From NCBI GenBank assembly GCA_963748625.1, contig CAVVJT010000010.1, positions 160,001 to 224,000 of the forward strand: a DNA stretch of 64,000 bases, read 5' to 3'. This document shows, piece by piece, positions 1 to 64,000 of the stretch; within the stretch, counting starts at the first letter, position 1, and every line of letters begins with the position of its first letter. The DNA comes from an uncultured Chloroflexia bacterium (lineage in GTDB: Bacteria; Chloroflexota; Limnocylindria; Limnocylindrales; CSP1-4). Position numbers and translations under genes: made by a program. The notes beneath the pieces are model-generated. The model did no database searches and was not told where the DNA came from. It saw only the letters and a program-made list of their open reading frames with translations.

Positions 1-213
1 GAGCCGCTCGGTGGAGAGGCCGACCACCCAGGCGAGGCCCAGGATCGCGACCGCGCTGACCACGAAGACGACAGCCCCCTCCACGTGGAGCCCGAAGTCC
101 ACGATCATGGCGACGATCGACAGCGTGAGGGTGACGAGGACGGCGATCCGGGCGGGCACGGACAGCGCACCGAGGATCGGGAGACGGGAGGCGCGGGCGG
201 GGGCGGGTCTCAT
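1..213 (-). CDS. Ca2+/H+ exchanger (CAX/ChaA family), 5' part only, runs off window start
   Basis: My translation: MRPAPARASRLPILGALSVPARIAVLVTLTLSIVAMIVDFGLHVEGAVVFVVSAVAILGLAWVVGLSTERL. Hydrophobic helices ending in LAWVVGLSTERL resemble the CAX alpha-1 region. TAGGAT -10 lies 6 nt upstream of the ATG. Confidence 0.6.
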   Translation of the reverse strand, partial: MRPAPARASRLPILGALSVPARIAVLVTLTLSIVAMIVDFGLHVEGAVVFVVSAVAILGLAWVVGLSTERL

Positions 214-312
214 GGCGAGATCCTACGGCGGCCGGAGGGGCGGCGCCGGCAGATCACGGCGTCCGCCAGGAGATCGGACCGCACGGCCGTGGACGTCCGG
301 CCGCACGGTGCG

Positions 313-1386
313 TCAGGCGGCCGGCTGTCCGTCCGCGGCCGGTGCGAGGCCCGCGGCCTGGGTAGCCTGGACGGCCTGCGGCGCCTCGATGAAGTGGCAG
401 GCCGCGAGGTGCTCGGGACCTCCCAGCGCCTGGTGACGGACGAGTTCCGGCTGCGTCGTGGCGCAGATCTCCGGTCGGCCGAGCTGCATGCGCAGGGGGC
501 ACCGCGGATGGAAGCGACAGCCGGTCGGCGGGTTGAGCGGCGATGGCACATCGCCGGTGAGGACCACGCGGCGGCGACGGTCGCGCACATCCGGGATCGG
601 GATCGAGGACATCAGGGCCTGGGTGTACGGATGCTGGGGATCGCGGAAGATCACCTCGCGACCGGCCAATTCGGCGATGCGGCCCAGGTACATCACCGCG
701 ACACGGTCACTGATGTGCTCGACGACGCCCATGTTGTGGGCGATGAAGACGTACGTGAGGCCAAGCTCTCCCTGGAGCGTCTTGAGCAGGTTGAGGACCT
801 GCGCCTGGATCGACACGTCCAGGGCGGACACGGGCTCGTCGCACACGAGCAGCTCCGGCTCCAGCACCAGCGCCCGTGCGATCCCGATCCGTTGCCGCTG
901 ACCGCCCGAGAACTCGTGGGGATACCGGCGAGCGTGGTACGGGGCGAGGCCGACAAGGTCCATCATCCGGCGGACCTTGGCACGCCGCTCTTCGGGCGTG
1001 CCGAGATTGTGGATGCGGAGCCCCTCGCCGATGCTGTCGCCGATCGGCGTCCGCGGATCGAGCGAGGAGAACGGGTCCTGGAAGATGATCTGGATCCGGC
1101 GCCGGAACGGCTTGAGCGCGGTTCCCTTCAGCGCGGTGATGTCCGTGCCTTCGAAGTGGATCGTGCCCGACGTGGGCTCGATGAGGCGCAGGAGCAGGCG
1201 ACCGATGGTGGTCTTGCCGCAGCCGGACTCGCCCACGAGACCGAGCGTCTCGCCCCGCATGATCTCGAAGCTCACGTCCGTCACGGCACGAACCTGGCCG
1301 ACGGTGCGCTGGAGCGCGCCTCCTTTGACCGGGAAGTCCTTGCTCAGGGAACGCACGGCCACGAGCGGCGAGCCAGCCGGCGTCAT
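313..1386 (-). CDS. Peptide ABC transporter ATP-binding subunit (DppF/OppF type)
   Basis: GESGCGKT Walker A, FSGGQRQR signature, [11 protein letters not shown] Walker B, C-terminal GCRFHPRC; ATG at 1386 overlaps the upstream stop. Confidence 0.93.
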
Positions 1387-2552
1387 TCGCTCGCCCCGGC
1401 GATGGTGGTGTCCACGGGCGGCACCCATCCCTCCGGCCGGTCGATGAGCCGACCGGCCGCGTCGTGATACAGCCAGCAGCGGACGTCGTGGCCCGGCGCG
1501 ACCGCCAGCAACTCCGGGTGCGACTCGAACGCCCCGGGCTCGGGCTCGGCAGACCGCGAGGTGCAGCGGGGCGCAAACCGGCAGCCCTTCGGAAGGTCGA
1601 TGAGGTTGGGCACGTTGCCCGGGATCACGGAGAGCTCCAACTGCGGCCGCCCGAGCACGGGGATGGATCCGATGAGCCCGCGCGTGTAGGGATGGCGCGG
1701 CTGGTCGAAGAGCGTCGCCACGTCGGTATGCTCGACGATCTCGCCCGCGTACATCACCGCGACACGGTCGCACGTCTCCGCCACCACGCCAAGGTCGTGC
1801 GTGATCAGGACGACCGCCGTGCCTGTCTCGTCGCGGAGATTCCGGATCAGGTCGAGGATCTGCGCCTGGATGGTGACGTCCAGCGCCGTCGTCGGCTCGT
1901 CGGCGATCAGCAGCTCGGGTTCGCACGCGAGCGCCATCGCGATCATCACCCGCTGGGCCATGCCCCCCGACATCTCGTGGGGGTAGTTCTTGAGGCGCCG
2001 CTCGGGATCCGGGATACCGACCATGCGCATGAGCTCGAGGGCTCGCGCCAGCGCCGGTCCCCTGCGCATGTTGCGGTGGATCTCGAGGACCTCCGCGATC
2101 TGGCGACCCACATCCCAGACGGGGTTCAGCGAGGACGTCGGCTGCTGGAAGATCATGCTGATGCGCTCGCCGCGGATCTTGCGCATCTCGTCCGACGAGA
2201 GCTTGAGCAGGTCCTGGCCGTCGAACAGGATCTCGCCGCCCTCGATCCTGCCGGGCTGGCCCACAAGCTGCAGCACGGACAGGGACGTGACGCTCTTGCC
2301 GCACCCGGACTCGCCGACGAGCCCCACGATCTCGCCACGATCCACGTGGAAGTCGATCCCGTCGACCGCCTTGACGACGCCGTCCCGCGTGTAGAACGAC
2401 GTGCGCAAGCCCTTGATCTCGAGCAGCGGGCGGTCGCCGCGGTCGCGCCGGGAGCGTCGCTGCGCCAGTGGGGCCAGCTCCTCGACGGGCGGCTCGAGCG
2501 ACGTGTCTGCCTCCGGATCCACGGGGGATCCGGCGCTGGCGGTACGCCTCAC
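1383..2552 (-). CDS. Peptide ABC transporter ATP-binding subunit (DppD/OppD type)
   Basis: [34 protein letters not shown]; start uncertain (GTG 2552 overlapping the permease stop, or GTG 2522). Confidence 0.92.
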
Positions 2553-3505
2553 CGGTTCAGCCGCGGGTCCAGCGCATCGCGCAGGCCGTCGCCGAGGAGG
2601 TTGAAGGCAAGGACGGTGAGAATGATCGCGAACCCCGGGGCAAGGATCTCGTGCGGGGCGTTGAACAGCTGGTTGCGCTCCAGGCCGATCATGGATCCCC
2701 ACTCGGGCCTGGAGAGGTCGCCCGTGACGCCGATGAATGCGAGCGCCGCGATCTCCAGCACGGCGCCGCCGATGCCGAGCGTGCCCTGGACGACGAGCGG
2801 GGTGATCGCATTGGGCATGATCCGCCGGGTGAGGATGCCCGCACCCGACTCGCCGAGCGCACGGGATGCCGTCACGAAGTCCGCCTCCTTGGTCGAGAGC
2901 ACGGCCGCACGTGCGATCCGGGCATAGATCGGCACCGAGACGATCCCGATGGCGAACAGCGCGTTGACCATGCTGGCCCCGGCCGCGGTCACGATGGCGA
3001 TCGCCAGCAGCAGCGACGGGAACGCCAGCACGATGTCCATCGATCGCATGAGGACGTTGTCCGGTCCGCCACCCACATAGCCAGCCAGCGCGCCGATGGT
3101 GGTGCCCACGACGATCGCGAAGCCGATGGCGGCGAAGCCGATCGCGAGCGAGGTGCGTGCCCCGAAGACAACGCGGCTGAACACGTCGCGGAAGTTGCCG
3201 TCGGTGCCGAACAGGTGCTGGGGCTGGCTCTCCGGGCATCCGAGCAGGTGGATGCACGGGGCGGCCCGCTTCGTCACGCCGGGCTCCTTGCCCAGCAGGC
3301 TGGCGTCCGGATCGTGCGTGGCGATGACGGGCGCGAACAGGGCCACGAAGACGAGCATGCCCAGGATGATCAGCCCGACCTTGGCCGACCGCTGCCGCCA
3401 GATCTGGCGCAGCGTGTCCCTCCACAGGCCGCCGGAGTATGCGACCGCCTCCTGGCCATCGGGCGGCGCGAGGGTCGTCGGGGGCACGGGTGCCAGGCCG
3501 CTCAT
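2549..3505 (-). CDS. Peptide ABC transporter permease (DppC/OppC type)
   Basis: [18 protein letters not shown]-like loop [29 protein letters not shown]. Confidence 0.93.
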
Positions 3506-4578
3506 TGCAGCCGGATCCTCGGATCGAGGAACCCGTACGAGATGTCGACGATAAGGTTGATCAGCACGTAGCCCACGGCGATGAGCAGGGTGAAGCCCTG
3601 GATGACGACGTAGTCACGGCCGGAGATCGCCTCGAACAGGGATCGCCCGACACCGGCCAAGTTGAACACAGTCTCAGTCAGGACGGCGCCTGACAGGAGC
3701 AGGCCCATCTGCAGGCCGATGATCGTGACCACCGGCAGAAGGGCGTTTCGCGCGCCGTGGCGGAGGACCACGGCTCGCTCGCCGACGCCTTTCGCCCGCG
3801 CCGTCCGGATGAAGTCCAGCCCCAGGACGTCAAGCAGGCTCGAGCGGGTGATCCGGGCGATGATCGCTAGCGGGATGGTGCCCAGCGCGATCGCCGGCAG
3901 GATGAGGTGCCGGAAGGCGTCGGCAGCCGCACCCCACTGGCCGGTGATCAGCCCGCTGAAGATGTAGAGCCCCGATACGAAATCCAGGACGGCGCGTGCC
4001 GGCCCGTCGAGGCTCTGGAGGCCCCAGACCTTGACAAGGGGCTCGACCGTGACGCCCGAGCTCAACCGGCCAGATGGCGGGAGCGCGAACGGCGTGTCCT
4101 TGAGGATGATCGCGAACAGGAACGCAAGGAGCAGGCCGAGCACGAAGACGGGGATCGAGACCCCGAGGTTGGCCAGCATCATCGTGCCGACGTCAACGGG
4201 CGAGTTACGCCGGTACGCCGACAGCAGCCCGAGTGGGATGCCGACGACGACCGCGAAGACCATCGCGAGCACCGCCAGCTCCACGGTCGTCGGCAGGCGC
4301 TCGATCAGCAGCGTCGTCACCGGCCGTGAGTGCTTGATGGAGACGCCAAGGTCACCGCTCACCAGCTGCCCGAGGTAGCCCACGAACTGGACGGGGATCG
4401 GCTGGTCGAGGCCGTACCGGACGATGAACTCGTCACAGACGATGTCGGTCGCCCGCTCGCCCAGGACGGCACGACACGGGTCGCCGGGGATGATCCGCGC
4501 AAGGGCGAACACGAGGAACACGATCCCGATCAGCACCGGGATCGTCACGATCAGGCGGCGAATGATGAACTTGATCAT
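3502..4578 (-). CDS. Peptide ABC transporter permease (DppB/OppB type)
   Basis: PGDP, GLDQP..VQF, GDLGVS, FIRTARAKG, DISYGFLDPRI. Confidence 0.93.
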   Translation of the reverse strand: MIKFIIRRLIVTIPVLIGIVFLVFALARIIPGDPCRAVLGERATDIVCDEFIVRYGLDQPIPVQFVGYLGQLVSGDLGVSIKHSRPVTTLLIERLPTTVELAVLAMVFAVVVGIPLGLLSAYRRNSPVDVGTMMLANLGVSIPVFVLGLLLAFLFAIILKDTPFALPPSGRLSSGVTVEPLVKVWGLQSLDGPARAVLDFVSGLYIFSGLITGQWGAAADAFRHLILPAIALGTIPLAIIARITRSSLLDVLGLDFIRTARAKGVGERAVVLRHGARNALLPVVTIIGLQMGLLLSGAVLTETVFNLAGVGRSLFEAISGRDYVVIQGFTLLIAVGYVLINLIVDISYGFLDPRIRLQ

Positions 4579-4792
4579 CGCTGGTCACGCCCTCGCGACA
4601 GGACCGCAGACGAACCCACTGCCCGTGAACCCTCTCGAGTGGGGCCGGCGACCGGTGTGTGCGCTCCAGGGTCGCATCACGGCGTCCTGCAGCGGCTCCA
4701 CGCTCACGCTCGTGGACCGAGGCGCGAGCGTACCACGACGGTCGGCCCGGACGACGGTTGCGCTCGTCGCGGGATCACCAGTGCCCGCCACC

Positions 4793-6376
4793 CTAGGCGC
4801 CCGGGATCCCGGCCTCGCCTCGGACCTTCCGGCGGTAGGCTCGCCAGGTCACGGCCCACCGCGTGGGGTCCTCGAGCACGTCATGGTCGATCGTGTGGAT
4901 CGTGCTCCGGTGGGGTGCGGTACGGACGGTCTCCGGCTCCTCCCGCGCCTCGCGCGCAATCGACCCGAGGATCGCCGCGTACTCGTCCAGGTCCTCCTTC
5001 GAGTACGACTCCGTCGGCTCGAGGGTGAATGGCTCCGGAACGATGAATGGGTGGTGACTCGTCCAGTAGTGGACGCCGTGGTCCGCGGCGCGCTGGCCCA
5101 CGTGCTCGGTGGTGATGCCCGTCTCGTCGGTCAGCTGCTTCCAGCTGTAGCGGACCTGCTCGATCCTGCGCTTGCCCACGGCGTACGGCGCTGCCGCACC
5201 CTGGATCTCGAGGACCCGCTTGAGGAGGTAGTTGTTGTTGAGGACGGCGATCTCGGCGACCTCACGAAGGCCCTCGGCGCCCAGGCTCATGATCCACGCG
5301 TACGCGCGGAGGAGGTTCGGCGTCACGCCGTAGAACGGGCGCACCTTGCCGATGCTCTCCGGCCGGTCGTCGTCGAGCCGGAATGTCGTTCCGTCGTACT
5401 CGACCGTCGGCCGCGGCAGGAACGGGACAAGGCCCTCCGCCACGCCGCTGGCACCGGCACCCGGCCCGCCGCAGGCATGCGGCGTCGAGAAGGTCTTGTG
5501 CAGGTTGAAGTGACACGTGTCGAACCCAGCGTCCCGGGCGCGGGTGATGCCCAGGATGCCGTTCGCGTTTGCCTGGTCGTACGAGGCCAGGCCCCCCGCC
5601 TCGTGCACCACTCGCACCCAGTCGGCGATCTCGGGGTTGTAGATCCCGGTGTCCTCCGGGTTGGTGATGAGGAGCGCAGCCGTGCGGTCGCTGACTGCCT
5701 CCTTGAGCGCGTCGAGGCGGGGGTAGCCGTCAGGATCCGGATGGAGCGTGATGACCTTGTAGCCGGCGGTCTTCGCGCAGGCCGCGTTCGAGGGATGCGA
5801 GAAGATCGTGGTGATCACTTCGTCGCGCCGGTCGCCGTCTCCACGGGCCGCGTGGTAGGCGCGGATCATCGAGATGTTGGCGTAGATCGCGGCCGATCCC
5901 GCGGCGGGCTGCAACGTGAACCGGTCCATGCCGCTGATCTCGCGCAGCAGCTGCTCCAGCCTCCAGATCACCTCGAGGACACCCTGCACGGTGGACGGGT
6001 CCTGGAGCGGGTGGAGATCCGCCAGCTTCGGCGATCGCACCAGCTGGTCGTTGACCTTGGGGCTGTACTTGACGGTGCAGGTGCCCTGCCCGACGTCGAT
6101 GTTCAGGTCGGCCCCGAGGTTCTCCTGTGACAGGCGGTCGAAATGACGCACCACGTGGACTTGGGCGAGCTCGGGGAGTGCCGGTGGCACGACCCGGCGG
6201 ACACCGGCCGGCAGCGCCGCGGCAGGGTCGCCCACGGCATCGCTGATCCCCTGCTCAACGGGCGGCATGAGGATCCCCCGGGCGCCGGGCTGGCTGAGCT
6301 CGAAGATGATCGGCTCGTCCCAGCGGGCCTGGTGGAAGCGCCGGAGGGCCGGCTTGGGCTCGATCGGCCAGCTCAT
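4793..6376 (-). CDS. gcvPB: Glycine dehydrogenase (decarboxylating) subunit 2-like, divergent paralogue
   Basis: QPAAG, TNPEDTG, DQANAN, PLP-lysine motif HFNLHKTFSTPH, EPTES; ATG at 6376. Confidence 0.85.
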   Translation of the reverse strand: MSWPIEPKPALRRFHQARWDEPIIFELSQPGARGILMPPVEQGISDAVGDPAAALPAGVRRVVPPALPELAQVHVVRHFDRLSQENLGADLNIDVGQGTCTVKYSPKVNDQLVRSPKLADLHPLQDPSTVQGVLEVIWRLEQLLREISGMDRFTLQPAAGSAAIYANISMIRAYHAARGDGDRRDEVITTIFSHPSNAACAKTAGYKVITLHPDPDGYPRLDALKEAVSDRTAALLITNPEDTGIYNPEIADWVRVVHEAGGLASYDQANANGILGITRARDAGFDTCHFNLHKTFSTPHACGGPGAGASGVAEGLVPFLPRPTVEYDGTTFRLDDDRPESIGKVRPFYGVTPNLLRAYAWIMSLGAEGLREVAEIAVLNNNYLLKRVLEIQGAAAPYAVGKRRIEQVRYSWKQLTDETGITTEHVGQRAADHGVHYWTSHHPFIVPEPFTLEPTESYSKEDLDEYAAILGSIAREAREEPETVRTAPHRSTIHTIDHDVLEDPTRWAVTWRAYRRKVRGEAGIPGA

Positions 6377-7773
6377 CGGAGGACCTCGGTCAGCTCGCTG
6401 GCAAGACGGTCGATGTCGTCCTGCGTGTGGATCTCGGTGACGCAGTAGAGGGCCGCTTCCCCGAGCTCGGGGAAGTCGCGGGCGAGATCCCAGCCGCCGA
6501 AGATGCCCCGGTCGAGCAGTGCGGCGTTGACGTCGGCAGTGGCCCGGCCCGAGGGACCGAAGTCCACAACGAACTCTCGGAAGTGATGGCTCGCCCGGTG
6601 ACGGACCTCGACGCCCGGGATCGCGGCGACGCGGTCCATCGCGTAGCGGGTCCGCGCCATGATCCCCTCGCCCAGCTCGACCATCCCCTGCGGGCCAAGC
6701 AGCGACAGGTAGACGCCCGCGGTGATGCCCCACAGGGCGGCTGCGGTGCCGACCCACTCCTTGCCCTCCTCCCGGAGGGCGAAGCTCGTGCGCTCGTAGG
6801 CGACGTCACCGAAGCCGTACTCACCCTCGACCGAGGTCGGTGCGAGCCCGAACAGCCGCGACGGCAGCTCCATGACGAGCTTCGGATCGTCGCGCACGCC
6901 GATGTAGCCGGCCTGCCCGCCACCGTACTGGAGGTGCATCCCGAGCGATTGGATGTCGCCGCAGGCGATGTCCGCACCGTAGGCCAGCGGCGGCTCCAGC
7001 ACGCCCAGGCTGATCGGGTCCGCGCCGACGACGAGCAGCGCGCCCGCCTCGTGGGCGATCCGGGCGATCTCGGCCCCCACCGTCGAGATGACCCCGAGGA
7101 AGCTGGGGTTCTCGAGGTAGACGCCGGCCGTCCGATTGTCAACGAGAGCGGCGAGCGCCGCCAGGTCCACCTCGCCGGTCTGCTCGTCGACCGGCGCCAA
7201 CACAAACTCGTAGCCGCGCAGGTAGTCCCGGATTCTCGACAGCTTGTCGCGGCCCAGGGTGCGGGTGACGACGAGCCTCCGGCGCCCGGTGACCCGGGTG
7301 GTCATCGCCAGCGCCGTGGACGCCGCCTGGAACCCGTCGTACGTGGGCACGTTGACGACGTCCATGGTGAGCAGCTCACCCATCATCGACTCGTACTCGA
7401 ACAGGGCCTGGAAGCGGCCGTGGTCCTCGTAGGGGTCGCCGGCGTACGCGGTCAGGAACTCGGCCCGCCCGTTGATCTCGTCACAGACCGCGGGGACGTG
7501 GTGCTGGAAGGCGCCGGCGCCGAGGAAGCTCAGGACCTCGCGCGTGGAGCGGTTCCGGGCAAGCATGCCCTCGACGTGGCGCACCAGCGCCGCCTCCGAC
7601 GTCAGCGGCGGCGGCAGGTCGAGCGGCCGGTGCATCCGCAGCTCGGACGGGATGGACGCGTACAGCTCCTCGATGTCGGCGGCGGCGATCTCCGCCAGCA
7701 TCTCCGCCTTGACCCTCGGGATCGAGTTGGGGATGTACGGATGCACGCGGGCCCCACTCGAGCCAGGCAACAT
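6373..7773 (-). CDS. gcvPA: Glycine dehydrogenase (decarboxylating) subunit 1-like, divergent paralogue
   Basis: HPYIPNS, SFLGAGAFQH, ALFEYES, GADIACGDIQSLG, YCVTEIHT; this is the 3' part of track ORF 6373..11037. Confidence 0.85.
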   Translation of the reverse strand: MLPGSSGARVHPYIPNSIPRVKAEMLAEIAAADIEELYASIPSELRMHRPLDLPPPLTSEAALVRHVEGMLARNRSTREVLSFLGAGAFQHHVPAVCDEINGRAEFLTAYAGDPYEDHGRFQALFEYESMMGELLTMDVVNVPTYDGFQAASTALAMTTRVTGRRRLVVTRTLGRDKLSRIRDYLRGYEFVLAPVDEQTGEVDLAALAALVDNRTAGVYLENPSFLGVISTVGAEIARIAHEAGALLVVGADPISLGVLEPPLAYGADIACGDIQSLGMHLQYGGGQAGYIGVRDDPKLVMELPSRLFGLAPTSVEGEYGFGDVAYERTSFALREEGKEWVGTAAALWGITAGVYLSLLGPQGMVELGEGIMARTRYAMDRVAAIPGVEVRHRASHHFREFVVDFGPSGRATADVNAALLDRGIFGGWDLARDFPELGEAALYCVTEIHTQDDIDRLASELTEVLR

Positions 7774-8001
7774 GACGGTCCCTTTCTGAAGGTCGGTTGT
7801 CAGGTCCGGCCCCGGGGACGAGGGCCACGACACGAGCGCAGGCTGCCAGGCGCACAGGACGCACGCGCGTCCAGAGCACGCACTCACCGTCGAGCTTCTC
7901 GCATAATACCGTTCGGCCCCTGCCCTGCATGACCATCCGCAACGTGTCTCGGGCCGTGCGCCGCATCCCGCTGCTGCACACCGCCGAGAGGACTGTACGC
8001 G

Positions 8002-10455
8002 ATGACGGAGCCCGTCCCCACCCATGCTCAGGCCGTCGTGGTCGGCGGCGGCATCCTCGGCACGTCGGTCGCGTACCACCTCACCCGGCGCGGCTGGCGG
8101 GATGTCGTCCTGGTCGAGCGTGCACAGCTGACGGCCGGGACGACCTGGCACGCGGCCGGCCTGATGATGCAGGTGCAGTCCTCGCGGACCGCGACCCAGT
8201 TCGGGACGTACAACGACGAGCTGATCCCGGAGGTCGAGGCGCTGACCGGGATGCAGACCGGCTACCGCCGCACGGGCTCGATCCTCATGGGCAGCACCGA
8301 CGCACGCTGGGAGGAGATCCGCCGATCGATCTCGCTGGCCCACGCCTTCGGCGTCGAGGCGCACCGGATCGACGCGGCGGAGGCAAGGCGCACCTGGCCG
8401 CTGCTCGATACCGCGGGGATGACAGGTGCCGCGTTCTTCCCCGCCGACGCGGTGGCCGATCCGACGGACCTGACGCTCGCGATGGCGGCCGCCGCCCGCC
8501 TCGGGGGGGCACGGATCCTCCAGCACACCGCCGTCACGGAGGTCGTCACGGCCGCCGGCCGCGTCCGCGGGATCCGCACCTCCCGAGGTGACATCGCCAC
8601 GGACACCGTCGTGGACTGCACGGGCATGTGGGCACGCGAGTTCGGGCGGCGGTCGGGCGTCTCGATCCCGCTGCACGCGGCCGAGCACTTCTACCTCGTC
8701 ACGGAGGAGATCGGAGCGCTGACCCCGAACCTGCCGGTCCTGCGCCTCCCCGACGAGCGGACGTACGTGAAGGAGGACGCCGGCAAGCTGCTGGTCGGGT
8801 TCCTGGAGGTTGAGGCGAAACCGTGGGCGACCATGGGAATCCCGGACGGCACCGAATTCGTCCGGCTGCCCGAGGACTGGGATCACGTGGCCCCGGAGCT
8901 CGAGCTCGCTGCGCGCCGGCTGCCCATCCTCAACGACGTGGGCATCATGCTGCACTTCAATGGTCCCGAGAGCTTCACGCCGGACGACCGGGCGATCCTC
9001 GGGCCCGCGCCCGAGCTGGCCGGGTACTGGGTGGCCGCCGGGTTCAACTCCCACGGCCTCCGCAGCGGCGGCGGCGCCGGGCGGGCGATCGCCGACTGGA
9101 TCGTCGACGGCGACCCCGGGCAGGACCTCTGGGAGATGGACATCCGGCGCTTCGCACCGTTCCAGGGGAACCGGCGCTACCTGCGCGACCGCGTCGTCGA
9201 GTCGGTCGGCCTCCTGTACGCCCCGCACTGGCCGTTCCGCCAGGTGGAGACCGCGCGAGGCGTCCGGAGGACGCCGTACTACGACCGGCTCGCGGCACGC
9301 GGCGCCTGCTTCGGCGAGCTCATGGGCTGGGAGCGCGCCAACTGGTACGCGCCGCCCGGCGTCACGCCGGCGTACGAGTACTCGCACGGGCGCCAGAACT
9401 GGTTCCCCTACTCGGCCGAGGAGCACCGTGCCGCTCGCGAGGGCGTGGCCGTCTTCGACGAGTCGACCTTCGGCAAGATCCTCGTGTCGGGCGCCGATGC
9501 GTGCACCGTCCTCAACCGCATCTGCACCGCGGACGTGGACACCGCCGTCGGGCGCATGGTCTACACCCAGTGGCTCAACGATCGAGGTGGCATCGTCGCC
9601 GACGTCACCGTCACGCGACTGGAGGAGACGGCGTTCCTGGTCGCAACCGGCGGTCCCGTTCTCTACCACGACCTGCACTGGCTGCGCAGCCACATCCCCG
9701 CCGACGCGCGCGCGGTCGCCGTCGACGTCTCGAACGCATGGGCGGTGCTGGGCGTGATGGGTCCCCGGTCCCGCGAACTGCTGGCCACCGTGACCGACAG
9801 CGACCTCTCCAGCGACGGGTTCCCGTTCGCGACCTCGCGCGAGATCGACCTCGGGCACGCGTTCGTGCGCGCCTCGCGGATGACCTACGTGGGCGAGCTC
9901 GGGTGGGAGCTCTGGATCCCGGGTGACGTGGCGTTGCACGTCTACGACGCGATCGTCGCCGCCGGCGAGCCCTTCGGCCTGCGGCACGCCGGGTTCCACG
10001 CAATGGATTCCCTGCGGATCGAGAAGGCCTACCGCAGCTGGGGGCACGACATCGGCGAGACCGACACCTCGCTCGAGGCCGGGCTCGGCTTCACCCACGC
10101 GTTCGACAAGCCAGGCGGGTTCATCGGGCGCGAGGCGGTGCTCCGGCAGCGGGAGGCCGGCCTGCGGCGCCGTCTCGTCGCGTTCGCGCTCGCGGATCCG
10201 GACCGGCTGCTCGTCCACAACGAGCCGATCTGGCGCGACGGCGCCCTCTGCGGCTGGATCACGTCCGCCGCGTATGGTCACACGGTGGGCAGGTCGATCG
10301 GACTGGGCTTCGTCGCCCGTCCGGACGGGGGGACGGTCACCGCCGACTGGGTCGAGTCCGGCCACTACGAGCTTGAGATCGCCGACGAGCGTGTCCCCGC
10401 CACGGCGTCCCTGCGGGCGTTCCACGACCCGGGCAACGCCCGCATCCGGGCCTAG
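8002..10455 (+). CDS. FAD-dependent oxidoreductase with C-terminal GcvT-like folate domain (dimethylglycine/sarcosine dehydrogenase family)
   Basis: GGGILG dinucleotide motif, GTTWHAAGL, NGPESFTPD, GWERANWY, YVGELGWEL, SLRIEKAYRSWG. Confidence 0.9.
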   Translation: MTEPVPTHAQAVVVGGGILGTSVAYHLTRRGWRDVVLVERAQLTAGTTWHAAGLMMQVQSSRTATQFGTYNDELIPEVEALTGMQTGYRRTGSILMGSTDARWEEIRRSISLAHAFGVEAHRIDAAEARRTWPLLDTAGMTGAAFFPADAVADPTDLTLAMAAAARLGGARILQHTAVTEVVTAAGRVRGIRTSRGDIATDTVVDCTGMWAREFGRRSGVSIPLHAAEHFYLVTEEIGALTPNLPVLRLPDERTYVKEDAGKLLVGFLEVEAKPWATMGIPDGTEFVRLPEDWDHVAPELELAARRLPILNDVGIMLHFNGPESFTPDDRAILGPAPELAGYWVAAGFNSHGLRSGGGAGRAIADWIVDGDPGQDLWEMDIRRFAPFQGNRRYLRDRVVESVGLLYAPHWPFRQVETARGVRRTPYYDRLAARGACFGELMGWERANWYAPPGVTPAYEYSHGRQNWFPYSAEEHRAAREGVAVFDESTFGKILVSGADACTVLNRICTADVDTAVGRMVYTQWLNDRGGIVADVTVTRLEETAFLVATGGPVLYHDLHWLRSHIPADARAVAVDVSNAWAVLGVMGPRSRELLATVTDSDLSSDGFPFATSREIDLGHAFVRASRMTYVGELGWELWIPGDVALHVYDAIVAAGEPFGLRHAGFHAMDSLRIEKAYRSWGHDIGETDTSLEAGLGFTHAFDKPGGFIGREAVLRQREAGLRRRLVAFALADPDRLLVHNEPIWRDGALCGWITSAAYGHTVGRSIGLGFVARPDGGTVTADWVESGHYELEIADERVPATASLRAFHDPGNARIRA

Positions 10456-10517
10456 TGTCCCGCCCCACTGCCAAGGCCGTCCGCAAACCGCGAGCGAACA
10501 GCAAATCGGGACACTAG
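10452..10517. repeat. 66-bp element bounded by 11-bp inverted repeats (possible MITE-like remnant)
   Basis: CTAGTGTCCCG at 10452-10462 and CGGGACACTAG at 10507-10517. Confidence 0.5.
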
Positions 10518-10536
10518 CCCGCGCCGCCCGCAACGA

Positions 10537-10566
10537 GAAGGAGCGCCGCTTGCGCGGCGCTCCTTC
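10537..10566. terminator. 13-bp stem hairpin between convergent genes (probable bidirectional terminator)
   Basis: GAAGGAGCGCCGC-TTGC-GCGGCGCTCCTTC. Confidence 0.75.
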
Positions 10567-10589
10567 GTGCGTTGCCGAGAACGCGGCTG

Positions 10590-12314
10590 CTACTCGGCGG
10601 GCGGCGGGTTGAGGAACCCTCCGAAGTTGCCGGGGATGTAGGAGAACAGCCCGTCGCGACCGACGTGCAGCGGGTTCTCGGTGTCCCAGTAGGCCCCGAA
10701 GCTGGCCACGACGTCGTTGGCGTCGAAGGTGGCGCCGTCGTGGAACGTGACGCCGTCTCGCAGGGTGCAGGTCCAGACCGTCAGCTCGGCGTTGGGCTTG
10801 CACTCGGTCGCGAGGGCCGGGATCGGCTTGGTGCCGCCCAGCTCGTATGCGTACAGGGACTCGGAGATCTGCTCGCAGGCCCGGAGGGCCTCGCCGTCGG
10901 ACTCGTCGGGGCAGAACAGGCTGAGCGGCTCCAGGTTCTGGTCCCAGACCAGGGTGTCGCGGTCGCCCGCCTTCATCTTGGCGAACTGCTCGTTGCCGAG
11001 CGGGCTCGAGTGGGCCCCTTCGACGTCCGCCTTCCATGCCGTTCCGGAGCCGCCATGGATCATGACGACGGCCGGGACATGCTCCTTGATGAGGTTGTTG
11101 GCCTCGGCATAGGCGGCAGCGCGGTCAGCGTCTGCGGCCGATGACCCGCCCTTGGCCAGGGCGGCGGCGATGTCGTCGAACGGCTTGCCGAAGATCTTGC
11201 CGGAGCCTGCGCCGAAGTGGTAGTCGAGGAAGTTCGTGGGATCGGGGAAGTCGGCACCCCAGCCCAGCAGCACCAGGCCGTCGAGCGTGCCCTCCTGCTG
11301 CGCGGCGAATAGCGCACCGGACTCCATGACGTCGATCGTGGCGTCAACGCCGATGTTCGCCTTGAGCTGCTGCGCGATCTCGGTGGCGATGACCGGCGGC
11401 TCGGGCAGGTAGCCGCGCACCGCCGTCCGGAAGGTGATCTTGGTCTTGAAGCCATCCGGATAACCGGCCTCGGTCATCAGGCGCTTGGCCTCGGTGGGAT
11501 TGAAGTCCCACGTCGGATCGCCCTCGCACGCGAACGGGATCGCGCACGGGGTGAAGTGGGTCGCGACCTCGGAGCCGGGCGGGTAGAAGTTGTCCACGAT
11601 CTGCTGGCGGTCGATGGCCATGGCGATCGCTTGCCGGACCTTGGGGTCGTCCCAGGGCTTCATGGTCACGTTCATGCCGAGGTAGAGGATGTTGAGCCCC
11701 GACCGCTCCTTGAAGGCGAGCGTCGAGTCACCCTTGATCGTCTCGATGTCGGTCACGCCCGGGTTGTCGATGCCGTCCACGTTGCCCGACTGGAGCTCGA
11801 GCAGCCGCTGCGCGGCCTCCTCGGCCCAGCGGAACTCGACGAACTGGGACAGGGCCTTGTCGCCCCAATAGGCGTCGTTGCGCTCGAGGACGACGCGGTT
11901 CCCCTTGCTCCACTCCTTGAGCTTGTAGGGACCGGTGCCGTTGGGCTGGTCAAGGATGGACTTGTCCTGCGCATGCGCTGCGAGGTAGTCAGCATCGTTG
12001 ATGCCGAAGGCCGCGAAGGCGACCTTCGCGAGGAAGGCGACGTCCGGGTTGCACATCTGGAACTCGACGGTCTTGGCGTCGAGTGCCGAGATCTTCTTGA
12101 AGTTGCCCGTATAGGGGGCGACGCCGCACGGGGCCTCGCCCGTCTCGGGGTACGAGGTGGCCGTGAAATCGGCCGGGGCCTCGCTCGTCGGTGCGGCCGT
12201 GGCAGGGGCTGACGTCGCAGGGGCCTGCGTCGAGGTCGACGAGCCACATGCCGCGACGAGCAGCACCGTCGCGGCCAGAACCGCGAGCGGTGCCCTCCTC
12301 GGTGATCCGCGCAT
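10590..12314 (-). CDS. Family 5 ABC substrate-binding lipoprotein, circularly permuted
   Basis: Lipobox LLVAAC, Ala/Pro/Thr linker, PNGTGPYK, VRQAIAMAID, GWGADFPDP; the usual N-terminal segment (PALA..WTCTLRDGVTFHDG..FDANDVVASF) is at the C-terminus; RBS GGAGGAGGAG. Confidence 0.9.
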   Translation of the reverse strand: MRGSPRRAPLAVLAATVLLVAACGSSTSTQAPATSAPATAAPTSEAPADFTATSYPETGEAPCGVAPYTGNFKKISALDAKTVEFQMCNPDVAFLAKVAFAAFGINDADYLAAHAQDKSILDQPNGTGPYKLKEWSKGNRVVLERNDAYWGDKALSQFVEFRWAEEAAQRLLELQSGNVDGIDNPGVTDIETIKGDSTLAFKERSGLNILYLGMNVTMKPWDDPKVRQAIAMAIDRQQIVDNFYPPGSEVATHFTPCAIPFACEGDPTWDFNPTEAKRLMTEAGYPDGFKTKITFRTAVRGYLPEPPVIATEIAQQLKANIGVDATIDVMESGALFAAQQEGTLDGLVLLGWGADFPDPTNFLDYHFGAGSGKIFGKPFDDIAAALAKGGSSAADADRAAAYAEANNLIKEHVPAVVMIHGGSGTAWKADVEGAHSSPLGNEQFAKMKAGDRDTLVWDQNLEPLSLFCPDESDGEALRACEQISESLYAYELGGTKPIPALATECKPNAELTVWTCTLRDGVTFHDGATFDANDVVASFGAYWDTENPLHVGRDGLFSYIPGNFGGFLNPPPAE

Positions 12315-12489
12315 TCTCTCCTCCTCCTGACTCGGGTGCTCCGGGCGTCGGCACCGAAGGACCGCACGCCGGGTTCGCCGGAAGCCTAGCACCGCGAATC
12401 GGCCACCGCGCGCCGCATCGGTCACGGAGCTTGTGCGCTGGGCCATTCACCCGGCACGCTCCACGTGGGTCTGCCTCGCGACGCGCCCC

Positions 12490-13395
12490 TCAGCGGTCCG
12501 GCCCGGCGCGCTGCGCACCGTCCTGTTGCCCGGGTGCGTCGTACAGGGCGCGACGCCGGATACCCGTCTCGGCCGCCACGCGGCGTACCGCCTCGCCGCG
12601 GGCCATGCCGGCGGCTGCCAGCCGGTCCACTTCGGCGCGGGCGGCCACAAGCGCGTCACCCTCCGACTCGGCCGCCGCCTCGACGGCCAAAGCGCCCCTG
12701 CCCCAGCCCACGACGAGCACGAACTCGCCGCGCGCGGGGATCGTGCCGTCCTCCGCGGCGGTCGCCAGCTCCGCGAGCGGACCCCGGGTCACCGTCTCGT
12801 GGAGCTTGGTCAGCTCGCGGCACACCGCGCCCGGCCGATCCGCCCCGCAGACACCGGCCAGCTCGCGCAACGTCGCGGCCACCCGGTTCGGCCCCTCGAA
12901 GAGCACGCAGCCCCGCTCGTCCGCGGCGATCGCGGCCAGCCGCTCCCTGCGGTCCCGGCCGGAGCGGGGCAGGAACCCCTCGAACGTCCAGCGGGGACCG
13001 GCCAGCCCGGCGGACACCACGGCCGCCAGAACGGACGAGGCGCCCGGGATGGCGACCACCTCGCCCCCCATCGCCGCCCAGGCCGCCACCAGCCCGTCGC
13101 CCGGGTCGGAGACGGCGGGTGTCCCGGCATCGGTCACCAGCGCCAGGTCCTTCCCGGATGCCAGGTGCTCCACCAGCTCCCGCTCCTTCGCGGGCGAGCT
13201 CTGCGCGTGGTAGGCCGTGGTCCGGACCGTGATCTCGTACCGGTCGAGCAGCTTGTGCGTGACCCGCGTGTCCTCGGCAGCGATCAACGGCACGGCGCGC
13301 AGCACCTCGAGCGCGCGCAGGGTGATGTCGCCGAGGTTCCCGATCGGCGTCGCGACGACGTACAGCGTCCCGCCCGCCGCTTTCGGTCCGCCCAC
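12490..13395 (-). CDS. rsmI: 16S rRNA (cytidine1402-2'-O)-methyltransferase
   Basis: LYVVATPIGNLGDIT, AAEDTR, DAGTPAVSDPG, RELTKLHE. Confidence 0.93.
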   Translation of the reverse strand: MGGPKAAGGTLYVVATPIGNLGDITLRALEVLRAVPLIAAEDTRVTHKLLDRYEITVRTTAYHAQSSPAKERELVEHLASGKDLALVTDAGTPAVSDPGDGLVAAWAAMGGEVVAIPGASSVLAAVVSAGLAGPRWTFEGFLPRSGRDRRERLAAIAADERGCVLFEGPNRVAATLRELAGVCGADRPGAVCRELTKLHETVTRGPLAELATAAEDGTIPARGEFVLVVGWGRGALAVEAAAESEGDALVAARAEVDRLAAAGMARGEAVRRVAAETGIRRRALYDAPGQQDGAQRAGPDR

Positions 13396-13396
13396 G

Positions 13397-14323
13397 CTAG
13401 GGCCGCGCCGCCGACCCCGGCCGACGCCTCGGGTAGAGGTAGTCAACGCCCGCCGTCCGCGGGCCGAGCTTGGCGATCGGCGGCACCTGGCGCTTGAACT
13501 CGGCGCCCGCGACCATCCGGTCCACCCGTGCTACCAGCGCCTCGTCGAAGCCCATCGCCACCATCTCCTCGGCGGAGCGGCGCTTGTCGATCCGCCAGAA
13601 CAGGAGGCGGTCCAGGACGGGGTATGAGAACCCGGCCTCGGTCTCGTCGGTCTGGCCGGGCCACAGGTCGGCCGAGGGCGCCTTGCGGATGATCGCCTCA
13701 GGCACCCCGATCGCGGCAGACAGCTGGCGCACCTGGCTCTTGTACAGGTCACCGATGGGGTTGAACGCGCACGCGGAGTCCCCGAAGAGCGTCGTGTACC
13801 CGATCAGCGATTCGGTCTTGTTGCCGGTGCCCACCACAAGGCCCCGCCACGTCACCGACCGGTCGTAGAGCACGGACATCCGCATCCGGGCCATGAAGTT
13901 GCCGCGCCGCAGCGGGGCCGCCTCGAGCGCCTCGGGTCCGCCTTCAGCGGCGATGCCATCCCGCCCGAAGTAGCCGTCCACCATGCCGGTGATCGCCACC
14001 AGCTCGCCCGCGCAGCCGAGGTCTGCGATGACCGCCTCGGCGTCCCCCTGCGAGGCCGGCGACGACGTGCGGTACGGCATCATCACGCACAGGAGCCTGT
14101 CCGCCCCGATCGCCTCGGCGACGAGGTAGGCGACGAGCGCCGAATCGATCCCGCCCGACAGCCCCAGGACGGCCTTCCCGAACCCGGCCTGCGCCAGCTG
14201 GCCGCGGATGAATGCCGCGATCGCCGTGCGCGCGACGCCGGTGTCGATGGACAGCTCGTCGGGAAGCTCGAACAGGGGCTCGCTCCCCCGCGGCGACTCG
14301 CTCCCCAGCGGCGGCTCGGTCAC
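13397..14323 (-). CDS. nadE: NAD+ synthetase (synthetase domain only)
   Basis: GLSGGIDS PP-loop, GNFMARMRM, GTGNKTE, GYTTLFGD, PSADLWPGQTDE. Confidence 0.93.
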   Translation of the reverse strand: MTEPPLGSESPRGSEPLFELPDELSIDTGVARTAIAAFIRGQLAQAGFGKAVLGLSGGIDSALVAYLVAEAIGADRLLCVMMPYRTSSPASQGDAEAVIADLGCAGELVAITGMVDGYFGRDGIAAEGGPEALEAAPLRRGNFMARMRMSVLYDRSVTWRGLVVGTGNKTESLIGYTTLFGDSACAFNPIGDLYKSQVRQLSAAIGVPEAIIRKAPSADLWPGQTDETEAGFSYPVLDRLLFWRIDKRRSAEEMVAMGFDEALVARVDRMVAGAEFKRQVPPIAKLGPRTAGVDYLYPRRRPGSAARP

Positions 14324-15237
14324 GAGGTGGCGCCTCCCCCGAACGGGCCCTCGTCGGCCGTGGTGTCGAGCGCCAGGCCCGCCCGCTCGGCGACCAGGCG
14401 CCGCCACTCGCGAGCGACCAGCTCCGGGCGCTCGTCCCGCAGCAGGGGCAGCCCGATCCGCTCACGCCGCACGTCGCCCAGCTCCACGTCGGTGAAGAAC
14501 AGGCCCTCCTCGAACATCGGCGCGGAGAAGATCGCCGCCCCCGTCGGCCCGATCACCTCAGACCCGCCCCAGAACGAGAGTGACTCGTCCACGCCCACGC
14601 GGTTGCAGAACACCACGAACGACGTGGTCAGCTGGGCGTAGGTCCGCATCAGCGTCCGCCACGACCCCGCCGTTCCGAGGCCCACCTCCGACGTGCGCGC
14701 GAGATCGCGCCCGGGCGACGACGACACGTTGATCAGCACCTGCGCCCCATCGAGCGCAAGCAGCTGGGGCGTGGACATGTGCCAGAAGTCCTCGCACACG
14801 GCGAGGCCCACCCCCACGCCCAGGCGCGAGGGCGTCGCGCGAACCATGTCGCCTGCCGCGAAGAACCGGCGCTCGTCGAAGAGGCCGTACGTGGGCAGGT
14901 GGACCTTGCGGTGGACGTGCCGGACCTCGCCGTCCTCGATCAGCGCCGCCGCGATGAACAGGCGGTGGTCCGCCGACTCCTCCACGAACGACACCACGGC
15001 CGACAGGCCACCGGTCGCGGCGGCGAACCGGGCAAGGCGAGGATCGTCGAGCCGCATCGCGACCTCGGACGCCAGGTCCTGGAGCTGGTACCCGGTCAGC
15101 CCGAGCTCCGGGAAGACGACCAGTCCGGCACCGCCGTCACGGGCTGCGTCGAGCAGCTCGAGATGACGCGCGAGGTTGGCATCGAGGTCCCCGAGGCGAG
15201 GCGCGACCTGGGCCAGCGCGATCCTGAGCGGCTGCAC
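14320..15237 (-). CDS. Nitrilase-family carbon-nitrogen hydrolase, likely stand-alone glutaminase subunit of NAD synthetase
   Basis: E-K-C triad motifs FPEL, RKVHLPTYGLFDERRFF, VCEDFW; overlaps nadE start by 4 nt. Confidence 0.85.
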   Translation of the reverse strand: MQPLRIALAQVAPRLGDLDANLARHLELLDAARDGGAGLVVFPELGLTGYQLQDLASEVAMRLDDPRLARFAAATGGLSAVVSFVEESADHRLFIAAALIEDGEVRHVHRKVHLPTYGLFDERRFFAAGDMVRATPSRLGVGVGLAVCEDFWHMSTPQLLALDGAQVLINVSSSPGRDLARTSEVGLGTAGSWRTLMRTYAQLTTSFVVFCNRVGVDESLSFWGGSEVIGPTGAAIFSAPMFEEGLFFTDVELGDVRRERIGLPLLRDERPELVAREWRRLVAERAGLALDTTADEGPFGGGATS

Positions 15238-15247
15238 GCCGGGCCGC

Positions 15248-15415
15248 CTAGTCCTGGTGCTTGTAGGGCGCCTGAGGATGCTGCTCCGGCGTGACCGGCA
15301 TGCCCAGGATGTCTCCGGGGCTCGGGATCAGGTCCACGTCCACCGGCGGCTCCTCGAAGATCAGGGGATCGGCGCCCTCGGAGGCCTTCCCGACCGGGTC
15401 GATCGCGGCCGCCAT
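15248..15415 (-). CDS. Small acidic Pro-rich hypothetical protein (55 aa; below the ORF-track cutoff)
   Basis: MAAAIDPVGKASEGADPLIFEEPPVDVDLIPSPGDILGMPVTPEQHPQAPYKHQD; strong RBS GGAGGAGGAGG; GC3-rich codons; stop 10 nt before the nitrilase start. Confidence 0.65.
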   Translation of the reverse strand: MAAAIDPVGKASEGADPLIFEEPPVDVDLIPSPGDILGMPVTPEQHPQAPYKHQD

Positions 15416-15498
15416 GCTGCCTCCTCCTCCAGCCGAGTGGTGACGATCGCGATCGTCAGGCGGCCGGGCCCGGCACCTTCGGTCCGCCGTTGGGCTGC

Positions 15499-15504
15499 AT
15501 CATA
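15499..15504 (-). promoter_or_regulatory. Putative sigma70-type -10 (TATGAT) for the small ORF-nitrilase-nadE-rsmI operon
   Basis: GGTGGGTATGAT on minus strand. Confidence 0.45.
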
Positions 15505-15540
15505 CCCACCTGCAGAACTCCTGCCGCCCTTGTTCCCAGG

Positions 15541-15566
15541 TACCGGGTCGCCACGATCCAGGTTCA
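15541..15566 (-). promoter_or_regulatory. Putative ECF-sigma promoter TGAACC-N16-GGTA
   Basis: Same elements and spacing as the site upstream of the ECF sigma gene (26604-26629). Confidence 0.5.
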
Positions 15567-15675
15567 TCCCATGCGCAGGCAGGGCGCTCCGCCGCCGCGG
15601 CCGGGATCGCGGCCGGGAACGCGGCCGATGCCGACGTCCCCGTCGGCGGTGGCCCGGTGCTAGGCTCGCCTCACC

Positions 15676-17475
15676 ATGACCTTCCCGCGCCGGCGCATGC
15701 CGGCCCTTGCGCTGGCCGCCCTCGTGGCGGGCGCATGCGGCTCGACCCCGGCCCCCTCCGCGACACCACCACCCGCTGCCGGACGGACCCCCGCACCGAT
15801 GCCCGCGGCCGCGGCCGAGCGGCCCTTCAGGACGGTCACGTGGCCGGCCGGCGGATCCTGGTGCGACGTGGCCGACGCGGCGGCGTCGGGCGTGCGCATC
15901 GGGCGCATCGAGGCGCTGGACGCCCGCACGGTCCGGTTCACGTTGTGCGCTCCGGATGCGGCCTTCGCGGCACGCCTCGCGGACCCCGTGGCAGGCGTGA
16001 TCGATGCGGCGGCCGTGGATGCGATTGCCGCCGACCCATCCCTCGGGCGGTTCGCCGCCGGCGCGGGCCGCTACCGCGTCGAGGCGTGGTACCCGGGCGC
16101 GAACGTGCGGCTCACGCGGGTGGCGGCGGAGCCCGGCGCCAAGGGCGACGACAAGGTGCCCACGATCGTGCTCCGCTGGAGTGCACGCGGATCCGAACGC
16201 GTGGATGCCATCGGCGAAGGGGCCGTGGACGCCGTGGACGGCGTCGGCGCAGCGGAGCTCGAGGCGGTCGCGACCCTGCCCGAGCTCATCACCCTGGACA
16301 GGGCCGGCATGGCCACGGCCTACCTGGGCTTCGGCTACGGGGCCGACTTCGCGCCGGTCGCGGTGCGCAGGGCCTTTGGCGAGGGCCTCGACCGTGCGGC
16401 ACTCACCACCGCAGCGTTCGCTCCCGGCGCCACGGTGGCGAGCCACCTCGCGCCCTGCGTCGTGCCCTTCGGGTGCACCGGCCAGGACTGGTACGAGGCG
16501 AACGCCCCGGCCGCCGTCGCCGCCCTCAGCGCAGCCAAGTTCGACAGCAAGGCGACCTACCCGCTGGTCATCCCCTCCGAACCGGTCCCAGGGCTGCCAG
16601 ACCCGGCCGCGCTCGGCGAAGCGGTCAAGGCGCAGGCGGCGGAGCGCCTCGGCGTGACGCTCGAGGTGACCCCGATGGCGCCGGCGGAGATCGCCGATGC
16701 CCTTGCCGGGCGGCGCCTTCGCGGCCTCTACCTCGCGGGGATCGACTCCCGCCTCGCTGATGCGTCAGGCTTCCTCGATCCACTCTTCGGGCGAGGAGCC
16801 CAGGGCGTTGCGGTGGATCGCGCAGGCGATGCCCGTGCAGCGCTCATCAAGGCCTCGGAGACCACGGACGTGGATGACCGGGCCGACGCCTTCCGTGTCG
16901 CGAACATGGCCATCCGCGACGGCGTGCCGCTGGTCCCGATCGCGCACCCGGGCGCCGTCATGGCCGTCCTCGACGACGTTGCGGGCGCGGTCACCTCCCC
17001 GCTGTGGGTTGAGCCGCTCGGGCGGTTCGTCCCGGGCGATCGCAGCCAGCTCGTCCTCATGCAGGCCGGCGAGCCGGCGAGCGCGTGGTGCGCCGTCGCC
17101 TCCGCCCCCGACGACCGCCGCCTCTGCGCCCTCGTCACCCCGGGGCTCCTGGGCTTCCGCCCGGACTCGCTTGACACGGCGCCCGGGATCGCGACCCGGT
17201 GCTCCCCGGACGAGACCGCGACCGTCTGGACGTGCCGGCTGCGCGCCGACGCACGGTTCACCAGCGGAGCGCGTGTGGACGCCGGCGACGTGCTCGCGTC
17301 GTTCGCCGCCCAGGCGGATCCTGCGAGCGACCTGCGGGCCGCGCTGCCCCCCGCGACGTTCGGGGCGTGGGACGAGCTGTTCGGGGCACCTGCAGGTCCT
17401 GAGCCACTCCCCTCCCCATCCGTAACGCCTGGGCCGTCGGCGACCTCGGACGGCGCCGCGACCGCGAAGCCGTAG
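15676..17475 (+). CDS. Second circularly permuted family 5 ABC substrate-binding lipoprotein (divergent, orphan)
   Basis: Lipobox LVAGAC; colinear with 10590..12314 (IEALDARTVRFTLC, APCVVPFGC, WTCRLRADARFTSG..VDAGDVLASF near the C-terminus); TGcTAGGCT -10 just upstream. Confidence 0.82.
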   Translation: MTFPRRRMPALALAALVAGACGSTPAPSATPPPAAGRTPAPMPAAAAERPFRTVTWPAGGSWCDVADAAASGVRIGRIEALDARTVRFTLCAPDAAFAARLADPVAGVIDAAAVDAIAADPSLGRFAAGAGRYRVEAWYPGANVRLTRVAAEPGAKGDDKVPTIVLRWSARGSERVDAIGEGAVDAVDGVGAAELEAVATLPELITLDRAGMATAYLGFGYGADFAPVAVRRAFGEGLDRAALTTAAFAPGATVASHLAPCVVPFGCTGQDWYEANAPAAVAALSAAKFDSKATYPLVIPSEPVPGLPDPAALGEAVKAQAAERLGVTLEVTPMAPAEIADALAGRRLRGLYLAGIDSRLADASGFLDPLFGRGAQGVAVDRAGDARAALIKASETTDVDDRADAFRVANMAIRDGVPLVPIAHPGAVMAVLDDVAGAVTSPLWVEPLGRFVPGDRSQLVLMQAGEPASAWCAVASAPDDRRLCALVTPGLLGFRPDSLDTAPGIATRCSPDETATVWTCRLRADARFTSGARVDAGDVLASFAAQADPASDLRAALPPATFGAWDELFGAPAGPEPLPSPSVTPGPSATSDGAATAKP

Positions 17476-17536
17476 CGCAGCAGCTTCCATGGCGCCGCGA
17501 CCCGCGGCAAGCCCGCCGCGCAGCGCGGTCCGGCAG

Positions 17537-18144
17537 CTACTTGACCAGGATCTTCTGCATCAGCAGCGCCTGCTCGAGCAACGGCGCGATCTCGGCCCTG
17601 GCGTTCTCGTACGCCCCGATCCCGATGGCCAGCTGCACGCTGCCCTCCTCCATCCCCTTTACGTCACCGGCTTTGAGGGAGTCGCGCAGCTTCACCGCTC
17701 CGGCGAGCATGTCGGGGAGCGCGGCCTCGTAGGCGGCGGCGGCCTTCGCGGTGGCGGGGTAGTCGGCGAGCCGTGGCACCTGCGTCTGGAGCTTCTCGAC
17801 CAGCGTCGCAAGCCCGTCGGCGGCACCCCACATCGCCTCGAGGTCCTCGTAGGCCGCGGCGGCGCCGAGGTCGGCTCCGGCGGTCTTGATCTCGAGGTCG
17901 GCCTTGCCCATGATGATGACGGCCTCTACAACGCCGCCGGGCCAGCGCGTCGGACTGGGCATCGGAGCGTCCGAAGTTTCCGGCGCACCCGAGGGTGCGA
18001 CCGCGGGCGGCCCGACGGACTCCGTCGCGCCCGGGGCGCCCGTCGAGGGCGTCGAGGCGCCGCAGCCGGCAATGACCAGCAGGGCCAGCGCGACCGCCAC
18101 GGCGGCCGGTGACGGCCGACGCCGCGCCGAGCGCGGCATGCCCG

Positions 18145-18148
<4 letters not shown>
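17537..18148 (-). CDS. Hypothetical lipoprotein (Pro/Ser/Thr linker plus helical domain)
   Basis: Lipobox LVIAGC; GTG start overlaps the upstream stop; GC3-biased codons. Confidence 0.75.
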
Positions 18149-19817
<1,669 letters not shown>

Positions 19818-19821
<4 letters not shown>

Positions 19822-20942
19822 GCGTCACCAAGCCTGTCGGGGGCGCCGGTGAGACGGCGACCCATCCGCATGTTGTCGTCGTGCTGGCGGATGGCAGCAT
19901 CGAGCCGGGCGGCCTCCCCGGCCAGGTGCAGATGGCAGCGTCCCACCTGGCCGTCGTCGCCTGCCGGGTAGAGCTCTGGCGGGACGCTCCGGCACAACTC
20001 CCACGAGTATGGGCAGCGGGGCTCGAACCGGCAGTTCGGAGGCAGGTTGAACGGCGACGGGACGACGCCCTTGATCGCCGAGAGCCTGCCGCCGCGCTTC
20101 TCCACGGTCGGGATCGACTCGATCAGGCCCATCGTGTAGGGCATCCGGGGCTCCAGGAGCACCTGGTGCACGGTCCCCTGCTCCACGATCTGGCCCGCGT
20201 ACATCACGATCACGTGCTCGACCATCTCGGCGATGACTCCCAGGTCATGGGTGATCAGGAGCAGGGCCGCACCCGTGCGCTCCTGGATCGCCTTGAGCAG
20301 CTCCATGATCTGCGCCTGGACCGTCACATCGAGGGCGGTCGTGGGCTCGTCCGCGATGATCAGCTTCGGGTCGCACGAGAGCGCCATCCCGATCATCACA
20401 CGCTGGCGCATGCCGCCTGAGAGCTCGTGCGGGTACTGCTTCGCGCGCCGCTCAGGGCTGTTGAGGCCCACGAGGCGGAGCATCTCGACGGCGCGGTCCT
20501 TGGCCTCCTTCTTGGAGACCTTCATGTGCAGCTCGACCTGCTCCGCGATCTGGTCGCCGACCGAGAACACCGGATTCAGGCTCGTGAGCGGCTCCTGGAA
20601 GATCATCGCCATGTCGTTGCCGCGGAGCCGCCGCATCTCCTCGTTGGGGATGTGCAGGATCTCGCGGCCGTCGAACCAGATCTCGCTCTGCTCGCCGATC
20701 GAGGCCGGCGGGATGTCGAGCAGGCGCATGATCGTGAGCGCGGTGACCGACTTGCCCGATCCCGACTCGCCGACGATGCCGAGCGTCTTGCCGCGGGCCA
20801 GCGAGAAGCTGATGTCATCGACGGCCGGCACGGTGCCGTCCATCACCTTGAAGTAGGTCTTCAGGCGTCGGATGTCGAGCAGGACGTCATCAGGGGGCGG
20901 TGTTCCCGCCCCCGGCAGCACGGTGGTCGTTGTCTCCGTCAT
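19818..20942 (-). CDS. OppD-type ABC ATPase
   Basis: [34 protein letters not shown]. Confidence 0.92.
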
Positions 20943-21988
20943 GCGCGCGACCTCGGGTCGAAGGCATCGCGGAGGCCATCGCCCACGAAGTTGACCGCGA
21001 GCACGGTGATGATGATCGCCACGCCCGGGAAGAACGGCCACCACCAGTTGCCCAGGGCGAGGAACTGCAGGCCGCCCGACAGGATGTTGCCCCACGACGG
21101 TGACGTGGGGTCCACGCCGAACCCGAGGAAGCTCACGAACGCCTCGGAGATGATGTTCGCGGCCACCAGCAGGGAGGCCACCACCACGATCGGGCTGAAC
21201 GCGTTGGGCAGGATGTGGCGGAAGATGATGCGCCGGTCGCGGACACCCACCGCGAGCGCCGCCTCCACGAACTCGCGCTCGCGGATGGAGAGGAACAGCG
21301 ATCGCACGAGGCGGCTGACGCCCATCCAGGAGAAGAGTCCGAAGATCACGATGACAGTGGTGACCGTGCCGTTGCCGAGGAACTTGGCCGCGACGAGGAT
21401 CACGAACAGGGTGGGCAGGCTGAGCATGATGTCGACGAGGCGCATCAGCGAGTTGTCGACCACGCCACCGGCGAAGCCCGCGATGGAGCCGACGACGGTA
21501 CCGATCAGGACGCCGATCGCCATGCTGACGAAGCCGATCAGGAGCGACGTGCGGGCCCCGTTGACGACGAGCGTGAGCACGTCTCGCTGGAGGCCGCCGG
21601 TCTCGCCCATCGGGTGGGTCAGGCCCCACGCCTCGCAGTTGCGCTCCTGGGCCTGGTACTGGACGCAGAACGGGGGACGGCCGGTCTGGACGATCTGGTC
21701 AGGATCCGGGATGTCCTTGAAGTCGAAGGGCATCAGGATCGGCCCGAGCACGGAGACCAGGAGGATCACGCCGAGGATCGCCAGGCCGATGAGGGCCAGA
21801 CGGTGCTTGCGGAACTTCCGCCAGGCGAGCTGCCACTGGTTGAGCGACTGCAGGCCGACCTCGTAGTCGGCGGCCTTGGTCGGGTCCGGATCCACGATCT
21901 CCGCAACGGTCGGAGCCGGCTCCGCAGCGGGCTGGCCCTCGGGCTCGGACGCGGCGGGATCCGCCATGGGGTTCTGGGGTTCGGTCAT
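20939..21988 (-). CDS. OppC-type ABC permease
   Basis: QWQLAWRKF, GARTSLLIG, EFVEAALAVG, PSWG, NFVGDGLRDAFDPR. Confidence 0.92.
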   Translation of the reverse strand: MTEPQNPMADPAASEPEGQPAAEPAPTVAEIVDPDPTKAADYEVGLQSLNQWQLAWRKFRKHRLALIGLAILGVILLVSVLGPILMPFDFKDIPDPDQIVQTGRPPFCVQYQAQERNCEAWGLTHPMGETGGLQRDVLTLVVNGARTSLLIGFVSMAIGVLIGTVVGSIAGFAGGVVDNSLMRLVDIMLSLPTLFVILVAAKFLGNGTVTTVIVIFGLFSWMGVSRLVRSLFLSIREREFVEAALAVGVRDRRIIFRHILPNAFSPIVVVASLLVAANIISEAFVSFLGFGVDPTSPSWGNILSGGLQFLALGNWWWPFFPGVAIIITVLAVNFVGDGLRDAFDPRSRA

Positions 21989-21996
21989 CGGGCGGC

Positions 21997-23118
21997 TCAG
22001 TACTTGATGCGGGGATCGACAACCCCGTACATGACGTCGGCGAGCAGGTTCGCGAAGACCACCAGCATCGAGGTGACGAGGAGGACCCCCATCAGGATCG
22101 GGTAGTCGAACGTGCGCGTGGCGTCGATGGTCAGGTTGCCGATGCCCGGCCACGAGAAGATCGTCTCGGTGACGATCGCGCCCGTGAACAGGAACGGGAT
22201 CTCCAGGCCGATGTTGGTGATCACCGGCAGCATCGCGTTGCGGAGCGCGTGCTTGAAGTTGACGACGCGCGCCGGGAGGCCCTTCGCCTTGGCCGTGCGC
22301 ACGAAGTCCGCGCTCAGCGTCTCGAGCATGCTCGCCCGGACGAAGCGGCTGTCACCGGCGATGTTGACGACCACGAGCGTGACCACCGGCAGGAGGAGGT
22401 GCTTGCTGATGTCGGTGATCGCCTGGAGCGGCTTCTGGCCGAAGTACTCCCAGTACTTCTCCGAGCCGAACGGGGGCGAGAGGCGTGTCTCGGTCATGCC
22501 GCCCGCCGGCAGGATGTTCAAGCCCGGACCGCTGAAGATGAAGATCAGCATGATGCCCAGCCAGAAGGTGGGCATCGCGTAGCCCACGTAGCTGAACACC
22601 GTGGCCACGTTGTCGAACAACGAGTACCGGTGGATGGCGGCGTACACCCCCACCACGATGGCGATCACCAGCCAGACCACGAGGGCCGTGCCCGCCAGGA
22701 TCAACGTTGGCAGTGCAGCGCGCGCGATGCGCACGCTGACCTTCTCGCCCGAGCTGATCGAATAGCCGAGGTCCCCGTGCAGGACGCCGTTGGTGGCGCC
22801 GGACAGGACCTCGGGCAGGAAGTTGGGCAGCCCGCTCGGCCCGATGAACGCGGGGAGCGTGGGCAGCGAGCCGAGGAACGTCCCCTCGGTCTCCGGGTTG
22901 CAGATGCCCATCCAGCGGCAGTACTGGATCGGCACGGGCTGGTCAAGGCCCCACGCCTTGATGAACTTCTCCTTCATCGCATCCGTGAACTTGGGGTTGT
23001 TCGCGAACTTCGCCTGGGGTCCCCCAGGTGCGGCAAGAAGGATTCCGTAGACCACCACGGTGATCCCGAACAGGACCGGGATCGCCTGGAGGACGCGGCG
23101 CAGGATGAACTTCGTCAT
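21997..23118 (-). CDS. OppB-type ABC permease
   Basis: GLDQPVPIQY, GDLGYS, FVRTAKAKG, FSWPGIG, DVMYGVVDPRI. Confidence 0.92.
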   Translation of the reverse strand: MTKFILRRVLQAIPVLFGITVVVYGILLAAPGGPQAKFANNPKFTDAMKEKFIKAWGLDQPVPIQYCRWMGICNPETEGTFLGSLPTLPAFIGPSGLPNFLPEVLSGATNGVLHGDLGYSISSGEKVSVRIARAALPTLILAGTALVVWLVIAIVVGVYAAIHRYSLFDNVATVFSYVGYAMPTFWLGIMLIFIFSGPGLNILPAGGMTETRLSPPFGSEKYWEYFGQKPLQAITDISKHLLLPVVTLVVVNIAGDSRFVRASMLETLSADFVRTAKAKGLPARVVNFKHALRNAMLPVITNIGLEIPFLFTGAIVTETIFSWPGIGNLTIDATRTFDYPILMGVLLVTSMLVVFANLLADVMYGVVDPRIKY

Positions 23119-23230
23119 GGACGATGTGCCTCAGCCCCGAGCAAGCTTCTGAGCAATGGGTCGGCCGCCAGTCCGGCCGGCAGGGTTGCGCGGAAGATAC
23201 ACGCGTCCGCGGAACGCTGCCGGTCGCAAG

Positions 23231-23263
23231 CGGCGGGGCGCCCGGAGACCGGGCGCCCCGCCG
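23231..23263 (-). terminator. GC-rich hairpin between the SBP and permease genes (partial terminator or mRNA-stabilising stem)
   Basis: CGGCGGGGCGCCCGG-AGA-CCGGGCGCCCCGCCG. Confidence 0.7.
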
Positions 23264-23288
23264 AGTTGATCGCTGGATCTGGCAGCGG

Positions 23289-25163
23289 TTACTGCCGGAC
23301 GAACCAGTCCTCACCGTTCCAGGTCGAGCCGACCTGGGTGCCATTGGCAAAGTAGTTGCCGACCTTCTCGTTCGCCAGCTCCACGTTCTTGCGGTAGTAG
23401 AGCGGGACTTCGACGGTCTCGTTGACGTACGCCTCCTGGAAGGTCGCCATGGCGTCCTTGATGATCGCGAAGTCAACGTTGTTCTTCACGGCATCGAGGG
23501 CCGTGTCGACGTCGGCGTTCTTGACCTGGGCGTCGTTGGCGCCGTCCGGGCGGAACTGGCTGCTGTGGTAGCTGAAGTAGTTGCCCAGCGGGTCGATCGA
23601 CGAGCTGAACGCATGCTCAGCCAGGTCGAAGTTGCTGCGGGACAGGATGCACGGGGTGTCGTTCGTGCCCTCGTTGTAGTCGGCGAAGATGTTCGCCGGA
23701 TCCACAGCGTTGATCACGGAGTCGATGCCCACGGCCTTGAGCCACTGTGCGATCAGGGCAAGGGTGTCCTGGCGCACCTGGCGGGTGGTGGTGCAGAGCT
23801 CGATCTTGGCAGCGACGCCGTCCTTCTCGACGATGCCGTCGCCATTGGAGTCGGCCCAGCCGCCGTCGGCCAGGATCTGCATGGCCTTCGCGGGGTCGTA
23901 GACGGTCGGCTCCTGGTCAGCGTAGAACCACGCCGCCGGGCTGATGTTGGTGTTGGCGATCTGGGCGTTGCCGCCGAGGAGGCGGGTGTTGATCTCCTCC
24001 TTGTCGATCGCGAAGGCGATCGCCTCGCGAACGGCCGGGTCGCTGGTCGGGCAGCCGGCGCCGCGATCGGCGACGGCGGCGTTGCGCGAGCAGCCACCGG
24101 TGCCCTTGGCCTCATCCCAGTTCGTGATCGGGGACCAGTTGGGGCGGAGGAACTCGTACAGGAGGGCCGGGATGGCCGCGACCTGCTCGCCGAGGTCCTG
24201 GACCTTCGGAATGTCCGAGTCGGCCAGGTCGAAGGCGACGTCGATCTCGCCGCCGCGGAAGCCCGCGATCATGGCGTCGGGATCGCCGTACCACTTGAAG
24301 ATGATGTTGTCGAGGTACGGGGCCGCACCGGTGCGCCCGTTCGTGTAGTTGTCGTTGCGGGCGAGCCGGAGCTCCTGGCCCGGGGTCACGGACTCGTACT
24401 TGAACGCGCCGGAGACCGGGAGGTCGGCGATCTTGTCAAGCTCGAAGCCTGCGCCCTTGGTCTGGTCCGCAACCGGGATGTTGCCCAGGTAGTGGCGCGG
24501 CAGCGGCGAGGTCATGATCGTCAGGTAGCCCGAGTAGATCTTGCCGAAGTGCCAGACCATGTCGGTGTCCGACGGGCAGTCGAATGCGGTCATGTCTTCC
24601 CAGCCGGCGGTGATGACACCGACGTTCTCGGGATCCATGACCCACTCGTAGGCGTACTTGAAGTCGTCGCAGGTGAGCGGCTCACCGTCGGACCACTTCA
24701 GGCCGTCGCGGATCTTCCAGGTGACGGTCATCGCGTCGCCGTTCTCACCGACCGTGACGCCACCATTCTCGGTGGTCGGGATCGGCTCGGCGGCGAGCTG
24801 CGGGATGTACTTGAAGTCGTGGCTGATCGACAGCAGGGTGTGCCACACGAGCGAGGCGACGTTGGCCTCGGTGACCTGACCCAGGTAGTACGGGTTGAAC
24901 TGGGTGGCTTCCTGCCAGTCGCCGATGATCACGGAGCCGCCGGGCGTGCCGGGCTCAGGGTTGTAGACCGTGCCGAAGAGGTTGACTGCCTCCTCCGGGG
25001 TTTCGGTCGGTGCGACGGTTGCCGGCGCTTCGGTGGCCGGGGCCGCCGTCGCCGGGGCCGCCGTCGCCGGGGCCTCCGTCGCCGGGGCAGGGGTGGTGCT
25101 TGTGCCGCCGCAGGCTGCGACCAGAATGGCCGCGCCCGCGATCAGGCCCACCAGTTTTCGCAT
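23289..25163 (-). CDS. OppA-type peptide-binding lipoprotein (canonical domain order)
   Basis: Lipobox ILVAAC, APAT-repeat linker, N-terminal WKIRDGLKWSDGEPLTCDD, VREAIAFAID, DSNGDG; RBS GGAGGAG. Confidence 0.92.
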   Translation of the reverse strand: MRKLVGLIAGAAILVAACGGTSTTPAPATEAPATAAPATAAPATEAPATVAPTETPEEAVNLFGTVYNPEPGTPGGSVIIGDWQEATQFNPYYLGQVTEANVASLVWHTLLSISHDFKYIPQLAAEPIPTTENGGVTVGENGDAMTVTWKIRDGLKWSDGEPLTCDDFKYAYEWVMDPENVGVITAGWEDMTAFDCPSDTDMVWHFGKIYSGYLTIMTSPLPRHYLGNIPVADQTKGAGFELDKIADLPVSGAFKYESVTPGQELRLARNDNYTNGRTGAAPYLDNIIFKWYGDPDAMIAGFRGGEIDVAFDLADSDIPKVQDLGEQVAAIPALLYEFLRPNWSPITNWDEAKGTGGCSRNAAVADRGAGCPTSDPAVREAIAFAIDKEEINTRLLGGNAQIANTNISPAAWFYADQEPTVYDPAKAMQILADGGWADSNGDGIVEKDGVAAKIELCTTTRQVRQDTLALIAQWLKAVGIDSVINAVDPANIFADYNEGTNDTPCILSRSNFDLAEHAFSSSIDPLGNYFSYHSSQFRPDGANDAQVKNADVDTALDAVKNNVDFAIIKDAMATFQEAYVNETVEVPLYYRKNVELANEKVGNYFANGTQVGSTWNGEDWFVRQ

Positions 25164-25348
25164 CAAGGCTCCTCCAGGCTGCGTAGGGTCGGGGGACTAC
25201 TGCTCCCTCGCAGGACCTCCGACCGTGCCGTGCGCAGGGCGCGCACGGGCAACGGGCAGCAGGGCTGCGCTGGCTGCAAGATCGCTTACCGCGCACACGG
25301 GTGTCAAATCGCAGGATCGGATCGCCGGGCCGGATGGTCCCAGCGTAC

Positions 25349-25918
25349 CTACCGCGGTTCGAGGACGCGTGCAGTCGCGTCAGGTGCGGCCACCTCCTTC
25401 CAAGGCCTGAGCATGGTGTCGGGATACCGCGGCGGCAGGGTGCCGGGACCGGCCGAGATCACGATCTGGGGACCGCTCTCCGGGCTGCTCGCCAGGCGGC
25501 GCTCGGCCGCCTGCCACTGCTGGACCCCCGGTGCCTGGACCGGGGTGATGACGTGTGGGGACGCCTGGCCGGCGGGCGCGGTGGGGGGACCCGCCCGAGG
25601 CATCACCACGATGGCGGCCAGGGCGGCTCCGGCCGCGAGGCTGCCGAGCTGGAGACGCCACGCCCAGCGGCCATGCCCTGCCCCGGGCGGCACGCGGAGC
25701 ACGGCCGCGGTGGCCGGCACCGGCAGGCGTCGATACGTTGCGCCCGCACGGCGCAGGGCCGCGACCGTCAGCGCGATCCCGACGGCCTCCTCCTCGCAGG
25801 AGCGGCAGATGGCGAGATGCTCGAGCGCCGCCGGCGTCCCGGGCCCGCGCTCACGGTGCTCGGCCAGGGCCAGGAGCGCTGGGCGGTGCACGCGGCAGTC
25901 TCCCCGCCGGCCGGTCAC
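25349..25918 (-). CDS. Putative zinc-binding anti-sigma factor (ZAS/zf-HC2) with one TM helix
   Basis: EHLAICRSC (HxxxCxxC) motif, TM segment, GTGA overlap with the sigma gene stop. Confidence 0.75.
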   Translation of the reverse strand: MTGRRGDCRVHRPALLALAEHRERGPGTPAALEHLAICRSCEEEAVGIALTVAALRRAGATYRRLPVPATAAVLRVPPGAGHGRWAWRLQLGSLAAGAALAAIVVMPRAGPPTAPAGQASPHVITPVQAPGVQQWQAAERRLASSPESGPQIVISAGPGTLPPRYPDTMLRPWKEVAAPDATARVLEPR

Positions 25919-26523
25919 GGCAGGCCCTCGACGCCATCCGCCTCCGCGGACTCCACCAGGGTGCCCCAGGCGCCGCCGAAACGCCGATCCGCGTCCAGCC
26001 GGCACCGCAGGTCACGCAGGGCATGGTGGACGCGGCTCTTGACCGTCCCCAGTGGCAGGTCCAGCTCGTCAGCGGTCTCCTGGAGCGACCGTCCCTCGAG
26101 GTAGTACAGCGTCACGACAGCGCGGTGCTTGTCCGAGAGACCGGCGATCCCGTCGTGGAGGATGATCCGCAGCTCGGCCCACTCGGCGCTCATGGCCGGA
26201 CCGGCGGCTCCATCCGCGACCCGCTCGGCCACCACCTCGGTCACGGGCTCGCTGGGCACCCGGCGCCGGCCGAGGCGCGAGTAGCACAGGTTCAAGGCGA
26301 CCTTGTGCAGCCACGGCAGTGGCGAGACGTCCGTGCGCAGGCGGCGACGGTGCACAAAGGCACGCCCGAAGGTGTCCATCAGGACCTCCTCGGACACGCT
26401 GGGATCGCGCGTCAGCGCCAGGGCGACGCGGTACACCGGCACGCGGTAGCGCTCGAACAGCGTTGTCAACGCGTCCGTGTCGTCATCGTCGGCCATCCGG
26501 CGGATGAGATCACCATCGGGCAT
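25915..26523 (-). CDS. ECF RNA polymerase sigma-70 factor
   Basis: Region 2 (VYRVALAL..SEEVLMDTF..PWLHKVALN) and region 4 (LYYLEGRSLQETADELDLPLGTVKSRVH). Confidence 0.9.
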   Translation of the reverse strand: MPDGDLIRRMADDDDTDALTTLFERYRVPVYRVALALTRDPSVSEEVLMDTFGRAFVHRRRLRTDVSPLPWLHKVALNLCYSRLGRRRVPSEPVTEVVAERVADGAAGPAMSAEWAELRIILHDGIAGLSDKHRAVVTLYYLEGRSLQETADELDLPLGTVKSRVHHALRDLRCRLDADRRFGGAWGTLVESAEADGVEGLP

Positions 26524-26603
26524 AGCCCGGCGGCGCTCGATGTCCTGTTCGCCGTCGATCGCGCGTACTCCGTGCGGTGGTCAGGCATCCCCTACATCCA
26601 CGA

Positions 26604-26629
26604 TACCGCCAGAAACGTGCGAAGGTTCA
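26604..26629 (-). promoter_or_regulatory. Putative autoregulatory ECF promoter TGAACC-N16-GGTA(TCGT)
   Basis: AAC-containing -35 typical of ECF promoters, directly upstream of the sigma gene. Confidence 0.55.
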
Positions 26630-26652
26630 ATCCGGGCGGTCTCGTCGCCTGC

Positions 26653-28152
26653 TCAGTCCGGACAGGGCATCTGGGCGCCGTCCATGCCCCGCCAGCGCAG
26701 GTTGGGGTGGCGCGCAGCCGTCGCCTCGTCGAGTCGTTTCACGGGAGCCACGTGCGGCGCAGACGTGACGAGCTCCGGATCGGTCTCGGCCTCGTGCGCG
26801 ATCTCGATCAGGGCATCGACGAAGGCGTCCAGCGTCTCGATCGATTCGGTCTCCGTCGGCTCGATGAGCATCGCCTCCTCGACCGTGAGCGGGAAGTAGA
26901 TCGTCGGCGGGTGGTAACCCTTGTCGATCAGGCGCTTCGCGATGTCGAGGGTGCGCACGCCCGTCCGCGCCTTGATGTCCGCCGCCGAGGCGACGAACTC
27001 GTGCTTGCACGGTCGCTCGAACGGGATCTGGTAGGTGCCGGCGAGGCGGTGCTTCATGTAGTTGGCGGCGAGGACCGCGTCCTCCGTAGCCTCACGCAGG
27101 CCGGTGCCGCCGTGCGCACGCAGGTAGGCGTACGCGCGGACCAGGACGCCGGTGCTGCCGAAGAAGCTGCGGACACGCCCGATGCTGGTGGGGCGTTCTC
27201 CGTGACGCTCGAGACGGTAGGTGCCATCGGCGGCGCGCAGGACCCGCGGCGCGGGCAGGAACGGCTCCAGCACCGCGCGCACCCCGACGGGACCCGCGCC
27301 CGGGCCGCCGCCGCCGTGCGGCGTGCTGAAGGTCTTGTGGGTGTTGAAGTGCATCACGTCGAAGCCGGCGGCGCCAGGCCGGAAGTGGCCCATGATCGCG
27401 TTGAGATTCGCCCCGTCCATGTAGGCGAGGGCTCCTGCCGCGTGCGTGGCCTCGAGCAGCTCGCCCACACGTGCCTCGAAGAGGCCCAGCGTGGACGGGT
27501 TCGTGATCATGATCGCGGCGGTGGACGGGCCAAGGGCGGCCTGGAATGCCGCGATGTCCACACCCCCGTCCGGGGCGGACGGGATGGTGATCGTCTTGAA
27601 GCCCGCCATGGTTGCCGTGGCGGGGTTCGTGCCGTGGCTGGAGTCCGGGACCAGCACATCAGTGCGGGCCGTATCACCGCGGCTGCGGTGGTAGGCGCGG
27701 ATCATCAGCAGGCCGGTGAGCTCGCCGTGGGCGCCTGCGGCGGGCTGGAGCGTGACCGCATCCATTCCCGACACCTCGGCCAGGATCCCCTCCAGCTCCC
27801 AGAGCATCTGGAGCGTGCCCTGCGAGACCGCATCCGGGCTCATCGGGTGGAGGCCGGCGAAGCCCTCCAGCCGCGCCGCCCACTCGTTGAGCTTGGGGTT
27901 GTACTTCATCGTGCACGAGCCGAGCGGGTAGAAGCCCGTGTCCACGGAGTAGTTGAGCTGCGAGAGGTTCGTGTAGTGGCGGACGACCTCGGGCTCCGAG
28001 AGCTCGGGGAGGGAGACCGGCGTGGTCCGACGCGCCGACGCCGGGATCCGGTCCAGCGCGCCCGGGGCGATGTGCGGGATCTTGGAGCCGCCCCGACCGG
28101 GGCGGCTGCGCTCGAAGATCGTGGGCTGCAGCTTCTCGCCGACGACGCTCAC
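26653..28152 (-). CDS. gcvPB: Glycine dehydrogenase (decarboxylating) subunit 2
   Basis: YPLGSCTMKYNPK, QPAAGAHGE, HGTNPAT, HFNTHKTFSTPHGGGGPG, IEPTETES. Confidence 0.95.
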   Translation of the reverse strand: MSVVGEKLQPTIFERSRPGRGGSKIPHIAPGALDRIPASARRTTPVSLPELSEPEVVRHYTNLSQLNYSVDTGFYPLGSCTMKYNPKLNEWAARLEGFAGLHPMSPDAVSQGTLQMLWELEGILAEVSGMDAVTLQPAAGAHGELTGLLMIRAYHRSRGDTARTDVLVPDSSHGTNPATATMAGFKTITIPSAPDGGVDIAAFQAALGPSTAAIMITNPSTLGLFEARVGELLEATHAAGALAYMDGANLNAIMGHFRPGAAGFDVMHFNTHKTFSTPHGGGGPGAGPVGVRAVLEPFLPAPRVLRAADGTYRLERHGERPTSIGRVRSFFGSTGVLVRAYAYLRAHGGTGLREATEDAVLAANYMKHRLAGTYQIPFERPCKHEFVASAADIKARTGVRTLDIAKRLIDKGYHPPTIYFPLTVEEAMLIEPTETESIETLDAFVDALIEIAHEAETDPELVTSAPHVAPVKRLDEATAARHPNLRWRGMDGAQMPCPD

Positions 28153-29519
28153 GCGACACCTCCGGCCAGCTCGGCGCGGAGCGCGTCCGCGAACAGGGCG
28201 ATCTCCGCCTCGGTCGTGACCTCGGTCGCACAGACCAGGAGGCCATCGGCCAGGGCGGGTTCATCGGGAAGCAGGTCCGCGGTCGGGATCCCCGCGAGGA
28301 CACCCCGATCCAGGAGCCGGGCGTGGACCGCGCGGGCATCCGGGACACTGACCACGAACTCGTTGAGGTAGGGCCCCTCGTGGAGGCGCGGCGCGCCGGC
28401 CTCGGACAAGGCCGCCTCCAGCTCCGCAGCACGGCGGGCGCCCCAGGCGACGACATCGCCGAGCCCGTGCGGGCCGATGGTGGAGATGTACACCGAGGCG
28501 GCAAGCGCCAGGAGGGCCTGGTTGGTGCAGATGTTGGAGGCCGCCTTCTCACGCCTGATGTCCTGCTCGCGGGCGCGCATGGTCATCACGAAGGCGCGCT
28601 TGCCGTCCAGGTCCGTGGTCATGCCGACCAGGCGGCCCGGAATCTGGCGCATGAGGGCATCCGTGCAGGCCACGATGCCCAGGTACGGGCCACCGTAGGC
28701 GAGCGGGATGCCCAGCGACTGGCCCTCGCCCGCGGCGATGTCGGCGCCGTACTCGCCCGGGGCGGCCAAGGCCGCGAGGCCCACGGGCTCGATCACCGCC
28801 ACGAACAGGGCGCCCGCCGCGTGGCTGAGCTCCGAGATGCGTGGCATCGCCTCGAGGAGGCCCAGGATGTTGGGATTGGCGGCGACGACGCCCGCGACGG
28901 GGGTGCCGTCGGCGAGCATCCGCTCCAGGGCCGCCATGTCCGTGCAGCCCGCCGACGGCCCGGCGGCCTCGAGCGGGATCTCGTCCACCCGGAGACCGGC
29001 ACCCTCGGCGTAGGTCTCCAGGGTCTCGCGGTAGTGCGGATGCACCCCGCGCGAGACCAGGATCCGCTCGCGCCGCGTCTGGCGGCAGGTCATGAGAGCG
29101 GCTTCAGCCGTCGCAGCGCCGCCGTCGTAGTGCGACGCCGAGACCACGTCCATGCCGGTCAGGGCCGCCATGAGGGACTGGTACTCGTAGATGCTCTGCA
29201 GCGTGCCCTGGCTGACCTCGGGCTGGTACGGCGTGTAGGCCGTGTACCACTCGCCGCGGATCAGCATCTGGTCCACCGTGGGCGGCGTCCAGTGCCGGTA
29301 CGCGCCGGCGCCCAGGAACGACGCGAGGTCCACCCGGTTGCGCCCGGCCAGGTCCCGCAGCCGCACAGAGAGCTGCAGCTCCGGCTCAGGGCCGTCGAGT
29401 GCCAGCGGGCCGGCCCGCAATGCCTCCGGGATGTCCTCGAAGAGCTCGTCGACGGAGGCGATCCCGATCGCCTCGAGCATCCGCGCGCGGTCGTCCGCGG
29501 CATGCGGCCCATACGGCAT
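28149..29519 (-). CDS. gcvPA: Glycine dehydrogenase (decarboxylating) subunit 1
   Basis: TAYTPYQPEVSQGTLQ, YDGG, GGPYLG, REQDIRREKAASNICTNQ. Confidence 0.95.
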   Translation of the reverse strand: MPYGPHAADDRARMLEAIGIASVDELFEDIPEALRAGPLALDGPEPELQLSVRLRDLAGRNRVDLASFLGAGAYRHWTPPTVDQMLIRGEWYTAYTPYQPEVSQGTLQSIYEYQSLMAALTGMDVVSASHYDGGAATAEAALMTCRQTRRERILVSRGVHPHYRETLETYAEGAGLRVDEIPLEAAGPSAGCTDMAALERMLADGTPVAGVVAANPNILGLLEAMPRISELSHAAGALFVAVIEPVGLAALAAPGEYGADIAAGEGQSLGIPLAYGGPYLGIVACTDALMRQIPGRLVGMTTDLDGKRAFVMTMRAREQDIRREKAASNICTNQALLALAASVYISTIGPHGLGDVVAWGARRAAELEAALSEAGAPRLHEGPYLNEFVVSVPDARAVHARLLDRGVLAGIPTADLLPDEPALADGLLVCATEVTTEAEIALFADALRAELAGGVA

Positions 29520-29522
29520 CGA

Positions 29523-29903
29523 TCAGGCCTCGGAGATCAGCTGCTCGTACGCCGCCGCGTCCATGAGACCGTCCAGCTGGGCCGCGTCGGCGAGGCGAAC
29601 GCGGAGCATCCAGCCCTCACCGAACGGGTCGCTGTTGACGAGCTCCGGGCTGCCCGCCAGCGCCTCGTTGGTCCCGACCACCTCACCCGCGAGCGGGGCG
29701 AACAGGTCGCTGACGGCCTTGACGGACTCGACGACGCCGAAGGTGGCGTGTGCGGCAAGGGTCCGGCCAACGTCGGGCAGCTCCACGAACACGATGTCGC
29801 CAAGCTGGTCGGCCGCGAACTTGGTGATGCCCACAACGGCGTCGTCGCCGTCAACGCGGACCCACTCGTGCTCCTTGGTGTAGCGCAGGTCGCCGGGAAC
29901 CAT
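29523..29903 (-). CDS. gcvH: Glycine cleavage system H protein
   Basis: YTKEHEW, lipoyl-Lys motif VESVKAVSD, NSDPFGEGW. Confidence 0.96.
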   Translation of the reverse strand: MVPGDLRYTKEHEWVRVDGDDAVVGITKFAADQLGDIVFVELPDVGRTLAAHATFGVVESVKAVSDLFAPLAGEVVGTNEALAGSPELVNSDPFGEGWMLRVRLADAAQLDGLMDAAAYEQLISEA

Positions 29904-29987
29904 CGGGTGCTCCTCCTGAGGCGCCGGGCGCGATCCCGGCTTGGGCGCAATGGCGTGGAGAGGTGCGTGGTGCGCGGTAGCGGACGC

Positions 29988-31103
29988 TCAGGCGGGCCGC
30001 TTGTAGAAGGGCAGCGGAACCACCTCGGCGGCGACACGCGAGCCGCGGACCTCGATGTCGAGCATCGTACCGGGGTTGGCATGGGCGGTGGCGACGTAGG
30101 CCATCGCGATGGGTTCGCCGAGCGTGGGGCTCATGGTCCCCGAGGTGACGACGCCCGTGGGCCCGTCGGCGTCGAGGACCGGGTAGCCGTGCCGGGCGAT
30201 GCCGCGACCGCGGAGCACGAGCCCCACCAGCGAGCGCGTGGTGCCCTCCGCGTGGGCCTTCTCGAGCGCGGCCCGGCCCGTGAAGGGACCGGGCTTGCCC
30301 AGCTTGACGACCCTGCCCAGGCCCGCCTCGTACGGCGTGGTGTCGCGACCGAGCTCGTTGCCGTAGAGCGGCATGCCCGCCTCGAGGCGCAGCGTGTCGC
30401 GCGCACCGAGGCCCACCGGCACGAGACCGTGGTCGCGCCCCGCCGCCAGCAGGGCGTCCCACACCTCTCCGGCGCGCTCGACCTCCACCAGCAGCTCGAA
30501 CCCGTCCTCACCGGTGTACCCGGTACGGGCGATGAGGGCCGGAATGCCGGCCACGATCCCCTCGGCGATGCCGTAGTACTTGATCGCGGAGATGTCCACG
30601 TCGGCAAGGGGACCCACGATGTCCAGAGCCCGCGGTCCCTGCACGGCGACCAGGCCGGTGGCCAGGCTGCGATCGTCGAGCACCGCGGCGAACCCGGCGA
30701 GCCGCTGGGCCAGGGCGTCCGAGACGGTGCCCGCGTTCGAGGCGTTCGCGACGATCAGGAAGCGGTCCTCGGCGAGCCGGTAGACGATCAGGTCGTCCAG
30801 GATCCCGCCGTCCTCAGCGCAGATCATCGAGTAGTGCGCCCGGCCCACCGCAAGGGCCGGCGGGTCGGTGACCAGTGCGGCAGCCAGCGCGGCACCCGCC
30901 TCCGGACCCTCGATGAACAGCTCGCCCATGTGCGAGAGGTCGAACAGGCCGGCAGCTGCGCGGACGGCCTTGTGCTCGTCGATGATGCCGCCGTACTGGA
31001 TGGGCATGAGCCAGCCGGCGAACTCGACGATCCGGGCGCCCAGCGCCTCGTGGCGGTCCAGCAGCGGGGTTGGCGTCGGCTGCGGCGCGTCGCTCTCGGT
31101 CAT
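29988..31103 (-). CDS. gcvT: Glycine cleavage system aminomethyltransferase T
   Basis: FAGWLMP, FDLSHMG, RTGYTGEDGFE, GLGARDTLRLEAG, TSGTMSP. Confidence 0.95.
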   Translation of the reverse strand: MTESDAPQPTPTPLLDRHEALGARIVEFAGWLMPIQYGGIIDEHKAVRAAAGLFDLSHMGELFIEGPEAGAALAAALVTDPPALAVGRAHYSMICAEDGGILDDLIVYRLAEDRFLIVANASNAGTVSDALAQRLAGFAAVLDDRSLATGLVAVQGPRALDIVGPLADVDISAIKYYGIAEGIVAGIPALIARTGYTGEDGFELLVEVERAGEVWDALLAAGRDHGLVPVGLGARDTLRLEAGMPLYGNELGRDTTPYEAGLGRVVKLGKPGPFTGRAALEKAHAEGTTRSLVGLVLRGRGIARHGYPVLDADGPTGVVTSGTMSPTLGEPIAMAYVATAHANPGTMLDIEVRGSRVAAEVVPLPFYKRPA

Positions 31104-31111
31104 CGGTGCGT

Positions 31112-31582
31112 TCAGACCTCGCTGGATGCCGCGCCCGGAAACGAGCCATCCGACGCGGCTGCGGCGGCACGGGCCACGAGGGCCCGCTCCGTCTCGAAGG
31201 AGAGGAGCGTCGCGGCCTCGTCGAACCCGATCCAGCGGACCTCGTCGAACTCGTGGTCGTGGCGCCCCAGGTCACCCCCCGTGGGGATCATGAGGAAGTA
31301 GTGGACGGTTTTCTGGATCCTGGTCCTGCCCTGCTGGAAGGCGTAGTGGATGGATTCGAACGGGCGCACGATGCGCACGTCGAGACCGGATTCCTCGCGC
31401 ACCTCGCGCACCGCGGTCTCCTCGGTGGTCTCGGGCGGGTTGGGCGTGCCCTTGGGCAGCGTCCAGGTCATCCCGTCCCGCTCGCGCTTGCGCTTGCCCA
31501 CGACGAGTTGCGGGGACCCCTCGACGAACCGGATGACGATGCCACCGGCCGAGGTGGCGACGGCCTGCTTCAGGCGCGCCAC
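31112..31582 (-). CDS. NUDIX hydrolase
   Basis: SAGGIV, Nudix box LPKG..ETTEETAVREVREESG. Confidence 0.88.
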   Translation of the reverse strand: MARLKQAVATSAGGIVIRFVEGSPQLVVGKRKRERDGMTWTLPKGTPNPPETTEETAVREVREESGLDVRIVRPFESIHYAFQQGRTRIQKTVHYFLMIPTGGDLGRHDHEFDEVRWIGFDEAATLLSFETERALVARAAAAASDGSFPGAASSEV

Positions 31583-31887
31583 GCGGGAGCCACGGTGGGC
31601 TTCAGGGCCGCGGCACCACGCCGGGAGCCTCCCCACGACATGCCCGCGGGGTGCCGCGGGATGCCGCTGGTGACCGGACGCGGCGGGGCGACCACGAGCG
31701 AGCGCCACGATGCGCGCAAGGCGGTGAGGGGTGCGGCATCAGGCCGCCGGACCACGGTCCGATGGACCGGTGCGGCCGTGAACACGGGACCCGCCCCCAG
31801 GCCAAGGCGCCGTTCCCGCGCGCGTGGCGCCGGGTGGACGTACCGGGCATGCCAGAGCGCGTGACGGGCCACGATGCTGTGCTGCAT
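31570..31887 (-). CDS. Hypothetical Arg/Pro-rich protein, probably leaderless
   Basis: TACGAT -10 exactly 6 nt before the ATG; fills the gap and overlaps the NUDIX start. Confidence 0.5.
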   Translation of the reverse strand: MQHSIVARHALWHARYVHPAPRARERRLGLGAGPVFTAAPVHRTVVRRPDAAPLTALRASWRSLVVAPPRPVTSGIPRHPAGMSWGGSRRGAAALKPTVAPAWRA

Positions 31888-31904
31888 GGGCTGATCGTAC
31901 CCCC

Positions 31905-32963
31905 TCAGGCCTTCCCTGCAAGTGCGGTGCGGAGCAGTTCGGCACGTTCCGGTGACAGCGCGCCACGCCGTTGTGCGAGGTCCACCTGGCGCGCCATCAG
32001 GGCCGCGTAGACGGAGCCTGCGCCGGGTGCCGTCACGGCGAGCGCCGCGAGGTGCGCCTCCACCGTGCCGGCGTCCCCGCGCGTGGCCGGACCGGTGAGC
32101 GCCCCCGCGACACCGAGCGCGCGGGCGTTGCCCACGGTCTGCTCCAGGAGCGGCAGGTACACCCGCAAGGCGCCCTCCTCGTCCAGGCCGGCAAGCGCGG
32201 CCAGCTCGCGGATCGTGTCCAGCAGCGCGGTCACGCCGCCGGCCGCCAGCACGGCGGCCGCGTGGTAGGCCGTCTTCGACCCTGGGGCGAGCCTCACCGG
32301 AACACCCCCCACCGCCTCGGCCATGTCAGCCAGGTGGGCCGCGATCTCGTCGTCGCCCTCAATCGCGATCGTGGCTCCGTGGAGCGCGGCGACGGCCCGC
32401 TCGAGGTCCGCGAACGCGACCAGCGGATGGAACGCCCCGGCCTGGGTCCCCGCCGCGAGCGCAGGCTGCAGGACCTCCGGGCCGAGGAGCCCCGAGGTGT
32501 GGACAATCGCCTGCCCCGAGTACAGGCGCAGGCTCGCCGCAAGCGGCGCGACCGCATCGTCGGGCACGGCCAGCACGATCAGCTCGACATCATCCACGAG
32601 TGCCGAGGCCTCGGCGAACCCGCGGGCCCCGGGCACGAGGGACCGGAACCGTTCCCGTCGTCCGGCATCCCGGGATGCGACCGCCCCGATGGGCCAGCCT
32701 GCACGGTGCAGAGCGACACCCAGCGCCGTGCCCACGTGACCCGCCCCCACGATGCCGGTGACCGGGCGCTCGTCACGATCGCCGTGGGCATCGGGTTCCT
32801 CGCCGGCCGCATCGGCGGGTCGGCCGGCCAGGCCCGCGGGGGTGCGCGCCGGGTCCAGGTCGATGCCCTGCGCCTCGATCTCCGCGAGACGGGCTGCGTC
32901 CTCGCCCGCGCGCTCCTCGGCGCGCAGGCGCAGCGCTGCATCGGCCTTGTCCCAGGCTCTCAC
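31905..32963 (-). CDS. Rossmann-like plus DUF2520 oxidoreductase (PanG-like ketopantoate reductase family)
   Basis: GIVGAGHVG, LAVPDD, HTSG, FHPL, YHAAAVLA, LTGPATRGDAGTV; start uncertain. Confidence 0.82.
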   Translation of the reverse strand: MRAWDKADAALRLRAEERAGEDAARLAEIEAQGIDLDPARTPAGLAGRPADAAGEEPDAHGDRDERPVTGIVGAGHVGTALGVALHRAGWPIGAVASRDAGRRERFRSLVPGARGFAEASALVDDVELIVLAVPDDAVAPLAASLRLYSGQAIVHTSGLLGPEVLQPALAAGTQAGAFHPLVAFADLERAVAALHGATIAIEGDDEIAAHLADMAEAVGGVPVRLAPGSKTAYHAAAVLAAGGVTALLDTIRELAALAGLDEEGALRVYLPLLEQTVGNARALGVAGALTGPATRGDAGTVEAHLAALAVTAPGAGSVYAALMARQVDLAQRRGALSPERAELLRTALAGKA

Positions 32964-33078
32964 GGGTTCGGCCGGACTACCGGCCGCTGGTGCGCGGGGT
33001 ATGCTTCCACTCGACGAGTGTAGCGAGCGGTTCGAGGGCGCACCCTCATCGCCCGGTCCCCAGCAGCGGAGATTCGGC

Positions 33079-35754
<2,676 letters not shown>

Positions 35755-35769
35755 CCGGGAGACGTTTCG

Positions 35770-36330
35770 ATGGCAGACGGTGCCGCGCTTCCCCTCGACG
35801 GGATGCGCGTCGTGATCTTCGCGGCCGAGGGGGTCGAGGACCTCGAGTACTGGGTCTCGGTGATGCGGCTACGCGAGGCCGGTGCGACGGTGGCCAGCGC
35901 AGGTGTGTCGCTTGCGCCCGTCCGCGGCAAGAACGCGCTCATGGTCACCCCCGACGTGCTGGTGCGGGACCTGGATCCCGCCGACGTGGACGGCCTCGTG
36001 CTGCCGGGCGGCTGGCTGCCCGACAAGCTGCGCCGATACCGGGAGGTCACCGACCTCATCCGCGCGGTCCACGACGCCGGCAAGCCGATCGGGATCATCT
36101 GCCATGGCGGCTCGCTCGCCATCTCGGCGGGGATCGTCGGCCCCGGCCGGCCGGTCACGGGCTCGCTGGGGATCAAGGATGATCTCGAGAACGCGGGCGG
36201 TCGCTGGGTGGACGAGCCCGCCTTCCGGGACGGCAACCTCGCGTGGGGCCGTGTCGTCGAGGACATCCCGGCGTTCGAGCGGGAGATGGTGGCGCTGTTC
36301 GCCGACCATCACGGGCAGCGCTCCGGCTGA
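35770..36330 (+). CDS. DJ-1/PfpI family protein (type 1 glutamine amidotransferase-like)
   Basis: EDLE, LPGGWLPDKLR, nucleophile elbow ICHG. Confidence 0.88.
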   Translation: MADGAALPLDGMRVVIFAAEGVEDLEYWVSVMRLREAGATVASAGVSLAPVRGKNALMVTPDVLVRDLDPADVDGLVLPGGWLPDKLRRYREVTDLIRAVHDAGKPIGIICHGGSLAISAGIVGPGRPVTGSLGIKDDLENAGGRWVDEPAFRDGNLAWGRVVEDIPAFEREMVALFADHHGQRSG

Positions 36331-36336
36331 CGTACC

Positions 36337-36384
36337 CGCTCCCAGGACGACGCACGCGCTCCCAGGACGACGCACGCGCTCCCA
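36337..36384. repeat. Tandem 20-bp direct repeat (2.4 copies)
   Basis: CGCTCCCAGGACGACGCACG twice plus CGCTCCCA, in the intergenic gap between convergent genes. Confidence 0.85.
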
Positions 36385-36506
36385 ACCGGGGCCCGGACAA
36401 GGACGCGCCCCGCGGGACGGGGAGGAGTGCCGTTCCGCGGGGCTCGCTTGGCTCGGTCATGGGACGCGGGACCCTGGGTGTGTGTGACGCCCCGCGCGGG
36501 CAGTTT

Positions 36507-37697
36507 CTACACGCCCGCCGGCCGACGGCGGTCATGGTCGGCGAGACCCGCGCCCACCACGATCGCGGCCGCCCCCGCGAGGCCGATCAGGCCGGCGCCC
36601 GCCATCGCCAGGGCCAGGCCGGCCGTGTCCGAGATGGCACCCATGAGTGGCGGGTAGACCAATGAGCCCACGATGCCGGCGGTTGCAAGCACCGATGCGA
36701 CCACGTTGGTCCGGTCCGGATAGCGCATGCCGCCGATGGCCATGATCATCGGGTAGACCGGTCCTGCCGCGAACCCCGCGACCGCGAAGCAGGCGACCGC
36801 GAGACCGATGCCGGGCGCGACCAGCGCGGCGAGCACCGCCAGCCCCGACACGGCACACCACGAGGCGGCGAACCGGACGGCGCCCATGCGGTCCGCGATG
36901 AACGAGGACAGCAGCCGTCCAAGTGCCATGCCGCCCCAGTACAGCGAGAGGGCCAGGGTGGCAAGCCCCAGCGATGCCTGGTCCAGGTGGCGCACGACCC
37001 AGCTTGTGACGCCCGCCTCCATGGCGACATAGCACGCGATGGCCACCGAGAGCAGCAGCAGCGGGGCCGGCATGCCCGCGCGCCGCCCGCGCGCCTGGCC
37101 CGCCGGCCGGACCCCGCCCGGTGGCGGCATCGCACGCGTGCCCAGGACGATCGAGACCGGCGCGATGAAGAGGGCGATACCGACCACCACCGTCTGCCAC
37201 GGCACGCCCGCCCCCACGATCTGGCCGATCACGAGCGGCCCGGTCATCCCGCCGACGGACACCCACAGGTGCAGCCGGTTGAGGGCGCCCGCCTCGCGGC
37301 CGCGGAACAGGTCCATGAACAGCGCGTTGACGCCCGAGTCTGCGACACCGAGCCCGCAGCCCATCGCGAGGAAGCCTGCGACGAACAGCGCTGTCGAGCC
37401 GCCGAGGGCCATCGCGAGCATGCCCAGCGCCACGAGCGCCACGCCTGCGCCGAGGAGCAGGTGGCGGTCAAGGTGACGGACCAGCACGCCCACGGCAGTC
37501 GTTCCGGCAATCCACGCGACGCTGAAGGCGAGGTAGACCGCGCCCATCGCGGCGTCCGTGAGTCCGTAGGTCGCCTCGACCTGGCGGATCAGGGTGGGGA
37601 CGAGCAGCATGCCAACCCCGAGGGCGAAGAAGGTCGCGTACCCGGTCCAGACGACGTCGCGCGCCGGCAGGGCGGCGGACGGGCCGCTTGGGCTCAT
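36507..37697 (-). CDS. MFS transporter
   Basis: About 12 hydrophobic helices; GRLLSSFIADRMG motif-A-like loop; GPVYP. Confidence 0.88.
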   Translation of the reverse strand: MSPSGPSAALPARDVVWTGYATFFALGVGMLLVPTLIRQVEATYGLTDAAMGAVYLAFSVAWIAGTTAVGVLVRHLDRHLLLGAGVALVALGMLAMALGGSTALFVAGFLAMGCGLGVADSGVNALFMDLFRGREAGALNRLHLWVSVGGMTGPLVIGQIVGAGVPWQTVVVGIALFIAPVSIVLGTRAMPPPGGVRPAGQARGRRAGMPAPLLLLSVAIACYVAMEAGVTSWVVRHLDQASLGLATLALSLYWGGMALGRLLSSFIADRMGAVRFAASWCAVSGLAVLAALVAPGIGLAVACFAVAGFAAGPVYPMIMAIGGMRYPDRTNVVASVLATAGIVGSLVYPPLMGAISDTAGLALAMAGAGLIGLAGAAAIVVGAGLADHDRRRPAGV

Positions 37698-37831
37698 GGG
37701 GCAGGACTCTCCGGCGACCGGGGCGGATGGAACGTGGCAAGCCTAGCGCGACCGTCCGTGACGGCGTGGCGGTCGGCCGCATCACCCCATCCGGATGGAC
37801 GCAGGGCGCGACGGCGCGTCATCATCGTCAC

Positions 37832-39679
37832 ATGGCCACGAGCGAGGAGACCGACAAGACGAGCGCTGCTGCCGGACCCGGGTCGGATGTGTCCGACCCG
37901 GACGGGTCGAGCGCGCCTGACTCGGACGGGTCGGGGGGGCCCAGGCTGCCGCCGGAACGGCCCCCTGTCGACGTGCGAGCCCTGCTTGCCCACTTCGTCC
38001 CGATCACCTCCTGGCTGCCCGCCTACCCGCGCGAGTGGCTGCGGCCGGACATGATCGCTGCAGCCACCTCCTGGGGTGTCATGGTCCCGGTCGCGCTGGC
38101 CTACGCTGGCCTCGCCGGCGTGCCCCCGGAGCTGGGCCTGGTGACGGCCTTCGCGGCACTCGCCGCCTACGCGGTCTTCGGCACCAGCCGTCACCTCAAG
38201 GTCACCGTCAGCTCCACGATGGCGATCATGTCGGCGTCGGTCGTGGCCGACATCGCAACCGGCGACCCGACCAGCTACGTGGCCCTCACGTCTGCGCTGG
38301 CATTGATGGTGGGGGCGATGCTCCTCGCCGCCGGGATCGCCAAGCTCGGCTTCATCTCGGACTTCCTTGCCAAGTCGGTCGTGACCGGGTTCATCCTCGG
38401 CCTGGCGATCACGATCATCATCGGCCAGATCCCCAAGATCCTCGGCATCCCGGGCCTCACCGGCACCCTCCCAGAGCAGCTGCTCCAGCTGGTCTCGTCG
38501 GTCTCGCAGGCGAACCCCGCGACGGTCGCCGTGGGCGTGACCGCCCTGGTCCTGATCCTGATCCTGCGCAGGATCTCCCGCAAGATCCCCGGGCCGCTCA
38601 TCGCCCTGGTGCTGGGCATCGTCGCCGTCAAGGCCCTCGGGCTCGAGGCGTACGGCGTGAGCGTGGTAGGCGAGGTGGCCACGGGGATGCCCCTGCCATC
38701 CATCCCCGCGATTCCCCTCACCGCCATCCCGGTGCTGGCCCTCGGAGCGATTGGAATCGTGTTCCTCGCGGTCGGCGAGTCCGTCGGGGCGGGTCGTGCC
38801 TACGCCGCTCGCTACCGGTACCCGATCGACGCTGACCAGGAGATGGTCGCCCTCGGCACGGCAAATCTCGCGTCCGGGCTGTTCGGCGGGTTCACGACCG
38901 ATGCCTCCCTGTCCCAGACGGCGACCGCGGATTCGGCCGGGGCGAAATCCCAGCTCTCGTCGCTGATCACGTCGGGGCTGGTGCTCGCCACGGCCCTCGT
39001 GCTGGCGCCGCTGTTCGCCGACCTGCCCAACGCCGTCCTGGGCGCGATCGTGATCGCCGCGGTGCTGGGCCTCATGGACATCGCGGAGATGCGCCGCTAC
39101 TGGGCGTGGCGCCGCACGGACTTCCTGATCGCCCTCACGGCCATGATCGGGGTGCTGCTGACGACGGTCCTCGCCGGGATGGTGATTGCGGTGATCCTCT
39201 CGGTCGCCTTCGTGCTGTACCGCGCCAGCCGTCCGTACATCGCGGCGCTGGGGCGCATGCCGGGCCAGCGCAGCACGTACGGCGATCTCTCACGCCACCC
39301 GGACGCCACGCCGGTCGAGGGCCTCGTGATCGTCCGCATCGACGCGCCGCTGTACTTCTTCAACGCGAATGTCGCGCAGGCCCAGATCATGGAGCTCATC
39401 TCCGCAACCATCCCGCCCCCGCGGGCCGTGCTGCTGGACCTGGGCGCGACCGCCGACCTCGACGTCACCACCGGGGACATGCTGGCCGTGCTCCTCGACG
39501 ACCTCCAGGTGCACGGAGTCGAGCTCCTGCTCGCCCAGGTCAAGGGTCCCGTTCGGGACCGGCTGCACCGCACCGGCCTGATGGCCCGCATCGGCGAGGA
39601 GAACGTCTACCTCTCCATCCCGGCCGGCGTGGCAGCGTACCGTGCCGCCCATCCCGACGACGCGACCGACGGGCTATAG
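37832..39679 (+). CDS. SulP/SLC26 anion permease with STAS domain
   Basis: VPVALAYAGLAGVPP, FGTSRHL, DQEMVALG, RIDAPLYFFNA STAS region. Confidence 0.92.
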   Translation: MATSEETDKTSAAAGPGSDVSDPDGSSAPDSDGSGGPRLPPERPPVDVRALLAHFVPITSWLPAYPREWLRPDMIAAATSWGVMVPVALAYAGLAGVPPELGLVTAFAALAAYAVFGTSRHLKVTVSSTMAIMSASVVADIATGDPTSYVALTSALALMVGAMLLAAGIAKLGFISDFLAKSVVTGFILGLAITIIIGQIPKILGIPGLTGTLPEQLLQLVSSVSQANPATVAVGVTALVLILILRRISRKIPGPLIALVLGIVAVKALGLEAYGVSVVGEVATGMPLPSIPAIPLTAIPVLALGAIGIVFLAVGESVGAGRAYAARYRYPIDADQEMVALGTANLASGLFGGFTTDASLSQTATADSAGAKSQLSSLITSGLVLATALVLAPLFADLPNAVLGAIVIAAVLGLMDIAEMRRYWAWRRTDFLIALTAMIGVLLTTVLAGMVIAVILSVAFVLYRASRPYIAALGRMPGQRSTYGDLSRHPDATPVEGLVIVRIDAPLYFFNANVAQAQIMELISATIPPPRAVLLDLGATADLDVTTGDMLAVLLDDLQVHGVELLLAQVKGPVRDRLHRTGLMARIGEENVYLSIPAGVAAYRAAHPDDATDGL

Positions 39680-39682
39680 CAA

Positions 39683-39710
39683 AGGGGCGGGAGCCGAAGC
39701 CGCCGCCCCT
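39683..39710. terminator. Intrinsic terminator between sulP and tRNA-Val
   Basis: AGGGGCGG...CCGCCCCT stem, followed by TTT on the minus strand. Confidence 0.6.
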
Positions 39711-39723
39711 GGTGCGATCGAGG

Positions 39724-39800
<77 letters not shown>

Positions 39801-39894
39801 GGAATCCCCGAAGGGAGCAGCATTCTACCCTGCTCCGCACGATCCCGGCGCGGCCATGTTCAGGCACGTCGCCAGCCGGTGGTGAGGCCTCCGG

Positions 39895-40167
39895 TCAGCC
39901 GCCGAGACCCGGCCAGCGCTCGGCTGGCAGCCCCGGCTCCACGCCGTCCACCTTGATCACCTTCGTGCGGCCGGTGTCGCCGGCCACGATCGTGACGGCT
40001 CGCCTGGCCACGCCGAGCTCGCCCGCCAGCAGCCCCACCAGGGCCTTGTTCGCGGCCCCCTCCACGGGGGCTGCCGCGACGCGGACCCGGAGGACGCCGT
40101 CCGTCACGCCGTCAACGTGGTCCCGTCCGCCGCGCGGCGTCAACCGGACCATGAAGCGCGCGGCCAT
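39895..40167 (-). CDS. DUF167 (YggU family) protein
   Basis: VRLTPRGGRD, VAAAPVEGAANKAL, GDTGRTK. Confidence 0.85.
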   Translation of the reverse strand: MAARFMVRLTPRGGRDHVDGVTDGVLRVRVAAAPVEGAANKALVGLLAGELGVARRAVTIVAGDTGRTKVIKVDGVEPGLPAERWPGLGG

Positions 40168-40172
40168 CCCGC

Positions 40173-40421
40173 TCAGCGCAGGAGGGCGCGCCAGACCACG
40201 CCCAGCACGACGAGCACCAGGAGGGTCGAGAAGTCGAACATGCCGTTCGACGGCAGGAAGCGCCGTACCGGGGCCAGGAGCGGCTCGGTGAGGGCGATGA
40301 TCATCTGCGAGGCACGCGAGCCGCCGCGCGGATCCACCCACGAGAGCATGATCCGGGCGAAGACGAGCAGCCAGAGCAACGCGATGAAGATGCCTGCAAA
40401 GGTCTGCGCGAACGTGCCCAC
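40173..40421 (-). CDS. yggT: YggT family membrane protein
   Basis: RIMLSWV, LTEPLLAPVRRFLP, FDFS. Confidence 0.88.
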   Translation of the reverse strand: MGTFAQTFAGIFIALLWLLVFARIMLSWVDPRGGSRASQMIIALTEPLLAPVRRFLPSNGMFDFSTLLVLVVLGVVWRALLR

Positions 40422-40464
40422 GGCGGGAGTCTAGCAGCGGCGCCCGGATCGTCAGGGGCGTTGG

Positions 40465-41199
40465 TCAGGCTGGGTCTTCGAGGGCCGGTCGCGAGCCGAA
40501 GATCGCCCGCCCGACCCGCACGATGGTGGCGCCCTCCTCAACGGCGACCTCGAAGTCGTCGGTCATGCCCATCGAGAGGGCGGCGCCGAGCGTCGGGTGG
40601 TCCGTCCGCAGGTCCGCCGCCAGCTCGCGCAGCGCGCGGAAGGCGGGCCTCGCCTCCTCTGCCGTGGGGACCAGGCGGCCGATCGTCATCAGCCCGTCAA
40701 TGCGGAGCGCATGCATCGCGAGCAGCTCCGGGAGCATCATGCGCACGCTGGCAGCGTCGAACCCGGCCTTGGCAGGGTCATCGGCAACGTTGACCTGGAG
40801 GAGGACCGGCAGCGGCCGGCCTGGCCGCACCTCTGCTGCGATCCGGTCCAGGCGCCGCGCGAGATCCAGCAAATCGACGGCCTGGATGACGTCGAACAGC
40901 TCGACCGCCCGCCGGGCCTTGTTCGCCTGGAGTGGGCCGATCAGGTGCCACGCGGCGCCAGTCACCGTCGGGATCTTGGCGGCGCCCTCCTGGACCCGGT
41001 TCTCACCCAGGACCGTCAGGCCGGCGGCCACCGCCTGCCGGATGCGCAACGCCTCAACGGTCTTGCTCACGGCGACCAGCGTCACCGCGTCAGGATCCCG
41101 GCCCGCCCTGGTCGCAGCGCGGGCGATCCGGTCCACGATCGCCGCCCGGACACATGCGAACGCCTCGACCGCGGCTGGATCGAGGCGTTCATCAAGCAT
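40465..41199 (-). CDS. yggS: PLP homeostasis protein YggS
   Basis: VAVSKT, GENRVQE, WHLIGPLQANK, LSMGMTDDF, VRVGRAIFG. Confidence 0.93.
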   Translation of the reverse strand: MLDERLDPAAVEAFACVRAAIVDRIARAATRAGRDPDAVTLVAVSKTVEALRIRQAVAAGLTVLGENRVQEGAAKIPTVTGAAWHLIGPLQANKARRAVELFDVIQAVDLLDLARRLDRIAAEVRPGRPLPVLLQVNVADDPAKAGFDAASVRMMLPELLAMHALRIDGLMTIGRLVPTAEEARPAFRALRELAADLRTDHPTLGAALSMGMTDDFEVAVEEGATIVRVGRAIFGSRPALEDPA

Positions 41200-41232
41200 C
41201 GGGGCGGACCCGCCGGACACGCGGGATCGGGT

Positions 41233-42468
41233 CTACTTGTTGCGGCGCAGGAAGCTCGGGATCTCGAGATTGTCCGCGTCGTAGTCGCCAGCCTTGCGTT
41301 GAGCGGGCGCGGGCGCGGGCGTCGCGGAACGCGGCGCGGGCGCGGCGACCGGCTCGTCAAGACCGCGGGCCATCGGCACATCCTCCATCGGGACCTGGCG
41401 GCGCTCCGCCTCCAGCGTGTCGATGAAGCTGCGGCTCGCTGCGGCGACCGGCGTGCTGCGGACGGACGAGGCACCACGATCGCGCTCGGCCGAGGTGGAA
41501 CGTGCGTCGACCCGGCGGCGGCCGTCGAAGCCGGTGGCGATGACCGTGATCATCACCTCTTCGCCGAGGCGCTCGTTGAAGCTGGTGCCGAAGATGATGT
41601 TCGCCTCCGGGTCTGCGGCCGCCCGGATCTCCTCGGCGGCCTCGGTCACCTCCCAGAGGGTGAGGTTCTGCGAGCCCGTGATGTTGAACAGGATGCCCTG
41701 CGCGCCCGAGATGTTGATCTCGAGGAGCGGGCTGGCGATGGCCTGGCGTGCCGCTTCGAGGGCACGGTTCTCGCCGGTGGCGCGACCGATGCCCATGAGC
41801 GCCGATCCCGCGTCCTTCATGATCGTGCGGACGTCGGCGAAGTCGAGGTTGATCAGGCCCGGGACCGTGATGATGTCGCTGATGCCCGCGACGCCCTGGC
41901 GCAGCACGTCATCGACCACGCGGAACGCATCCACGATGGTGGCGTTCTTGGGGACCACATCCTTGAGGCGGTCGTTGGGGATCGTGATCAGCGTGTCGAC
42001 CTTGGCCTTGAGCTCCTCAGCGGCCTTCTCCGCGATGAGCTTGCGCCGCTGGCCCTCGAAGCTGAAGGGCTTGGTCACGACACCGATGGTCAGCGCGCCG
42101 GACTCCTTGGCGATCTCGGCAACGACCGGGGCCGCGCCCGAGCCGGTGCCGCCGCCGAGGCCCGCGGTGATGAAGACCATGTCCAATTCCGCGAGGGCAT
42201 CGGAGATCTTGTCCCGGTCCTCCTCGGCAGCGCGCTGGCCCACCGTCGCGTCACCGCCCGCGCCGAGGCCACGGGTGACCTTGTCGCCGATGCGGATCTT
42301 GTGCGGGGCATCCGACTGCAGCAGTGCCTGGGCGTCCGTGTTGCAGGCGATGAACTCGACGCCCATCATCTCGGCCCGGATCATCCGGTTGACGGCGTTG
42401 CTGCCGCCGCCGCCCACGCCGATGACGCGGATCAGGGCGAAGTTCTCGGAGTCGGAACGCAGCGGCAT
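41233..42468 (-). CDS. ftsZ: Cell division protein FtsZ
   Basis: [18 protein letters not shown] tubulin motif, NLDFADV, C-terminal LEIPSFLR. Confidence 0.97.
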
Positions 42469-42665
42469 CGACGCTCTCCTTGGATGCGCTGGGGGGGAAT
42501 GGCGGTTGGATGCTGCCGGGTGCATCGCCGGGCCGGCACCCGGATGGAATTCGCGTGAAGCGGGTCCTGCAGTATGCCCCGTGCGGCTCGCACCCGTCCA
42601 CCCCGTTGCGCCCGGGCACCATTCGGGCATTCGCCCTATCGAGGCCAGCGACCCGGCTCGCCGGC

Positions 42666-43079
42666 TCAGCCGGCCAGGAATGACAGCCGCACCTTGCGGG
42701 TGGCGTTGTCCTCGTTGGGGTCCAGCAGCGTGATCGACTGCCAGGTGCCAAGGGTGAGCCGCCCGGCGATCACGGGGACGGACAGCGACGGTGATGCCAG
42801 CAGCGGCAGCACGTGATCCGCGCCGTGGCCGGGCGAGCCGTGGCGATGGCGCCAGCGGTCGTCGCGCGGCAGGAGGCGGTCGAGGGCCGCCATGGCGTCC
42901 TCCTCGGATCCCGCGTTGAGCTCGAGGACCACGACCCCCGCGGTCGCATGCGGGACGAAGACGTGCAGGAGGCCGTCCCCGCCCTTCGAGGCCTCGGCGG
43001 CGAAGCGGGCGCAGGCAGGCGTCAGGTCGGTGAAGCCGCGATCGCGGCCGGTGCGGACCTCGAGCTCGAGCGACAGCAC
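42666..43079 (-). CDS. YjbQ (UPF0047) family protein
   Basis: [27 protein letters not shown]. Confidence 0.85.
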
Positions 43080-43101
43080 GGGACGGGTGGCGCCGGGCGG
43101 G

Positions 43102-44328
43102 CTACGGGAAGATCGAGCGGAGTGCGGAGCGGATGCGGCCGAGGCCGCCGCCACCGGGCTCGGTCTCGTACACCTGCTCGCCCTCCGCGATCGCCTGGGC
43201 GCCCCACCGGAGCAGGCCGATCGCCGTGGCATACGACGGATCCTGGATGGTGTCCACCAGGCCGCCGATGCCCTGCGGGCCACTCACCCGGACCGGGACC
43301 TGCAGCACCTCGCGTCCGAGCTCCGCGATGCCCGCCAGCTGGGACGCGCCGCCGGTGAGGATGATGCCCGCGGGCAGGATCCCCTTGCCGCTGCGCAGCA
43401 TCTCGCCCCGCAGCAGCTCGAAGGTCTCGCGCATCCGGGCGTCGATGATCTCGCACAGCTCCAGCCGGCTCACGGTACGGCCGGCGTCCTCGCCGAGACC
43501 CGCGACCGGGATCTCGTCGTCCACCACGCGTGAGAGGTCGCAGCTGCCGTAGCGGATCTTGAGCTCCTCGGCGGCCGCGGGGTGGGTGCGCACGCCGATG
43601 GCGATGTCGCTGGTGACGTTGTTGCCCCCGACCGGCAGGACGGCGGTGTGGTACGGCGAGCCCTCGTCGAACATGACGAGGTCGATCGTGCCGGCGCCGA
43701 TGTCGGCGACGGCGACCCCCTGCTCCTTCTCGACGTCCATCAGGACGGCCTCGGCCGAGGCGAGGCCGTTGACGACCAGCTCGTCGATCTTGACGCCGGC
43801 CTGCTGCACGCACTTGGTCAGGTTCTGGACCGCGGTGGCGGACGCCGTGACGATGTGCGCCTCCACCTCGAGGCGCAGGGCGCTCATGCCCAGCGGGTCC
43901 TTCACACCCTCCTGGCCGTCCACCGTGAAGCCCCGGCGCTCGACGTGGAGCACGTCCCGGTTGTTGGGGATGGAGACGGCGCGCGCGACCTCGATCGCGC
44001 GGTTGATGTCCTCGCGGGTGACCTCGCGGTGGTGCGCGGTCACGGCGACCTGGCCCGTGGAGTTCATGCTCTCCACCTGCTGGCCGCCGACGCCCACGAA
44101 GCCGCGGTCGATCTTCCAGCCGGACAGGCGCTCGCTGCGCTCGACGGCGTCCGCGATGGAGCGCACCGTCTGGTCGATGTTGACCACGACACCGCGCTTG
44201 AGCCCGGTCGTGGGCACCGTGCCGTGGCCCATGATCGTCAGGCGGCCGTCGCGGCTGACCTCGCCGATCAGTGCGCAGACCTTGGACGTGCCGACGTCGA
44301 TGCCGACCAGGACCGCTTCCCGTTCCAC
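43102..44328 (-). CDS. ftsA: Cell division protein FtsA
   Basis: IDVGTSKV, VDGQEGVKDPLGM, DIGAGT, LTGGASQL, YATAIGL. Confidence 0.95.
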   Translation of the reverse strand: MEREAVLVGIDVGTSKVCALIGEVSRDGRLTIMGHGTVPTTGLKRGVVVNIDQTVRSIADAVERSERLSGWKIDRGFVGVGGQQVESMNSTGQVAVTAHHREVTREDINRAIEVARAVSIPNNRDVLHVERRGFTVDGQEGVKDPLGMSALRLEVEAHIVTASATAVQNLTKCVQQAGVKIDELVVNGLASAEAVLMDVEKEQGVAVADIGAGTIDLVMFDEGSPYHTAVLPVGGNNVTSDIAIGVRTHPAAAEELKIRYGSCDLSRVVDDEIPVAGLGEDAGRTVSRLELCEIIDARMRETFELLRGEMLRSGKGILPAGIILTGGASQLAGIAELGREVLQVPVRVSGPQGIGGLVDTIQDPSYATAIGLLRWGAQAIAEGEQVYETEPGGGGLGRIRSALRSIFP

Positions 44329-44343
44329 CTGTGGTTCGTCCCC

Positions 44344-44667
44344 TTAGATGAAGTGGCGCCGGATGAGCGCGACGTTGTTGAAGATGCGGAAGCCGAAGTT
44401 GATGAGGGCCACCAGGTAGAGGTCGAGGCTCAGCCGGTCGCCGATGAAGACGAGGAGCACGGCCACGACCGCGTTGACGACGAAGCCGCTGATGAAGATC
44501 CGATTGTCGTAGACACCGTCGAGCTCCGCACGGACCGCTCCCAGGACCGAGTCGAGCGCCGCGAGGATCGCCACGGCCGAATATCGCGAGAGCTCGTAGC
44601 TGACGTTGACATTGAGGACGAGCCCGGCCAGCACACCGATGAGCAGTCCCACGAGGGGAAGGAGCAC
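44344..44667 (-). CDS. Small basic protein Sbp (DUF1290)
   Basis: YSAVAILAALDSVLGAVRA, FISGF..N, GFRIFNNVALIRR. Confidence 0.85.
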   Translation of the reverse strand: MLLPLVGLLIGVLAGLVLNVNVSYELSRYSAVAILAALDSVLGAVRAELDGVYDNRIFISGFVVNAVVAVLLVFIGDRLSLDLYLVALINFGFRIFNNVALIRRHFI

Positions 44668-44755
44668 GTGTGAGCAGCCTCCGGCCGGATGAACGTCCCG
44701 GATACGCTACCAGACCCTCGCCCAGCAGGATCGGGCGACGGCGTCTGACGGGCGG

Positions 44756-45685
44756 TCACCCGCCATCCTTCTTGGGCTTCTTGGTGGGCTCGGGCGTGGG
44801 GTTGGGTGTGGCCTTGGGCACGATCGTGCCACTCCGGTCGTCGGCGAGGATCACCCGCTGCACCTGGTCCTCGCGCCCGGCGAGCAGGCTGCGCAGGAGG
44901 CGCACCTGGCCCGGGATCAGCTCGGTGGTCCGCAGGGTGGGCGTGTAGAAGCCGAAGACCGCCGCCCAGCTGACGGGCCGGGTGCGCATGGTGAACCCGT
45001 TCGCGTCGTCCACGCGCAGCACGAGCTCCCGTGCGGCCGTACCCACATCCGACGGGGTCAGCGAGCCAAGGCGCAGCGCAGCATCAAGCGTCACCGGGTC
45101 CAGGACATCGCCCACCACCATCGGCATGGAGGTCATGCGGGCGTCGTCCACCACGGGCAGCGCGGCCGCCGCCTCGGGGGCATCCTCCCCGATCTCCGCG
45201 AACAGCTTCCCCTCCCGATCCACGAGGAAGCGCCGCGACCCGACCTTCCAGACGACCAGCGGGACCCGCTCCTCCACGGCGACCCGGATCTCACCCGGCA
45301 GGGCCACGCTGACGTGGGACGCCTTGACCGCGGGGATGACGTCGATGCGTCGTTCGAGGTCGCCCGTGACAACCGTGAAGGCGTTCTGGCCGGACGGCAC
45401 CGCCATGACCTCCTCGATGAGCGCGGGTGACGTCCAGGTGACCCCTTCGACGGTCGTGCCGGTGACCGTGAAGGCATCCGAGGAGGCGAGCCCGTACATC
45501 GCCGCGGCGCCCGCGATGAGGGCGAGCAGCGCGCCCGCGCGGACGGGCGACAGGCCCGCCGATGCCCGGCGGACGGGCTTGGTGCGTCGGCCGAACCCGC
45601 CCGGGCGCGCGCCAGGGCGCATCACGGAGGGTCGGGTGGGCCGCGCGGCGGGCACCTGGCCGCGGCGGAACGGAAGGCCGGGCAT
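44756..45685 (-). CDS. ftsQ: Cell division protein FtsQ/DivIB (POTRA)
   Basis: Basic N-terminus, single TM, POTRA-like IPAVKASHVSVALPGEIRVAVEERVP; dcw position. Confidence 0.8.
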   Translation of the reverse strand: MPGLPFRRGQVPAARPTRPSVMRPGARPGGFGRRTKPVRRASAGLSPVRAGALLALIAGAAAMYGLASSDAFTVTGTTVEGVTWTSPALIEEVMAVPSGQNAFTVVTGDLERRIDVIPAVKASHVSVALPGEIRVAVEERVPLVVWKVGSRRFLVDREGKLFAEIGEDAPEAAAALPVVDDARMTSMPMVVGDVLDPVTLDAALRLGSLTPSDVGTAARELVLRVDDANGFTMRTRPVSWAAVFGFYTPTLRTTELIPGQVRLLRSLLAGREDQVQRVILADDRSGTIVPKATPNPTPEPTKKPKKDGG

Positions 45686-46827
45686 CAGCGGGGCAGATCC
45701 GTGGGCGTGAGCCGATGGCGGATCCGCCGGTGCTCACGGTCGAGGGCGAGGTCCACGATGCGCCGGCAGACCGCGCTGAAGTCGTAGCCGCCCTCCGCGC
45801 ACATGCCGGGAAACAGGCTGATCGGCGTGAAGCCCGGGATCGTGTTGATCTCGGACACCACGAGCGTGCCGCCGGCGAGCAGGAAGTCGATCCGGGAGAA
45901 CCCCTCTGCGCCGACCGCCCGATAGGTGTCGCGCGCGAGCTTGAGGGTCAGGGCACGGACGTCGGCTGGCACCTCCGCCGTCAGCGAGGTCTGCGACAGC
46001 CCTGGCGTGTACTTCGCGGCATAGTCGTAGAACTCGTGGCCGGACATGATCTCGCCCGGGCCGTACACCTCCAGCGTGGCGGGGTCGTTCCCCACGACCG
46101 AGACCTCGAGGTCCCGGGCGCCTGCGAGATAGTGCTCGACCAGCACCAGGTCGTCGTAGCGGAACGCCTCGTCAAGGGCGGCCGCCCGATCCTGCGCCCG
46201 GTGGGCAAGCGTCATGCCGATGGAGCTCCCGAGGCGCGCGGGCTTGACCATGAGCCGCGGATCGCCGCTCCCGCCAGCGAACGCCTCGAGCCCGGCGAGG
46301 ACGGCGTCCGGGTCGGTCGCCCAGCTCGTCGCCCGAATCTCCAGCCAGTCCACCACGGGCAGGCCCATGCCGCGCACGAGCCGCTTGAAGATCGCCTTGT
46401 CCATGCCGATGGCGGACGCCGTGACCCCGGAGCCCGTGTACGGGAGGCCGGCCGCCTCGCACAGCGCCTGGGCCGTCCCGTCCTCGCCGAACGGCCCGTG
46501 GAGGGCGAGGAAGACCACGGGCCGCACGGGGCGGTCGGCGAGACGTTCGATGGCCACGCCGGGATCGAGCGGGCCGTCGGCGCCCAGCCGTGCCGGATCG
46601 TCGTAGGTCGCTTGGGGACGTCCCTCGCGGCGGAAGCCCGCAGGCAGCAGCCACCACTCCCCGTCCAGGTCGATGAGCCACGTCTCCACGGGATAGCCGG
46701 CATCGAGCAGCGCGTCCGCGATCGCCGACCCGGACACCACGGACACATCGTGCTCCGCGGACGGCCCGCCCAGCACCACCGCCACCGGCGTGGTCGCAGG
46801 CTGGTGGGCCAGCGGCGGGACGGACAT
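45685..46827 (-). CDS. ddl: D-alanine--D-alanine ligase
   Basis: GGPSAEHDVS, LHGPFGEDG, KPARLGSSIG, FYDYAAKY, EINTIPGFT. Confidence 0.95.
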   Translation of the reverse strand: MSVPPLAHQPATTPVAVVLGGPSAEHDVSVVSGSAIADALLDAGYPVETWLIDLDGEWWLLPAGFRREGRPQATYDDPARLGADGPLDPGVAIERLADRPVRPVVFLALHGPFGEDGTAQALCEAAGLPYTGSGVTASAIGMDKAIFKRLVRGMGLPVVDWLEIRATSWATDPDAVLAGLEAFAGGSGDPRLMVKPARLGSSIGMTLAHRAQDRAAALDEAFRYDDLVLVEHYLAGARDLEVSVVGNDPATLEVYGPGEIMSGHEFYDYAAKYTPGLSQTSLTAEVPADVRALTLKLARDTYRAVGAEGFSRIDFLLAGGTLVVSEINTIPGFTPISLFPGMCAEGGYDFSAVCRRIVDLALDREHRRIRHRLTPTDLPR

Positions 46828-47795
46828 CAGGCGGCCTCCTCGGGCGTCCAGGCCGACCAGTCGCCGGCGAATTCGATCTCGAACACCAGCTCGATCCCAT
46901 TGGCCGATCGCACGCGCGCGCGGACCAGCTCGGCGAGCCGGCGGACGTCGGCGGCGGTGCCGCCCTGGTCGTTGACGATGAAGTTGGCGTGCTTCTCCGA
47001 CACGACCGCGCCGCCGACACGGTACCCCTTCAGGCCGAGGGCATCGATCAGGCGGCCCGCCGAGTCACCGGGCGGGTTGCGGAACACGGAGCCGGCGGAC
47101 GGGATCCCCAGCGGCTGGTGCTCGCGGCGCCAGCGCCGGATGTCGTCGAGACGCGCCTTGATTGCGACCGGGTCCCCGGGCTGGAGCCCGAACACCGCGG
47201 CCAGCACGATCTCGTCAGGCCCCTGGGGGTCGCGGGCGGCGTCCTTGAACCGGCTGTGCCGGTAGGTGAAACCCAGCGCCGAGGCGGGCAGCACCTCCTC
47301 GTGCCCGTCCGCGAACAGCACCGTCGCGCTCTCGAGCACGCCCGCCGTCTCCCCGCCATGGGCACCGGCGTTGGCCCACACGGCCCCGCCGACCGTGCCC
47401 GGGATCGCAAGGCCGTATTCCAAGCCGGTGAGCCCGGCCTGCTGGGTCTCCGTCGCTGCGCGGGCCATCGGCACGCCGGCGTCGGCGAGGTAGCGCGAGC
47501 CTTCCACGCGCGACCCCTCCGCACGCGCCTGGATCACCAGCCCGCGGATGCCGGCATCGCTGATCACGAGGTTGCTGCCACGGCCGAGGAGGGTGAACGG
47601 GATGCCTCGGGCGCGCACGAACCTGACGAGGCCGCGCAGCTCGAACCCGTTGTGGGCGACGGCGAACAGGTCGGCAGGGCCACCGACGCGCATCGTGGTG
47701 AACCTCGCGAGCGGCTCATCACGCACGGTCTTGACGCCGAGCCGGCGGGCGATGTCGACACCGGTGGCGAGGACGTCGAACGGGGCCTCCGACAT
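46827..47795 (-). CDS. murB: UDP-N-acetylenolpyruvoylglucosamine reductase
   Basis: RVGGPAD, GRGSN, IPGTVGGA..NAGA, SAGSVFRNP, SEKHANFIVN. Confidence 0.95.
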   Translation of the reverse strand: MSEAPFDVLATGVDIARRLGVKTVRDEPLARFTTMRVGGPADLFAVAHNGFELRGLVRFVRARGIPFTLLGRGSNLVISDAGIRGLVIQARAEGSRVEGSRYLADAGVPMARAATETQQAGLTGLEYGLAIPGTVGGAVWANAGAHGGETAGVLESATVLFADGHEEVLPASALGFTYRHSRFKDAARDPQGPDEIVLAAVFGLQPGDPVAIKARLDDIRRWRREHQPLGIPSAGSVFRNPPGDSAGRLIDALGLKGYRVGGAVVSEKHANFIVNDQGGTAADVRRLAELVRARVRSANGIELVFEIEFAGDWSAWTPEEAA

Positions 47796-48946
47796 CACGG
47801 ACGACCGCCGCGCGCGATGCCGTCCACCTGGGCCTGGCTGGGGAGCGCCCCGCGGCGCGCGACGGCGAGCACCAGCTCGGCGACGGCGCCCGCGGCGTCC
47901 GGCCGGGCAAGCTCGCGGGCCGCTGCCGACATCCCGGCGTGGCGCACCGGGTCCGCCAGCAGCCCGGCCACCTCGAGGAGCCGGGCCGGATCGAGGTCCT
48001 CGTCCTCGACCAGGATGGCGGCGCCCGCGTCGGCGAAGGCCGCCGCGTTGAGCCGCTGGTGACCTGCCGCATGGGGGTACGGGATGATCGCGGTCGGGAG
48101 GGCGAATGCGGCAGCCTCGGCCAGTGTGGACGCTCCGGCGCGGCCCAGTGCCAGGTCCGCGGCACAGAGGGCGGCTGTCATCTCGTCGCCGTGCAGGAAC
48201 GGGTGCGGCCGATACCGGTCGCGGCGGTCCTCCGGCAGGGCGTCGCGGGCAGCCAGGGCGGGGCCGTAGCCGTCGTCGCCGGTCACGTGGATGACGCGCA
48301 CCCGGTCCACGAGCTGCGGCAGCGCGCCAACCACCGCGTCGTTGATGCGGCGCACGGCCTGCGAGCCACCAAAGACGAGGAGGATCCGCTCCCCCGGCCG
48401 GGCGCCGAACCGGGCTCGGGCATCGTCGGGGTCCACGTCGCCCACCTCCCGTATGGGCGTCCCGGTGGTGTAGGTGTGCGGTCGCCCGAGGGCCCGGCCC
48501 GTCTCCTCGTGCGAGACCGCCACCACCGTGGCCCACCTGGCCACCGCGCGGACGCTGCGGCCGGGCACCACGTTGCCGTCCCAGAGCACGCTCGGGATGC
48601 GCAGCGCGGCCGCCGCGAGCAGGGTCGGGATGGCGACGTAGCCGCCGGTGGTGAAGATCGCCTCAGGGCGGCGGACGACCAGCAGGACGAACGCCTGCGG
48701 CACGGACAGGGCGAGACGCAGGGGATCGAGGACCAGGTGGATGTCGCGTCCGGCGGAGCGCAGGGAGCGCAGCAGGAGTCGGGTCAGCGGGATCCCGGCC
48801 GCGGGGACGATGCCCCGCTCGAGACCCCGGTGGCCACCGAGCCAGCCGAGCTCAGGCGCGCCGGCCCGGGCGCGGAGCGATCGTGCTACGGCGAGAGCCG
48901 GGTAGATGTGACCGCCCGTTCCCCCGCCCGCGATCAGCAGGCGCAT
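47795..48946 (-). CDS. murG: Undecaprenyl-PP-MurNAc-pentapeptide GlcNAc transferase
   Basis: GGGTGGHIYP, GGYV, GGSQ, RAGAST, HQRLNA. Confidence 0.94.
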   Translation of the reverse strand: MRLLIAGGGTGGHIYPALAVARSLRARAGAPELGWLGGHRGLERGIVPAAGIPLTRLLLRSLRSAGRDIHLVLDPLRLALSVPQAFVLLVVRRPEAIFTTGGYVAIPTLLAAAALRIPSVLWDGNVVPGRSVRAVARWATVVAVSHEETGRALGRPHTYTTGTPIREVGDVDPDDARARFGARPGERILLVFGGSQAVRRINDAVVGALPQLVDRVRVIHVTGDDGYGPALAARDALPEDRRDRYRPHPFLHGDEMTAALCAADLALGRAGASTLAEAAAFALPTAIIPYPHAAGHQRLNAAAFADAGAAILVEDEDLDPARLLEVAGLLADPVRHAGMSAAARELARPDAAGAVAELVLAVARRGALPSQAQVDGIARGGRP

Positions 48947-50126
48947 CGTTCCAGGTTCCTTTCTCGACCGTCTCGCGTGAGACCGACAGGAGGATGCCAA
49001 CGGCGGCGAAGGAGATGATGAGCGACGAGCCGCCTGCCGAGACGAACGGCAGCGGGATGCCCGTCACGGGGATCAGACCCACGACGACCCCGATGTTGAT
49101 GAACGCCTGGAGGCAGATCCAGGCGGTGATCCCGGCCGCAAGCAGCGCCCCGAACGTGTCCGGGGCGCCGAGCGCCGTGCGGATGCCGAGATAGCCGAAG
49201 GCGAGGAACAGCAGGATCACGAGACCTGCCCCGATGAGGCCGAACTCCTCGCCCACGATCGCGAAGATGAAGTCGTTGAACGCATTGGGCAGGAACAGGC
49301 CGCCGGCGAGCCGGCTCTCGCCGAGGCCCGCCCCGAAGACCCCGCCGAGCGCGAGCGCGAGGTACCCCTGGACGCTGTGGAAGCCGTCAGGCCGGTCTGG
49401 TCGGCCCACGGGTTCGAGCCAGGCGGTGATGCGGTCCATCTGGTAGCCGCGCATGAACATGACGAACACGGCCGGCACCGCCGCCACCGCCATGCGCGCG
49501 AGGTGCAGCAGGTTCGCGCCGGCGAGGAAGAACATCGTGAACGCGGTGAACGCGAGGACCGACGAGGTGCCGAGGTCCGGCTCCAGGAGCACGAGCATCA
49601 CCACCGGACCGACGATCACCAGGAACGGGACCGTGCCCGACCAGAAGCCCTTGATCGCGGTGCCCCGCTTGGCGAACCAGTGGGCGAGGTACACGACCAG
49701 GGCGAGCTTCATGAACTCCGCTGGGTGGACCGCCGGCAGCGGCCCGATCTTGAGCCAGCGGGCCGATCCGCCCACCTCGATGTTGATGGCGTCGATGAAC
49801 ACCAGGAGCAGGGCGATGATGCCGGCCACGAACAGGGGCACCGAAGCGACGCGCAGCCAGCGGTAGTCGATCCGCATCATGATGAGCATGGCCACCATGC
49901 CGAGGGCGGCCCACTGGATCTGCGGCCCCACGATGGCGAACGGGTCGTCCTTCTGCAGGTAGGCCTTGATCGCGGACGACGAGTAGACCATCAGGATGCC
50001 GATGGCGGCGAGCGCGACGGTGGCCACCAGGATCCCGTACTCGGGCTCGTGGCGCTCGCGGTCCAGCGTGTTGCGGGTACGGTCCTTGACGGGCGCACGG
50101 ACGGCGGCGAGCGGCGTCGTGGTCAT
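48852..50126 (-). CDS. ftsW: SEDS peptidoglycan polymerase FtsW
   Basis: MVYSSS, RWLKIG..HPAEFMK, EPDLG, DFIFAIVGEEFG, TGIPLPFVSAGGSS. Confidence 0.93.
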   Translation of the reverse strand: MTTTPLAAVRAPVKDRTRNTLDRERHEPEYGILVATVALAAIGILMVYSSSAIKAYLQKDDPFAIVGPQIQWAALGMVAMLIMMRIDYRWLRVASVPLFVAGIIALLLVFIDAINIEVGGSARWLKIGPLPAVHPAEFMKLALVVYLAHWFAKRGTAIKGFWSGTVPFLVIVGPVVMLVLLEPDLGTSSVLAFTAFTMFFLAGANLLHLARMAVAAVPAVFVMFMRGYQMDRITAWLEPVGRPDRPDGFHSVQGYLALALGGVFGAGLGESRLAGGLFLPNAFNDFIFAIVGEEFGLIGAGLVILLFLAFGYLGIRTALGAPDTFGALLAAGITAWICLQAFINIGVVVGLIPVTGIPLPFVSAGGSSLIISFAAVGILLSVSRETVEKGTWNDAPADRGRGNGRSHLPGSRRSTIAPRPGRRA

Positions 50127-51694
50127 GCGGACCTCCCGTTCCCGGCAGGGCCGGCGGCTCGGCGGGCGGCGAGCGCGCCCACGGCGGCGATGAACGCGCG
50201 GCCACGGGCCGCATAGTCATCGAACATGTCGAACGACGCGGCGGCCGGGCTCATCAGCACCGTGGCCACGGTACCCGGCAGCGCGTCACCGAGGGCGAGG
50301 TGGGCAAGGCCGTCGGCGGTCTCCACGGCCTCCTCGAGGGATGCTGCCCGGGTGGTGCGCGCGAGACCGGCCGCACGGAGGAGACCCTCGAGCATCGGCC
50401 CGCTCTCGCCGATGAGCACGGCGGCGAAGGCCGCCTCTGCGGCGACGCCCGCGAGCCCGGTGAGGTCCACGCCCTTGTCCCGCCCGCCGGCGATCAGCAC
50501 GACCGGGGCCTCGAATGCCCGAAGGGCGGCGATCACCGCGTCCGGCTGGGTGCCCTGGGAGTCGTTCACGAAGCGCACGCCATCCACGAGGCCCACGGAC
50601 TGCAGGCGGTGCTCGACACCCGTGAAGGCGGCGGAGGCCCGGCGGATGGCATCGGGGGCGACGCCGAACAGCAGGCCCACGGCGATCGCGGCGAGGGCGT
50701 TCGACACGTTGTGGCGGCCGGGGATCCCCAACTCCGCGGCCGGCATGATCGTGCCCCCTGGACCCGCTTGCGCCACGCCGCCACCCGCGATCGGCAGGCG
50801 CTCCACCGCGGCCGCCACGATCCAGCCATCCACGACGCCGAGGCCGCCGGGGACCGGCGCGTCGTCGCGATAGAGGACGACCGGTGCCGTGCCCAGGCCC
50901 GCGTACCCGCCCACCACCGGGTCGCCGAGGTTGAGCACCAGCGCCCCGTCCGGGTCCACCAGCTCGGCGAGACGCCGCTTGGCACGCCGGTAGGCCTCCA
51001 CGCTGCCATGGCGGTCGAGATGGTCGGAAGTGACGTTGGTGTAGACCGCGACCGTGGTGCCCTGGGACAGGGCCGGCAGCTGCAACTCGGAGAGCTCCAC
51101 CACCACGCGGTGCTCAGGCGTCAGCTCGGGCAGGCGCTCCACCAGCGGCGTCCCGATGTTGCCGCCCAGGATCGCGGGATGGCTGGGGTCGGCCGCGAGG
51201 ATCGCGTGGATGAGCGAGGAGGTCGTCGTCTTCCCCTTGGTCCCGGTCACCCCGATCGTCGGCGCCGGGCACAGGCGCAGGAAGAGGTCGGTCTCGGAGA
51301 CGAGCGCGGGCGCATCGGGGTCGCCGGCGGCGCGGGCCGCAACCAGCGCCTTCAGCTGGGCTCGAAGGCGGGGCTCCGTTGTGGGGTAGTCGGGCGTGAT
51401 CGACGGCGACGTGGTCACCAGCGCGGCGCCGGCCCAGGTTGTCTGCGGGTCAACCTCGGGGCCGCAGCGCAGGGTGACCGCACGCCCGCCCAGCTGCTCC
51501 ACCGCCCGCGCCAGCTCCGCCTCCGGGCGGCCGTCGTACACGGTCACGCGGGCGCCGGCGTCGTGCAGGAACCGCGCAAGCGCGATCCCGCTGCGCGCAA
51601 GGCCCAGCACCGTGACCGGCTGCCCGCTGAACGCGCCCGTCAGCACGTCCGCCAGGGTGAGGGCGTGGATGTCGATCGTCGTCATGGCCGGCAT
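50123..51694 (-). CDS. murD: UDP-MurNAc-L-Ala--D-Glu ligase
   Basis: GLARSG, GVTGTKGKTTT, GGNIG, DHLDRH, EHRL, NDSQGT, SPAAASFDMF. Confidence 0.93.
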   Translation of the reverse strand: MPAMTTIDIHALTLADVLTGAFSGQPVTVLGLARSGIALARFLHDAGARVTVYDGRPEAELARAVEQLGGRAVTLRCGPEVDPQTTWAGAALVTTSPSITPDYPTTEPRLRAQLKALVAARAAGDPDAPALVSETDLFLRLCPAPTIGVTGTKGKTTTSSLIHAILAADPSHPAILGGNIGTPLVERLPELTPEHRVVVELSELQLPALSQGTTVAVYTNVTSDHLDRHGSVEAYRRAKRRLAELVDPDGALVLNLGDPVVGGYAGLGTAPVVLYRDDAPVPGGLGVVDGWIVAAAVERLPIAGGGVAQAGPGGTIMPAAELGIPGRHNVSNALAAIAVGLLFGVAPDAIRRASAAFTGVEHRLQSVGLVDGVRFVNDSQGTQPDAVIAALRAFEAPVVLIAGGRDKGVDLTGLAGVAAEAAFAAVLIGESGPMLEGLLRAAGLARTTRAASLEEAVETADGLAHLALGDALPGTVATVLMSPAAASFDMFDDYAARGRAFIAAVGALAARRAAGPAGNGRSA

Positions 51695-52674
51695 CAGTGC
51701 AGCGCGTCGATGGAGGCCATGAACAGCGTCACGCCCAGGAGCCCCGCGAGGATCCCCACGATCCAGAACCGCAGGGTGATCTTCTCCTCGTCCCAGCCGG
51801 AGAGCTCGAAGTGGTGGTGCAGCGGGGCCATCTTGAACACCCGCTTGCCCCCCGAGAGCTTGTAGTAGCCGATCTGGATGATGTCGCTCATGGTCTCGAC
51901 CACGAAGATCAGGCCGATGAGCGGCAGGACCAGGATCTGGCCGGTGATGAGCGCGATGACGGCCAGCGCGGCACCGAGCGCCAGGGATCCCGAGTCGCCC
52001 ATGAACACCTGGGCCGGGTGGACGTTGAACCACAGGAACCCGAGCAGGGCGCCGATGATCAGCGCACACAGGAAGGCGATGTTCGTCTGCGGAATCGGTG
52101 CGTTGAGCAGCGCGATGATCATGAAGCAGACGAACGCGAAGGCCAGGGTGCCGCCGGCGAGACCGTCGAGGCCGTCGGTGAGGTTGACACCGTTCGAGGC
52201 GGCCACGATCGCGAAGGCGCCGAACGCGACGTAGACCCAGGGGTCGATGGGGACGTCGCCGATGAACGGGACGCGGATGCCGGTGATGTTGTAGGTGCTC
52301 TGGATCTGCCAGGCCACGAAGACCGCGACGACCGTCTGCCACAGCAGCTTCTGGCGGGCGCGGATCCCGTCGCCGGTCCGCGCGTTCAGGGCGTCATCCA
52401 CGGCGCCCAGCAGGCCCACCAGGGCCAGGGTGGCGAGCGGCGCGATGATGCCGTACTGGACGGGCCAGCGCAGCACGAGGTAGATCAACAGGACGACCAC
52501 GATCAGGAGGAGGCCGCCCATCGTCGGCGTTCCGCCCTTGACCATGTGGCTCTGCGGCCCTTCCGCGCGGATCTGCTTGGCGAACCCGAAGTGGCGCAGC
52601 AGCCGGATGTACGGCGGCATCAGGATCACCACGAGGGCGAAGGACAGCAGCAGGCCCTGGATCAGCTCGATCAT
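51694..52674 (-). CDS. mraY: Phospho-MurNAc-pentapeptide translocase
   Basis: GTPTMGG, NLTDGLDGL, FMGDSGS, MAPLHHHFEL. Confidence 0.96.
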   Translation of the reverse strand: MIELIQGLLLSFALVVILMPPYIRLLRHFGFAKQIRAEGPQSHMVKGGTPTMGGLLLIVVVLLIYLVLRWPVQYGIIAPLATLALVGLLGAVDDALNARTGDGIRARQKLLWQTVVAVFVAWQIQSTYNITGIRVPFIGDVPIDPWVYVAFGAFAIVAASNGVNLTDGLDGLAGGTLAFAFVCFMIIALLNAPIPQTNIAFLCALIIGALLGFLWFNVHPAQVFMGDSGSLALGAALAVIALITGQILVLPLIGLIFVVETMSDIIQIGYYKLSGGKRVFKMAPLHHHFELSGWDEEKITLRFWIVGILAGLLGVTLFMASIDALH

Positions 52675-54125
52675 GCCGCAGGCTCCCGGCCGCCGAGCGC
52701 GTCCACCAGGCCCTCCACGACCCGCTCCAGCTCCACGCCACGGGACGCCTTGACGAGGACGACATCCCCCGGCTGGAGGCGGCCTACGAGGGCCGTCACG
52801 GCGGCGGGGGCGTCGGTGACCGCGATGACCGCATCGTCCACGAGGCCGCTGGTGCGGGCGGCCGCGGCAAGTGGTTCGGCCGCCCCGCCAGGCCCGCCGT
52901 CAACCACGACCAGCAGGTCGAGCACGCGTCCGGCCACGGCGCCCACGGCCCGGTGGCCGGCATCGTGCTCGCCGGCGAGCTCGCGCATCTCGCCGAGGAC
53001 CGCGACATGGCGGCCGGGGAGACCGGCCAGCAGCTCCAGCGCCGCCGCCATGGAGCCCGGGGAGGCGTTGTAGGCATCGTCCACGATGACGACGCCGCCG
53101 GCACGCAGGACCACCGAGCGATGCGGGGCGTTCGACGGGGCCACGAGACCTGGGGCGATCTCAGCGAGCGTCATGCCGGCAGCCAGGCCTGCCGCCGCCG
53201 CGGCGAGCGCGTTGTGGACGGCAAGCCGGCCCAGGGCCGGGATCGAGGTCGCGATGGAGCCCATCGGGGTGACGAGGCGGAAGCGCATGCCGTCGAAGCC
53301 CGCCGACTCCATGTCCGCGGCCGTGACGTCTGCGCCGGGCGCGAACCCGTACGTGAGCACCCGCGCCTTGGTGCGGGACGCCATCCGGAGCACGCGGGGG
53401 TCATCGGCGTTGAGGATCGCCACGCCGCCGTCCGCGGCTGCCGGCAGGGCCTCCACGAGCTCGGCCTTCGCGTCCTCGATCGCGTCCAGCGAGCCGATAC
53501 GCGAGAGGTGGACCGGCTGGACCGTCGTGACGATGCCGATGCGCGGCCGGCCGATGACCGCGAGGTCCCGGATCTCGCCGCCTGTGTACATCCCCATCTC
53601 AAGGACCGCCGCCTGGTGCTCCGGACCGAGGCGCAGGACCGTGAGCGGCATGCCCACCTCGTTGTTCTGGTTGCCCTCGGTGCGCAGCGTCCGGAAGCGG
53701 CGCTCCAAGACCCCGGCGACGGCCTCCTTGGTGGAGGTCTTCGCGATGGAGCCGGTCACGCCCACCACGAGCGGGTCGAAGCGGCTGCGCCAGGCGGCGG
53801 CGACCGCGTGCAGGCCGCGGAGCGTGTCGGGAACCCGCACGACGGTGACGTCGCCCAGCTCGTCGAAGGCCGGCTCACCGGCGGCCGGATCGGGATCGCG
53901 GGCCACCAGCAGGGCGGCGGCCCCGGCAGCGGCGGCGGCGGCCAGGAACCCGTGGCCGTCGGTCCGCTCCCCCGCCAGCGCCACGAACAGGCACCCTGGC
54001 GTCACGAGGCGGGAGTCCACGGCGCCCCCGCGGACCGGTCGGTCGGACCGCCGGACCAGCGTCCCGCCGGTGGTGGCGGCGAGGTCCTCTGCGGACAGGG
54101 CGGGCGAGCCTTCGTGGTCCGTCAC
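52671..54125 (-). CDS. murF: UDP-MurNAc-tripeptide--D-Ala-D-Ala ligase
   Basis: DSR, GERTDGH, GVTGSIAKTSTKE, NNEVG, DDAYNASP, LGEMRELA, VKASRG; start 54125 or 54155. Confidence 0.93.
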   Translation of the reverse strand: MTDHEGSPALSAEDLAATTGGTLVRRSDRPVRGGAVDSRLVTPGCLFVALAGERTDGHGFLAAAAAAGAAALLVARDPDPAAGEPAFDELGDVTVVRVPDTLRGLHAVAAAWRSRFDPLVVGVTGSIAKTSTKEAVAGVLERRFRTLRTEGNQNNEVGMPLTVLRLGPEHQAAVLEMGMYTGGEIRDLAVIGRPRIGIVTTVQPVHLSRIGSLDAIEDAKAELVEALPAAADGGVAILNADDPRVLRMASRTKARVLTYGFAPGADVTAADMESAGFDGMRFRLVTPMGSIATSIPALGRLAVHNALAAAAAGLAAGMTLAEIAPGLVAPSNAPHRSVVLRAGGVVIVDDAYNASPGSMAAALELLAGLPGRHVAVLGEMRELAGEHDAGHRAVGAVAGRVLDLLVVVDGGPGGAAEPLAAAARTSGLVDDAVIAVTDAPAAVTALVGRLQPGDVVLVKASRGVELERVVEGLVDALGGREPAA

Positions 54126-54165
54126 GGGGTCGAGTGTCGCACAGGCGGTGGTCACCGGGCGGCCG

Positions 54166-55992
54166 TCAGGGATACACGGTGACGGCCGGGTTCACGTGCC
54201 GCTCAGGCACGAGGTCCGGGGTCGTGATGGCGTCGTGGGCGATGCGCCGGAAGAGCTCGAACGACATCACCGGCATCTCCAGCTGGCCGACCCGGACAAC
54301 GGTGGGCTGGCCCTCCTCGATCCGCACCGCGACCACCAGGTCGGGCTTCGCCTTCTCGCGTGCGATGTAGCCGACGAACGAGTAGTTGAACAGGTTGACC
54401 TTCCACCTGCCCTTCTCGGAGTCCCAGATCTGCGCGGTGCCGGTCTTGCCGCCCACCTCGAACCCGGGCACCCTTGTGCGGCCGCGGTAGAAGTCCACCT
54501 CGCTGATGACGTGCTTCATCATCCCCGTGAGCGTGAGTGACAGGTCGTCGGTCATCAACCGGCCCTTCACGATCGGTGCGGTCTCGCGCTCGCCCACGCT
54601 CTTGACGACCCGGGGCTGGACCAGCACGCCGCCGTTGAGCATGGCGCCAAAGGCCTGCGCAAGCTGGACCGGGGTCACGGCCACGCCCTGGCCGAAGGCG
54701 CCGTTCGCGAGATCGATCTGGCGCCACTCCTTCGTCGCGGGGTCGCGCACGATGCCTGGCACCTCGTTGGCAACGTCGATGCCCGTGGCCCGCCCGAAGC
54801 CGAACTGGGTCCAGGTCTCGTGCAACCGCCTGGACGCGGCCTCGGTCGTCTTGCCGAGCCGCAGCGCCGCCTTCGCGGCCACGACGTTGCGCGAGTAGGC
54901 GATCGCGTCCTCGAAGGTCATCCTGCCCCTGGCCTTGCGGTCCGCGTCATCGACCTTCGCGGTATGCCCGTCGAGCCACAGCGTGCCCGTGTCGTTGAAC
55001 TTGGTCTTCGTGGTCACCTTCCCGCTGGCCAGCACCGCCGCGGCCGTGAACATCTTGAACACGGAGCCCGGCTCGTACACCGTGGACACGATGGGGTCCA
55101 CGAACCGGCCGGGGTCCTCGGCGGCGACCGACCGGTACTCGTTCGCGTCGTAGGAGGGGTAGCTCCCGTAGGCGAAGACCTCGCCGGTGTACGGGTCCAT
55201 GACCACCGCGGACACGCGCTTGGCGCGGTCCGCGACCCAGGCAGCGAGCAGCTCCTGCTCGAGCGCGACCTGGAGCGACGCGTCGATCGTGAGGGTCAGG
55301 TTCTGGCCCGGATACCCCTGCTCCAGCACCGACGAGGTGTCCGGCACGGCATTGCCGAAGGCGTCCTGCTGCGCGGCCACGAACGTGGACATGCCCGCCA
55401 GGTCGTCCTGGTAGAACTGCTCCACCCCGTACTGCCCGAGACCCTCCCGGTTCACAAAGCCCAGGAGGTGGGCGGCCAGCGTGGTCCGTGGACCACCGCC
55501 CGACTGCGGGTACAGGCGCACCGACTGCGGGTCGAGGATGAGGCCGGCCAGCACTGGATCCTTGCCGCCGGAGAGCTCGCGGATCCGCTCCGAGATCTCC
55601 GGGTCGAGGTCGCGGGCGAGGACCGTGTACTCCGCCTCCGAGGTCATCCGCTGGCGCAGCGTCGCGGCCGCCTCATCGGTCAGGCCGAGCAGGGCCACAA
55701 GGCGGTCGGCCACCGCTTCCCGCCGGGCGGGGGACAGCAGCTTGGGGTTGGCCGCGAGCCGGTCGCGGGACACCGAGGTGGCCAGCACGACGGTGCCGGT
55801 GCGGTCGTAGATGGATCCGCGCTCGGCAGGGATCTCGTAGCTCATCGACGACTGCTGGACGGCCATCGCCGCCAACTCGTCGCGCCGGATGATCTGCCAG
55901 TTCGCGAGACGCAGCACGAGACTCCCCGCGAACACCACGAACACGAGGAGGAGGAGGATCAGGCGCGTGCGCGAATCGGTCCGGCCCAGCAT
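54166..55992 (-). CDS. ftsI: Class B penicillin-binding protein (FtsI/PBP2 type)
   Basis: N-terminal TM, RGSIYDR, SxxK (SVFK), SxN (SRN), KTG. Confidence 0.9.
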   Translation of the reverse strand: MLGRTDSRTRLILLLLVFVVFAGSLVLRLANWQIIRRDELAAMAVQQSSMSYEIPAERGSIYDRTGTVVLATSVSRDRLAANPKLLSPARREAVADRLVALLGLTDEAAATLRQRMTSEAEYTVLARDLDPEISERIRELSGGKDPVLAGLILDPQSVRLYPQSGGGPRTTLAAHLLGFVNREGLGQYGVEQFYQDDLAGMSTFVAAQQDAFGNAVPDTSSVLEQGYPGQNLTLTIDASLQVALEQELLAAWVADRAKRVSAVVMDPYTGEVFAYGSYPSYDANEYRSVAAEDPGRFVDPIVSTVYEPGSVFKMFTAAAVLASGKVTTKTKFNDTGTLWLDGHTAKVDDADRKARGRMTFEDAIAYSRNVVAAKAALRLGKTTEAASRRLHETWTQFGFGRATGIDVANEVPGIVRDPATKEWRQIDLANGAFGQGVAVTPVQLAQAFGAMLNGGVLVQPRVVKSVGERETAPIVKGRLMTDDLSLTLTGMMKHVISEVDFYRGRTRVPGFEVGGKTGTAQIWDSEKGRWKVNLFNYSFVGYIAREKAKPDLVVAVRIEEGQPTVVRVGQLEMPVMSFELFRRIAHDAITTPDLVPERHVNPAVTVYP

Positions 55993-56011
55993 CGTCGGCG
56001 GTTCCTGGCGG

Positions 56012-56407
56012 CTACTTGGGCGCGATGACTTCGGGCTCGGACAGCGGGCCCAGGCCGGCGTCGATCGCCTGCTTGCGGATCGCCGGCGCCTTGCCGAGGC
56101 GGTTCAGCTCGTTGTGGAGATCCTCCACCCGGTTGTCCAGCTGCATCCGCTTGGCTGCGAGGCGGTCCATCTCGTAGCCGGTGGCCGACACGCGGATGTC
56201 CTGCGACAGCGAGAAGAAGGCACCCGCGAAGAGCACCACGATCACGGCCAGCAGGATGCTGATGTGCGACGGTCCCCGGCGGGCGCGGACGGCCGCACGC
56301 ATGCGGCGGCGAGGCAGCGCCGGGGCCTGGACCTCCACGCGGGGCGCACGGGGCGCGCGCGGGAGGACGACGGTGCGCGGTGCTCGCGCACCCTGGTAGA
56401 CAGCCAT
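56012..56407 (-). CDS. FtsL-like division protein
   Basis: Basic N-terminus, one TM, coiled coil, AIDAGLG end; directly upstream of ftsI. Confidence 0.7.
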   Translation of the reverse strand: MAVYQGARAPRTVVLPRAPRAPRVEVQAPALPRRRMRAAVRARRGPSHISILLAVIVVLFAGAFFSLSQDIRVSATGYEMDRLAAKRMQLDNRVEDLHNELNRLGKAPAIRKQAIDAGLGPLSEPEVIAPK

Positions 56408-56410
56408 CGA

Positions 56411-56608
56411 TCAGTCGCCGGTGGCGTAGTGCAGCCGGGGCGTGCGGGGATCGATGAACGCGAGACGGTCGGCAATGCCGGAGGCGGCCAGGTCGTCGAG
56501 CGCCAGGCCGAGATCATCGGGCTGGTTGTCGCGCTGGCGGCGCTCGTACAGCTCGTGCTGGCGGCGGCCGTAGTTCTTGCGGCGATTGGACTGGTGACGC
56601 TTGCTCAC
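56411..56608 (-). CDS. Small hypothetical protein (65 aa) inside the dcw cluster
   Basis: RBS GGAGGAGGAG, GC3-biased codons, stop 3 nt before the ftsL-like start. Confidence 0.7.
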   Translation of the reverse strand: MSKRHQSNRRKNYGRRQHELYERRQRDNQPDDLGLALDDLAASGIADRLAFIDPRTPRLHYATGD

Positions 56609-56723
56609 GGGACTCCTCCTCCGTGGGCTCGGGCCGGCGTCCCCGCTGGGGGCCGGATCGACAGTGGCGCGGGTCGGCGCGTGGGGCTGTCGGTCTTCTC
56701 CTCCTCGTCCTCCTCTGGTCTGG

Positions 56724-57668
56724 TCAGGCCGCGAGCCGCTCGGCGGCGCGCAGGCGCGCGCTCCGGGCCCGGGGGTTGGCGTCGATCTCGGCCTCGGTGG
56801 GGACCAGCGACGGGCGGGTCACGAGGCGCAGGCGGGGTGTCTTGCCGCAGATGCACACGGGCGCCGACGGCGGACAGGTGCAGCCCCGCCGCTCGGCGTT
56901 GAGGAACTGCTTGACGATGCGGTCCTCCAGCGAGTGGTAGGACAGCACGACGATCCGGCCACCCGGGCGCAGCAGGTCCACGGCGGCGGCCAGGCCCTCC
57001 TCGAGGGCGTCGAGCTCCTCGTTGACGGCGATCCGCAGGGCCTGGAACACGCGCGTCGCAGGATGGGTGCGGCGCGGCTGCCGCGGGTTGCCCGGCACGA
57101 CGCGCTCCACGAGCGCCGCCAGGTCCTCCGCTGACTCGATGGGCTCTGTCGCCCGCGCGGCCACGATGGCCTTGGCGATTCTCCACGCGGCCGGCTCCTC
57201 GCCGTACTTGCGGAACAGCGCAGCGAGGTCGTCCGCCGAGAGCGTGGCCAGCAGCTTCGAGGCGGGGACACCGCGATCGGTGTCGAACCGCATGTCCAGG
57301 GGGCCGCCGGCGCGGAACCCGAACCCCCGGGCGCGGTCGGCGAGCTGGTAGGACGAGAGTCCCAGGTCGAAGAAGGCGCCGTCGACCGCGCCGAACCCGG
57401 CGGCAGGGGCCACCTCGGCCAGCTCGCGGAAGTTCGCCTGGCGGAGGACGAGGCGATCGCCGAAGCGCGCCAGCCGCTCCCCCACCCGGGCAATGGCCAG
57501 CCGGTCGGCGTCGAGTCCGAGGACTCGCCCGTCGGGGCTGGCGGCCTCCAGGATCCGCTCGGTGTGCCCACCGCCGCCGAGCGTGGCATCGATCTGCAGG
57601 CTGCCGGGTGCCGGGGCCAGGGTCTCGAGGACCTCGGCCGGCATCACCGGCGTGTGCCCTTCCTGCAT
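56724..57668 (-). CDS. rsmH: 16S rRNA m4C1402 methyltransferase
   Basis: HTPVM, DATLGGGGH, DLGLSSYQL, PLDMR, HPATRVFQALRIAVN, YHSLEDRIVK, NPRARSARLR. Confidence 0.96.
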   Translation of the reverse strand: MQEGHTPVMPAEVLETLAPAPGSLQIDATLGGGGHTERILEAASPDGRVLGLDADRLAIARVGERLARFGDRLVLRQANFRELAEVAPAAGFGAVDGAFFDLGLSSYQLADRARGFGFRAGGPLDMRFDTDRGVPASKLLATLSADDLAALFRKYGEEPAAWRIAKAIVAARATEPIESAEDLAALVERVVPGNPRQPRRTHPATRVFQALRIAVNEELDALEEGLAAAVDLLRPGGRIVVLSYHSLEDRIVKQFLNAERRGCTCPPSAPVCICGKTPRLRLVTRPSLVPTEAEIDANPRARSARLRAAERLAA

Positions 57669-57729
57669 CTCTCCTCCACGGTCAGGTTGCGGATCCCGAG
57701 CGGACCCTGGAAGCGCATGTGGTTCGACG

Positions 57730-58167
57730 TCAGATCCCCAGGTTCGCGATGGCGGCCGCGAAGTCATCCGGATCCCGGAGCTTCTCGTCGTAGCCGTCCC
57801 AGCGCTTCGGCGTCCAGAGCTCGATCCGGTCCTGGACGCCCAGGACCACCGTCTCGCCCTCGAGCTGCGCGTACTCGCGAAGGTGTGCGGGGACCAGGAT
57901 CCGGCCCTGCTTGTCCATGGGCTCCTCACTCGCCCCACCGAAGATGTGGCGCTGGAGGAGGCGGGCATTCGGGTCGGTGAACGGCAGAGCTCCCACCTTC
58001 GCCGCGATCGAATCCCACTTGGCGGCTGGGAAGATCGCGAGGCACCCGTCGATCCAGCGGGCAACCGTGCACCCGCCGACTAGCTCGCCGCGGAACTTCG
58101 CGGGCACGGCAAGCCGGCCCTTGTCATCCACTGCGTGCCGAAACGTGCCTTTGAACTCGCTGGGCAC
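57730..58167 (-). CDS. mraZ: Division/cell wall cluster repressor MraZ
   Basis: DDKGRLAVPAKFR and DKQGRILVP repeats. Confidence 0.95.
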   Translation of the reverse strand: MPSEFKGTFRHAVDDKGRLAVPAKFRGELVGGCTVARWIDGCLAIFPAAKWDSIAAKVGALPFTDPNARLLQRHIFGGASEEPMDKQGRILVPAHLREYAQLEGETVVLGVQDRIELWTPKRWDGYDEKLRDPDDFAAAIANLGI

Positions 58168-58243
58168 CCGTCCGTCTCCCTGACGTCAGGCGGCGCGCTG
58201 GCGGTCTGATCAACCCCTGGTTCTGGGTCCGGTCACCCGGATC

Positions 58244-58273
58244 CTCCCCACTTTCCACCACTTTGCGCCACTT
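58244..58273 (-). promoter_or_regulatory. MraZ-binding repeats
   Basis: Three AAGTGG units at 10-bp period (aaGTGGcgca aaGTGGtgga aaGTGGggag) just downstream of the dcw promoter. Confidence 0.85.
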
Positions 58274-58278
58274 CGGGC

Positions 58279-58306
58279 ATTCTAGCGCCCGAACCCGCCC
58301 CGTCAA
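58279..58306 (-). promoter_or_regulatory. Sigma70 promoter of the dcw operon
   Basis: TTGACG-N16-TAGAAT. Confidence 0.75.
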
Positions 58307-58590
58307 TGGCGAAATCGCACGCAGGACTGGCGCTGGGGGGCGAATCGGCACAACCGCGACCGTGGCGTGCACGGGCAGCGGGCCAACCAGCGCGTGCCCT
58401 GTCGATTCCGCCCGGCCAGGGAGCCAGAGCGCGCCCGCCAGGCCCGTGGACCCCCAGCCACGACCCGGTGGGAGAGCAGGTGTCGCACGGCACTCGACGG
58501 TTCGCCCGGCCAGCGTGCATCGGCACGGCGTGCATCCACGCGACGTGCAGCCCAGCGCACAGCGTCCAGGGGCGCGCGGGGAGCGCCAGG

Positions 58591-59286
58591 TCAGCGCGGA
58601 GGCAGGAACCGGTACCCGAGGCGGCGCTCGGTCTGGATGTAGCGCGGATGCTCCGGGTCGTCACCGAGCTTGTCGCGCAGTCGGCGGATGTACACGCGGA
58701 CGTAATCCGTCTCGTCCACGTACTCGCGACCCCAGACCTTCGCCAGCAGCGTCCCGTGCTGGAGGACATGCCCGACGTTGCGGACCAGGTGGTACAGCAG
58801 CTTGTACTCGGTCGGCGTGAGGTCGAGGCGCTCGCCGCGCAATCGGGCCTCCTGGCGTGCGAAGTCCACCTCGAGGTCACCGGAGCAGAACGACGGGGCG
58901 CGGCTGGCCGGTGCGGGCATGTCGTGGCGGCGCAGGACCGCTCGCACGCGGGCCATCAGCTCGAGGTGGTTGAAGGGCTTCGTGACGTAGTCGTCGGCTC
59001 CCAGCTCCAGGCCCTTCACCTTGTCCAGCGCGTCGTCGCGGGCGGTGAGCATCACCACCGGCACGTCCGAGAACTCACGGAGCTCGCGAAGGATGTCGAA
59101 CCCGTCCCGACCGGGCAGCCCGATGTCGAGCAGCACGATGTCGGGCGCTTCGTGCTCGACGATGTCGAGGGCCCGCTCGCCGTCGCCGGCGCCAAGGACA
59201 TCGACCTCGCGCCACTGGAGGGCAAAGCCGAGGCGCACGGACTCGACCACGTCTGGCTCATCGTCCACGACGAGGATGCGCATCAT
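58591..59286 (-). CDS. OmpR/PhoB family response regulator
   Basis: ILVVDDE, LLDIGLP, GADDYVTKPF, LTPTEY, VRVYIRRLRDKL, GYRF. Confidence 0.94.
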   Translation of the reverse strand: MMRILVVDDEPDVVESVRLGFALQWREVDVLGAGDGERALDIVEHEAPDIVLLDIGLPGRDGFDILRELREFSDVPVVMLTARDDALDKVKGLELGADDYVTKPFNHLELMARVRAVLRRHDMPAPASRAPSFCSGDLEVDFARQEARLRGERLDLTPTEYKLLYHLVRNVGHVLQHGTLLAKVWGREYVDETDYVRVYIRRLRDKLGDDPEHPRYIQTERRLGYRFLPPR

Positions 59287-60305
59287 GGCGCGTCCTCCTC
59301 CGGACCCGCCGTCGGCACCACGAGGCCGAAGCGGCTCCCCTCGCCCACCACGCTCGTGACCTCGATCGTCCCCCCGTGGGCCTGGGCGATCGCGAGGGCG
59401 GTCGGCAGACCAAGGCCAACCCCTTCGCGCGGGCCGGTCCGGTCACTTCGGCCTACGAAGAACCGCTCGAAGAGACGAGCCTGGTCCGCCTCGTGAATGC
59501 CCGGGCCGTCGTCCGCCACGCTCCATGCCGTGTCATCCGCACGCCGGTCCACGGTGACCCGGATCTCGCCGCCGGTGGGTGAGAAGCGCTGGGCGTTGGC
59601 GACGAGGTTCACGAGTGCCTGCTCAAGGCGCCGGCGGTCACCATAAACGCGGTGGTCGCCGCCGACGCGCACGTCGAGGGAGATCCGCTGGCCGCGCGTG
59701 GCGGCCATGGGCTCGACGACGGCGATCGCGGACTCTGCGAGCGCAGCCGCCCCGAATCGGCGCAGCTGCAGCGTGACGTGGCCGGCCCGGAAGCGGGAGA
59801 GCTCGAGGATGTCGTCCACCAGGCGCTGCATCCGGTCCCCGTTACGCTCGATCGCCGCCAACAGCGCGCGACGCTGGTCGTCGGTGGGGGCCGACGTCGG
59901 GTCGAGCAGCAGGCCGACGCTGGTCCGGACAGCGGTCAGGGGCGTACGCAGCTCGTGGGCGATCGTGGACAGCAGGTCGGTTCGAAGGCGCTCGAGCTCC
60001 TCGAGCGGGATCGCCGCCTCGCCATGGATCGCGACCTCCATCGAGCGCTGGCCCAGTGAGGTCGCGACGTAGCGCGCGCTCTGCCCGGCGCGCCGGGAGG
60101 CGCGCACGAGGCCCAGGCGGGCGAGCTCGCGCAGGAGTTTCTCGGCCACGTGTGGCTCCAGCACGGCGCCTTGCCCAGCGAACCGGGAGCGGAGGTCCGC
60201 CGCTGTGGCCGACGGGGGCACGAGCGCCAAGGCCGCCGTCAGCAACGGGGAGCGCGGCGGGGCCTGGGCAGACTCGGCCGCCCCGGGAGCAGAGGACAGC
60301 GGCAT
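59283..60305 (-). CDS. Soluble histidine kinase with N-terminal winged-helix-like domain
   Basis: H-box AHELRTPL, N-box NLVANA, DDGPGI, LFERFF, GVGLGL; no TM segment; TATGCT -10 6 nt before the ATG. Confidence 0.88.
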   Translation of the reverse strand: MPLSSAPGAAESAQAPPRSPLLTAALALVPPSATAADLRSRFAGQGAVLEPHVAEKLLRELARLGLVRASRRAGQSARYVATSLGQRSMEVAIHGEAAIPLEELERLRTDLLSTIAHELRTPLTAVRTSVGLLLDPTSAPTDDQRRALLAAIERNGDRMQRLVDDILELSRFRAGHVTLQLRRFGAAALAESAIAVVEPMAATRGQRISLDVRVGGDHRVYGDRRRLEQALVNLVANAQRFSPTGGEIRVTVDRRADDTAWSVADDGPGIHEADQARLFERFFVGRSDRTGPREGVGLGLPTALAIAQAHGGTIEVTSVVGEGSRFGLVVPTAGPEEDAP

Positions 60306-60324
60306 GGATGGAGCATAGACGGCT

Positions 60325-60771
60325 TCAGCCCACATCGACGATGCGAGCCTCCCAGGTGCCGCCCGGTGCGAGGACCGTGCACCGGTCACCGGCACGCCGC
60401 TCCAGGAGCGCCATCCCAAGCGGAGTGTCCGCCCCGAGCCAGCCACGGTCCGGATCTCCGTCCGCGGGCAGCACGAGCCTGAACCTGGCCGACTCGTCGT
60501 CATCCGTCTCGATCGTCACCCGCCGGCCAATGACGACAACATCCGGCCTGCTGGTGATACGAGCCCGATCGAGGACGTCCCGAAGGGCGCCGAGCCGCTG
60601 GACTGCCACGCCTGCAAGGCGTTCGCTGCAGGCCACCCGGGAGGTCCCGGCACGCAACGCCGCCAGCTCGTCCTCGAGCGAGCGGATCTCGGCCCGCAGG
60701 GCAGCCGCCGCATGCGCCGTCATGGGCCAACTCACGGACTTCTGGGCAAAGCGGACGACGGTCGCGGACAC
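60325..60771 (-). CDS. GreA/GreB-family protein with shortened coiled coil
   Basis: C-terminal VVIGRRVTI..GDPDRGWLGADTPLGMALL..APGG matches the Gre C-domain; no GDLSENAEY tip. Confidence 0.78.
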   Translation of the reverse strand: MSATVVRFAQKSVSWPMTAHAAAALRAEIRSLEDELAALRAGTSRVACSERLAGVAVQRLGALRDVLDRARITSRPDVVVIGRRVTIETDDDESARFRLVLPADGDPDRGWLGADTPLGMALLERRAGDRCTVLAPGGTWEARIVDVG

Positions 60772-60891
60772 GCGGACTCCCGGTGATGGCGGGGCCGCCC
60801 GGAACCCGGGGCCGGCCCCATGGTGCGGGCGTCGGGGAGAACACCCACGGTCATCGTCGCCCCAGCAGGGAAACGTGGCCCACGTATCCGC

Positions 60892-60939
60892 GTGAACGCC
60901 GTGTGAACAGGACCCCGACCGTGTTCACGGCCGGTTCAC
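60892..60939. promoter_or_regulatory. Two oppositely oriented GTTCAC-N5-GTTCAC tandem boxes (OmpR/PhoB-type operator candidates)
   Basis: GTGAAC at 60892 and 60903; GTTCAC at 60923 and 60934; 11-bp period in both pairs. Confidence 0.6.
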
Positions 60940-61010
60940 CCACGTCCCCCCGCCCGTTGCCACGGCCCGACGACGCTGGGTCCACCCAGCAGCCCCACCG
61001 GAGCCGCCAC

Positions 61011-62306
61011 ATGACCACGGAGACACTGAGCGCCGTCGCCGGCGCCAACGCACCAGCCACGGCGGGCGGGCGCGCCCTGGCGGCCGCCCTGGCCCAGTAC
61101 GATGCTGCCGCCGACCACCTCGGCCTCGAACCTGGACTCCGGGAGGTGCTGCGCCACCCCCAGCGGGAGGTCCAGGTCCGCTTCCCGGTCAAGCTCGATG
61201 ACGGCCGCGTTCGGGTCTTCACCGGGTACCGGGTCCAGCACAACGTGGCCCGTGGACCCGCCAAGGGGGGCCTCCGCTTCCATCCCCAGGCCGATCTCGA
61301 CGACGTGCGCGCTCTCGCCATGTGGATGTCCTGGAAGTGCGCCCTGGTCAACGTCCCGTTCGGGGGAGCCAAGGGCGGGGTTACCTGCGACCCCCACGCA
61401 ATGAGCGTCAAGGAGCTCGAGGCCGTGACCCGGCGGTTCGCCACCGAGCTGCAGTCGGTCGTCGGGCCGGACCGCGACATCCCGGCCCCGGACGTGGGCA
61501 CGAATGCGCAGGTGATGGCGTGGTTCATGGACACGGTGTCCATGCATGCCGGGTATTCGGTCCCGGGCGTGGTGACCGGCAAGCCACTCTCGATCGGGGG
61601 CTCGGTCGGTCGGGCTGAAGCAACAGGGCGTGGCGTGCTGATCACGGTCGAGGATGCTGCGCGCCGGCTGGGCTTCGGGCTGCGAGGTGCGACCGTCGCC
61701 GTGCAGGGTTTCGGCAACGTGGGCGAGGCGGCGGCACGCCTGCTGCATGCCGCCGGCGCGCGCGTCGTGGCGATCACCGATGTCGGCGGCGGCGTCCACG
61801 ACCCGGACGGGCTCGATGTGCCGGCCCTCGGTCGCCGCTTCCGGGAGCACGGCACCATCGCCGGCACACCAGGCACCCGGCCGATCGGCAATGAGGCCCT
61901 CTTCGCGCTCGAGGTGGACGTCCTGGTGCTGGCCGCGCTCGAAGGCCAGATCACGGCGGCCAACGCCGGACGAGTGCGGGCACGGATCCTCGCCGAGGGC
62001 GCCAACGGCCCCGTCGATCCGTCCGCCGACCCGATCCTGCACGCCCTGGGCGTCACCGTCGTCCCGGACATCCTCTGCAACGCCGGCGGCGTGATCGTCA
62101 GCTACTTCGAATGGGCGCAGAACCGCGCGGCCCTCGCCTGGACCGAGGACGAGGTGAACGAGCGCCTGCGCCGCCAGATCCTCTCGGCCGCCGACTCGGT
62201 GTGGCATCGGGCCACGGCCGAGAGGATCACCACGCGGCTCGCCGCCCATGCCCTCGCCGTCGAGCGCGTGGCCGAGGCCACCCGCGTCCGCGGGCTCTAT
62301 CCCTGA
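61011..62306 (+). CDS. gdhA: Glu/Leu/Phe/Val dehydrogenase (glutamate dehydrogenase type)
   Basis: GPAKGGLRF, PFGGAKGG, DIPAPDVGT, QGFGNVG, EGANGP, NAGGVIVSYFEW. Confidence 0.9.
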   Translation: MTTETLSAVAGANAPATAGGRALAAALAQYDAAADHLGLEPGLREVLRHPQREVQVRFPVKLDDGRVRVFTGYRVQHNVARGPAKGGLRFHPQADLDDVRALAMWMSWKCALVNVPFGGAKGGVTCDPHAMSVKELEAVTRRFATELQSVVGPDRDIPAPDVGTNAQVMAWFMDTVSMHAGYSVPGVVTGKPLSIGGSVGRAEATGRGVLITVEDAARRLGFGLRGATVAVQGFGNVGEAAARLLHAAGARVVAITDVGGGVHDPDGLDVPALGRRFREHGTIAGTPGTRPIGNEALFALEVDVLVLAALEGQITAANAGRVRARILAEGANGPVDPSADPILHALGVTVVPDILCNAGGVIVSYFEWAQNRAALAWTEDEVNERLRRQILSAADSVWHRATAERITTRLAAHALAVERVAEATRVRGLYP

Positions 62307-62332
62307 TCGGAACCACTCCAGGAGGATCGCTC

Positions 62333-62575
62333 ATGCGCGTCTACGCCAGCCCCCGCCGCGGCCACTGTGCCTCGTGCGACGGCGCCATCACCGGCCGGCC
62401 GGTCTACTTCATGGACGAGACCTACTGCTGCCTCGGTTGCTCCGGCGGAGGACCGTGCGTCTGCACCTACGAGGCCGACCTGGCCGAGGACGGCGTGGAC
62501 CACCTCGGCCTGCCGTTCGCCGTCGCCGGGGTGGCCCGCGAGGAGGAGCGGGAGGGGATCGCGGCCAGGACCTGA
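62333..62575 (+). CDS. Small Cys-rich, probably metal-binding protein (80 aa)
   Basis: HCASC-x16-CCLGC-x5-CVC; RBS AGGAGG. Confidence 0.8.
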   Translation: MRVYASPRRGHCASCDGAITGRPVYFMDETYCCLGCSGGGPCVCTYEADLAEDGVDHLGLPFAVAGVAREEEREGIAART

Positions 62576-62593
62576 CCTTCACATGGCGTCATG

Positions 62594-62623
62594 CGGGCCC
62601 GTCCGGCCAACCGGGCGGGCCTG
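62594..62623 (+). terminator. Probable terminator hairpin
   Basis: CGGGCCCGTCCGG-CCAA-CCGGGCGGGCCTG followed by TTCC. Confidence 0.5.
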
Positions 62624-62682
62624 TTCCGTGTCCCTGGACCCGGCCGGGGCATCGCCGGGATCCCGGGAACGACCGGCGGACC

Positions 62683-63678
62683 CTACCTGGTGGGTGGCGG
62701 CATCCGGATCTCAGCGCCCACCTTGAGGCGCGTGCCCGGGTACTGCGGGTTCCACTGGTAGAGGGTCGCCAGCGAATGGCCGAAGTACTTGCCGATGGAG
62801 AACAGGTTGTCACCCGAGCGGACCACGTAGATCCAGCAGTTGCTCCGATCCGGACACTTGGTGAGCAGCTTGTACCGGTCGCTCCTGGGTTTCGGCGTCG
62901 CCGTGGGCTTGGGCTTGGCGGTCGCCGTCGGCTTGGGCGTGGGCTTCGCGGTGGGGCCGGCCGTCGGTGCGGGCGTGGGGGCCGCGGTGAGCTCGGGCGT
63001 GGCCGTCGCTGCGGGCGTGGGAGCCGGCTCGACGGATGTGCTCGGCTCCGTTGAGACCTCCACCGACGGCCCGGACGTGGGACCCGCGGTCAGCAACGGG
63101 GATTCGGTCATGACGGGCGCCTCGGTGGCCTCCGGCGCTCCCGTCAAGGCCGGCGACGCTGAGGCGACGACGGCCACGCCGGCATCGGTTGCGGCCGGAC
63201 CCACGAGCGGCAGGTCGAGCCCGCCCCGCTGGACCACGTACCCGAGGGAGATCCCCGCCGACAGCACCAGGATGAGCAGCGCGGCGAGGGTGGCCCGCGG
63301 AACGGTCGGTCTCGTCCGGGCGGGCGCCTGCGCAGGCGCCATGGAGCCCCGCTGGTAGCGCGGGCAGTCAACGTGGGTGGCTCGGAGGCAGACCAATTCC
63401 TGCTGGCTCGTGGACTGGGGCCTCGGGGCGCCGATCGCGACGCAGGCCTGGCCCTCCCGCGGCGCCGGCACGGGTGCCACGAGGGCACCTGCAGCTTCCC
63501 CCCGCAGGAACGGGCAGACTCCGTGCACCGGGGAGCGCGCCGCATCGTCGAGGACCGGGAGCGCGGGGTGCGTGCCCGACGGCTGCCCGACGGCGTCGCC
63601 GGGCGCGGGCATCACCGGCCGCTCGCCCGCGAGCGGACCGTCGACCACCGGCTCGTCGTTCAGCGCTGCGTCCTCCAA
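62683..63678 (-). CDS. LysM-domain membrane protein with N-terminal Cys/His cluster and Pro/Thr linker
   Basis: VCPFL..C..C..HVDCPRY, TM helix, PTAKPTPKP repeats, YVVRSGDNLFSIG..WNP LysM; start uncertain. Confidence 0.85.
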   Translation of the reverse strand: MEDAALNDEPVVDGPLAGERPVMPAPGDAVGQPSGTHPALPVLDDAARSPVHGVCPFLRGEAAGALVAPVPAPREGQACVAIGAPRPQSTSQQELVCLRATHVDCPRYQRGSMAPAQAPARTRPTVPRATLAALLILVLSAGISLGYVVQRGGLDLPLVGPAATDAGVAVVASASPALTGAPEATEAPVMTESPLLTAGPTSGPSVEVSTEPSTSVEPAPTPAATATPELTAAPTPAPTAGPTAKPTPKPTATAKPKPTATPKPRSDRYKLLTKCPDRSNCWIYVVRSGDNLFSIGKYFGHSLATLYQWNPQYPGTRLKVGAEIRMPPPTR

Positions 63679-63839
63679 CGTGGCGGGAGTGCCATCCCGC
63701 GCCGGAGTCTAGTACCTCCGGCACCTTGCCCGCGGGGGAAACGGCGGTGTAGGCTGCGCGCCCATCGTGGCATCTCGGGCCACGAGGACGTTACAGTGTC
63801 TCCCGCAATGTCCAACGGGGGACTGAGCACCTGAGGGCA

Positions 63840-64000
63840 ATGGCGCTTCCGCTCGTCGCATACGAACCATCACGCATCCAGGACACCGATCCAGGCCGTC
63901 TCGCTCCCCACCGGATCAAGCGCTGCACGTACCGCCGCCTGATCGCGTTGGATCGCCCGCGGGAGCGTGTCTACGAGGTCGAGTGCCTCTACCCTGACCG
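63840..64000 (+). CDS. Hypothetical protein, runs off window end
   Basis: MALPLVAYEPSRIQDTDPGRLAPHRIKRCTYRRLIALDRPRERVYEVECLYPD; upstream TTGCCC-N18-TAGGCT at 63726-63755. Confidence 0.55.
   Translation, partial: MALPLVAYEPSRIQDTDPGRLAPHRIKRCTYRRLIALDRPRERVYEVECLYPD

Follow-up and report, generated by a model that had tools for sequence, protein, structure and literature searches.

Whether a family-5 ABC-transporter substrate-binding protein can occur in nature with its chain in a swapped order, and how such a protein would work and arise, is the question raised by a gene at 10590..12314 in the DNA of an uncultured Chloroflexia bacterium. The stretch that was analysed, here called the window, is 64,000 nucleotides long. 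Cluster C binding proteins, to which family 5 belongs, rank with the most thoroughly studied receptors of bacteria, and they are common biosensor scaffolds in which circular permutation has been engineered by hand. An earlier note, made from the sequence alone, had proposed that the product of this gene is a natural circular permutant that starts at the middle of DppA/OppA, ends with the ~100 residues that normally come first, and possibly binds a distinct ligand.

Results

The two pieces of the lipoprotein are swapped relative to DppA

The gene encodes a protein of 574 residues, and a Shine-Dalgarno-like AGGAGGAGGAG is located 6 nt 5' of its ATG. A simple scan around the gene found no promoter or terminator, and Rfam over the whole window gave a single match, one tRNA. 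The lipobox LVAAC with Cys23 was identified by eye from the sequence, and of 49 aligned family proteins at least 90% keep this Cys. The protein also contains four Cys pairs, in three of which the presence of both Cys residues co-varies across members. The features of the gene are as follows.

10590..12314, minus strand: permuted family-5 substrate-binding lipoprotein gene, stop codon included (open reading frame, ribosome-binding site, PF00496, swapped DppA pieces)
12165..12314, minus strand: signal peptide and lipobox (Cys23), then a tether rich in Ala, Pro, Thr and Ser (residues 1 to ~50)
10971..12116, minus strand: piece B, corresponding to mature DppA ~120-507 (residues 67-448; VIA alignment and residue mapping)
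10620..10961, minus strand: piece A, the N-terminal ~117 residues of mature DppA, placed last (residues 452-565)

The Pfam profile SBP_bac_5 (PF00496) matched the protein with 278.3 bits (cut-off 32.4) in two stretches, the best of which aligned residues 69-370 to profile positions 62-364 of 368. In the phmmer search against the PDB, all three printed alignments consisted of two pieces in swapped order. Residues 74-446 and 486-562 aligned to residues 126-503 (141.6 bits) and 35-117 (20.6 bits, i-E 0.0012) of E. coli DppA (1dpe), residues 75-448 and 484-564 to 155-533 and 61-147 of 5f1q, and residues 72-444 and 473-559 to 131-507 and 28-121 of 3tpa. The second piece was weak against single PDB sequences, with i-E values from 0.0012 to 0.15. 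The same swap was observed against an annotated Yersinia DppA (75-444 to 155-529 and 483-562 to 60-145) and against the normal-order OppA at 23289..25166, which the earlier note had put forward as an internal control (220-350 to 373-508 and 496-547 to 119-181). In addition, when 15 family-5 proteins of normal order were compared with a profile of the C-terminal piece alone, all 15 matched in their N-terminal part (16.8-105.6 bits), which is more than chance would give.

The permuted order, and the two swapped pieces anticipated for an alignment to DppA, were thus borne out. The break, however, does not lie at the middle of the protein but about one quarter in, at position ~117/120 of mature DppA, and the moved segment, which does stand last, measures ~120 residues (453-574) and not ~100. 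The NCBIfam DppA equivalog NF043070 scored 180.9 bits against a cut-off of 1005, and aligned only residues 73-447, to model positions 153-532. As judged from these sequence comparisons, the lipoprotein is DppA-like but no DppA orthologue, and it departs from the cluster C canon in topology and not in ancestry.

The permuted chain is predicted to form one fold

AlphaFold2 modelling, which had been suggested as a check, gave one confident fold (pLDDT 92.5, pTM 0.87), with pLDDT values below 62 in the tether region up to residue 50. The sequential aligner VIA placed model residues 68..450 on 1dpp 120..507 with a Z of 30.1; the values for 1dpp and 5f1q were 30.1-30.7 over 381-384 residues, and DppA/GbpA-type chains matched with Z ~30 over 381-386 residues at 26-29% identity. 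All 50 of the VIA matches listed end at model residue 447-452, and this end point is the last residue of the chain in 1dpp and 1dpe (507 of 507) and in 1ola (517 of 517). Model residues 453-574 were left unaligned by VIA, yet their pLDDT exceeds 90. For a relative with another chain order, type B, model residues 211..575 align to 1dpp 1..343, with the position that corresponds to residue 452 placed on residue 1 of 1dpp. Sequence homology, model confidence and this type-B relative together suggest that the moved piece is equivalent to its DppA counterpart in three dimensions.

The old C- and N-termini are fused via ~1-2 residues near residue 451. The chain would open at a loop inside the extra domain of cluster C, at mature DppA ~117/120, run to the old C-terminus, pass almost directly into the old N-terminus, and end with the ~120 residues that normally stand first. 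By the domain limits that we take for DppA, both hinge crossings are presumably kept in the permuted chain, so that the protein should act as an ordinary Venus-flytrap receptor.

Gene neighbourhood and ligand residues point to a probable dipeptide-type receptor

The following features of the window bear on the transporter partner.

3502..4584, minus strand: OppB-type permease (Pfam BPD_transp_1_N and BPD_transp_1)
2549..3505, minus strand: OppC-type permease (Pfam OppC_N and BPD_transp_1)
313..2552, minus strand: two Opp-type ATPases, each ABC_tran plus oligo_HPY (open reading frame lists and Pfam; start codons approximate)
4793..10455, no single strand: lineage-specific insert from the binding-protein gene to the permease genes (Pfam)
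8002-10455, plus strand: DAO-FAO_M-GCV_T protein in the insert (Pfam)
7800-6373 and ~6370-4793, minus strand: glycine-dehydrogenase-like subunits in the insert (Pfam)
23289..25166, minus strand: OppA-type lipoprotein in normal order, from another, complete opp operon (Pfam and sequence comparison)

In the window, the binding-protein gene lies ~6 kb from the permease genes on the same strand, with an opposite-strand gene between them. At the four closest orthologous loci, the binding-protein gene is directly upstream of oppB-oppC in every case, and the insert 4793..10455 is absent at the equivalent position in all four. The OppB-type product is 66-75% identical to that of the gene adjoining the orthologous binding-protein gene at these loci, and the OppC-type product has orthologues at 65-72% identity in all four. 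More widely, Opp-type permease genes were found downstream on the same strand at 9 of 12 loci by Pfam and at a tenth by tblastn. From the orthologous loci, the permeases at 3502..4584 and 2549..3505 are likely to be the partners of the permuted lipoprotein in this genome.

According to one report on DppA, R383 and D436 form salt bridges with the carboxyl and the amino group of the dipeptide, and the R383D+D436R mutant loses binding (PMC12136057). Piece B holds the corresponding ligand residues, R300, Y302 and D355, which align to DppA R383, Y385 and D436. The suggestion of a distinct ligand is unsupported for this copy, where R300 and D355 of the DppA clamp are kept. Across the 49 aligned family members, the clamp residues are kept in just 20, 25 and 25 proteins, indicating that the ligand range varies within the family. 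The residues, read together with the neighbourhood, suggest that the 574-residue protein is a working receptor, probably of dipeptide type, that serves the oppBCDF genes at 4584..313.

The ligand might instead be a non-peptide, such as a small N-methylated or glycine-related compound. The DAO-FAO_M-GCV_T and glycine-dehydrogenase-like genes sit between the binding-protein and permease genes, and family-5 proteins have many non-peptide ligands, the PDB matches including binders of nickel, opine, sialic acid and haem. However, the insert is lacking in four of four close relatives, whose binding protein and permeases are retained at 60-75% identity, and the clamp residues for both free end groups, amino and carboxyl, are kept, although these would fit an amino acid as well. 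We thus consider a non-peptide ligand improbable.

Permuted and normal-order modules occur as C-terminal parts of fusions

In a survey of 23 long or unusual relatives, the permuted module was found C-terminal to Pkinase (eight proteins), TIR (two), caspase plus FHA (one) and double zinc ribbon (one) domains. The recognised partner stood on the N-terminal side in 17 of 18 fused proteins; in P0150 no partner domain was recognised, and the additional sequence comes after the module.

This one-sided arrangement would fit a permutation that is adaptive because it shifts the tether point, so that the module hangs from a lipid anchor, a TM helix or another module, and a similar idea was raised for the permuted TpMglB-2 (PMC4990184). 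In close normal-order relatives, however, the module is likewise the C-terminal part, preceded by SBP_bac_3, Bmp, OpuAC, Peripla_BP_4 or fasciclin domains, and this genome has normal-order lipoproteins alongside the permuted ones. Moreover, the persistence of three chain orders among proteins 79-87% identical is in keeping with near-neutral rewiring. Because normal-order modules occupy the same fused positions, tethering was demoted as the main reading, and it is an unlikely explanation of the order.

The same fusions also bear on whether the 574-residue protein is mainly a sensor, one that reports bound ligand to a kinase or membrane receptor in place of serving transport. Besides the modules behind Pkinase, TIR, caspase plus FHA and double zinc ribbon domains, the detachment of the gene from the permease genes in this genome favours such a role, and chemoreceptor signalling is also described for DppA-type proteins in a review (PMC8050422). 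The product is, however, a lipoprotein without a fused partner domain, its orthologues are encoded immediately upstream of oppB-oppC in the four closest loci, and in the window the permease and ATPase genes orthologous to those of the relatives are intact. A mainly sensory role is thus improbable, and transport of a dipeptide-like ligand is the preferred function.

The permuted order recurs across Chloroflexota

For the best 120 homologue clusters, a single alignment covers 88-100% of the query. Among 150 representatives at 50% identity, 107 have the same order, one is a tandem, 38 are fragments and four have another order. In a scan of the genome collection with a 12-sequence alignment as the query, the best 78 loci all carry Chloroflexota names. 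A full colinear match was obtained in 26 of 201 sampled Chloroflexota genomes, with two more split or fragmentary. None of the 456 matching plasmid records covers at least 80% of the query. In a protein-atlas look-up, which is blind to chain order, a third cluster was named as mostly Actinomycetota. The window itself carries a second copy.

15676..17475, plus strand: second permuted paralogue of 599 aa, with the same chain order and 31% identity

The DppA-type clamp residues are not conserved in this paralogue. In a quick IQ-TREE tree, proteins of the present order (type A) form one clade with an SH-aLRT of 98.

These results indicate that the protein belongs to a natural, large and conserved circular-permutant subfamily, as had been proposed, and they cover Chloroflexota in the taxonomic survey that had been called for. 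The source genome is seemingly a binned assembly of 10 contigs with 7.74% contamination, but a local misassembly, or a gene call spanning two partial genes, is contradicted by this recurrence in representatives, loci and genomes, by identical order in hundreds of independent assemblies with contigs of up to 2.8 Mb and in the paralogue at 15676..17475, by an unbroken frame with signal peptide, ribosome-binding site and stop, and by the confident predicted fold, so that an artefact, already deemed unlikely in the earlier note, can practically be dismissed.

Other chain orders and tandem forms

In the type-B order, found in relatives, the break is near DppA 343, and this order appears to have arisen twice. 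Two pairs of nearest relatives that differ in order, P0134 with P0353 and P0239 with P0459, share 79% and 87% identity, respectively (13-21% diverged). Circular permutation is generally modelled as duplication, fusion and truncation. In the tandem SBP5-SBP5 protein P0172, a signal is followed by two A-B units (signal-[A-B][A-B]), across whose junction the query is colinear (residues 81-571 to 189-667); this is the arrangement that permutation by duplication requires. In the quick IQ-TREE tree, its two units are each other's closest relatives, and a tree with P0172 outside the type-A clade is not rejected (p-AU 0.756); P0172 may be a later derivative and not an intermediate that has survived. 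A five-unit tandem (P0251) and a locus of adjacent tandem genes (L011) were also found. The tandems P0172 and P0251, the tandem genes and the differently cut types A and B resemble what the general model describes; the difference is that a single phylum here contains the normal order, tandems and two permuted orders side by side.

We lean slightly towards a joint reading in which Chloroflexota hold a permutation series, comprising the normal order, an old and large type A, and a type B that arose twice, once from type A and once from the normal order, together with tandem fusions laid out like the intermediate, and in which the permuted module has become a portable extracytoplasmic sensor for Ser/Thr kinases, TIR and caspase-FHA proteins. 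On this count, the chain of Chloroflexota family-5 proteins would have been rewired at least three separate times. The habit of stringing binding modules in one polypeptide would drive the repeated permutation.

Discussion

On the observed chain order, its conservation, the fold, the operon link of the orthologues and the conserved clamp, we consider it very probable that the gene at 10590..12314 encodes a membrane-anchored, DppA-like cluster C lipoprotein in permuted order, which passes a dipeptide-like ligand to the transporter at 4584..313 and originated by fusion. The ligand captured is most likely dipeptide-like, its amino and carboxyl groups both free, and would be handed to the Opp/Dpp-type permease and ATPase products of 4584..313. 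For the origin of the order, the most likely route is that two family-5 modules were fused head to tail and then lost their outer parts.

The protein shares the cluster C fold and an export signal with DppA (1DPP, 1DPE, 5F1Q, 8Z1Z) and with GbpA/HbpA (3M8U, 3TPA). As in DppA, the dipeptide-clamping Arg, Tyr and Asp are kept, and its orthologues pair with OppBCDF-type genes. In contrast to these proteins, the permuted chain places the first ~117 residues of mature DppA last and fuses the old termini, and the protein is lipid-anchored with four Cys pairs.

The only precedent found in the literature searched is the cluster B protein TpMglB-2 (Tp0684) of Treponema pallidum. According to the text available, it is likewise a natural circular permutant of an ABC-transporter binding lipoprotein, retains ligand binding, was classed as 'Type Ic / Cluster Bc', and led its authors to weigh tethering as the reason; that portion of the paper mentions no series of break points or tandem forms (PMC4990184). 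TpMglB-2 differs in being a sugar binder of another fold subtype without sequence homology to the 574-residue protein. The top sequence and fold matches of the latter are all cluster C family-5 proteins, with no MglB-type chain among the matches listed, and TpMglB-2 is treated here as an analogue in kind, not a relative. The earlier note could not confirm that the permutant was undescribed; the full-text literature search found no description of a family-5 permutant, and such permutants of the cluster C fold appear not to be in print.

Profile annotation sees the permutants as two partial SBP_bac_5 matches, and no curated model spans them. The natural pairs at 79% and 87% identity, which differ mainly in where the chain starts, allow the effects of permutation on folding, stability, hinge motion, permease docking and tethering to be tested, and, with the tandem fusions as living intermediates, they make the duplication-fusion-truncation route itself testable. 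The kinase, TIR and caspase-FHA fusions suggest that Chloroflexota have an unstudied class of receptors that sense peptides.

Swapped chain order and predicted fold of P0001

P0001, the 574-residue family-5 (SBP_bac_5) lipoprotein, is encoded by the minus-strand open reading frame ending at 10590, for which the ATG at 12314, preceded by AGGAGGAGGAG, is the best start. Its N-terminus carries a signal peptide with a lipobox (LVAAC, Cys23), followed by an Ala/Pro/Thr/Ser-rich linker.

A phmmer search of the PDB gave a swapped two-piece pattern in all three printed alignments. For mature E. coli DppA (1dpe), residues 74–446 of P0001 aligned with 126–503 and residues 486–562 with 35–117. In a comparison with an annotated Yersinia DppA, residues 75–444 aligned with 155–529 and 483–562 with 60–145. 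The Pfam profile SBP_bac_5 likewise gave a match of 278 bits broken into two stretches, of which the main one covers residues 69–370 and begins only at profile position 62. The NCBIfam DppA model matched residues 73–447 with its positions 153–532 of 535, scoring 180.9 bits where its cut-off is 1005, and all ten NCBIfam families listed for P0001 scored under their own cut-offs. In addition, a profile made solely from the C-terminal pieces of permuted proteins matched the N-terminal region in each of 15 normal-order proteins fetched for this test (a DppA from Yersinia and 14 Chloroflexota genes). The normal-order OppA encoded at 23289..25166 (minus strand), proposed in the earlier note as an internal control, shows the same swap against P0001. 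These results confirm the swapped segment order claimed for 10590..12314, with the two exchanged pieces expected on alignment to DppA and SBP_bac_5. Hereafter, piece B denotes P0001 residues 67–448 and piece A residues 452–565, and this B–A order is called type A.

The AlphaFold2 model of P0001, built from a 49-sequence alignment, has a mean pLDDT of 92.5 and a pTM of 0.87, with pLDDT >90 for nearly every residue in 51–570. Foldseek ranked DppA-type structures on top, with only about 376–396 columns aligned of the ~507-residue targets and target-normalised TM scores of 0.62–0.70. VIA aligned model residues 68..450 with 120..507 of 1dpp (Z 30.1, rmsd 3.1, 381 residues). In all 50 rows listed, the VIA alignment stops at model residue 447–452, and its end point is the final residue of the chain for 1dpp and 1dpe (507 of 507) and 1ola (517 of 517). 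Residues 453–574 are left unaligned, the pattern that sequential aligners should give for a circular permutant; the moved piece of P0001 is predicted to take the place of the DppA N-terminal region. Within the family alignment, the presence of Cys co-varies within each of three pairs, 257/263, 468/480, and 505/516, suggesting that these form disulfides.

A natural family in Chloroflexota

The closest homologue, P0003, is 96% identical to P0001, with equal length and complete query coverage, and the best 120 homologue clusters (63–96% identical) each span 88–100% of P0001 in a single local alignment. An exhaustive search of 50%-identity representatives gave 996 matches at E ≤1e-30; among the 150 listed, type A accounts for 107, fragments with the first piece alone for 38, a tandem for one, and another order for four. 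With many colinear homologues in Chloroflexota, the proposal of a natural circular permutant subfamily is supported.

The taxonomic survey suggested in the earlier note found 571 relatives in species-representative genomes; every one of the 78 best loci is named as Chloroflexota (Limnocylindria, Anaerolineae, Ardenticatenia, Caldilineae, and Chloroflexia). A full colinear match was present in 26 of 201 evenly sampled Chloroflexota genomes, including that of the window, a count that may miss distant permuted copies because only six candidates were scored per genome. A further 44 matching genomes align only from residues ~57–75 to ~404–468, that is, in normal order. One genome, G090, has a P0001-like match only as fragments at contig ends; in another, the orthologue lies in two overlapping frames (G022:C7:1584485-1586126; query residues 9–425 and 425–562), probably through a frameshift or sequencing error. 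Among 72,556 plasmids, 456 records match P0001 and none reaches 80% query coverage. The genome of the window has two permuted copies, both within the window.

A second permuted order and the origin of the permutation

Two relatives with proper lipoprotein signals, P0134 and P0239, begin at P0001-equivalent residue ~287 and finish at ~285, in the order B(second part)–A–B(first part) (type B). The AlphaFold2 model of P0134 (pLDDT 79.6, pTM 0.77) aligns over residues 211..575 with 1..343 of 1dpp (Z 24.9), placing the type-B break at DppA ~343. In this close relative of the type-A proteins, the model also superposes piece A on the N-terminal region of DppA. Each of the two represents a family, not a singleton. 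The best 120 clusters for P0134 comprise 67 type B and 53 type A, the nearest type A being P0353 (78.9% identity across two swapped pieces totalling 511 residues); those for P0239 comprise 54 type B and 66 normal order, the nearest normal-order protein being P0459 (86.9% over 526 residues).

For the trees, the pieces were rearranged to a common order by script, 83 candidates were dropped as fragments or for ambiguous piece hits, and the proteins P0251 and P0002 were excluded. FastTree (103 rows) united the 84 type-A rows in a single clade (support 0.981), which includes P0134 and both units of the tandem protein P0172. A quick IQ-TREE of 61 rows (every non-type-A row and half of the type-A rows, 42 of 84, chosen by the author) recovered this clade (SH-aLRT 98), with P0134 nested beside P0135 (61% identical), and placed P0239 among normal-order Chloroflexota proteins, where it and 15 normal rows form a set with support 98. 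The position of P0134 inside the type-A clade and of P0239 among normal-order rows points to three or more permutation events (from normal order to type A, from type A to type B, and from normal order to type B), in which the second break loop (DppA ~343) would have been used twice.

Circular permutation by duplication, fusion, and truncation is a general model, and the family-5 permutation probably followed this route, with a head-to-tail fusion. P0172 (1202 aa; signal-[A-B][A-B] plus tail) has the layout expected of an intermediate and would fit such a route: P0001 is colinear over its internal junction (residues 81–571 to 189–667, 30% identity). This falls short of proof that P0172 is an intermediate, since in the tree its units are more closely related to each other than to any other row. 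A tree in which all permuted rows group to the exclusion of P0172 was not rejected (AU test, p-AU 0.756), and its log-likelihood was 13.3 units better. P0251 (2754 aa) consists of five family-5 units head-to-tail, and two permuted genes adjoin in one locus (L011:6329-9728).

Genomic neighbourhood and putative ligand

The genes of the window that bear on transport and on the surroundings of P0001 are as follows.

15676..17475, plus strand: second permuted paralogue (599 aa), colinear with P0001 at 31% identity
25166..18145, minus strand: complete normal-order opp operon, convergent to the second paralogue
4584..2549, minus strand: OppB- and OppC-type permease genes, 65–75% identical to their counterparts in the four closest loci
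About 2552..313, minus strand: two Opp-type ATPase genes (Pfam), next after oppB/oppC
4793-10455, mixed strands: ~6-kb insert between the P0001 gene and oppBCDF, missing from the same place in 4/4 close relatives

The insert contains a plus-strand DAO-FAO_M-GCV_T gene (dimethylglycine/sarcosine-dehydrogenase-like) and genes for two glycine-dehydrogenase-like subunits. Elsewhere in the window are a second GcvP-like gene at 26656-28260, an ordinary cell-division/cell-wall cluster (FtsW, MraY-type transferase, Mur ligase, penicillin-binding protein) at 48855-56103 on the minus strand, and the one tRNA at 39727-39800.

By Pfam, OppB-type and/or OppC-type genes lie downstream on the same strand in 9 of 12 related loci, several of which also have downstream oligo_HPY ATPase genes; tblastn added L001 as a tenth locus with the permease link. 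Of the others, L011 has an ATPase alone further on and no permease, and L060 has neither. In the four closest loci (binding proteins 60–70% identical), oppB and oppC directly follow the binding-protein gene.

P0001 R300, Y302, and D355 align with DppA R383, Y385, and D436. In excerpts of PMC12136057, R383 and D436 form salt bridges to the dipeptide carboxyl and amino groups, and the R383D+D436R mutant lost Gly-Leu and Ala-Ala binding. Together with the permease genes beside its orthologues, these equivalents mark P0001 as a likely functional receptor, probably of dipeptide type. The three residues are conserved in only 20, 25, and 25 of 49 aligned members, respectively, and are absent from the second paralogue, suggesting that the permuted family has diversified in ligand.

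No dedicated permease genes accompany the second paralogue, which adjoins a CN-hydrolase gene, where relatives carry the P0001 orthologue. The CN-hydrolase/NAD-synthase/methylase block is inverted in the window relative to these relatives, and the paralogue is now beside it. At L096 in G079, of the genus of the window's genome, the only relative at the locus is one of the second paralogue (48% identical); a close P0001 orthologue was not found there with the P0001 query (best match 36%).

Fusions of the module

Pfam scans of 23 long or unusual relatives placed the type-A module C-terminal to Pkinase (8), TIR (2), caspase+FHA (1), double zinc ribbon (1), Peripla_BP_6 (4), SBP_bac_3 (1), and DUF11 (1); of the other five, two show no recognised partner and the rest are the tandem P0172 and the two type-B proteins. 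In the kinase, TIR, caspase+FHA, and zinc-ribbon fusions (P0145, P0146, P0148, P0156, P0166, P0190, P0207, P0208, P0127, P0141, P0144, and P0158), in which the kinase is of the Ser/Thr type, the C-terminal permuted module is presumably extracytoplasmic. Two multi-module lipoproteins have other binding modules ahead of permuted SBP5: SBP_bac_8 and SBP_bac_3 (L042:5736-9566, 1277 aa) or SBP_bac_3 alone (L060:6978-9515, 846 aa). Normal-order relatives also sit behind SBP_bac_3, Bmp, OpuAC, Peripla_BP_4, and fasciclin domains. Since they occupy comparable fused positions, the fusions do not show that tethering required permutation.

Relation to known proteins

Full-text searches of the accessible article texts found no description of a permuted family-5 or OppA/DppA-type protein. 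The sole natural precedent found is TpMglB-2, of cluster B ('Type Ic/Cluster Bc' in excerpts of PMC4990184). Neither a review on the signalling roles of binding proteins (PMC8050422) nor the GisABCD paper (PMC10355420) uses the word stem 'permut'. P0001 is a well-known kind of protein in a new topological form, and its importance stems from the natural permutation series around it.
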